Assembly (NCBI RefSeq): GCF_000143415.4
Contig: NW_003314278.1
Span: forward strand, 1,213,453 to 1,260,270
Reading direction: 5' to 3'
DNA length: 46,818 bases
Origin: Selaginella moellendorffii
Lineage: Eukaryota > Plantae > Lycopodiophyta
The position numbers and the translations under genes were made by a program. This document shows positions 1 to 46,818 of the stretch, piece after piece. The notes under the pieces are model-generated. The model searched no databases. It saw nothing but the letters and a program-made list of their open reading frames with translations, and had not been told where the DNA came from. Position 1 is the stretch's first letter. Each line of letters begins with the position of its first letter.

Positions 1-330
1 TCAGATTTCACTATCTAGCACAAAGCTTCAACACTGTACTATCCTCAAGGCAACGGTCAAACAGAGTCTACAAACAAGACACTCAAAAACATCCTCATGA
101 AAATCGCAAAAATAAATCAGAAAGATTGGGATGATCACATCTACGATGCTCTGTAGACATATTGAACTACATATAAAGTTTCAACAAATTTGATACTATT
201 CAAGCTCACTTACGGCCTTGAAGCTTTGACACCACTCGAGTATATCATTCCATCACTAAGAATGGCAATATAATACAAAATCGACCAAGAAAAATCTATC
301 AAAAAAATGACTAACCATGCTAGAACAACT
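1..330 (+). mobile_element. Ty3/Gypsy integrase remnant
   Basis: Manual translation gives YPQGNGQTESTNKTLKNIL...DWDDHI...YKVST...LTYGLEA, the end of a retroviral-type integrase core, with in-frame stops. Confidence 0.75.
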
Positions 331-489
331 TATTGCTAGCTGAGATCCTTTGACTATCTCGTTTTGAAGCTTTGGAATGCTCAAGGAGTCTTTTCTAACT
401 CAGCAAAGATGTTGCTTCATATGATAGCCAAGGCTAACTATTATCAAACAGTTCTATTGATAGAGTTATGCAATCTCATGTGTGAGGCA

Positions 490-1790
490 CTACTTTGATG
501 ATGTCCTATGACTAAGGAGGAACATGAGATGCATGTGAGGCAAATGCTACTGCTATTGAGGGAGAATAAGCTGTATTCTAAACTGTCAAAGTGTGAGTTC
601 TTCTTGGAGGAGATCACCTATCTCGGACATGTGGTGCTATGAGATGGTGTGCAGAAAGATCCTCAAAAGACTCAGATAGTCATTGATAGTGGATTCTGTA
701 AGAGTGTCTGTTGATCGAGGACGTGTGTTCTAGTAGAGACGCATTTATTTTGGCCTGGAATGAAGTCAGGTGTTGATAAGTATGTGCACAGTTGTTAGAC
801 CGGCCAGGCAGTCACAATGGATTGTCAGAAGCATGAAGGTCTCTACCATAGTTAACCTCAGCAGAAGTGGGATAGCATTTTCTATGAGTTTCATAGTAGG
901 TGCTTCAAAGCAATGATTCTATCTGGGTTGTTGTGGATTGTGTGATGATGTTGGCTCACTTCTTCCTTGTGAAGATGAATGCTAAAGCTTTTGACCTTGC
1001 TCAGCTATATTTCTCTATGGGCTGCCTAAGGATGCTGTAAGTGATCAGGATCCCACGTTCACTTTGGTGTTTTGGCAGATGGTGTTCCAGAAGCTTGAGA
1101 CAAAGCTGAGCATGAGCATCCACATTCAGATGGACAAACAAAACGAGTTAATTAGGTGCTGGAAGACATGCTGAGATCGTTTGTTGGTCATCTGAAGAGG
1201 CAAGGTATTTGGGAGAAGTACCTGCCTTTGTTAGAGTTTGCCCATAACTGTGCCTTCCATTTGGCTATTGAGATGGCTCTGTTAATGGCAATGTATGGCT
1301 TTCAACCTCGGTCCCCTATTGGTATGAACTTGGCTTCTCTTAAGGTGCACCAGGTAAAGGAGTTGGCTGATGAGCATCGTCAGCACAAGCAGTTTCAGGT
1401 TGGAGACAAGGTTTTCCTTCGGTTGTCTGAAGCTCAATGAGCTCTTCAAGGTGGAGGTAGTTCTAAGTTATGGCCACAGTACTGTGGGCCTTGGATTATT
1501 CTCAAACGAGTTGGAGACCTTGCCTATCAACTAGACTTGCCTAGTGGTGTGAAGATTCATCCTGTCTTCTATGTAGGAAGTTGAAGGCATGTTTGCATTC
1601 TAGTAATATCTTGGACCAGTCTGCAATCAAGATTCCAGAGATAGATGTTTGAAGGTTGGCCATACTTGTGTGTTATAACAACGGCTAGTGCGCACACATC
1701 GTAAGACTTGGAGAGAGTTACTTGTTCAGTGGAATGGTTATTCTCCATATGATGCTACATGGGAAGCTGAGGATGATGTTGTTTCCTAAT
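490..1790 (+). mobile_element. Degenerate chromoviral Ty3/Gypsy pol (RT, integrase, chromodomain pieces)
   Basis: RT piece LRENKLYSKLSKCEFFLEEITYLGHVV near 560-640. Integrase piece LEDMLRSFV...YLPLLEFAHN (ORF 1156-1440), then YCGPW...AYQLDLP...IHPVF. Chromodomain-like LVQWNG.SPYDATWE near 1720-1770. Many stops and frameshifts. Confidence 0.85.
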
Positions 1791-1946
1791 TTCGAGTATG
1801 ACTTGGATGACATTCCAGAGGAAGAGGAGAAGTAATCGTTTGCTCCTATCCTTTCTTTCTTTTCTGACCCTGTTGATGGCTGGAGGTGTTGTGTCACGTG
1901 AGACAGTTAGTGTTTTTGTTAGCAGGATGCTTTGCTAGCTTCTCTC

Positions 1947-3470
1947 TCAGCTACTGTTCATCATAGTTGGAGCAGAGGGAAAAATGTCACCGTATTTCGT
2001 GATGAACCAGCTGATTCTGGACCTAGGTCTCTGATCAAAGAGCCAAATACCAACTGCAAATTTGCATGTGAAGAGGTGTTCAAGCATCTCCACGGGGTTT
2101 TCATTGCATAGAATACACAGAGTTTTGTGAACTGTGAGCCAATCACCAACAGGGATGCTGTCCTGCACAAGAAGCCAGCTTACCTTAGCTTCCACCAGTG
2201 TCTTCCACATGTTCACAATGTACTTCTGATTCTTCAACTTCCACATAAGCTTGGTGTCAATTTTATCCATCAAAAGCTCTCTGCCATGCTTAGACCTGTA
2301 CATAAAAAAAGACACACTGAACTCATTACCTTCCCAGGATAACTGAGCCGGATCCTATATAAGATCAGATTTAGGTACTCCCCAAACTAGTGTATTGCAG
2401 AGCATTCTCCCAGTTGAACCTTAGGATCCAGTTCAGTGTATTTCCCTCTCTGATGTATCATCCTGATCCTTTTACCGAAGGCCATCCTGGGAACTGGGAC
2501 CTCCTTGGGAACTATACATGGAAACAGTGCACCACTGTTATGGGGATAAAAAACAATACCTTGAGGTGATGGGGTTGTTTCCATAACAAAGATGATTTGA
2601 GTCTCAGCACCATCAAGCATTATCCAATCACGAACCTCAATAACTTCAGTTTGTAAAGCAAGATGAAGGCGATCACAAGCAATGCTGCCTTAAGCTTTGA
2701 TGTGGAGTTTTCATCCTGGGTTGTAATGGGTTGTCATGAGGCCATCCGATGAGCAGGGTTTGCTCCAAGCGGACGTTAAACAAATACCTGACTTTACCTT
2801 TTTCATTGTATCATACCTTTTCCACTGCTGAGGAAGAAAAACAAGATCCCAACAAGAACTTTGCTGCAAGTGATGGCTTGCTAGCTCTTTGTAGATCCAA
2901 TAAGTCTTTGATCGAAGCTCCCACATTTCTATGCCACCTAGCCCAAAGACCTCTACCCAAGCCTGGAGCTGAACAGTCACCTATATACTGTTGATTACTG
3001 TTCTTATGCGCTACGTTGAAGAACAAGCGATCAGCTAATGCCTCTGTCAGATGGTCTGGTTCTTTCTGACTTAACCTGGGTAGGAGTGTGACTTCCATAT
3101 CTTCAACATCTCTTTTGCTATTCCATCCTGGACCTTCTTTGTGTTGAGAGGAGCAGTGCCAATCGATTCCTTGTTTCTAGTTACCACCCTGTCTAGGCAA
3201 GATCTTCAGTTTCGTGGATATAAACCTGACACAATCACTCTGAAGAGAAGAGCTTTGGATTGAATTCCTGGGTGTGGCACATTCCAAATAACTGAATTCC
3301 ACTCTACTTTTGCCCAGACTTTGCACCCGCTGGAGTTTCTAAAGTTTCTACATATGTCGTTGGAGATCAAGTGTTGGTGAGTTATCGGGTGTTGCGGATC
3401 CAAGGTTTTTGCTGCGTAGGTCCTTATCACATCGTCCAACAAGTTGGTCCACAAATCTATGTGGGGCACT
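1947..3470 (-). mobile_element. LINE (non-LTR) ORF2 3' remnant with zf-RVT-like zinc finger
   Basis: ORF 1947-2315 has W..LVQDSIPVGDW...CILC....E..EHLFTC.FA.GIW, the typical plant LINE C-terminal zinc finger. Upstream Trp-rich fragments lie on the same strand. Boundaries are approximate. Confidence 0.65.
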
Positions 3471-3849
3471 CAATGCACAACGTCAAGAGAAGATCCATGT
3501 GAAGCAGTTAGCTCGATATTGTGTGTGAACGGATTGATGTAAGGATTCTACCATATATTCTATGGTAGATATAGATAAACTCAACAAGATTGTATTTATG
3601 GAGCCCACAAGAGTAGGAGTGAGGTGTTATCATATTATGAATCCCACAAGATCAAGAGTGAGAGGTGTTAATCACATTTTTTATATGCTCCATATGATCC
3701 TGAGGTTTAGGGATATGAAGGGGGAGAGGAAGGGAAAAAAAGAATTAATTAGAGTGAAAATGCGAGTTATTGTGAAATCAGAGTATAAATGTGACGAGCT
3801 AACTTGCGCAGCTTAAAAGAGGGAAGTAGGAATGCTCGGATGGAGTTCC

Positions 3850-5130
3850 ACCAGGTAGAAAAGACAAGTCATACCTCAAGACTCGGATTGCTCCCAACCC
3901 CCTGCCTCCACCCGGTTGCCTACTTTAACCAAGCCCCAGCAGTCTTGGCGCACAGGGATGACATCAGCCCTAACCTCTTGCTCCACTGCTCCTACTTCTG
4001 AGCTTCTCCCCCCCTTAAGAAAAAAGGTCTGTTGCTCTCTTGGAGTTCAAGAGGCATCCTCTTCACCATCTCCTCTGTTTTTGCTAGCTAGTTAGCTCTT
4101 ACAAGAAGGAGCACAAGCCAAGTTCAGCTCCATGCTCAGCTCTATCATCTCCTCTTTAAGACACCTCACCTCTTTGAAGCCATTCAGGAGAGCTAGCACG
4201 CTTCACGTCCCCCCCCCCCTCTTTTTTTTGCGATTGTCTCTTCAAACTCATCATACTTATTTAACTCACCAAACCTTACCAAGCCGAGTGCAGGTTTTGA
4301 AACCCCATGAGTCACCTTCCATCTTCCAGTTGAGCTCTCCAACAATCTTGACGTGCGGATGCGTGCAAACTGCTCCTTGAGCCAGGACCATTTCTCCAGG
4401 AGATAACTTATGCTACAACACCCTCCGCTTGACGATCTCAATGTGGAAAGATCCACAAAGCTGTCCCACTCATCATAGTTGTAGAAGAAATCATCCTCAT
4501 ACTGCATCTGCAACCTTGCTCGAGCCCAAGCCTCCGCCATTGCAAGCTTCTCCCTCATCTTGATCAGCTCACACTTGAGGCGGCAAAACAAGTCCAGGTC
4601 CTGAGGAACAACAATGGAATACACCTTTCCTGGGTATCTGTCTCGAAACCTGTGAAAGTACAGTGGACGATGTGGTGTTTCAGATCGCAGCGGAATGATA
4701 ACTTGATGAAAGCAACAAAACCATCAAGCTCGCTCTTTGGGGATCAATTATCATCTCCTCCTTTGAAGCAATGAGCAGCAGGCCTTGATCGCATCCAGAA
4801 GTACTAGAGATAGTCTGCAAAAGCAAGTTTGACACCAGTTATTTTGGAACCACAGAAGAAAAAGAAGAAAAATAAACTCAAGTTTCAAAATTTATAGAGA
4901 TCCATACAATCCAAATCAAGATCAATCTTCCACGAACTTAATGCCGCTTTCAGCACCTCCAAGCTCTGCCGAAAAACGTAGCCACGGTATGCCACAATCG
5001 TTCGCTTGAAAATCTGAAGATGTCAATCGAAGCATGCAAGCAAAAACATGAAGTAAAGAAGCGCAGGTGGACAACAAAGGAGATGAACTGAGCGAGGCCA
5101 AGAACACATAAGGACTGAATGTAAGCATGT
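3850..5130 (-). pseudogene. Uncharacterised degenerate coding-like segment (possibly F-box-associated), copy 1
   Basis: Fragmented minus-strand ORFs (4193-4624, 4922-5128) are conserved in the second copy at 28450-29720. No family was confidently recognised. Confidence 0.3.
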
Positions 5131-5882
5131 GAGGCCTTGTGCGGTTTTTTCCTCTGTGCGTGGCTTCATGTGCAAAGAGTTTGGTGTGGTAAGGTATGTT
5201 GCGGAGCAGCCAGAAGCCCAGGGTGAATATAAGTACGTGAGGCCTTGTGAGGTTTTACCACCGCCCGAGGACTCCTGTGCACAGGCCCCGGGTGAGAGTC
5301 ATTTGCGAAAGTGTTCTGCATGAAACTGGTGCCCTGAGGCTTCTGGCCGTGTAGCCCCATGAAGAGCATTTTTTATTTAATTTGTGTAGAGTGTGGTTTA
5401 TTTTTGCATATTGAGTGTATCGATATCTTTTAGTTAGCAGATTATATTGAAGAACTGAAGACTACCTACAGTTAAGTGCATGCAGCAACAGATTATATAA
5501 AAAATGAATGCAGAGAATAACAAATCGGGATTTCTAGGAAGTTCGTGCGTGTTGTTAGTAATAATAAGTAATAATAATAATAATCATAAAAACCTGATGT
5601 TCAGCCAGTTAGAAGATTGTCTGAAAATTATGCATGTACTGATTCTTCAGCTCTTGAGCAATTGATTGCTGCTGGCTCACTTTCTATATATATCAAAGCG
5701 ATTTGTTTTTAACAATAAACATCTATAAGCTGTGACATTGTAAAGTTTGAAAAGGAAAAGAATTAGAAAAAGAAAAAACAGAAAACACGAGCTTTTTACT
5801 GCTACAGTTAAGTACTAACAAATCGGGATTTCTAGGGTATGTGTGCGGCGCTAGGGTTTGTGTGGTGTGTGTGTCATTTCTC

Positions 5883-8800
5883 ATGGAGTGGAAAACGTTT
5901 TTCAGGGATCCCACTTTCTGGTGGGACAACAGGTTCAAGAAGAAAAACAAGTTCTTCTCAGAGTCCTACCCGGATTTCAAACATGTTTCTACCGGAGAGA
6001 GCCTGTGGATCGCCAACAGGAAAACACCAACCTGGGTCTCTGCAAAAGTCGAGTCGCTCGCTGACCCAGCTGTAGGTAAGGCCACCACGGCCCGCTACAA
6101 ATCTCCACATACCCCACCTGTAGCTGGTGATGAACCGGTGAGTTTAGGGAGGCTGATACACCTCGTGAGAGACTCAGCTGAGAGCAGATCCCTTTCTTTG
6201 GGAAAACAAGCCCATGAAGCTGTGCTCAAGAGTGATGAGCACAAAAGCAACATCTACTTGTTGACGGGATTGATCGATATGTACTGCAAGTGTGGCGAGC
6301 TTGAGGAGGCTCGCAAGATTTTCGACTCCATGGGAACCCGGAGTCTTGTGTCCTACAACACGATCATCCAGGGCTGCGGCTCGAACGGGCAAGCTGAACT
6401 TGCTCTGGAGTACTACTCTGCCCTGAGAGCTTGTACCACCATTCAACCCAACGATTGGACACATGTCGCGGTGATCAGCGCCTGCTCCAGACTTGCTACC
6501 GAATCCAGCGAGAAGAGGGAGAGAGCTCTACGCATCGGGATGGAGATCCATTCAATGCTGAGCAAGGAGAAGAAACAGGTAGATCTGTTCGTGGCGACTT
6601 GCCTGGTAGACATGTACTGCAAGTGTGGCGAGCTTGAGGAGGCTCGCAAGATTTTCCACTCCATGGGAACTCGGAGTGTTGTGTCCTACAACGCGATCAT
6701 CCACGGCTGCGGCTCGAACGGGCAAGCTGAACTTGCTCTGGAGTACTACTCTGCCCTGAGAGCTGATAACACCATTCAACCTGACGATTGGACACATGTC
6801 GCGGTGATCAGCGCCTGCTCCACACTTGCTACCGAATCCAGCGAGAAGAGGGAGAGAGCTCTACGCATCGGGATGGAAGTCCATTCAGTACTGAGCAAGG
6901 AGAAGAAACATCTAGGTCTGTTCGTGGCGAATTGCCTGGTAGACATGTACTGCAAGTGTGGCGAGCTTGAGGAGGCTCGCAAGATTTTCCACTCCATGGG
7001 AACTCGGAGTGTTGTGTCCTACACGGCGATCATCCAGGGCTGCAACACGAACGGGCGAGCTGAACTTGCTCTGGAGTACTACTCTGCCCTGAGAGCTTGT
7101 ACCACCATTCAACCCAACGATCGGACTCATGTCGCGGTGATCAGTGCCTGCTCCAGACTTGCTACCGAATCCAGCGAGAAGAGGGAGAGAGCTCTACGCA
7201 TCGGGATGGAAGTTCATTCAGTACTGAGCAAGGAGAAGAAACATCTAGGTCTGTACATGGCGACTTGCCTGGTAGATATGTACTGCAAGTGTGGCGAGCT
7301 TGAGGAGGCTTGCAAGATTTTCCACTCCATGGGAACTCGGAGTGTTGTGTCCTACACCGCGATCATCCAGGGCTGCAACACGAACGGGCGAGCTGAACTT
7401 GCTCTGGAGTACTACTCTGCCCTGAGAGCTTGTACCACCATTCAACCCAACGATCGGGCACATGTCGCGGTGATCAGCGCCTGCTCCAGACTTGCTACCG
7501 AATCCAGCGAGAAGAGGGAGAGAGCTCTACGCATCGGGATGGAGATCCATTCAATGCTGAGCAAGGAGAAGAAACAGCTAGATCTGTTCGTGGCGACTTG
7601 CCTGGTAGACATGTACTGCAAGTGTTGTGAGCTTGAGGAGGCTCGCAAGATTTTCCACTCCATGGGAACCCGGAGTCTTGTGTCCTACAACGCGATCATC
7701 CACGGCTGCGGCTCGAACGGGCAAGCTGAACTTGCTCTGGAGTACTACTCTGCCCTGAGAGCTGATAACACCATTCAACCCGACGATCGGACTCATGTCG
7801 TGGTGATCAGCGCCTGCTCCAGACTTGCTACCGAATCCAGCGAGAAGAGGGAGAGAGCTCTACGCATCGGGATGGAGATCCATTCAATGCTGAGCAAGGA
7901 GAAGAAACAGGTAGATCTGTTCGTGGCGACTTGCCTGGTAGACATGTACTGCAAGTGTGGCGAGCTTGAGGAGGCTCGCAAGATTTTCCACTCCATGGGA
8001 ACTCGGAGTGTTGTGTCCTACACGGCGATCATCCAGGGCTGCAACACGAACGGGCAAGCTGAACTTGCTCTGGAGTACTACTCTGCCCTGAGAGCTGATA
8101 ACACCATTCAACCCGACGATCGGACTCATGTCGTGGTGATCAGCGCCTGCTCCAGACTTGCTACCGAATCCAGCGAGAAGAGGGAGAGAGCTCTACGCAT
8201 CGGGATGGAGATCCATTCAATGCTGAGCAAGGAGAAGAAACAGGTAGATCTGTTCGTGGCGAATTGCCTGGTAGACATGTACTGCAAGTGTGGCGAGCTT
8301 GAGGAGGCTCGCAAGATTTTCAACTCCATGGGAACTCGGAGTGTTGTGTCCTACACTGCGATCATCCAGGGCTGCAACACGAACGGGCGAGCTGAACTTG
8401 CTCTGGAGTACTACTCTGCCCTGAGAGCTGATAACACCATTCAAGCTGATGCCTGCACCTACACCTGCGTCCTTGTTGCTTGCGGGAGTGTGATGGCGAT
8501 CAAGCTCGGGAGGGAGATTCACCAGCTGGCGAAGCATAAAGGGCTGCTGAAAAACGATCCAGTTCTGGGCTCCAGCCTGGTGACCTTCTACGGCAAATGC
8601 GGCGATGTTGATTCTGCTCAGGAAGCATTTGACGAGTGCCGAGCTCGGGACGACACGGGTCTCTGGAACTCTCTCATACAGGCTTACACTCTCCAGGGCC
8701 GATCGGTCGAGGCCTTGGAGCGTTTCTATTCCATGACTCAGGAGGAGGGCTGTAAAGCTAACGATGTGAGTTTTGTTTCGGTGTTGAAAGCTTGCAGCCA

Positions 8801-9587
8801 TGGTGGTCTGGTCGGGAAAGGAAGGCAGCTTCTGGATGAAATGCCCAAGCAGTATGGAGTCAAGCCACGTCTGGAGCATTATGTGTGCCTGATCGATATG
8901 CTCGGGCGAGCTAACCTCCTCGACGAAGCTGTGAGAGTTCTCAGAGCCATGCCTTTTGAACCGGATGCAGTGGTTTGGACGTCCCTGCTAGGAGCCTGCC
9001 GGAAGTGGAAGAATTATACGATCGGCAAACTCGCGTTTGAGCGTCTTGTGGAGATGGATCCCAAGAGCGGCACGCCCTACGCATTGATGGCCAATATATT
9101 TGGAAACCTGGGGATGCTCAGTGAAAGGGCTGCTGTTGTGGAGAGAATGAGAGGTGAAGGCAGCTTCAGGGAGCCCGGGAGAAGCTGGTGGACGGATGTT
9201 AGCTCAGGAAAAGTGCATTCTTTTTCTGTCAGGGATAGGAGTCACTCACAGAGCGACGAGATTGCGGCCAAGCTCAAGCAATTGTTGCTGAGAATGAAGG
9301 AGGAGGGGTACGCGAGCGATGTGATCAACGTTCTAAAAGACATACCCGAGGAAGAGAAAGAGGATCACCTGTGCGGCCACAGTGAGAAGCTTGCGCTGGG
9401 GTGTGCTCTGGTGAACTCGCACCAGAAGGAGACCATCAGAATTGTGAAAAATCTCCCAGTTTGTGACGGTTGCCATGCGGCCACTGCTCTCATCTCTAAG
9501 CTGGAAAAAAGGCTAATCATCTGCAAAGATGCCAGTCGGGTTCATGTGTTCCAGGATGGCAGATGTTCCTGTGACAACTGCTTTTGA
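5883..9587 (+). CDS. PDF-motif / PLS-PPR / E1-E2 / DYW:WW deaminase protein, copy 1
   Basis: Open frame from ATG 5883 (the ORF track starts at GTG 5841). N-terminal WWDNR...PDFKH...LW...PTWV motif; six 111-aa P-L-S triplets; then P-L-S, P2-L2-S2, E1-E2; PGRSWW box, HSEKLA and CDGCH zinc ligands; ends CSCDNCF. The true start may involve an upstream exon. Confidence 0.93.
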   Translation: MEWKTFFRDPTFWWDNRFKKKNKFFSESYPDFKHVSTGESLWIANRKTPTWVSAKVESLADPAVGKATTARYKSPHTPPVAGDEPVSLGRLIHLVRDSAESRSLSLGKQAHEAVLKSDEHKSNIYLLTGLIDMYCKCGELEEARKIFDSMGTRSLVSYNTIIQGCGSNGQAELALEYYSALRACTTIQPNDWTHVAVISACSRLATESSEKRERALRIGMEIHSMLSKEKKQVDLFVATCLVDMYCKCGELEEARKIFHSMGTRSVVSYNAIIHGCGSNGQAELALEYYSALRADNTIQPDDWTHVAVISACSTLATESSEKRERALRIGMEVHSVLSKEKKHLGLFVANCLVDMYCKCGELEEARKIFHSMGTRSVVSYTAIIQGCNTNGRAELALEYYSALRACTTIQPNDRTHVAVISACSRLATESSEKRERALRIGMEVHSVLSKEKKHLGLYMATCLVDMYCKCGELEEACKIFHSMGTRSVVSYTAIIQGCNTNGRAELALEYYSALRACTTIQPNDRAHVAVISACSRLATESSEKRERALRIGMEIHSMLSKEKKQLDLFVATCLVDMYCKCCELEEARKIFHSMGTRSLVSYNAIIHGCGSNGQAELALEYYSALRADNTIQPDDRTHVVVISACSRLATESSEKRERALRIGMEIHSMLSKEKKQVDLFVATCLVDMYCKCGELEEARKIFHSMGTRSVVSYTAIIQGCNTNGQAELALEYYSALRADNTIQPDDRTHVVVISACSRLATESSEKRERALRIGMEIHSMLSKEKKQVDLFVANCLVDMYCKCGELEEARKIFNSMGTRSVVSYTAIIQGCNTNGRAELALEYYSALRADNTIQADACTYTCVLVACGSVMAIKLGREIHQLAKHKGLLKNDPVLGSSLVTFYGKCGDVDSAQEAFDECRARDDTGLWNSLIQAYTLQGRSVEALERFYSMTQEEGCKANDVSFVSVLKACSHGGLVGKGRQLLDEMPKQYGVKPRLEHYVCLIDMLGRANLLDEAVRVLRAMPFEPDAVVWTSLLGACRKWKNYTIGKLAFERLVEMDPKSGTPYALMANIFGNLGMLSERAAVVERMRGEGSFREPGRSWWTDVSSGKVHSFSVRDRSHSQSDEIAAKLKQLLLRMKEEGYASDVINVLKDIPEEEKEDHLCGHSEKLALGCALVNSHQKETIRIVKNLPVCDGCHAATALISKLEKRLIICKDASRVHVFQDGRCSCDNCF
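5889..6038 (+). other. OSB-type PDF motif (50 aa)
   Basis: WKTFFRDPTFWWDNRFKKKNKFFSESYPDFKHVSTGESLWIANRKTPTWV matches from memory the W..FF..P..WWDNR..K.....PDFKH..TG..LW....P.WV consensus of plant organellar ssDNA-binding (OSB/pTAC9) proteins. Confidence 0.85.
6252..8450 (+). repeat. 333-bp tandem repeat array (PPR S-P-longL units), copy 1
   Basis: P motifs start at 6345 + n x 333 (seven P motifs). Units are near-identical at the nucleotide level. Confidence 0.97.
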
Positions 9588-9826
9588 AAACACTTTCTTG
9601 CAGTTATCCCTGGTTTTAAACCCTCCGTGAGTCAAGCAGAAACATGGGCCGCTGAGTGAGCATGCCTCGTCAAAGTACCGCCGTCAACCTGAACTTCACG
9701 GAGAAAAAATTAACATTTAAAAGTTAAAACTATGCAAAAGGAGGATGACACGTTGTCTTTTAAAATTTAAATTTCTTTTTGGTAGCAGAATCGGGAAATG
9801 CAACTGACGCTTGTAGCTACCATTTG

Positions 9827-9857
9827 CATGCAGTGAAAAAAACGTCTCAAATATAAA
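9827..9857 (+). promoter_or_regulatory. Candidate RY element (CATGCA 9827-9832) and TATA box (9852-9857) upstream of the PCC13-62 fragment
   Basis: Motifs are seen 110-140 bp upstream of ATG 9966. They are short and could occur by chance. Confidence 0.35.
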
Positions 9858-9965
9858 TGCGAGAGACTTCTTCCTCTCCTATGCTGACCCAACCCGAGGT
9901 ATCACATTTTTCTTCCTCTGAGCTTCGTAGCTAGAGATAAAAAAAAGAGAGAGTTTGCAAGTGCG

Positions 9966-10318
9966 ATGGGTTTGATCTTTGGAACTAGCAGTGTTGTGGT
10001 TTTGATCCTCCTTTTTTCTGGATTCTTTGTTAGCTATGCTCACGACGAGGAAGTGTGTGGAGAGGTCTCGTCGGCTGCGTTTGCTCCAAAAGGAGATGTC
10101 ACGCCCGATGACAAGAAGTTACTGGCATTCCCTTTGAATCTCGAGTACCTGGAGACAGAGTTTTTCGCTTATGGGGCTCTCGGCTATGGCTTGGACAAGC
10201 TTGATCCCGGCCTTGCGGAGAATGGCCCGGCTCCAAAGGGTGCGCAGAAGGCCAAGCTCGACATTCTGGTTCGTGACATCATCGCCCAGTTTGCTCTGCA
10301 AGAAGTTGGTCACTTGAA
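9966..10318 (+). pseudogene. Desiccation-related protein PCC13-62 (ferritin-like) first exon fragment
   Basis: Signal-peptide-like N-terminus followed by LLAFPLNLEYLETEFF.YGALGYGLD...GPAPKGAQKA.LD...DIIAQFA.QEVGHL. It ends at a GT donor (10319) and the rest of the gene is absent. Confidence 0.85.
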
Positions 10319-10320
10319 GT

Positions 10321-10541
10321 ACGTCCCTGTCTGTCTCGACTTCAAACAACAAGTCGTGTAACAGCCCCTCGTACAGCTTGAGCGTCTTGCGCTCGGAGCG
10401 AGCATGCTCGTACAACCTCTGAGATCCCGCTGGATCGGTAACCTTGTCGTCCGTCCCATGCAGCACCAAGAAGGGAGTGCTCACGTTTTGCAAGTTCTTT
10501 TGCAAGAAAGCGGTGATTTTCAGAATCTCGGTACCCGTTCG
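10321..10541 (-). pseudogene. Monoacylglycerol lipase / caffeoylshikimate-esterase-like alpha/beta hydrolase C-terminal fragment
   Basis: RTGTEILKIT..LQKNL..VSTPFLVLHGTDDKVTDP.GSQRLYE.A.S..KTLKLYEGLLHDLLFE covers the catalytic Asp and His region. The nucleophile Ser region is absent. Confidence 0.85.
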
Positions 10542-11019
10542 GACTAAACCTGCCAACAGGTGCCCCAAAACGGAGTGCCCAGATTCAGATAATAAGCCTT
10601 AATATGAAGACTTGCCGGTACCCAAACTCTTTGCTGATAGCAAGTACCGCCTCCTGTTCCGGGAGCAAGGTGATGGCGGCTTGCGGCATGACCAACTTTG
10701 GGTTTGTGCTCCTAGAGCACGTTGAAGACGTGTGGAAGCTGGTGACGACAGCATTTGTTTCTTGCGACGTACTCACCAGTTCCTTGGCAACGTCTTCCTT
10801 CCAGATTTTTTGAGCTTGTCATGAGTGGTGACCTGCTTGCTCTCTCCTGTGACAACTTCTTCCAGCCTCTGGTGCCCAACCTCAAGGCTCTCTTGTGGAT
10901 GGAGCCAGCCCTACACAGTGTGTGTGTGTGTGTATCAACCAGCAGATGCACAAATCGTTGAGAATTAGCAACAAGGCTTAGTATCTAGTGTACTAGTGTA
11001 CATGTACATGTGTTTCAGC

Positions 11020-12075
11020 TAAATATAATGGGCCAAATACACCGAAGAAGTGTGTATAAGAAGAGTAGAAACAAATTAAGAAATATAAATTAAGAATTGC
11101 AAAAGAAATGAAAATAAAAATTGTCCATCCTCATCAGTTTGCTGAAATTAAGTTGGATTCAATTCTTCCAGCTCCAAATATTGTGTGATTGAGTTGTAAG
11201 TTAATTAATAGTAGAAAATAAGAAAAAAAAAAACATTGAAAAAATAGTGTTTGATAATATCTTCTTTGCTTTTAGTTTTTTATTTTTGAAAGAAAATTAG
11301 GGAGTGCTAGTAAAGATATCTTTGCCGTTCATTGGTGGTTAATTAAATGAGCATGTTTAGAGATGTTTATAAGAGTTTAGCTCTGGACCAAGAGTTACCC
11401 GAAAATTAAAGTTCAAAATTTACGTGCACAATAAGCTAAATTAATGTACTTACCCTTATTTTTTATGGGAAATTTTGGATTCGCACGAAAAAAAGGCGAA
11501 TTTAGAGGATTCTTAAGTAATTTTCAAAATCCCCGACCAAATCTAAAGTGTTGGGGTCATTTTATTTTAAGGGAAGTTGTTAAAAATTATTCCGGAAATA
11601 TTCGAGAAGATTCTTAGATTAGGGTTTGGCGTGCCTGCGAAGAAGATCTGATCTCGCGGCACGGCCCGAGAATTAAAACATGGCAGCAGCCGCGGAGATT
11701 TATGAGGAGAGGAAGAAGCAGGTAATCCGATTTTAGGGTTGGAAGAGGAAACAGAGCTCTGGGAAATGGGGCTGGATCTGGGCCTGCTCGTGCTCTATCT
11801 TCACCAACAGGAGGAGGAAGAGGTGCCCATGGAGGGAGAGGTGGCCGGAGTGGGAGGAGGGCGCGGGGTGGCCGGGGTTGGCCGGGGTTGGCCGCGGATC
11901 TCTGAATCTGGCCCCGGGAGGATTAGGCCATGGTTCTGAGGCGGCTCGAGGAGGGGGTGCCCCGGGAGGAGGAGGCCATGGTTCTACTCTAGGAGGAGGA
12001 CGCCGCGGTTCTTCTCCGGGAGGAGGAGGCCATGGATCATCGCCAGGAGGAGCCCAAGCCACGTCCGGAGGAGTC
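11020..12075 (+). mobile_element. 5'-end fragment of the PIF/Harbinger-like element (AT-rich end plus Gly-rich start of the Myb/SANT gene)
   Basis: Near-identical to about 34500-35572, which leads into the Myb and HARBI1-like genes. Truncated at 12075. Confidence 0.7.
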
Positions 12076-12786
12076 GATCCAATTTGCAAGATCAAGAGGT
12101 ACTTGATGTCTGGAGAGAGTGCTGGAACCGACTGGCTCCCTCCGGAGTGCGATATCTCCATCAGGCCCGGTTGGTTTTGGCACAGGAACGAGGCTCCAAA
12201 ATCCCTGAAGCAGCTGCTCGACGTTTTCTACAAATCATCCGCCAGGAACTGCTTGCTCCTGCTCAACGTCCCTCCAAACTCGTCGGGACTGATCGGCGAA
12301 TCCGACTTCCAGACGCTGGAGCGGTTTAGCTCCGCCATAGATTCCATCTTCAGCGTCAACTTAGCAGCAAATCCCTTGTCCGTGACAGCAAGCAGCATTC
12401 GCAGCTCTTCGTTCGGGCCGCAGCAAATCCTTGACGAGTGTATGGAAACTTTCTGGGCTCCAATGCAAGGGGAGTCGACCGGCTGGATCGAGCTTGATCT
12501 TGGCAAGATCTCAAAGTTCAACGCACTGGAGATCCGAGAGCCAGTAAACATGGGACAAAGGGTCATGGAATATCACGTCGAGGCATGGGACAGCGAGCTG
12601 GGCTGGTACCTGGTGAGCAACGGTAGCACCATTGGTTACAGGAAAGTGGATCGACTGGAAGAGGATCAAGTATGCGCTGCTCGCCTCGTTCGACTGCTAA
12701 TTGATGCGTCGCGGGGAGATCCATTGATCTGCTTCTTTGGTTTGTACTTCGATATGTACAACCTCATGCACTTGTCTTCTATTTAG
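12076..12786 (+). pseudogene. GH29 alpha-L-fucosidase C-terminal fragment, fused in frame to a Gly-rich TE-derived N-terminus
   Basis: DWLPPECDISIRPGWFWH...PKSL.QLLDVFYKS.ARNCLLLLNVPPNSSGLI, followed by an F5/8-like C-terminal domain (EPV.MGQRV...GSTIGYRK). The N-terminal half of the catalytic barrel is missing. Confidence 0.88.
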
Positions 12787-14399
12787 AAGAGAAACTACAA
12801 GAGGATATGTATATACACTTTTCAGGTATGAGAAACATAGCTTTGGGTTGGAAATCCCTGGCCTGATCAATAACAGTCTCTTTGCATCACTCCTAACAGA
12901 TTGGAGCCTAGAGAACAACCAAAAAAAATCAAGAGCTAGCCCTCTACCCTTTGAGCTCGTGGAAAGTACCTTTGCATGGAGGTGGCAGCTGGTTAAACTT
13001 GAGAAGTTAGCTTGTCTGGAAAACCTTTTGTTGCTCTTGCTTCCTCACCACAAAATCACATTTGCAAACATGAATAACTATAAGGTGGTGGACGATTAGT
13101 TTTATGATATAGAGGATTACTTTTGAATGTTGTTATTATTGAGTTTGGAGAAGGTTCCATGTGTTAAACCATACTTGATAGATAATGTTAAACATTGGAG
13201 AACAATAGAGGCTAATAAAGGACTAATGGCCACTTAGGAAATGATAAAGGCAAGGAAACCATTATTAAAATGTTTTTAATTTATAAACACTGTAAGTGTT
13301 TGGCCCTCACAACACAAAATTATTCTAAATAAATATCAACAATTAAATTATAGAATATTCAAGAATACCCAGGTATATCCTATGTTGGTTTGCTTAAGCA
13401 AACCAAAAATATAATGCCTAAATTGAAGAAATACTCAAAGGTGTAAATGACTATAACTTAACTGAAGCCATAAAAGATAAGTATTATGGAAAAATAAAGA
13501 ATATAAATATAACAAAATTGATATGTGTGCAAATACTAAACAGGTCATACACCTTGTGGGTGTTCTTTTGCAAATAGCCTGCAGAAAAAAAGCTATTAAA
13601 ATAAATATTTGATTTGTCTATTTAAATTATAACTCAATGTAGATTAAAATCACTAAAGATGATCCTAATGATTCAAACAACTATTATACTTGTCTCAAAA
13701 GGCTAGCAATATTCTAATCTGAATACCAATCCTGGATTTGAAATGATGCTAGACTGAAAGATTAAAGGGAACTGAAGTATATCTCTAGTTGAGACTAGTA
13801 TTCCTAAGAGTTTAAGAATAATTAAGATTGTACTCCAATATGTTAGTTTTGAAAAATTTCATATACTTATATTCCAAGATATTGGAAGAGAAGGGAATAG
13901 ATTGGTCACGAAACATTGAACAAGTGCTAGTTGCCATTGAAGGAGCAATATTGCCCTATACAACAACATTATATATAAAACTCCACCCTGCAGAATAGAA
14001 AGAAAGTTTTCGAAGGGAATGGATGAGTAGGAAATGGCACTTGTGTTTGATAACATATGTCAAACTTCTCATCATCAAATTACTTAACTATCCTTCATTA
14101 TGCATATATTAATTCCTAAAGCTCTCCAAGGATTTGGTTCTTGACAGATTATGGCATTGACTTTGCGGAAGATTTGATAAATTTCCTTGTAAAATCGCCT
14201 TGCATACATGCTTTGCAAAGAACAATCCAGTCAACATAGATTAAGCCCATCATAAAAGTGGGCCAATTGTCTTTAAACTTAATTCTCTGTATCAACATCC
14301 AATGAAGCCTTTGTAAATGCTAGCTATCGATGAATGGGTTGAGGCCCAGCTCCAGCAACATGCTGTGCAATGCTTCGCAAGCGGAGAGGATACCATATA

Positions 14400-17118
14400 G
14401 AACTTTGCATAACCTTTGCAAAACTTTTCCAAAATCCACTAATGAACTTTGAATCTCGATTGCTAACGATGTCCTTTGGCAAACCAAAATCAGGAAAAAC
14501 CTTCTCTAAGTAAACTGCAGCCAAGTTTAAAGCAGTGACACTCTTCCGAAGAAATAACAACTGCACATACTTTGTCAAACGATCCACTATGACCCATACT
14601 TGCTCCTTTTGCCTCTGTGTTCATGGCAAACAAGTGATGGCGTCCATAGAAATACTACACCAATGGCTTTGAGGAATAGGTAAAGGTTGAAAAAGCCCCC
14701 CCAGCTTCTCCCATGGCACCTTTACCAGCTGACAAAGCTCACATGACTTATAGTACTTGAGGATATCAGCCTTCATATTTCTCCAATAGAAATTGTGGTT
14801 AATCAACTCATATGTCTTCTTCCCCCCAAAATGACTGGCCTCTGGACAATTATGATAGTGAAATAAAACCTAAGTAATTAACACATCCACCTATAGCAAA
14901 TATATATGGCCATTGTAGTAAAGAATCCCATCCACCAATGAGAAAGGTGCTTTCATTTGGGTTTGTAATGAGACCACCTCAACATCCTTAGCTTGAGCAC
15001 GCTCAACCAACTGCCCAAACTCGCTAACAACCTTACTCAAATGATGACAAAACCGTGTTTGTAACACCATCACATGGCAAACATGAGATAAAGCATCCGC
15101 CACCACATTCAATTTTTTTGGACGATGCTCAATAGAAAATCCCCCAAACTCCATAAGTTTGACCATCTAACGAACTTGCCTAGTGTTCAACTCCTTTTGT
15201 GTGAAAAGATATACAAGGGGTTTATGATCCGTCAACACTATGAACACTACACCATAAAGATAGTGCCGCCACGTCCGTAAAGCATGAATAATAGAGAGTA
15301 ACTTTTGCTCATATATGGAATAGCGTTGTTCCATGAGATTCAAAGTTTGACTCTCATATGCAATAGGCTGTCCCTCTTGCATGAGAACTCCTCCCAATGC
15401 ATAACCACTTGTATCACATGTCACCACATAAGGTTTTGATGGATCAGCAATGCAAAGCATTAAAGCCTCGCTCAACAACCATTTCAATGCCACAAAACTA
15501 TCCTTATGTGGCTTCTTCCACTCGAATGGCATATTCTTGTGCAACAATCCTGTCAAAGGAATAGCCACCTCTGTTATAGTGCATCTTATCTCTCTCCCCT
15601 TAAACCAATTGGAAAAGAGGTAATTTTTTTATGAGAGAACCTTTAATGGTTATTTTATCTCTATTTATCCCCCAAGGTTCCAAGGATCCACAGTAACAGT
15701 ATATCCAAATCTCATCCCATGATCACATGCATTACATCTACAAACTTATGTCAGTAGTAACTAGCCATACCAAGGAAATAGCGTAACTCAACCACTGAAG
15801 TCAGTGTAGGCCAATTCTCCACCATAGCCACCTTGGATCCATCTTGACACCCTTGGATGTCATAATATGGCCTAAATATTCCACTTTTGACTTTGCAAAC
15901 TCACATTTGCTTTTCTTTACATAAAGTTTGTTGTCACGAAGTAACAAAATAACTTTGCATAAATGCACCTTATGCTCCTTTATATTCTTGCTAAAAACAA
16001 GAATATCATCCAAGAAAATCTCCATAAACTCATGAAGGTAACGCCTAAAGACCTTTGTCATCAACTAAGTAAATGTGGCTGGTGTATTCGTTAAACCAAA
16101 TGGCATAACCGTAAACTCAAAATGCCTAAAACTCGTGTTGAATGCCATCTTGGAGATAGATGCATCATCCGTGGCAATTTGATGATATCTACTTCTCATA
16201 TCAATCTTAGTAAACACTCTGCTTCTTTGACACTTGTGTACCCAAAGTAGCCACCATAGACTTCAGCTTGTGATGTTTATTCCCATCCTTGTGTTCATAA
16301 TGATCATCACGATAATTCTCAACAGAAGGACTCGTCGAACGCTTATGAGACTTATACTTGTTATTGTCAAGTCGACAAGCAGCATCAAAGAGCTCTTCCA
16401 AATTTTTTGTAGGCTGAGAATGACACAAGTGTTGCCATATGCTCTTATTATGAATGCCATCAATGAAGTAAGACTTGTTCTAATCTGGATCCTTCATTGG
16501 AACACGGCTAATTAAATGAGTCAACTTCTCAATATAGTCCCCAAGCTTCATTTTCCCTTGTTGAAAATGTCAAAGTTTGGTCTAAGCATTTTTCATGTCA
16601 TAGTGAAGGGCAAAACATAAATGGAAAGCAACCTCAAACTCATCCATCATAGACACTAATGGTTTTTTATCCGCAACACAAGACTCTTTTAGCCAATTTC
16701 ACCACCAAAGACCCACATCACACAAAACCATTGGAATAGCCACTAAAGCTTTTGCATTTGGAGTTCCTCTAGCAGCCAAGAATTTCTTCACATTGGCTAG
16801 CCAAGCTAGACATTCATCCACATAACCATCACCAGAAAAAGTTGAAATCTTGAGTTAATCCACCAAAAAAGGCTTACTTGGAGTGCCACCACGACCAGCC
16901 TCAAGTGCTTCAACACGCTCATGCAAGGTACCCATCATGCTATGCATCTTGTCTTACATCTCTTGTTGATTTTTATTAAGGGCTTGCAACTCGTGAATAA
17001 CATCTTCCATGGTCCAAAACACTACAGCTCCGTCGGCACCATCATCAGCACTACCATCGACAATAGGATTCCAATGTTCAACTTGGTCGGCCATCACAAT
17101 TAATGCCTCTGATACCAA
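14400..17118 (-). mobile_element. Degenerate Ty3/Gypsy internal region (gag - deletion - RT - RNase H - integrase)
   Basis: RT: VMPFGLTNTPATF and EIFLDDILVFS...KSKCEF. RNase H: VTCDTSGYALGGVL and TDHKPL. Integrase: CELCQ, QPLPIP..W.SISMD and DRLTKY. Gag is fused directly to RT near 16219. Confidence 0.92.
17107..17117 (-). promoter_or_regulatory. Primer-binding site (tRNA-iMet, TGGTATCAGAG)
   Basis: The + strand reads ctctgatacca. It lies 1 nt after the LTR 3' end ...TAACA. Confidence 0.85.
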
Positions 17119-17308
17119 TGTTATAACCCCGGCACAAAAATTCAACGATTTAGTCTTCCTAAACTAAATTACACCTCCTCTTGAACTCAACCACCCCCAA
17201 GCTACCTCAAAAGCTCCTCTACACTGTCACTCTTAAATTCCTTACCCTAACATGCCTTCATAAACCCTTGAGCCTCCCTTTGACCAATGTTGACCATGAT
17301 CGCCAACA
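17119..17308 (-). mobile_element. 5' LTR (TGTTGG...TAACA), internally deleted relative to the split copy at 37642-37776 plus 41161-41240
   Basis: TG...CA termini, an adjacent PBS, and gag downstream. Confidence 0.7.
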
Positions 17309-17574
17309 TTAACACTCAAAACATTGAAGTCTTCTACCATACCCTTGATCTCTATCCCCAAACACAAGCATGCTTACTATAGTAGTTTCCATGATCATTA
17401 TAACCACCTAAAGTAATTGCTATTTGCTCTTCAAATGTTTCTCTGGGTTGAGATAAGCCATACATATGTTCATCTTTTCCATTTCTTCTCAATAAATTAT
17501 CTTCTCCAATGCCCTATAAAAAAGAGCTTGGATTGTAACACCTCAAGAAAAATAGAATCAAATGTGAGTAGAGT

Positions 17575-20080
17575 GTTACCTTTCAGCCACTGCTCGCACC
17601 TTGTCCAGGTCCGCAAGACACAACCAATAAGCCATGCATTTGATTCACATGGAGCTACTATTTGGTGACGCTGCTACAAGCCTTTCAAAGTCGTCCTTGG
17701 TCTCTGGAGGCTGGTCCTTCTGTAATAACTTCTCTTTTGCTGCAGCCTCCCTGTCAAGAAGCAGGACATGAGAAGACTAAATATAAACAAGAAGTAACTC
17801 TGCTCTTTCAAGTCAATTGGCACTGTATCCTCAACGTCTTTGTTGAGAGTGGATCCACATGCATAGCTGTGGGAATCGTTTTGATGCCAGATCCAAGTAG
17901 TCCTCCTCCTCCCTCTCATCATTATCCATGAGCACATTTGTGTTCGAAGGCTCTTCATTTATAGCTTCTTCCTCCATCGGCTCGATGCCATCCTCAGGGG
18001 TCAGAAATACCGCTTTCATTCCAAGAGATATACGTTTGGTTTCAGCATCAACCTGTAGAGGGAAATCATAACCCTGTGGTTTTACTAAGTCTTTCGTTCC
18101 AACCTTTAGAATCTTTACTAGAACCCATTGGCGAACTTTGAAAAGTGTTGACAACGCTTGAAAAAAATCGTAAGACACTTCAGAGACATGACACAAGCAA
18201 CCTGGAGCACAGACTAAAGTTTCAATGTTGTGTATGCNNNNNNNNNNNNNNNNNNNNNNNNNNNNNNNNNNNNNNNNNNNNNNNNNNNNNNNNNNNNNNN
18301 NNNNNNNNNNNNNNNNNNNNNNNNNNNNNNNNNNNNNCCACCAAAGACATTTCAATGTGCCCAGACAATGGCTCGATGCTTAAAATTCTGACGAAGAAGA
18401 AAATATCAGCAAACACTTCCATACGGAGAAAAGTTCATACCTTCCCGATATCACCTTGCCTGGTGGAAACATTTCTGCAGGGTTTTGTACAAACGAGTTC
18501 GATAGGTTCTTCAGTTGAATTCTAGCTTCAAGTGAAGGTGACAGGACCACAAAAAAACCTTTCTCCATCACATTCTTGACAAAACCCTGCAACACAAAAA
18601 CAAGTCACGTCCACAGCATGCAAGGTTTCTGCTTACTTGCACTTCATATCTTGCTTACGTTCCAACACGGAATTGACAATACGAGCATTGGATGCAGAGT
18701 CAAAAAAATTTAATGCAAATCTCGGAAGTTACCTTTCAAGTGTTTGATAGCTCGGAATGGACTCAAAACCACCACGTCCACCAACTTACTGAAAGTTCCA
18801 AGCCCATCTTTCCCCTCCCTGGTCGTTTTAAATCCAAGACCCTGCACCTTACAAACTGTCCCTCTGTAAATAAAATGGCTGGGTCATCAATCCATGTATC
18901 GTTACATGAACTTTTCTGATACTTTCCCATCTGCCTTGCACAGTATGTCTGCCAACACCAGCAAAAACTCGTGTGATCCGTCGGCCTAACAGGTCGCCTT
19001 TCTTGAATTGTTCGTCACTTGTTTTTGTAGAGACAAATCCACTTGCTTCCTTTCGTGGTTAACACTTCTTATATGGCACTGGAACGGGTCACCGACTTTG
19101 AAGCGCTCTTTAAAACGTTCAAGCTCCGAGGGATCGTCAGACGTGTCCAGTATAAAAAGGCAGCCTTTAAGATGGGGTGAGAGGACTAGCCATGTCCAGT
19201 TGTCCTTTACTTCTTGAACGTATCTGATAACCGACTGTTCAATGGTTACGGTCAGTAATCACTGAGCATGCAGCATCGTTTCCTGCAAGTCATGATAAGT
19301 AAGTTAATTCAAAGGGACACCATACAGACCTGCAAGCTCAGATGGACGTAGAGATAAATCCAAAGTGGCAGCATTTCTGTGCTTTCTGCTGGTTTTGCGT
19401 TTTGAAAGGATTTTAGCTCGAACAGTCTGCCCAACACTGTATTTTCTCAATGGGTTCCCTTCTTCATAATGATCAAGACATTTGAGGAGTTAAAAGACAG
19501 ACTGGAAAACAGAAACGAACCTCTGTAATGTGCACATTCCCACGCAAGGAGCAGTGGCTGTCCATGGGACATGGCTTGTCTGCCAGTCCTAGAACTATTG
19601 AGTGTTGCAGCCTCCATGAGGCGATTTCTTGGGTGATTTGTGACCTGTGCAGTATGAGAAAGAAGTGACGATTCACACAAGAATTCTACAAACATGGAGC
19701 TCAATCTTGGAAATGTGATCATGAGCATAGCAGGAAGTTTTGAGCAAGAGGACCTTGGTCTCTTGGAATGCAATGATCACTGCAAATGGCTAGAATGGGT
19801 GTCTTTTGAAAGTGCACTTGCAGTGATCATTGCATTCCATTGCTTAAGCTGTTGGATTTCATTCCGGCACCTTTTGTGAATGCATTGATCACCACCCATG
19901 GCAGATCAAGGATCCTAGCTCAAGCAAGAAACATGTTTGATCAAATCTTGTGCAAAACTGTGAGCTCCTGATCACCCATGATCTAACTGTAAGCCCAGTA
20001 AGGACAATCCAGCAAAACCTTATTAAATCTTTGCAGAACTTACCTTTATCAGTGTCTTAGCCACGCCAGCCTAACAAGCA
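17575..20080 (-). pseudogene. RRP5: rRNA biogenesis protein RRP5 internal fragment (S1 repeats to start of TPR/HAT region), intron-containing, copy 1
   Basis: QGFVKNV.EKG.FVVL.PSLEARIQL.NLS..FV..P...FP.GK.ISGRILSIEPLSGHIEMSL; VDAETKRISLGMK; DFERLV.ASPNSS..W(I). Short GT-AG introns are present, along with frameshifts and a 100-N gap. Confidence 0.82.
18238..18337. other. Assembly gap (100 N)
   Basis: Run of N. Confidence 1.
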
Positions 20081-20539
20081 AGATCCAGGAGAACTTTTGT
20101 ATCAATCACTACAGCCACTTGATTATATTGTTGCCCATTGCATGGAGAAGAAGCTCAAACTTCTTCTATCACTGTGATACTCTACTATGAGGAGCAAGTA
20201 AAAAGTTCCTTGTTTTCTGTTTATGGACATGCTATAAAGACAAACACATCAGACTACTCAAAAAAAGTGAACTTTTTGACTAGTAATAATGTTCTTAAAG
20301 GAAAGTTTGCAAGATTTTATATTCTTCACTATTTGCTTTAAGCTTGCTGTAGGAAGAATAAAATTGATAAAAAAAACATTAGTTGAACTCTTTGAGAAGT
20401 ACATATGAATCAAAAAATGTATTAAAATGAGTACATCATATAAATTTTTTATTTATGTAAAAATTGACAATATCAAAGCAAACCAAACGTTGTTGCATAG
20501 TGCAATGCAGAAAATTATATCTATTTGAGTTCGGTTCAA

Positions 20540-20848
20540 TGCAACATATCTCCTCCCTCCAACACTCTTCCTGTAGCAACTCTCCTCCATGTCCTCTAGT
20601 GCTCCTCTTCCACATTGTACTTTTGCCAATTCTACTCTTGGATTTTTTTGTTTTTTTTTAATTTTCATCAAATCATTCTTTCTCACCCTCTAGCTCCTCT
20701 AAAACCCCTTGTGCATTGAGTCTCCTCCAGCTCCTCCATCACTCCTCCTATAACAGCTCTTCAGCTCCTCCAGCATTTCTCCTGCAACAGCTCTCCTCCA
20801 ACTCCTCTAGCACTCCTCCTACAACAGCTCTCCTCTAGTAGATGGCTA
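20540..20848 (+). repeat. Degenerate CT-rich tandem repeat (ctcctccagc / ctcctctag units)
   Basis: Low-complexity units seen directly. A paralogue lies at about 40770-41160. Confidence 0.75.
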
Positions 20849-21469
20849 TGCCACGGCTAAGGCCAGCCAAGGTAGTGCTAGCCATGGCCGAGACCTTGTG
20901 CCACCATGCCTGTGCTTGCTATGGGCCATTGGTGGTGTAACTTTGGCCCTAGCTGTGTGGTTATAGATACCACAGCCAAGGACAACATCATTGGCAATCA
21001 AGGTTGCCAGTGGTTGTGGTAAGCTTGGCAAAACATTATCTTTTATGTTGAGAAAGGACCAATTCGCACATTTATTTAGTGAAAAAAAACTTAAGCCACT
21101 TTAAAAATTAAGAAAGTTGGGTTCGCACATTGAAAAAATTTGTGTTGCAAAGTAAACTTATAAGGACTTTTGCATTCGCACATGTCATAGATTTAAGTGG
21201 AAAAACACCCTCGGATTCGCACTTAAAAACAATGCATTCGAACACTTAAAATTCACTTAATTCAAATTTTGAAATTTCAAATTCAAATTCAAATGTTTAG
21301 AATTATATCCCAGCAAATTTCAAAGCAAACACGAACGCCACTGGCAAAGACAGAGGGAAAACGTGAGGTTCTCTCTAACCTCTTTCGCATCCTCTGGACT
21401 GTGCAACTCCTCACGAGGCTCCCCTTCCGCTTGCTCGGGATCACTGTAACCAACAAAGAGGTCCTGGTC

Positions 21470-22530
21470 CTTGAGCCTTTTCACCTCTTTCCTCCAAGCT
21501 TGGATCACCGCCCGAAGATCAGTCTCCCCAACATCAATCAAGAACAACTCTTGATGATGTTGGGAAGGTACTTTGGCTGGATCCTTTGTTTTTGATCCAA
21601 GCATCTGAACTTCATTTTAAGAAGTCCAAATGCTTGCTCAATAACAATCCAAGCAAGGTGGTGATGAAGGTTGAAAGCTGCCTTAGATGGTGTCGGGTTC
21701 GGAGCTGAGCAACAACCAAAACAAGTGAACAAAAGAAAGTAGAATGAAGAAGACTTACTTGTGTGTGGAATCATCAGATGCTGCTGGAGTTGGTACCCTT
21801 TGTCCCCCACTAGGTATGGCTTGATCCTATCATCATATGCTAACACCGCAGGCGATGTCAGCAGCTCCCTTGCTACAATCTTGTTCCTGAGGGTTGAATT
21901 ACGAAAAACCCGGACGCGTCCTGAAAGCAAAAAGAACATTTTAGAACCATCCACAACACACAAAGAAACATACCTGGCCACCCAGCGTAGACACTGAGGA
22001 ACCTCTTCTGGGCATCACAAACCCCTTGCAAGATGACTGAGTACCGCTGCTTCCGGTCGTAGTAGCTCTCGCCATCCAGTCTAGTAGTCGATCGCCCCAG
22101 CAACATTAGGCAGTCGGGTTCCTATTGGTCATCAAAACTTATAACAATCCAAAAAACATAAGAAAATGTACCTGTCACTTGTCGAAAGCCAGCAGTAACA
22201 GCTCGAACCTCCTTGGAGGTTGAAGGAAAATGAATCTTGTACCTGAGACACTTGACAATCGCCACAGTAGTGTCCATGAAAATCTCATGAGCTGTGGACT
22301 CCCCGATGCCGAACTTGTCCGCCAGATCCAAGTAATCTGTGTTCTTGAAAAGCTTGTCCACCAGCACCACACTCCTCCAACCAGTATCTTGCTTCCGGAT
22401 CTCGCTCTCCAGCATGCCACAAATGGTGAAGAACGTCCTCTTCTCCATCTGAAGTTTCCTCTTTCACCTCCCCACATCGTAATACTCCAAAGAAAACTTA
22501 CTCGAGGTGGTGACATTTCGAGGCTTCACC
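21470..22530 (-). mobile_element. PIF/Harbinger DDE transposase (HARBI1-like) pseudogene, copy A
   Basis: MEKRTF..IC, LADKFGIGESTAHEI, YYDRKQRYSVILQGVCD..KRFLSVYAGWPG, YLVGDKGY, IEQAFGLLKMKFRCL. Short introns; deletions remove parts of the DDE motifs. Confidence 0.88.
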
Positions 22531-22639
22531 CACCACAAGCCGATGCAAAACTTCCTCCCAATCACAGCCCGACGAACCTCTAGTTCACGGTCTTCTTCCT
22601 CAGGCAGCGGGGCTCTTGTCATCCGCAATGTGCATTTAA

Positions 22640-23456
22640 ACCCTAAAGCAAAGGGTGAAAGATGAGATTCCAGCGCTGTGTCTTCGTCATGAGAACATGC
22701 TGGCTGCTCCTCCCTCCCCCGCAATCTTCGCGAGATGTTTTTCCCGAACGAGATCAATCAGGAGCATGGTCTCAGCATGGTTCCAGTTCTTTCCCCGGGT
22801 TCTCTTCGCAGCAGCAGGTGCAGCAAAACCCAAGGTATCCACAAACTGGACAGCCTCGTCGTCGAGCTCCTCCATGTGAGCATCCGGGTCTTGTTCCAGA
22901 TCGGGGATGCTGTCATCTCCCTCTTCTTCATGACCCCGCCGGGAGCTCTCAATCACTCATGCATGCATGCAACCTAAGAAATGTAAACTCAAAGCCATCT
23001 CTGGTTCTCAAAGCAGTTGGAGCTCCCGGCACGCTGTGCTCCAGGGGAACTCCTCCGGACGTGGCTTGGGCTCCTCCGGGCGCGGCTTGGACTCCTCCCG
23101 CTGTGGCTTCGGCTCCTCCCACCGAGTCTTGGCCTCCTCCTGGCGATGATCCATGGCCTCCTCCTCCCGGAGAAGAACCGCGGCGTCCTCCTCCTAGAGT
23201 AGAACCATGGCCTCCTCCTCCCGGGGCACCCCCTCCTCGAGGCCTCAGAACCATGGCCTAATCCTCCCGGGGCCAGATTCAGAGATCCGCGGCCAACCCC
23301 GGCCAACCCCGGCCATTCCGCGCCCTCCTCCCACTCCATGGCCACCTCTCCCTCCATGGGCACCTCTTCCTCCTCCTGTTGGTGAAGATAGAGCACGAAC
23401 AGGCCCAGATCCCCATTTCCCAGAGCTCTGTTTATGGCGACTTCCTCCTCTTCCAA
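22640..23456 (-). mobile_element. Harbinger-associated Myb/SANT (trihelix-like) gene with Gly-rich N-terminus, degenerate, copy A
   Basis: KRTRGKNWNHAETMLLIDLVREK...RWNLI lies directly upstream of the HARBI1-like ORF. Confidence 0.72.
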
Positions 23457-24845
23457 CCCTAAAATCGGATTACCACCTCCTCAGGCCTCTCCATGTTTTA
23501 ATTCTCGGGCCGGCACCTAACCTAAGAATCTTCTCGAATATTTCCGGAATAAGTTTTAAGAACTTCCCTTAAAATAAAATGACCCCAACACTCGGGGTTT
23601 TTGAAAATTACTTTAGAATCCTCTAAATTCGCCTTTTTTTTTCGTGCGAATCCAAAATACCCATAAAAAATAAGGGTAAGTACATTACTTTAGCTTAAGT
23701 TATTGTGCAAATAGGGAAAACGTAAATTTTGAACTTTAATTTCGGGTAACTCTTGGTCCAGAGCTAAACTCTTATAAACATCTCTAAACATGCTCATTTA
23801 ATTAACAACCAACGAACGGAAAGATATCTTTACCAGCACTCCCCCACTAATTTTCTTTCGAAAATAAAAAACTAAAAGCAAAGAAGATATTATCAAACAC
23901 TATTTTTTCAATGTTTGTTTTTTTTCTTATTTTCTACTATTAATTAACTTACAACTCAATCACACAATATTTGGAGCTGGAAGAATTGAATCCAACTTAA
24001 TTTCAGCAAACTGATGAGGATGGACAATTTTTATTTTCATTTATTTTGCACTTCTTAATTTACATTTCTTAATTGTTTCTACTCTTCCTATACACACTTC
24101 TTCGGTGTATTTGGCCCATTATATTTAGCTGAAACACATGTACATGTACACTAGTACACTACGTACACTACGTACTAAGCCTATGATACACACTTGTTGC
24201 TAATTCTCAACGATTTGTGCATCTGCTGGTTGATACACACACACACACACTGTGTAGGGCTAGCTCCATCCACAAGAGAGCCTTGAGGTTGGGCACCAGA
24301 GGCTGGAAGAAGTCGTCACAGCAGAGAGCAAGCAGGTCACCACTCAGGACAAGCTCAAAAAATCTGGAAGGAAAACGTTGCCGAGGAACTGGTGAGTACG
24401 TTGCAAGAAACAAATGCCGTTGTCACCAGCTTCCACACGTCTTCAACGTGCTCTAGGAGCACAAACCCAAAGTTGGTCATGCTGCAAGCTGCCATCCATC
24501 ACCTTGCTCCCGGAACATGAGGCAGTACTTCCTATCAGCAAAGAGTTTAGGTACCGGCAAGTCTTCATACTAAGGCTTATTATCTGAATCTGGGCGCTCC
24601 GTTTTGGGGCACCTGTTGCCAAGTTTAGTCAGCATTCCCCAATTCTGCTACCAAAAGGAAATTTAAATTTAAGACAACGTGTCATCCTCCTTTTGCATAG
24701 TTTTAACTTTTAAATGTTAGTTTTTTCTCCGTGAAGTTCAGGTTGACGGCGGTACTTTGACGAGGCATGCAGCGGCCCATGTTTCTACTTGACTCACGGA
24801 GGGTTTAAAATCAGGGATAACTGCAAGAAAGAGCACTGACATGTT

Positions 24846-27800
24846 TTCAAAAGTACTTGTCACAGGAACATCTGCCATCCTGGAACACATGAACCCGACT
24901 GGCATCTTTGCAGATGATTAGCCTTTTTTCCAGCTTAGAGATGAGAGCAGTGGCCGCATGGCAATCGTCACAAACTCGGACCTTTTGCATAGTTTTAACT
25001 TTTAAATGTTAGTTTTTTCTCCGTGAAGTTCAGGTTGGCGGCAGTACTTTGACGAGGCATGCAGCGGCCCATGTTTCTGCTTGACTCACGGAGGGTTTAA
25101 AACCAGGGATAACTGCAAGAAAGAGCACTGACATGTTTTCAAAATTTGTTGCTGAGAATGAAAGAGGAGGGCTATGTGAGCGATGTGATCAACGTTCTAA
25201 AAGACATACCTGAGGAAGAGAAAGAGAGCTAACATCCGTCCACCAGCTTCTCCCGGGCTCCCTGAAGCTGCCTTCACCTCTCATTCTCTCCACAACAGCA
25301 GCCATTTCACTGAGCATCCCCAGGTTTCCAAATATATTGGCCATCAATGTGTAGGGCATGCCGCTCTTGGGATCCATCTCCACAAGACGCTCAAACGCGA
25401 GTTTGCCGATCGTGTAATTCTTCCACTTCCGGCAGGCTCCGAGCAGGGACGTCCAAACCACTGCATCCGGTTCAAAAGGCATGGCTCTGAGAACTCTCAC
25501 AGCTTCGTCAAGGAGGTTAGCTCGCCCGAGCATATCGATCAGGCATACATAATGCTCCAGACGTGGCTTGACTCCATACTGCTTGGGCATTTCATCCAGA
25601 AGCTGCCTTCCTTTCCCGACCAGACCACCATGGCTGCAAGCGTTCAACACCGAGACAAAACTCACATCGTCAGCTTTACAGCCCTCCTCCTGAGTCATGG
25701 AATAGAAACGCTCCAAGGCCTCGATCGATCGGCCCTGGAGAGTGTAAGCCTGTATAAGAGAGTTCCAGAGACCCGTGTTGTCCCGAGCTCGGCACTCGTC
25801 AAACGCTTCCTGAGCAGAATCAACATCGCCGCATTTGCCATAGAAGCTCACCAGGCTGGAGCCCAGAACTGGATTGTTTTTCAGCAGCCCCTCATGCTTC
25901 GCCAGCTGGTGAATCTCCCTCCCGAGCTTGATCGCCATCACACTCCCGCAAGCAACAAGGACGCAGGTGTAAGTGCAAGCATTAGCTTGAATGGTGTTAT
26001 CAGCTCTCAGGGCAGAGTAGTACTCCAGAGCAAGTTCAGCTCGCCCGTTCGTGTTGCAGCCCTGGATGATCGCGGTGTAGGACACAACACTCCGAGTTCC
26101 CATGGAGTGGAAAATCTTGCGAGCCTCATCAAGCTCGCCACACTTGCAGTACATGTCTACCAGGCAAGTCGCCATGTACAGACCTAGATGTTTCTTCTCC
26201 TTGCTCAGTACTGAATGGACTTCCATCCCGATGCGTAGAGCTCTCTCCCTCTTCTCGCTGGATTCGGTAGCAAGTGTGGAGCAGGCGCTGATCACCGCGA
26301 CATGTGTCCAATCATCAGGTTGAATGGTGTTATCAGCTCTCAGGGCAGAGTAGTACTCCAGAGCAAGTTCAGCTTGCCCGTTCGAGCCGCAGCCCTGGAT
26401 GATCGCGTTGTAGGACACAACACTTCGAGTTCCCATGGAGTGGAAAATCTTGCGAGCCTCCTCAAGCTCGCCACACTTGCAGTACATGTCTACCAGGCAA
26501 TTCGCCACGAACAGATCTACCTGTTTCTTCTCCTTGCTCAGCATTAAATGGATCTCCATCCCGATGCGTAGAGCTCTCTCCCTCTTCTCGCTGGATTCGG
26601 TAGCAAGTCTGGAGCAGGCGCTGATCACCGCGACATGAGTCCGATCGTTGGGTTGAATGGTGGTGCAAGCTCTCAGGGCAGAGTAGTACTCCAGAGCAAG
26701 TTCAGCTCGCCCGTTCGTGTTGCAGCCCTGGATGATCGCGGTGTAGGACACAACACTGCGAGTTCCCATGGAGTGGAAAATCTTGCGAGCCTCCTCAAGC
26801 TCGCCACACTTGCAGTACATGTCTACCAGGCAAGTCGCCATGTACAGACCTACATGTTTCTTCTCCTTGCTCAGTACTGAATGGACTTCCATCCCGATGC
26901 GTAGAGCTCTCTCCCTCTTCTCGCTGGATTCGGTAGCAAGTCTGGAGCACGCGCTGATCACCGCGACATGTGTCCAATCGTCGGGTTGAATGGTGTTATC
27001 AGCTCTCAGGGCAGAGTAGTACTCCAGAGCAAGTTCAGCTTGCCCGTTCGAGCCGCAGCCCTGGATGATCGCGTTGTAGGACACAACACTCCGAGTTCCC
27101 ATGGAGTGGAAAATCTTGCGAGCCTCCTCAAGCTCGCCACACTTGCAGTACATGTCTACCAGGCAAGTCGCCACGAACAGATCTACCTGTTTCTTCTCCT
27201 TGCTCAGCATTGAATGGATCCCCATCCCGATGCGTAGAGCTCTCTCCCTCTTCTCGCTGGATTCGGTAGCAAGTCTGGAGCAGGCGCTGATCACCGCGAC
27301 ATGAGTCCGATCGTTGGGTTGAATGGTGGTACAAGCTCTCAGGGCAGAGTAGTACTCCAGAGCAAGTTCAGGTTGCCCGTTCGAGCCGCAGCCCTGGATG
27401 ATCGCGTTGTAGGACACAACACTCCGGGTTCCCATGGAGTGGAAAATCTTGCGAGCCTCCTCAAGCTCGCCACACTTGCAGTACATGTCTACCAGGCAAG
27501 TCGCCACGAACAGATCTACCTGTTTCTTCTCCTTGCTCAGCATTGAATGGATCTCCATCCCGATGCGTAGAGCTCTCTCCCTCTTCTCGCTGGATTCGGT
27601 AGCAAGTCTGGAGCAGGCGCTGATCACCGCGACATGTGTCCAATCGTTGGGTTGAATGGTGGTACAAGCTCTCAGGGCAGAGTAGTACTCCAGAGCAAGT
27701 TCAGCTTGCCCGTTCGAGCCGCAGCCCTGGATGATCTCGTTGTAGGACACAACACTCCGGGTTCCCATGGAGTCGAAAATCTTGCGAGCCTCCTCAAGCT

Positions 27801-28205
27801 CGCCACACTTGCAGTACATATCGATCAATCCCGTCAACAAGTAGATGTTGCTTTTGTGCTCATCACTCTTGAGCACAGCTTCATGGGCTTGTTTTCCCAA
27901 AGAAAGGGATCTGCTCTCAGCTGAGTCTCTCACGCGGTGTATCAGCCTCCCTAAACTCACCGGTTCATCACCAGCTACAGGTGGGGTATGTGGAGATTTG
28001 TAGCGGGCCGTGGTGGCCTTACCTACAGCTGGGTCAGCGAGCGACTCGAGTTTTGCAGAGACCCAGGTTGGTGTTTTCCTGTTGGCGATCCCTCTCTCCG
28101 GTAGAAACATGTTTGAAATCCGGGTAGGACTCTGAGAAGAACTTGTTTTCCTTCTTGAACCTGTTGTCCCACCAGAAAGTGGGATCCCTGAAAAACGTTT
28201 TCCAC
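24846..28205 (-). pseudogene. PDF-PPR-DYW copy 2, disrupted
   Basis: A 5-nt deletion frameshifts the PDF motif near 28090. Five triplets and E1-E2 are intact. The DYW domain is broken after PGRSWWTDVS; the HSEKLA segment is absent; an internal piece is inverted (25146-25226); the C-terminal piece RVCDDCH...CSCDKYF* lies at 24846-24980. Confidence 0.9.
25981..27846 (-). repeat. 333-bp tandem PPR array, copy 2 (six P motifs)
   Basis: Period of 333 seen directly. Confidence 0.97.
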
Positions 28206-28449
28206 TGTGAGATTGTTGAGAAATGACAGACACACCACACAAACCCTAGCGCCGCACGCCGATTTGTTATTCTGCACTTAACTGCGTGTTTTCTGTTTTT
28301 TCTTTTTCTAATTCTTGTCCTTTTTAAACTTCACAATGTCACAGCAGAGTATAAATGTGAGTTAAGAGTTAACACGAGCTAAGAGTAAAAACGTTAGCAG
28401 CTTAAAAGAGGGAAGTAGGAATGCTCGGATGGAGTTCCACCAGGTAGAA

Positions 28450-29720
28450 AAGACAAGTCATACCTCATTGCTCCCAACCCCCTCCCTCCACCCGGTTGCC
28501 TACTTTAACCAAGCCCCGAAGCACCCAGCAGTCTTGGCGCACAGGGATGACATCAGCCCTAACCTCTTGCTCCACTGCTCCTACTTCTGAGCTGCTAGCA
28601 GCTTCTCCCCTCCTTAAAAAAAAAGGTCTGTTGTTCTCTTGGAGTTCAAGAGGCATCCTCTTCACCGTCTCCTCTGTTTTTGCTAGCTAATTAGCTCTTA
28701 CAAGAAGGAGCACAAGCCAAGTTCAGCTCTATCATCTCCTCTTTAAGACACCTCACCTCTTTGAAGCCATTCAGGAGAGCTAGCACGCTTCACGTCTAGA
28801 CGTCCCCCGCCCCCCTTTTTTTTTGCGATTGTCTCTTCAAACTCATCATACGTATTTAACTCACCAAACCTTACCAAGCCGAGTGCAGGTTTTTAAACCC
28901 CATGAGTCACCTTGGCCTTTTTCCATCTTCCAGTTGAGCTCTCCAACAGTCTTGACGTGCGGATGCGTGCAAACTGCTCCTTGAGCCAGGACCATTTCTC
29001 CAGGAGATAACTTATGCTACAACACTCTCCGCTCGACGATCTCAATGTGGAAAGATCCACAAAGCTGTCCCACTCATCATAGTTGTAGAAGATATCATCC
29101 TCATACTGCATCTGCAACCTTGCTCGAGCCCAAGCCTCCACCATCGCAAGCTTCTCCCTCATCTTGATCAGCTCACACTTGAGGCGGCAAAACAAGTCCA
29201 GGTCCTGAGGAACAACAATGGAATACACCTTTCCCGGGTACCTGTCTCGAAACCTGTGAAAGTACAGTGGACGATGTGGTGTTTCAGATCACAGCGGAAT
29301 GATAACTTGATGAAAGCAACAAAACCATCGAGCTCGCTCTTTGGGGATCAATTATCATCTCCTCCTTTGAAGCAATGAGCAGTAGGCCTTGATCACATCC
29401 AGAAGTACTAGAGATTGCAAAAGCAAGTTTGACACCAGTTATTTTGGCAACACAGAAGAAAAAGGAGAAAAATAAACTCAAGTTTCAAAATTTATAGAGA
29501 TCCATACAATCCAAATCAAGATCAATCCTCCACAAACTTAATGCCGCTTTCAGCACCTCCAAGCTCTGCCGAAAAACGTAGCCATGGTATGCCACAATCG
29601 TTCGCTTGAAAATCTGAAGATGTCAATCGAAGCATGTAAGCAAAAACATGAAGTAAAGAAGCGCAGGTGGACAACAAAGGAGATGAACTGAGCGAGGCCA
29701 AGAACACATATAAGGACTGA
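28450..29720 (-). pseudogene. Uncharacterised degenerate coding-like segment, copy 2 (spacer of the inverted repeat)
   Basis: Near-identical to 3850-5130. Confidence 0.3.
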
Positions 29721-30454
29721 ATGTAAGCACGTGAGGCCTCGCGTGGTTTTTTCCTCCGTGTGTGGCTTCATGTGCGAAGAGTTTGGTGTGGTAAGGTATG
29801 TTGCAGAGCAGCCAGAAGCCCAGGGTGAATATAAGTACGTGAGGCCTTGTGAGGTTTTACCACCGCCCGAGGACTCCTGTGCATGGGCCCCGGGCAAGAG
29901 TCATTTGCGAAGCTGTTCTGCATGAAACTGGTGCCCTCCCATGAAGAGCATTTTTTATTTAATTTGTGTAGAGTGTGGTTTATTTTTGCATATTGAGTGT
30001 ATTGATATCTTTTTGTTAGCAGATTCTATTGAAGAACTGAAGACTACCTACAGTTAAGTGCATGCAGCAACAAATCATATAAAAAATGAGTGCAGAGAAT
30101 AACAAATCGGGATTTCTAGGAAGTTCGTGCGTGTTATTAGTAATAATAATAATAATCATAAAAATTTGATGTTCAGCCAGTCAGAAGATTGTCTGAAAAT
30201 TATGCATGTACTGATTCTTCAGCTCTTGAGCAACTGATTGCTACTGGCTCACTTTCTATATATATCCAAGAGATTTTTTTTTAACAATAATGCTGCAGTT
30301 AAGCTGTGACATTGTAAAGTTTAAAAAGGAAAAGAATTGGAAAAAGAAAAAACAGAAAACACGACTACAGTTAAGTAATAACAAATCGGGATTTCTAGGG
30401 TATGCGTGCAGCACTAGGGTTTGTGTGGTGTGTGTGTCATTTCTCAACAATCTC

Positions 30455-33400
30455 ATGGAGTTCAGGGATCCCACTTTCTGGTGGGACAGCAGGTTCAAGA
30501 AGAAAAACAAGTTCTTCTCAGAGTCCTACCCGGATTTCAAACATGTTTCTACCGGAGAGAGCCTGTGGATCGCCAACAGGAAAACACCAACCTGGGTCTC
30601 TGCAAAACTCGAGTCGCTCGCTGACCCATCTGTAGGTAAGGCCACCACGGCCCGCTACAAATCTCCACATACCCCACCTGTAGCTGGTGATGAACCGGTG
30701 AGTTTAGGGAGGCTGATACACCGCGTGAGAAACTCAGCTGAGAGCAGATCCCTTTCTTTGGGAAAACAAGCCCATGAAGCTGTGCTCAAGAGTGATGAGC
30801 ACAAAAGCAACATCTACTTGTTGACGGGATTGATCGATATGTACTGCAAGTGTGGCGAACTTGAGGAGGCTCGCAAGATTTTCCACTCCATGGGAACCCG
30901 GAGTGTTGTGTCCTACAACGCGATCATCCAGGGCTGCGGCTCGAACGGGCAACCTGAACTTGCTCTGGAGTACTACTCTGCCCTGAGAGCTTGTACCACC
31001 ATTCAACCCAACGGTCGGACACATGTCGCGGTGATCAGCGCCTGCTCCAAACTTGCTACCGAATCCAGCGAGAAGAGGGAGAGAGCTCTACGCATCGGGA
31101 TGGGGATCCATTCAATGCTGAGCAAGGAGAAGAAACAGGTAGATCTGTTCGTGGCGACTTGCCTGGTAGACATGTACTGCAAGTGTGGCGAGCTTGAGGA
31201 GGCTCGCAAGATTTTCCACTCCATGGGAACTCGGAGTGTTGTGTCCTACAACGCGATCATCCAGGGCTGCGGCTTGAACGGGCAAGCTGAACTTGCTCTG
31301 GAGTACTACTCTGCCCTGAGAGCTGATAACACCATTCAACCCGACGATTGGACACATGTCGCGGTGATCAGCGCGTGCTCCAGACTTGCTACCGAATCCA
31401 GCGAGAAGAGGGAGAGAGCTCTACGCATCGGGATGGAAGTCCATTCAATGCTGAGCAAGGAGAAGAAACAGCTAGATCTGTTCGTGGCGAATTGCCTGGT
31501 AGACATGTACTGCAAGTGTGGCGAGCTTGAGGAGGCTCGCAAGATTTTCCACTCCATGGGAACTCGGAGTGTTGTGTCCTACACCGCGATCATCCAGGGC
31601 TGCAACACGAACGGGCGAGCTGAACTTGCTCTGGAGTACTACTCTGCCCTGAGAGCTTGTACCACCATTCAACCCAACGATCGGACTCATGTCGCGGTGA
31701 TCAGCGCCTGCTCCACACTTGCTACCGAATCCAGCGAGAAGAGGGAGAGAGCTCTACGCATCGGGATGGAAGTCCATTCAATACTGAGCAAGGAGAAGAA
31801 ACATCTAGGTCTGTACATGGCGACTTGCCTGGTAGACATGTACTGCAAGTGTGGCGAGCTTGAGGAGGCTTGCAAGATTTTCCACTCCATGGGAACTCGG
31901 AGTGTTGTGTCCTACACCGCGATCATCCAGGGCTGCAACACGAACGGGCGAGCTGAACTTGCTCTGGAGTACTACTCTGCCCTGAGAGCTGATAACACCA
32001 TTCAACCCGACGATCGGACTCATGTTGTGGTGATCAGCGCCTGCTCCACACTTGCTACCGAATCCAGCGAGAAGAGGGAGAGAGCTCTACGCATCGGGAT
32101 GGAGATCCATTCAATGCTGAGCAAGGAGAAGAAACAGCTAGATCTGTTCGTGGCGAATAGCCTGGTAGACATGTACTGCAAGTGTGGCGAGCTTGAGGAG
32201 GCTCGCAAGATTTTCCACTCCATGGGAACTCGGAGTGTTGTGTCCTACACCGCGATCATCCAGGGCTGCAACACGAACGGGCGAGCTGAACTTGCTCTGG
32301 AGTACTACTCTGCCCTGAGAGCTGATAACACCATTCAACCCGATGATCGGACTCATGTCGTGGTGATCAGCGCCTGCTCCACACTTGCTACCGAATCCAG
32401 CGAGAAGAGGGAGAGAGCTCTACGCATTGGGATAGAGATCCATTCAATGCTGAGCAAGGAGAAGAAACAGCTAGATCTGTTCGTGGCGAATTGCCTGGTA
32501 GACATGTACTGCAAGTGTGGCGAGCTTGAGGAGGCTCGCAAGATTTTCCACTCCATGGGAACTCGGAGTGTTGTGTCCTACACCGCGATCATCCAGGGCT
32601 GCAACACGAACGGGCGAGCTGAACTTGCTCTGGAGTACTACTCTGCCCTGAGAGCTGATAACACCATTCAAGCTAATGCTTGCACCTACACCTGCGTCCT
32701 TGTTGCTTGCGGGAGTGTGATGGCGATCAAGCTCGGGAGGGAGATTCACCAAGTGGCGAAGCATAAAGGGCTGCTGAAAAACGATCCAGTTCTGGGCTCC
32801 AGCCTGGTGAGCTTCTACGGCAAATGCGGCGATGTTGATTCTGCTCAGGAAGCGTTTGACGAGTGCCGAGCTCGGGACGACACGGGTCTCTGGAACTCTC
32901 TCATACAGGCTTACACTCTCCAGGGCCGATCGATTGAGGCCTTGGAGCGTTTCTATTCCATGACTCAGGAGGAGGGCTGTAAAGCTGACGATGTGAGTTT
33001 TGTCTTGGTGTTGAACGCTTGCAGCCATGGTGGTCTGGTCGGGAAAGGAAGGCAGCTTCTGGATGAAATGCCCAAGCAGTTTGGAGTCAAGCCACGTCTG
33101 GAGCATTATGTGTGCCTGATCGATATGCTCGGGCGAGCTAACCTCCTTGACGAAGCTGTGAGAGTTCTCAGAGCCATGCCTTTTGAACCGGATGCAGTGG
33201 TTTGGACGTCCCTGCTCGGAGCCTGCTGGAAGTGGAAGAATTACACGATCGGCAAACTCGCGTTTGAGCGTCTTGTGGAGATGGATCCCAAGAGCGGCAC
33301 GCCCTACGCATTGATGGCCAATATATTTGGAAACCTGGGGATGCTCAGTGAAAGGGCCGCTGTTGTGGAGAAAATGAGAGGTGAAAGCAGCTTCAGGGAG

Positions 33401-33814
33401 CCTGGGAGAAGCTGGTGGACGGATGTTAGCTCAGGAAAAGTGCATTCTTTTTCTGTCGGGGATAGGAGTCACTCACAGAGCGACGAGATTGCGGCCGAGC
33501 TCAAGCCATTGTTGCTGAGAATGAAAGAGGAGGGGTACGCGAGCGATGTGATCAACGTTCTAAAAGACATACCCGAGGAAGAGAAAGAGGATCACCTGTG
33601 CGGCCACAGTGAGAAGCTTGCGCTGGGGTGTGCTCTGGTGAACTCGCACCAGAAGGAGACCATCAGAATTGTGAAAAATCTCCAAGTTTGTGACGATTGC
33701 CATGCGGCCACTGCTCTCATCTCTAAGCTGGAAAAAAGGCTAATCATCTGCAAAGATGCCAGTCGGGTTCATGTGTTCCAGGATGGCAGATGTTCCTGTG
33801 ACAACTACTTTTGA
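30455..33814 (+). CDS. PDF-motif / PLS-PPR / E1-E2 / DYW:WW deaminase protein, copy 3
   Basis: Open frame (the track starts at 30290; ATG 30455 matches the copy-1 start). The PDF motif lacks WKTF and reads WWDSR. Five triplets; HSEKLA and CDDCH are intact; ends CSCDNYF. Confidence 0.92.
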   Translation: MEFRDPTFWWDSRFKKKNKFFSESYPDFKHVSTGESLWIANRKTPTWVSAKLESLADPSVGKATTARYKSPHTPPVAGDEPVSLGRLIHRVRNSAESRSLSLGKQAHEAVLKSDEHKSNIYLLTGLIDMYCKCGELEEARKIFHSMGTRSVVSYNAIIQGCGSNGQPELALEYYSALRACTTIQPNGRTHVAVISACSKLATESSEKRERALRIGMGIHSMLSKEKKQVDLFVATCLVDMYCKCGELEEARKIFHSMGTRSVVSYNAIIQGCGLNGQAELALEYYSALRADNTIQPDDWTHVAVISACSRLATESSEKRERALRIGMEVHSMLSKEKKQLDLFVANCLVDMYCKCGELEEARKIFHSMGTRSVVSYTAIIQGCNTNGRAELALEYYSALRACTTIQPNDRTHVAVISACSTLATESSEKRERALRIGMEVHSILSKEKKHLGLYMATCLVDMYCKCGELEEACKIFHSMGTRSVVSYTAIIQGCNTNGRAELALEYYSALRADNTIQPDDRTHVVVISACSTLATESSEKRERALRIGMEIHSMLSKEKKQLDLFVANSLVDMYCKCGELEEARKIFHSMGTRSVVSYTAIIQGCNTNGRAELALEYYSALRADNTIQPDDRTHVVVISACSTLATESSEKRERALRIGIEIHSMLSKEKKQLDLFVANCLVDMYCKCGELEEARKIFHSMGTRSVVSYTAIIQGCNTNGRAELALEYYSALRADNTIQANACTYTCVLVACGSVMAIKLGREIHQVAKHKGLLKNDPVLGSSLVSFYGKCGDVDSAQEAFDECRARDDTGLWNSLIQAYTLQGRSIEALERFYSMTQEEGCKADDVSFVLVLNACSHGGLVGKGRQLLDEMPKQFGVKPRLEHYVCLIDMLGRANLLDEAVRVLRAMPFEPDAVVWTSLLGACWKWKNYTIGKLAFERLVEMDPKSGTPYALMANIFGNLGMLSERAAVVEKMRGESSFREPGRSWWTDVSSGKVHSFSVGDRSHSQSDEIAAELKPLLLRMKEEGYASDVINVLKDIPEEEKEDHLCGHSEKLALGCALVNSHQKETIRIVKNLQVCDDCHAATALISKLEKRLIICKDASRVHVFQDGRCSCDNYF
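30812..32677 (+). repeat. 333-bp tandem PPR array, copy 3 (six P motifs)
   Basis: P motifs start at 30905 + n x 333. Confidence 0.97.
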
Positions 33815-35162
33815 AAACATGTCAGTGCTCTTTCTTGCAGTTATACCTGGTTTTAAACCCTCCGTGAGTCAAGCAGAAACATGGGCCGCTGAGTGAGCCG
33901 TCAACCTGAACTTCACGGAGAAAAAATTAACATTTAAAAGTTAAAACTATGCAAAAGGAGGATGACACGCTGTCTTAAATTTAAATTTCATTTTGATAGA
34001 ATCAGGGAATGCTGACTAAACCTGCCAACAGGTGCCCCAAAACGGAGCGCCCAGATTCAGATAATAAGCCTTAGTATGAAGACTTGCCGGTACCCAAACT
34101 CTTTGCTGATAGCAAATACCGCCTCATGTTCCGGGAGCAAGGTGATGGCGGCTTGCAGCATGACCAACTTTGGGTTTGTGCTCCTAGAGCACGTTGAAGA
34201 CGTGGAAGCTGGTGACGACGGCATTTGTTTCTTGCGACGTACTCACCAGTTCCTCGGCGACATCTTCCAGATTTTTTGAGCTTGTCGTGAGTGGTGACCT
34301 GCTTGCTCTCTCCTGTGAGCTAATTCTCAACGATTTGTGCATCTGCTGGTTGATACACACACACACACACACACTGTGTATGGCTAGCTCCATCCACAAG
34401 AGAGCCTTGAGGTTGGGCACCAGAGGCTGGAAGAAGTCGAACAAGTGTGTATCATAGGCTTAGTACGTAGTGTACTAGTGTACATGTACATGTGTTTCAG
34501 CTAAATATAATGGGCCAAATACACCGAAAAGTGTGTATAAAAAGAGTAGAAACAAATTAAGAAATGTAAATTAAGAAGTGCAAAAGAAATGAAAATAAAA
34601 ATTGTCCATCCTCATCAGTTTGCTGAAATTAAGTTGGATTCAATTCTTCCAGCTCCAAATATTGTGTGATTGAGTTGTAAGTTAATTAATAGTAGAAAAT
34701 AAGAAAAAAAACAAACATTGAAAAAATAGTGTTTGATAATATCTTCTTTGCTTTTAGTTTTTAATTTTCGAAAGACATTAGTGGGGGAGTGCTGGTAAAG
34801 ATATCTTGGCCGTTCATTGGTGGATAATTAAATGAGCATGTTTAGAGATGTTTATAAGAGTTTAGCTCTGGACCAAGAGTTACCCGAAAATTAAAGTTCA
34901 AAATTTAGCACAATAACTTAAGCTAAAGTAATGTACTTACCCTTATTTTTTATGGGAAAATTATTAGTATTTTGGATTCGCACGAAAAAAAAAGGCGAAT
35001 TTAGAGGATTCTAAAGTAATTTTCAAAAACCCCGACCAAATCTAAAGTGTTGGGGTCATTTTATTTTAAGGGAAGTTAAAAATTATTCCGGAAATATTCG
35101 AGAAGATCTTAGGTAAGGCTTTCGCAGAAGATCTGATCTCGCGGCAGGGTCCGATTTTAGGG

Positions 35163-35990
35163 TTGGAAGAGGAAACAGAGCTCTGGGAAATGGGGCCGAT
35201 CGAGCTGGATCTGGGCCTGCTCGTGCTCTATCTTCACCAACAGGAGGAGGAAGAGGTGCCCATGGAGGGAGAGGTGGCCATGGAGTGGGAGGAGGGCGCG
35301 GGGTGGCCGGGGTTGGCCGGGGTTGGCCGCGGATCTCTGAATCTGGCCCCGGGAGGATTAGGCCATGGTTCTGAGGCGGCTCGAGGAGGGGGTGCCCCGG
35401 GAGGAGGAGGCCATGGTTCTACTCTAGGAGGAGGACGCCGCGGTTCTTCTCCGGGAGGAGGAGGCCATGGATCATCGCCAGGAGGAGGCCAAGACTCGGT
35501 GGGAGGAGCCGAAGCCACAGCGGGAGGAGTCCAAGCCGCGCCCGGAGGAGCCCAAGCCACGTCCGGAGGAGTTCCCCTGGAGCACAGCGTGCCGGGAGCT
35601 CCAACTGCTTTGAGAACCAGAGATGGCTTTGAGTTTACATTTCTTAGGTTGCATGCATGCATGAGTGATTGAGAGCTCCCGGCGGGGTCATGAAGAAGAG
35701 GGAGATGACAGCATCCCCGATCTGGAACAAGACCCGGATGCTCACATGGAGGAGCTCGACGACGAGGCTGTCCAGTTTGTGGATACCTTGGGTTTTGCTG
35801 CACCTGCTGCTGCGAAGAGAACCCGGGGAAAGAACTGGAACCATGCTGAGACCATGCTCCTGATTGATCTCGTTCGGGAAAAACATCTCGCGAAGATTGC
35901 GGGGGAGGGAGGAGCAGCCAGCATGTTCTCATGACGAAGACACAGCGCTGGAATCTCATCTTTCACCCTTTTGCTTTAGGGTTTAAATGC
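35163..35990 (+). mobile_element. Harbinger-associated Myb/SANT gene, degenerate, copy B
   Basis: Gly-rich ORF 35163-35672 followed by RGKNWNHAETMLLIDL and MTKTQRWNLI. Confidence 0.72.
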
Positions 35991-36099
35991 ACATTGCGGA
36001 TGACAAGAGCCCCGCTGCCTGAGGAAGAAGACCGTGAACTTGAGGTTCGTCGGGCTGTGATTGGGAGGAGGTTTTGCATCGGCCTGTGGTGGGTGAAGC

Positions 36100-37241
36100 C
36101 TCGAAATGTCACCACCTGGAGTAAGTTTTCTTTGGAGTATTACGATGTGGGGAGGTGGAAGAGGAAACTTCAGATGGAGAAGAGGACCTTCTTCACCATT
36201 TGTGGCATGCTGGAGAGCGAGATCCGGAAGCAAGATACCGGTTGGAGGAGTGTGTTGCCGGTGGATGTTCGACTGGGGGTGACTTTGTACAAGCTTTTCA
36301 AGAACACAGATTACTTGGATCTGGTGGACAAGTTCAGCATCGGGGAGTCCACAGCTCATGAACACTACTGTGGTGATTGTCAAGTGTCTCAGGTACAGGA
36401 TTCATTTTCCTTCAACCGCCAAGGAGGTTCGAGCTGTTGTTGCTGGCTTTCGACAAGTGACAGGTACATTTTCTTATGTTTTTTGGATTGTTATAAGTTT
36501 TCATGAGCAATAGGAACCCGACTGCCTAATGTTGCTGGAGCGATCGACTGTACTCCGAGATCATCCGACCTACTAGACTGGACGGCGAGAGCTACTACGA
36601 TCGGAAGCAGCGGTACTCGGTCATCTTGCAAGGGGTTTGTGATGCCCAGAAGAGGTTTCCTCAGTGTCTACGCTGGGTGGCCAGGTATGTTTCTTTGTGT
36701 GTTGTGGATGGTTCTAAAATGTTTTTTTTTGCTTTCAGGACGCGTCCACGACATGAGGGTTTTTCGTAATTCAGCCCTCAGGAACAAGATTGTAGCAAGG
36801 GAGCTGCTGACATCGCCCGCGGTGTTAGCATATGATGATAGGATCAAGCCATACCTAGTGGGGGACAAAGGGTACCAACTCCAGCAGCATCTGATGATTC
36901 CACACACAAGTAAGTCTTCTTCATTCTTTCTTTTGTTCACTTGTTTTGGTTGTTGCTCAGCTCTGAACCCGACACCATCCAAGGCAGCTTTCAACCTTCA
37001 TCACCACCTTGCTTGGATTGTTATTGAGCAAGCATTTGGACTTCTTAAAATGAAGTTCAGATGCTTGGATAAAAAACAAAGGATCCAGCCAAAGTACCTT
37101 CCCAACATCATCAAGAGTTGTTGCATCTTGCAAAATTTCTTGATTGATGTTGGGGAGACTGATCTTCAGGCGGAGATCCAAGCTTGGAGGAAAGAGGTGA
37201 AAAGGCTCAAGGACCAGGTACCTCTTTGTCGATTACGGTGA
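36100..37241 (+). mobile_element. PIF/Harbinger DDE transposase (HARBI1-like) pseudogene, copy B
   Basis: PNVAGAIDCT, GRVHDMRVF, LVGDKGY, IEQAFGLLK.KFRCL, CCILQNF. Short introns; frameshift near 36360. Confidence 0.9.
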
Positions 37242-38029
37242 TCCCGAGCAAGCAGAAGGGGAACCTCGTGAGGAGTTGCACAGTCCAGAGGATGCAAAAG
37301 AGGTTAGAGAGAACCTCACGTTTTCCCTGTGTCTTTGCCAGTGGCGTTCGTGTTTGCTTTGAAATTTGCTATGTGTGAACCCAACTTTCTTAATTTTTAA
37401 AGTGGGTCTCTTAAGTTTTTTTTCACTAAATAAATGTGCGAATTGGTCCTTTCTCAACATAAAAGATAATGTTTTGCCAAGCTTACCAACCTTGATTGCC
37501 AATGATGTCTTTGGCTGTGGTATCTATAACCATACAGCTAGGGCCAAAGTTACACCACCAATGGCCCATAGCAAGCACAGCCATGGTGGCACAAGGTCTT
37601 GGCCATGGCTAGCACTACCTTGGCTGGCCTTAGCCGTGGCGAGCTACCTCAAAAACTCCTCTACACCATCACTCTTAAGTTCCTCACCCTTGAGCCTCCC
37701 TTTGACCGATGTTGACCATGTGGTCAAAGCTAGCGCCTAACAAATTGCCACACTTTGTTGTAATATATCCCCAACATTAGCACTCAAAACATTGAGGTCT
37801 TCTACCATACCCCCCAAACACAAGCATGCTTACTATAGTAATTTCCATGATCATTATAACCACCTAAAGTAATTGCCATTTGCTCTTCAAATGCTTCTCT
37901 AGGTTGAGATAAGCCATCCATATGTTCATCTTTTCCATTTCTTCTCGATAAATTATGTTCTCCAATGCCCTATAAAAAAGGATTGTAACACCTAAAGAAA
38001 AATAGAATCAAATGCGAGTAGAGTGTTAC

Positions 38030-40540
38030 CTTTCAGCCACTGCTCGCACCTTGTCCAGGTCCGCAAGACACTATCAATAAGCCATGCATTTGATTCACAT
38101 GTAGCTACTATTTGGTGACGCTGCTACAAGCCTTTCAAAGTCGTCCTTGGTCTCTGGAGGCTGGTCCTTCTGTAATAACTTCTCTTTTGCTGCAGCCTCC
38201 CTGTTGAGAAGCAGGACATGAGAAGAGTAAATATAAACAAGAAGTAACTCTGCTCTTTCAAGTCAATTGGCACTGTATCCTCAACGTCTTTGTTGAGAGT
38301 GGATCCACATGCATAGCTGTGGGAATCGTTTTGATGCCAGATCCAAGTAGTCCTCCTCCTCCCTCTCATCATTATCCATGAGCACATTTGTGTTCGAAGG
38401 CTCTTCATTTATAGCTTCTTCCTCCATCGGCTCGATTTCCTCAGGGGTCAGATATGACACTTTCATTCCAAGAGATATACGTTTGGTTTCCGCATCAACC
38501 TGTAGAGGGAAATCATAACCCTGTGGTTTTACTAAAGCTTTCGTTCTCACCTTTAGAATCTTTACTTGAACCCATTGGCCGACTTTGTAAAGTGTTGACA
38601 AGTCTTGAATAAAATCGTAAGACACTTCAGAGACATGACACAAGCAACCTGGAGCACAGACTAAGAACTTGAAACCAAGATAGAGAGAGAGCTTGCCACA
38701 TCGCTCTTGGCAAGGCTGATGAAGATCCCAAATGCTTCAATGTTGTGTATGCGGCCACTAACGATCTCTCCAGCACCAAACTTCTTCCAGCCACTTGAAT
38801 CTTGTGATGTTGTTGCCGTCAAAGACATTTCAATGTGCCCAGACAATGGCTCGATGCTTAAAATTCTGACAAAGAAGAAGATATCAGCAAACACTTCCAT
38901 ACGGAGAAAAGTTTATACCTTCCTGATATCACCTTGCCTGATGGAAACATTTCTGCAGGGTTTTGTACAAACGAGTTCGATAGGTTCTTCAGTTGAATTC
39001 TAGCTTCAAGTGAAGGTGCCAGGACCACAAAACAACCTTTCTCCGTCACATTCTTGACAAAACCCTGCAACACAAAAACAAGTCACGTCCACAGCATGCA
39101 AGGTTTCTGCTTACTTGCACTTCATATCTTGCTTAAGTTCCAACACGGAATTGACAATACGAGCATTGGATGCAGAGTCAAAAAAATTTAATGCAAATCT
39201 CGGAAGTTACCTTTCAAGTGTTTGATAGCTTGGAAGGGACTCAAAACCACCACGTCCACCAACTTACTGAAAGTTCCAAGCCCATCTTTCCCCTCCCTGG
39301 TCGTTTTAAATCCAAGACCTTACGAACTGTCCCTCTGTAAATAAACTGGCTGGGTCATCAATCCATGTATCGTTACATGAACTTTTCCGAAACTTTCTCA
39401 TCTGCCTTGCACAGTATGTCCGCCAACACCAGCAAAAACTCGTGTGATTCGTCGGCCTAACAGGTCGCCTTTCTTGAATTGTTTGTCACTTGTTTTCGGG
39501 TGTAGAGACAAATCCACTTGCTTCCTTTCGTGGTTAACACTTCTTATATGGCACTGGAACGGGTCACCGACTTTGAAGCGCTCTTTAAAACGTTCAAGCT
39601 CCGAGGGATCGTCAGACGTGTCCAGTATAAAAAGGCAGCCTTTAAGATGGGGTGAGAGGACTAGCCATGTCCAGTTGTCCTTTACTTCTTGAACGTATCT
39701 GATAACCGACTGTTCAATGGTTACGGTCTCAAAAGTAATCACTGAGCATGCAGCATCGTTTCCTGCAAGTCATGATAAGTAAGTTAATTCAAAGGGACAC
39801 CATACAGACCTGCAAGCTCAGATGGACGTAGAGATAAATCCAAAGTGGCAGCATTTCTGTGCTTTCTGCTGGTTTTGCGTTTTGAAAGGATTTTAGCTCG
39901 AACAGTCTGCCCAACACTGTATTTTCTCAATGGGTTCCCTTCTTCATAATGATCAAGACATTTGAGGAGTTAAAAGACAGACTGGAAAACAGAAACGAAC
40001 CTCTGTAATGTGCACATTCCCACGCAAGGAGCAGTGGCTGTCCATGGGACATGGCTTGTCTGCCAGTCCTAGAACTATTGAGTGTTGCAGCCTCCATGAG
40101 GCGATTTCTTGGGTGATTTGTGACCTGTGCAGTATGAGAAAGAAGTGACGATTCACACAAGAATTCTAGAAACATGGAACTCAATCTTGGAAATGTGATC
40201 ATGAGCATAGCAGGAAGTTTTGAGCAAGAGGACCTTGGTCTCTTGGAATGCAATGATCACTGCAAATGCCTAGAATGGGTGTCTTTTGAAAGTGCTTAAG
40301 CTGTTGGATTTCATTCCGGCACCTTTTGTGAATGCATTGATCACCACCCATGGCAGATCAAGGATCCTAGCTCAAGCAAGAAACATGTTTGATCAAATCT
40401 TGTGCAAAACTGTGAGCTCCTGATCACCCATAATCTAGCTGTAAGCCCAGTAAGGACAATCCAGCAAAACCTGATTAAATCTTTGCAGAACTTACCTTTA
40501 TCAGTGTCTTAGCCACGCCAGCCTAACAAGCAAGATCCAG
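38030..40540 (-). pseudogene. RRP5: RRP5 internal fragment, copy 2
   Basis: Direct paralogue of 17575-20080. It adds the S1 motif GEIVSGRIHNIEAFGIFISL, which is hidden by the gap or deleted in copy 1. Confidence 0.82.
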
Positions 40541-41160
40541 GAGAACTTTTGTATCAATCACTACAGCCACTTGATTATATTGTTGCCCATTGCATGGAGA
40601 AGAAGCTCAAACTTCTTCTATCACTGTGATACTCTACTATGAGGAGCAAGTAAAAAGTTCCTTGTTTTCTGTTTATGGACATGCTACACATCCAAAAAAA
40701 GTGAACTTTTTGACTAGTAATAATGTTCTTAAAGGAAAGTTTGCAAGATTTTAGTATTGCAATAGTGTAACTCTCCACCTAGCAACTCTTATTTTCCTCT
40801 AGTGCCCAACTCCTCTAGTGGCTGCTACTTTCCTCCAATGCAACATATCTCCTCCCTCCAACACTCTTCCTGTAGCAACTCTCCTCCATGTCCTCTAGTG
40901 CTCCTCTTGCACCAACTCTCTTCCACATTGTACTTTTGCCAGTCCTACTCTTGGATTTTTCAGTTTTTTTTTAATTTTCATCAAATTATTCTTTCTCACC
41001 CTTTAGCTTCTCCAAAACCCCTTGTGCATTGAGTCTCCTCCAGCTCCTCCAGCACTCCTCCTATAGCAGCTCTCCAGCTCCTCCAGCACTTCTCCTGCAA
41101 CAGCTCCCTCTAGCACTCCTCCTACAACAGCTCTCCTCTAGCTCCTCTAGTAGATGGCTA

Positions 41161-42870
41161 TGGGGGTGGTTGGGTTCAAGAGGAGGTGTAGTTTAGTCTA
41201 GAAAGACTAGATTGTTGATTTTTTGTGCTAGGTCATAACATTGGTATTAGAGGTGTTGGTTGTGATGGCCAACTAAATTGAACGCTGAAATCCTATTGTC
41301 GATGGTGGTGTTAATGATGGTGCTGATGGAGCTGTGAAGGTTTGGACCATGGAAGATGTTATTCACAAGCTGCGAGCCCTTAAAAAAAATCAGCAAGAGA
41401 TGCAAAACAAGATGTATGGCATGATGAGTACCTTGCGTGAGCGTGTTGAGGCACTTGGGGCTGGTTGTGGTGGCACTCCAAGTAAACCTTCCTTGGTGGA
41501 TCGACTTAAGATTCTAACGTTTTTCGGTGATGGTGGTGTGGATGAGTGTCTAGCTTGGCTAGCCAATGTGAAGAAGTTCTTAATTGTTAGAAGAATTCCG
41601 GATGCAAAGGCTTTAGTGGCTATTCCAATAGTTTTGTGTGATGTAGGTTTTCGATAGTGGAATTGGCTTGAGGAGTCTTGTGCTGCGGATAAAAAACCAT
41701 TAGTGTCTATGATGGATGCGTTTGAGGCTGCTTTCCATTTACGTTTTGCCCTTCACTATGACATGGAGAATGTTTACACCAAACTTTGACATTTTCAGCA
41801 AGGGAAAATGAAGCTTGGGGACTATATTGAGAAGTTGACTCACTTGATTAGCCGTATTCTAACGAAGGATCCAGATTAGAACAAGTCTTACTTCATTGAT
41901 GGCCTTCATAGTGAGAGCATGTGGCAACACTTGCATCATTTTTAGTCTATAAAGAGTTTGGAGGAGCTCTTTGATGCTACTCGTCGACTTGACAATGACA
42001 AGTATAAGTCTCACAAGCGTTCGAGGAGTCCTTTTATTGAGAATCGTCGTGATGATCATTGTGGACACAAGGATGGGAATAAACATCACAAGCTGAAGTC
42101 TATAGTGGCTACTTCGGGTACACAGGGGTCAAAGAAGTAGAAATTCTTTGTAAAAAATTATAGACAAAGTTGTCATCATTGTGGCAAGCTGGGACACTAC
42201 AAGGTTGATTGTCCACAATGAAGAGCAAACAACATAACAACAAGAATGGCCAATCTTCTACTAATGGTAAATTAGATATTAAAAAGTTGCAAACTTTGCA
42301 ATGCAAGGATGACGAGGATGACCATTCTGGTTGAAGGAAGAGGCTTTTGATTGTTACTCATCAACTTAACTGTGTGTGGAATAAAATGAAGGTCAATGAC
42401 ACTCATGCATCAGCTTTAATGCTAAAGGATATATTTTGTGGCGATCTAATGTGGATTTTACTGAACAGTGGGAGCGATAACAACTTTGTTTCCACAAAGT
42501 TTATTGAGGAGCATGGCTTGGTGACACTAGGAGTTTTTCCATACACGGTGGAAGGTGCAGTTACCTCTACTCAACTTTTCAATACTTGTGTAGAAAGCCT
42601 AAAAATGTTGGTTGGCAAAACCACACTTGTGGAGACTTTTTATCTCACGGATATTCATTGTGTGGATCTTATTCTTGGGATGCCATGTTTGGTGAAGGTG
42701 GATCCGGAGATAAAGTGAAATATTAAACATATCTTGTTGGAGTACGGTGGCATTAAAGATGTGTGGTTTGGAGAGGGAGTTCAACCTCTAGTTGTTATGC
42801 TTTCTGCTACATATTTGAAGTAGGCTTGTCATAATGGAAAAGCATTTTTGAGTTACTTATTGTTTGTTCG
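41161..42870 (+). mobile_element. Ty3/Gypsy LTR 3' half, PBS (TGGTATTAGAG 41242-41252), gag, zinc knuckle and protease remnant
   Basis: ...CATAACA-T-TGGTATTAGAG; gag-like ORFs; CHHCGKLGHYKVDC knuckle near 42170-42215; ILLNSGSDNNF...DLILGMP degenerate aspartic protease. Confidence 0.85.
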
Positions 42871-42971
42871 TGACATATGTTATCAAATATATTATCTAGC
42901 ATAGCAATCAGGGATGCTTAACATCCCAAACAATTCTCCCAATTGGAAATAAGAAATATCACAAATGCCAC

Positions 42972-43629
42972 GTGGCCAAGTATCATGGAGAGTTACCCGC
43001 AATGGAGGCATTCACGGCAGAAAGACTCAACATTTGGAAGCTAGTGAGGGATTCCTTGGAACGGGCGCAACAAAGGCAAACCAAGTACGCGAACCAAAAG
43101 TGCTGGGACGTAGAGTTCCAAGCTGGGGAGAAGGTGTGGCTGAACACCAAGAACCTCAAGCTACCAAGTGGGATCAGCTGGAAGTTGACCCAAAGGTAAA
43201 AATGCATGTATTCCTGTAAATGAATTGATCTTAAGTTCCTTAAGCAGGTTCGCAGGGCCTTACGAGATTGAGGCTCGAATTGGTAAAGTGGCTTACCGTC
43301 TCCGACTTCCTCGAGAGATGGGGAAGATGCATCCCGCGTTCCACGTGAACTTACTCAAGCCGTATTTTGAGGATCCACTTCGCAAGGACCAAGTAAGGCC
43401 TTTACCTGAGGTTATCCAAGGGGAAGAGGAATACGAAGTCGAGGCCATCCTCAATGAGCGTAAGAGCAAGCGACAAGGACGCGAGGTGAGAGAGTTCCAT
43501 ATGAAGTGGAAAGGATTTCCACACTGCGAAGCAACATGGGAACCGGAGGAGAACCTAGCGAACACGCGAGATCTAGTGGAGGAATTTCTGCAAGGCAGAA
43601 CTCTATGTACTTATGCAAAGTTCAATTAA
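42972..43629 (+). mobile_element. Chromoviral integrase C-terminus (GPY/F region) plus chromodomain, split by a 52-nt GT-AG intron
   Basis: LERAQQRQTKYAN...EFQAGEKVWL...KLTQR / FAGPYEI...AYRLRLP...HPAFHVNLLKP; chromodomain EYEVEAIL...KWKGFP..EATWEPEENL. Confidence 0.88.
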
Positions 43630-44109
43630 AAGTATCAATTTGAGAAGTTGAGCAATGGCATATGTTGGGACCCGAAGGTGTGCCGAAGGGAAGCTAATTA
43701 GCATGGGTTAGCTAGGTCAACCAGGCGTAGGGAGCTATGCCCGACTCCCTACGGGTATGTCGAATTCATAGACGTATTCTATGGAGGTTGGGTTCGAGTC
43801 CCAACCCCCTAGTAAAGCAAGGCTGGGTTCAAGTCCCGACCCCATACTAGGGCGTGGTGAGGTGAGGAGTATAGGGACACCTATATTCCGTTGTCATGGG
43901 CTCTTGGCCGGGGAGGCTAACTTAGGCACATCGCTAAGTGGGGGGATGCCCCCGGAGACATGGTCAACAAGTTGTAGGATAAAAAAGAGACATTCGATGT
44001 GGGCATCGAACTTCTTCTATGGGTGGTGGAGTTGTAAGGAACAAACTCACCGAGGTGTCTTAGGCTAAAGGAGCCCCAAAAGCATGACCAAAATGATAAA
44101 GAGTTCATC

Positions 44110-44392
44110 GGATGAGACCAAGTCTAAGATCGAGTCCAAGACCAACTCTAAGACCGAGTTCGAGATAGAGTCCGGAATTGAGTCCGAGACTGACTCGGAG
44201 ACAGAGTTCGAGACCGAATTCGAGACGGAGTCTGAGATCCGAAATCAGGTCTGAGACCGAGTCCGAGGTCGAGTCCGAGGTCAGGTCCGAGATCGAGTCT
44301 GAGATCGAGTTCGAGATCGAGTCCGAGACCGAATTCGAAGTCAGATCCGAGATTGAGTCCGAGATCGAGCCAGAGACTAAGTCCGAGTACTA
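44110..44392 (+). repeat. Degenerate 12-bp tandem repeat (TCCGAGATCGAG-like)
   Basis: About 20 imperfect units seen directly. Confidence 0.85.
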
Positions 44393-44599
44393 ATACGGGT
44401 CAAGGGGTGAAAGCCCAAAGCGTGCGTCTCCCCGGGGGGGGGGGGGGGGCCCTTTAGGGGGTTCCCAAGGTATAGTAGGGATAGGGGGGTCCAAAAATCA
44501 GTTTTGAAGGAACTCTCCAGGGGGGCTTCCAAACTGACTTGGGGTTGGGACTAGGACCAAGGGGCCTTGGGTGGGAATGAGCATGGACTTGGTTGGGGC

Positions 44600-45081
44600 N
44601 NNNNNNNNNNNNNNNNNNNNNNNNNNNNNNNNNNNNNNNNNNNNNNNNNNNNNNNNNNNNNNNNNNNNNNNNNNNNNNNNNNNNNNNNNNNNNNNNNNNN
44701 NNNNNNNNNNNNNNNNNNNNNNNNNNNNNNNNNNNNNNNNNNNNNNNNNNNNNNNNNNNNNNNNNNNNNNNNNNNNNNNNNNNNNNNNNNNNNNNNNNNN
44801 NNNNNNNNNNNNNNNNNNNNNNNNNNNNNNNNNNNNNNNNNNNNNNNNNNNNNNNNNNNNNNNNNNNNNNNNNNNNNNNNNNNNNNNNNNNNNNNNNNNN
44901 NNNNNNNNNNNNNNNNNNNNNNNNNNNNNNNNNNNNNNNNNNNNNNNNNNNNNNNNNNNNNNNNNNNNNNNNNNNNNNNNNNNNNNNNNNNNNNNNNNNN
45001 NNNNNNNNNNNNNNNNNNNNNNNNNNNNNNNNNNNNNNNNNNNNNNNNNNNNNNNNNNNNNNNNNNNNNNNNNNNNNNNNN
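44600..45081. other. Assembly gap (482 N)
   Basis: Run of N. Confidence 1.
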
Positions 45082-46818
45082 AGGTACCCATACCGGCCCG
45101 TTAGGCCACGGTTTGTCGCCCCGGCGTTCCGAAGCAAGTGTTGCACCCGAGACTTAGGATTTAGAGGGTCCCATAATCAAGTCTTGTGCTACCAAGGGAA
45201 GTTAGGAGCCTGGAAGTTTGGTGTGCTTGTCTGTTTGTACTTGTGGGGAGTGTAGCCGAACCTTAAGTCCAGTCTAGCCCGGGGAGGGGGATTGGGAGAG
45301 ATTTGGGAATCCATGGATGGATGGCTAACACTCCGTTGCTCGTGTAGTGAGTAGCTAAAACCAAGTAGGACCAAGTAGGAGCTGGTACCATAGGCGGGAA
45401 CCTTGGTAAGGGAACTTAGCAAAAGCCAAGGCAGTGTTAGACGGGATAAACGAGGTAAGCTGGCAAATTAGAAAGGAAAAAAATTGTGGCTTACAGTCTT
45501 AAGGAAAATAATGAGAGAGCCATGCCATAAGGAAAATTTCCAATACCAAATTGTTTGTGACTAATTTTTCCATTCTATTTTAGTCACTTAACCACACTTT
45601 CGATCACTGTGGAAAAGTCTCATTCACAACCTCCATAAGTCCAATTTAGGATCTAGGGCTTGCTAACCCCGAGAATGGCATTCATACCACTCAACCTTTG
45701 CACTTGGTCCAACATGTCTTATCCCATGACCAACACCCCAAAGTACCATTGACATATCAGCATGTTATACTAAAGCCATGCCCATTCACCTTGGTCACAC
45801 CAGTGGTCTAACACCACCTACATCACAATCCCATCTCTCAAAGACTAGGCCGTCCATCCGTGAGTGATCATTTTAAATCCACTCCTTAGCATTCTTAGGA
45901 TGCCCGCAGATATAAGAAATAGCCTTCCCCAATATCCTTTTTTCGGTCCCCACCAAGTCCCTTTCTATCCATAGCCGTGTTCACTAATATTGCCACTGGA
46001 TCAAGGCCCATAAGCAAGATGTACTCACTAAACAAGGTAAGTATATTTGGTATGTATAAGGATTGAAGAAGATTTACTAGTAAATGGTTGCTCTTGCAAG
46101 TATAGAAGAAGATCTAGATGCTGAGACCTTTATTGACAATATTTCCAAGAAAATCAAGAACCTTGAGAAAATTTTTAAGAGTAGAAACAATAAGAATAAA
46201 TGACTCTTTTGATGATAAGGAAGAATGCAAACTCGAAGTCATAAAGAAAGACAAAAATCAAGAACTTACCAAAATACTATAAAAAGTTACAATCAAGAAC
46301 AAACTTAAAAAACGAGTATGGTGTATAAAATACAAGAACAAAGGACACATCTTAACAATGTAAACTACTGATTCCTAAGTGTCAGATCTGTGAGAAAGAA
46401 GGATATATAGCAAATATTTGTCAATGCAAAGGAGCAACTAAAATCACACGAGTCAAGAATATATCTTGAACTTCTACACCAACTAAAAGACATTACAATC
46501 AACCAGACAAGAACCACAGTAATGGTCACTGAACTACTAGAATCAAGGTACATATAATCCTAACCATAGATACCATTGACAATACAACAATGGCAACCAA
46601 GACAATCAGTATCAACGACCATACCAACAGGCTTATCAACAGCCTTATCGAGACAACCAACAATGGAGACCACCACCCCGGCAAAACAATTATCAACAAC
46701 AGTACCACAATAATTGACAATGGAGATCACCCCTACAACAACTAAACTATCAACAACAAAATCAACAATATGATCCACCACCCAGATATTTCTTTGCAAC
46801 AACTATCAATAGCAACCT

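What the first reader, a model, noticed from the sequence alone, without database searches (positions are those of the whole stretch)
5883..9587. OSB-type ssDNA-binding PDF motif fused to a PLS-PPR-DYW deaminase
Seen: all three paralogues begin with a 50-aa W..FF..P..WWDNR..K.....PDFKH..TG..LW....P.WV motif. A Pro-rich linker, the PPR array, E1-E2 and (in copies 1 and 3) a DYW domain with intact HxE and CxxC follow. Established: this consensus is the PDF motif at the C-terminus of plant organellar ssDNA-binding proteins (OSB1-4/pTAC9), where it contributes to ssDNA binding; PLS-DYW proteins are organellar C-to-U RNA editing factors that normally carry only a transit peptide upstream. Inference: this fusion could tether an editing factor to nucleoid ssDNA or R-loops (co-transcriptional editing), or direct a sequence-programmable cytidine deaminase towards ssDNA. 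I do not recall this architecture being functionally characterised, though I cannot exclude that similar fusions exist in other non-seed plants.
Basis: partly seen in the sequence, partly recalled or inferred. Interest (0 to 1): 0.9.

Follow-up and report, generated by a model that had tools for sequence, protein, structure and literature searches.

The report
PPR-DYW editor carrying OSB PDF domain
This spikemoss (Selaginella moellendorffii) gene for an organelle-type RNA-editing enzyme really does begin with the small "PDF" single-stranded-DNA-binding domain of plant OSB proteins, an old and widespread combination that I found in no paper and whose function is untested.

Summary
Observation confirmed, with corrections. 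Copy 1 (5883-9587, +) is one 1234-codon ORF: PDF motif, a roughly 30-residue low-confidence linker, a PPR array, E/E+ motifs and a DYW deaminase.

- **PDF homology:** an HMM built only from PDF motifs of non-PPR (OSB-like) proteins matches copy 1 end to end at 62 bits. The best of 200 shuffles scores 9.4.
- **Copy 3:** intact, but it lacks the first four motif residues.
- **Copy 2:** a pseudogene. It has a 5-bp frameshift inside the motif, no ATG and a rearranged DYW region.
- **Transcript:** contigs of probable RNA runs pass unspliced from the leader through the motif into the first PPRs. They carry a sister copy's letters, not copy 1's.
- **Distribution:** PDF-PPR proteins also occur in Selaginella (a second lineage), ferns (Adiantum, Ceratopteris, Pteridium) and Sphagnum. 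ESM Atlas PPR and DYW clusters of 57-127 members share the fold.
- **Conservation:** every near-invariant OSB PDF residue is kept in the PPR-linked motifs.
- **Literature:** no paper found describes the fusion, and Pfam has no PDF model.

Function is inferred only: an accessory single-strand nucleic-acid anchor on an editing factor. ssDNA tethering or DNA deamination is untested. The scan has noted this architecture before on other DNA of this genome (26 notes).

The parts
5883..9587 (+). Copy 1: complete intron-less CDS, 1234 aa plus stop (PDF, linker, PPR array, E/E+, DYW)
   Evidence: ORF list; Pfam domains
5889..6053 (+). PDF motif of copy 1 (aa 3-57)
   Evidence: OSB-only PDF HMM 62.0 bits, positions 1-54 of 54, best shuffle 9.4. 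phmmer gave 454 hits. AF2 pLDDT 93.5, pTM 0.77.
6054..6143 (+). Linker between PDF and the first PPR helix (aa 58-87), probably flexible
   Evidence: AF2 of aa 1-250: residues 61-82 have pLDDT below 50; PPR helices start at aa 88
6144..9011 (+). PPR array, mostly near-identical 111-aa (333-bp) three-motif modules. The module landmark recurs 7 times, 111 aa apart.
   Evidence: Pfam PPR families; module landmarks at aa 131, 242 ... 797
9012..9296 (+). E motif and E+ motif
   Evidence: Pfam PF20431 at aa 1044-1102 and PF20430 at aa 1111-1138
9306..9581 (+). DYW deaminase domain with HSE and CxxCH; the C-terminus reads NCF instead of DYW
   Evidence: Pfam PF14432 2.2e-28, aa 1142-1233; sequence
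5839..6075 (+). Upstream ATG opening a 78-codon out-of-frame ORF that overlaps the PDF coding region. It lies inside the transcribed leader.
   Evidence: Translation; an RNA-type contig starts at 5808
5865..5874 (+). (GT)5 microsatellite in the leader. One unit fewer in paralogue L002 puts the upstream ATG in frame and adds 17 aa.
   Evidence: Alignment A3; N-termini of P0009, P0153 and P0154
30455..33814 (+). Copy 3: intact CDS, 1119 aa plus stop. The PDF (30461-30613) lacks its first four residues. DYW at 33533-33808.
25189..28242 (-). Copy 2: pseudogene. PDF remnant at 28204-28045 is split by a 5-bp deletion, there is no ATG, and the DYW region is deleted or rearranged.
   Evidence: Alignment; HMM hits in two frames; blastn of the 3' end

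Best explanation
**Shown**
- Copy 1, and copy 3 with a trimmed motif, encode a PLS-type PPR-E-DYW protein of the kind that performs C-to-U RNA editing in plant organelles.
- Its first 57 residues are a bona fide PDF domain, the 50-aa module that carries ssDNA binding in OSB proteins.
- The PDF is a separately folding small alpha/beta unit. It is joined to the PPR solenoid by a stretch of about 30 residues that AlphaFold2 models with low confidence.
- The gene belongs to an old, unannotated subfamily of PDF-PPR proteins found in Sphagnum, lycophytes and ferns.
- The window holds a young Selaginella-specific tandem cluster of that subfamily, and here the protein also carries a DYW domain.

**Inferred**
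- The PPR array selects the RNA target and the DYW domain deaminates the cytidine, as in other PPR-DYW editors.
- The PDF acts as a sequence-unspecific anchor for single-stranded nucleic acid at the N-terminal end of the array, which is the 5' side of the RNA footprint.
- My preferred version: it holds the editor on single-stranded DNA of the organelle nucleoid (transcription bubbles, R-loops, replication intermediates), so that nascent transcripts are met co-transcriptionally.
- Binding to RNA upstream of the PPR footprint is the close alternative.
For: **PDF identity**
- OSB-only HMM 62 bits, full length.
- Hits include proteins with the Pfam SSB domain plus 2-13 PDF repeats and proteins their sources name OSB1 and OSB3.
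- All near-invariant OSB columns (W1, P8, W11, D13, R15, K18, P28, D29, F30, L39, W40, P46, W48) are kept at 94-100% in 17 PPR-linked PDFs from moss, lycophyte and ferns. This argues for a retained biochemical role.

**Same protein and transcript**
- A single ORF.
- One 510-nt contig of a probable RNA run spans 5808-6308, and those runs have no depth over 3324-5680.

**Modularity**
- The PDF folds alone at pLDDT 93.5.
- In the 250-aa model the linker is at pLDDT below 50.

**Editor identity**
- Pfam E, E+ and DYW, with HSE and CxxCH.
- dN/dS of 0.42-0.56 in the C-terminal third among paralogues.

**Nucleic-acid role of the PDF**
- The PDF is reported as responsible or sufficient for ssDNA binding (PMC6963530, PMC6451138).
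- OSB1 and OSB2 prefer ssDNA over dsDNA or RNA (PMC4166229).

**Breadth**
- PDF-PPR proteins occur in Adiantum, Ceratopteris, Pteridium, Sphagnum species and Selaginella.
- Atlas clusters of PPR and DYW proteins share the PDF fold at TM 0.75-0.86.
Against: - No binding, localisation or editing data exist for any PDF-PPR protein.
- The protein starts directly with the PDF (M-E-W...), so there is no room for a classical cleavable transit peptide. Organelle targeting is therefore unshown.
- An out-of-frame upstream ATG sits in the leader and may damp translation.
- The RNA label of the runs is a guess by the tool. The contigs carry a sister paralogue's or allele's variants (a 9-nt insert behind 5878, and other letters at 6048 and 6163), so expression of copy 1 itself is not shown.
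- Within this young family the N-terminal 396 nt show too few changes to demonstrate selection: 0-1 synonymous against 3-5 non-synonymous.
- Several paralogues are decayed (copy 2; P0151, P0152 and P0154).
- The ssDNA preference was measured on whole OSB proteins, not on this PDF.
Confidence: 0.55

Rival explanations
1. RNA helper. The PDF binds single-stranded RNA, not DNA, just 5' of the PPR footprint. It adds unspecific affinity or keeps the target unfolded. This would be a built-in counterpart of accessory RNA-binding partners, in plants that lack MORF proteins (their absence from non-seed plants is stated from my own knowledge).
For: - The PDF is N-terminal, so it would sit on the 5' side of the bound RNA. 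This follows from the established parallel PPR-RNA orientation.
- Aromatic and basic invariant residues are kept, and the PPR-linked PDFs are less acidic at HMM columns 6, 9 and 34.
- There is precedent for an N-terminal RNA-binding domain on PPR proteins: maize PPR4 with an RRM (PMC9459714), and RRM-PPR and RRM-DYW fusions (PMC13386178).
Against: OSB1 and OSB2 are reported to prefer ssDNA over RNA (PMC4166229). No RNA-binding data exist for any PDF.
Confidence: 0.25
2. DNA-directed deaminase. The PDF brings the DYW deaminase onto single-stranded organellar DNA, and cytidines in DNA are deaminated.
For: Only the domain combination: an ssDNA-binding module together with an intact HxE/CxxC deaminase.
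Against: - Most PDF-PPR relatives found here end after the E motif and have no DYW domain. The PDF's conserved role therefore cannot depend on an attached deaminase.
- The PPR-E-DYW part is a conventional RNA-editor layout.
- From my own knowledge, DYW deaminases are described as RNA cytidine deaminases.
Confidence: 0.04
3. Not a nucleic-acid module in this setting. The PDF serves protein-protein contact (for example with OSB or other nucleoid proteins, or by self-association), or it acts as an unconventional targeting or retention signal.
For: - The protein has no conventional presequence. In most fusions the PDF sits within 2-54 residues of the N-terminus.
- In domain-fusion logic, fused domains often mark interacting partners (PMC13386178 discusses this for editing factors).
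Against: - The residues conserved between OSB PDFs and PPR-linked PDFs are the same set. That fits one shared ligand better than a new partner.
- Sphagnum P0184 has a 114-aa presequence-like N-terminus ahead of the PDF, so the PDF is not itself the targeting signal there.
Confidence: 0.1
4. Evolutionary baggage. This young tandem family is drifting towards pseudogenes, and the PDF is merely inherited from a PDF-PPR-E ancestor without a current function.
For: - Copy 2 is dead.
- Copy 3 lost four motif residues.
- Paralogues P0151, P0152 and P0154 carry frameshifts or altered ends.
- The N-terminal dN/dS is not below 1 on very few changes.
- The upstream ATG is out of frame in the leader.
Against: - ORFs of 1234, 1119 and 1029 codons are kept open through highly repetitive DNA.
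- C-terminal dN/dS is 0.42-0.56.
- Transcript-like contigs sit at high depth.
- None of the invariant PDF residues is changed in copies 1 and 3.
Confidence: 0.06

Closest known systems
OSB1-4 / pTAC9 (plant organellar ssDNA-binding proteins)
   Same: The same 50-55-aa PDF motif, matched full length by the HMM with all near-invariant residues. The same predicted small alpha/beta fold as an Atlas SSB-family cluster, TM 0.88. Like about 45% of OSB PDFs, it carries the 4-residue insert at HMM columns 19-22.
   Different: No OB-fold or SSB-like domain. The PDF is N-terminal and single, not C-terminal and often repeated. It is attached to a PPR-E-DYW body. No transit peptide lies ahead of it.
PLS-class PPR-DYW RNA editing factors (e.g. 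Physcomitrium PPR56, PMC10482289)
   Same: PPR array followed by E, E+ and a DYW domain with HxE and CxxC. Intron-less gene.
   Different: An N-terminal PDF domain in place of a presequence. The array is built of near-identical 111-aa modules whose number varies among paralogues: the module landmark recurs 5 to 7 times. The C-terminal tripeptide is NCF or NYF rather than DYW.
PDF-PPR-E proteins of other non-seed plants (Selaginella XP_024517303.1, Adiantum KAI5061374.1, Ceratopteris KP509_14G038700, Sphagnum CAM6051292.1, Pteridium EP00250_P014300)
   Same: N-terminal PDF (1-3 copies), a variable linker and a PLS-type array. The PDF of XP_024517303.1 is 62-63% identical to the window's and is its nearest neighbour in the tree.
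   Different: Those proteins end after the E motif and lack DYW. Most have a P-type first motif after the PDF that the window family has lost. They are single-copy-like genes, not a tandem array.
PPR proteins with an N-terminal RRM (maize PPR4; RRM-PPR fusions, PMC9459714 and PMC13386178)
   Same: A PPR tract combined with a separate, general nucleic-acid-binding domain at the N-terminus.
   Different: A different domain (RRM versus PDF), a different PPR class (mostly P-type, splicing), and a described function.

Membership tests
OSB family | One or more PDF motifs | tested here: met
   OSB-only HMM 62.0 bits, full length; phmmer hits to proteins named OSB1 and OSB3
OSB family | OB-fold / SSB-like domain N-terminal to the PDF motifs | tested here: not met
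   No SSB hit in copies 1 and 3 at E<=1. The PDF starts at residue 3 and everything downstream is PPR, E and DYW. OSB-like hits such as P0016 do show PF00436.
OSB family | N-terminal organelle transit peptide | tested here: inconclusive
   Only 2 residues precede the PDF. No in-frame upstream ATG in copy 1. No targeting predictor was available.
PLS-class PPR-DYW editing factors | Tandem PPR motifs | tested here: met
   PF13041 1.9e-97, PF01535 4.2e-87, PF12854 2.3e-55
PLS-class PPR-DYW editing factors | E1/E2 (E, E+) extension | tested here: met
   PF20431 7.6e-09 and PF20430 3.1e-05, both at or above the curated cut-offs
PLS-class PPR-DYW editing factors | DYW deaminase domain with HxE and CxxC zinc ligands | tested here: met
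   PF14432 2.2e-28 (copy 1) and 2.2e-30 (copy 3). HSE and C-D-G/D-C-H are visible in the translations. Not met in copy 2.
PLS-class PPR-DYW editing factors | Organellar localisation and site-specific C-to-U editing activity | not testable with these tools
   Needs localisation and editing assays
PDF-PPR subfamily (unnamed; defined here) | PDF motif(s) N-terminal to a PLS-type PPR array on one polypeptide | tested here: met
   for the window; for 12 relatives. One clade for all PPR-linked PDFs is not rejected (AU p 0.62), which does not prove a single origin.

The most novel reading that the evidence does not exclude
The PDF makes these proteins DNA-associated editors. They sit on single-stranded stretches of the organelle nucleoid (R-loops, transcription bubbles), so that editing in non-seed plants is physically coupled to transcription. 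In the extreme version, the DYW deaminase can also act on ssDNA, which would give a natural sequence-programmable ssDNA cytidine deaminase.
Probability: 0.12. Interest if true: 0.85.

Novelty: new variant of a known kind. Interest (0 to 1): 0.6.

Why it matters
PPR editing factors are usually described as a transit peptide, a PPR array and E/DYW, with accessory proteins (MORF, ORRM, OZ) supplied in trans in seed plants.

A conserved extra domain, borrowed from the organellar ssDNA-binding proteins, sits on PLS-type PPR proteins of mosses, lycophytes and ferns. That points to an unstudied link between the organelle DNA/nucleoid machinery and RNA editing in exactly the lineages with the heaviest editing.

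Domain surveys cannot see it because Pfam has no PDF model. A 2026 kingdom-wide survey of editing-factor fusions mentions neither PDF nor OSB.

The domain is small (55 aa), folds confidently and has no solved structure. Binding assays and deletion tests in the established E. coli editing system would therefore be cheap and decisive. If it raises affinity or processivity, it may be useful for engineered PPR editors.

Tried and rejected
- **Word-indexed protein searches.** Searches restricted to the PDF region of the window protein and of P0098 found only 3-4 candidates and no new relatives. That index is too insensitive for this short motif, so these blanks mean nothing. The same search with a 3-PDF fern protein worked.
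- **Solved structures.** phmmer gave no hit better than E 0.26, Foldseek none better than E 5, and VIA-align a best Z of 2.5. No structural analogue can be named.
- **Upstream exon supplying a transit peptide.** Rejected for the window. The RNA-type contig of X2 is collinear with the genome from 5808 and no joints were reported. A 31-nt unmatched 5' end on one contig of run X3 (another organism code) is not present anywhere in the window and stays unexplained.
- **The S/R-rich alternative frame over the motif as a real transit peptide.** Rejected. It is out of frame with the PPR ORF in copies 1 and 3, and it is read only in decayed copies (copy 2, P0151).
- **RefSeq's 497-aa models as real splicing of the repeat array.** Rejected as the main product, because the skipped part is an uninterrupted ORF within 1029 codons.
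- **Original OSB1 paper.** Zaegel et al. 2006 (PMC1785405) is not held, so statements on PDF biochemistry rest on reviews and later papers.
- **Atlas search by sequence.** It was busy and returned nothing.
- **Independent origins of the PPR-linked PDFs.** The free tree scatters them in about 5 places, but the single-clade constraint is not rejected. With 55 columns the question stays open.
Full report
**What is there.**
- The window is nuclear DNA of Selaginella moellendorffii. The motif is 98% identical to RefSeq XP_024536012.1, and sister paralogues carry Selaginella accessions.
- Copy 1 is an uninterrupted ORF from ATG 5883 to the stop at 9585-9587, 1234 aa.
- Pfam finds PPR repeats, the E motif (aa 1044-1102), the E+ motif (1111-1138) and a DYW deaminase domain (1142-1233, 2.2e-28). 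It finds nothing for the first 100 residues, because it has no PDF model.
- HSE and CxxCH are present in copies 1 and 3.

**Is the N-terminus a PDF motif?**
- phmmer of residues 1-61 against 1.84 billion representative proteins gave 454 hits at E<=1e-3 and 116 at E<=1e-10. Most are proteins of 250-560 aa with 2-13 matching stretches.
- Several of these carry the Pfam SSB domain.
- Their sources name P0060 "protein OSB1" (Populus) and P0021 "protein OSB3" (Amborella).
- I built an HMM from 372 PDF instances taken only from non-PPR proteins:

| Target | Score | Coverage |
|---|---|---|
| Copy 1 | 62.0 bits | HMM positions 1-54 of 54 |
| Copy 3 | 56.3 bits | positions 5-54 |
| Copy 2 | 38.8 + 6.5 bits | split over two frames |
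| Best of 200 shuffles | 9.4 bits | n/a |

- All near-invariant OSB columns are present.

**Corrections to the observation.**
- Copy 3 starts at 30455 and lacks WKTF through a 12-nt in-frame deletion.
- Copy 2 (minus strand, 25189-28242) has a 5-bp deletion inside the motif and no ATG. Its 3' end is rearranged, so most of the DYW domain is gone and an 81-bp piece is inverted. It is a pseudogene.

**Same transcript?**
- Three runs that the tool guesses to be RNA have no depth over 3324-5680 and high depth from about 5810 onward.
- One 510-nt contig (X2) covers 5808-6308 collinearly, and one (X3) covers 5866-6307. That spans the leader, the PDF, the linker and the first PPR motifs, with no joint.
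- The contigs carry a 9-nt insert behind 5878 and other letters at 6048 and 6163, as in sister copies. They therefore show that the family, not necessarily copy 1, is expressed with the motif on the PPR transcript.
- The leader contains an upstream ATG (5839) that opens a 78-codon out-of-frame ORF.
- In paralogue L002 one GT unit fewer in the (GT)n tract puts that ATG in frame and adds 17 residues.
- Either way there is no room for a classical transit peptide before a domain that folds at pLDDT 93.5.

**Structure.**
- With a 64-sequence alignment, AlphaFold2 gives the motif a confident small alpha/beta fold: H2-8, E13-15, H17-21, E32-34, H50-59, with pLDDT 93.5 and pTM 0.77.
- No solved structure resembles it.
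- In a model of residues 1-250 the fold is kept, residues 61-82 are at pLDDT below 50, and PPR helices start at residue 88. This describes an independent module on a probably flexible tether.
- A shape search of the ESM Atlas returns, besides an SSB-family cluster (TM 0.88), these Streptophyta clusters:

| Cluster | Members | TM |
|---|---|---|
| PPR | 127 | 0.84 |
| "DYW domain-containing" | 57 | 0.86 |
| "DYW domain-containing" | 63 | 0.75 |

**Relatives.**
- Among the 150 best representatives, four are PPR proteins.
- With a further search, the set of PDF-PPR proteins is:
  - Selaginella XP_024517303.1 and XP_024544116.1 (910-911 aa);
  - Adiantum capillus-veneris (two proteins) and A. nelumboides;
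  - Ceratopteris richardii;
  - Pteridium aquilinum;
  - a cluster in at least four Sphagnum species;
  - several unnamed transcript contigs.
- They have 1-3 N-terminal PDFs, a variable linker and a PLS-type array. They end after the E motif, without DYW.
- Sphagnum has a 114-aa presequence-like N-terminus ahead of the PDF.
- In a tree of 107 PDF instances the fern PPR-linked PDFs form one group (SH-aLRT 91). The window's PDF pairs with that of XP_024517303.1 in a three-row group that also holds one non-PPR multi-PDF instance, P0003 (SH-aLRT 99).
- A single clade of all PPR-linked PDFs is not rejected (AU p 0.62), but 55 columns cannot prove it.

**Selection.**
- Across moss, lycophyte and ferns the OSB-invariant residues are kept at 94-100%.
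- Among the young paralogues (copy 1, copy 3, L002), dN/dS is 0.42-0.56 in the C-terminal 1155 nt.
- The N-terminal 396 nt hold too few changes to judge.

**Literature.**
- The PDF is described as the ssDNA-binding element of OSB proteins (PMC6963530, PMC6451138, PMC13393729).
- OSB1 and OSB2 prefer ssDNA to dsDNA or RNA (PMC4166229).
- No paper in the searchable library combines the PDF motif or domain with PPR proteins.
- A 2026 survey of domain fusions among editing factors does not mention PDF or OSB.

**Earlier notes of this scan.**
- The scan holds 26 notes of the same architecture on other pieces of this genome, and the follow-ups listed reached the same conclusion. I re-tested the claims independently here.

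**Mechanism.**
- Shown: the domain identities, their order, one ORF, a transcript-like contig across the junction, a modular fold, and deep conservation of the PDF's key residues.
- Inferred: the protein is an organellar C-to-U editor, and its PDF anchors it to single-stranded nucleic acid.
- I favour ssDNA of the nucleoid (co-transcriptional editing) because of the reported OSB preference. RNA binding 5' of the PPR footprint is the close rival.
- A DNA-deaminase role is unlikely, because most PDF-PPR relatives have no deaminase.

**Verdict.** This is a real feature and a new (undescribed) variant of a known kind. It is already present, though unannotated, in public protein sets, and its function is untested.

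Noticed in passing
L002:2501-5590 (GL377592.1, older assembly) and the window copies: RefSeq models of this family (XP_024536012.1 and four sisters, about 470-498 aa) skip the whole repeated PPR array (junction ...LTGLID|IADNTIQ...). The locus nonetheless holds an uninterrupted 1029-codon ORF, so the models are probably wrong and hide the true size of the proteins.
   Followed up: partly
window 6252-8450 (copy 1) and the arrays of copies 2 and 3: The PPR array consists of near-identical 111-aa (333-bp) three-motif modules. The module landmark recurs 7 times in copy 1, 6 times in copies 2 and 3, and 5 times in L002. This is the subject of another note of the scan (s1-418728).
   Followed up: partly
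window 5839-5882; 30402-30454: A (GT)n microsatellite in the transcribed leader toggles an upstream ATG between in frame (17-aa extension MRAALGFVWCVSFLNNL in L002, P0153 and P0154) and out of frame (78-codon uORF overlapping the PDF, in copies 1 and 3).
   Followed up: partly
P0007 and cluster: Multi-PDF proteins (9 stretches) are encoded on 45-kb and 978-kb contigs of the dinoflagellate Effrenium voratum. A review states that PDF motifs are confined to green plants (PMC4166229).
   Followed up: no
PDF model md764f9f1ad8a: Weak shape matches (TM 0.54-0.67) to clusters of tailed-phage proteins, one of them carrying Rad52_Rad22 (single-strand annealing). They are too weak and too short to interpret, but are a lead on where the PDF fold comes from.
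   Followed up: no
window 5866 (run X3): One transcript-like contig of another organism code carries 31 unmatched letters 5' of 5866 that occur nowhere in the window. It may be a paralogue with another leader, a spliced leader exon or an assembly join.
   Followed up: partly
window 25146-25226 and 24632-25123: The 3' end of copy 2 is scrambled: an 81-bp piece of the DYW region is inverted and the downstream flanks are reordered.
   Followed up: partly
window 3808-6250 vs 28397-30810; 9966-10361; 11878-12786; 36639-37241: Copies 1 and 3 share about 2.1 kb of upstream DNA (92% identity over the 2.5-kb alignment, which also covers the start of the gene). Copies 2 and 3 lie head to head. Neighbouring ORFs are a ferritin-like domain ORF, an alpha-L-fucosidase / F5-F8 type C ORF, and a Harbinger/PIF-type DDE transposase ORF downstream of copy 3.
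   Followed up: partly
P0034 (Coptis chinensis KAF9616283.1): A 1526-aa model joins three PDF motifs to a kinesin motor domain. This is probably two genes merged by the annotation.
   Followed up: no
window 5940-5951 (aa 20-23 of copy 1): Among the 17 PPR-linked PDFs examined, only the window family carries the 4-residue insert at HMM columns 19-22, which about 45% of OSB PDFs have. Its closest relative, XP_024517303.1, lacks it.
   Followed up: no
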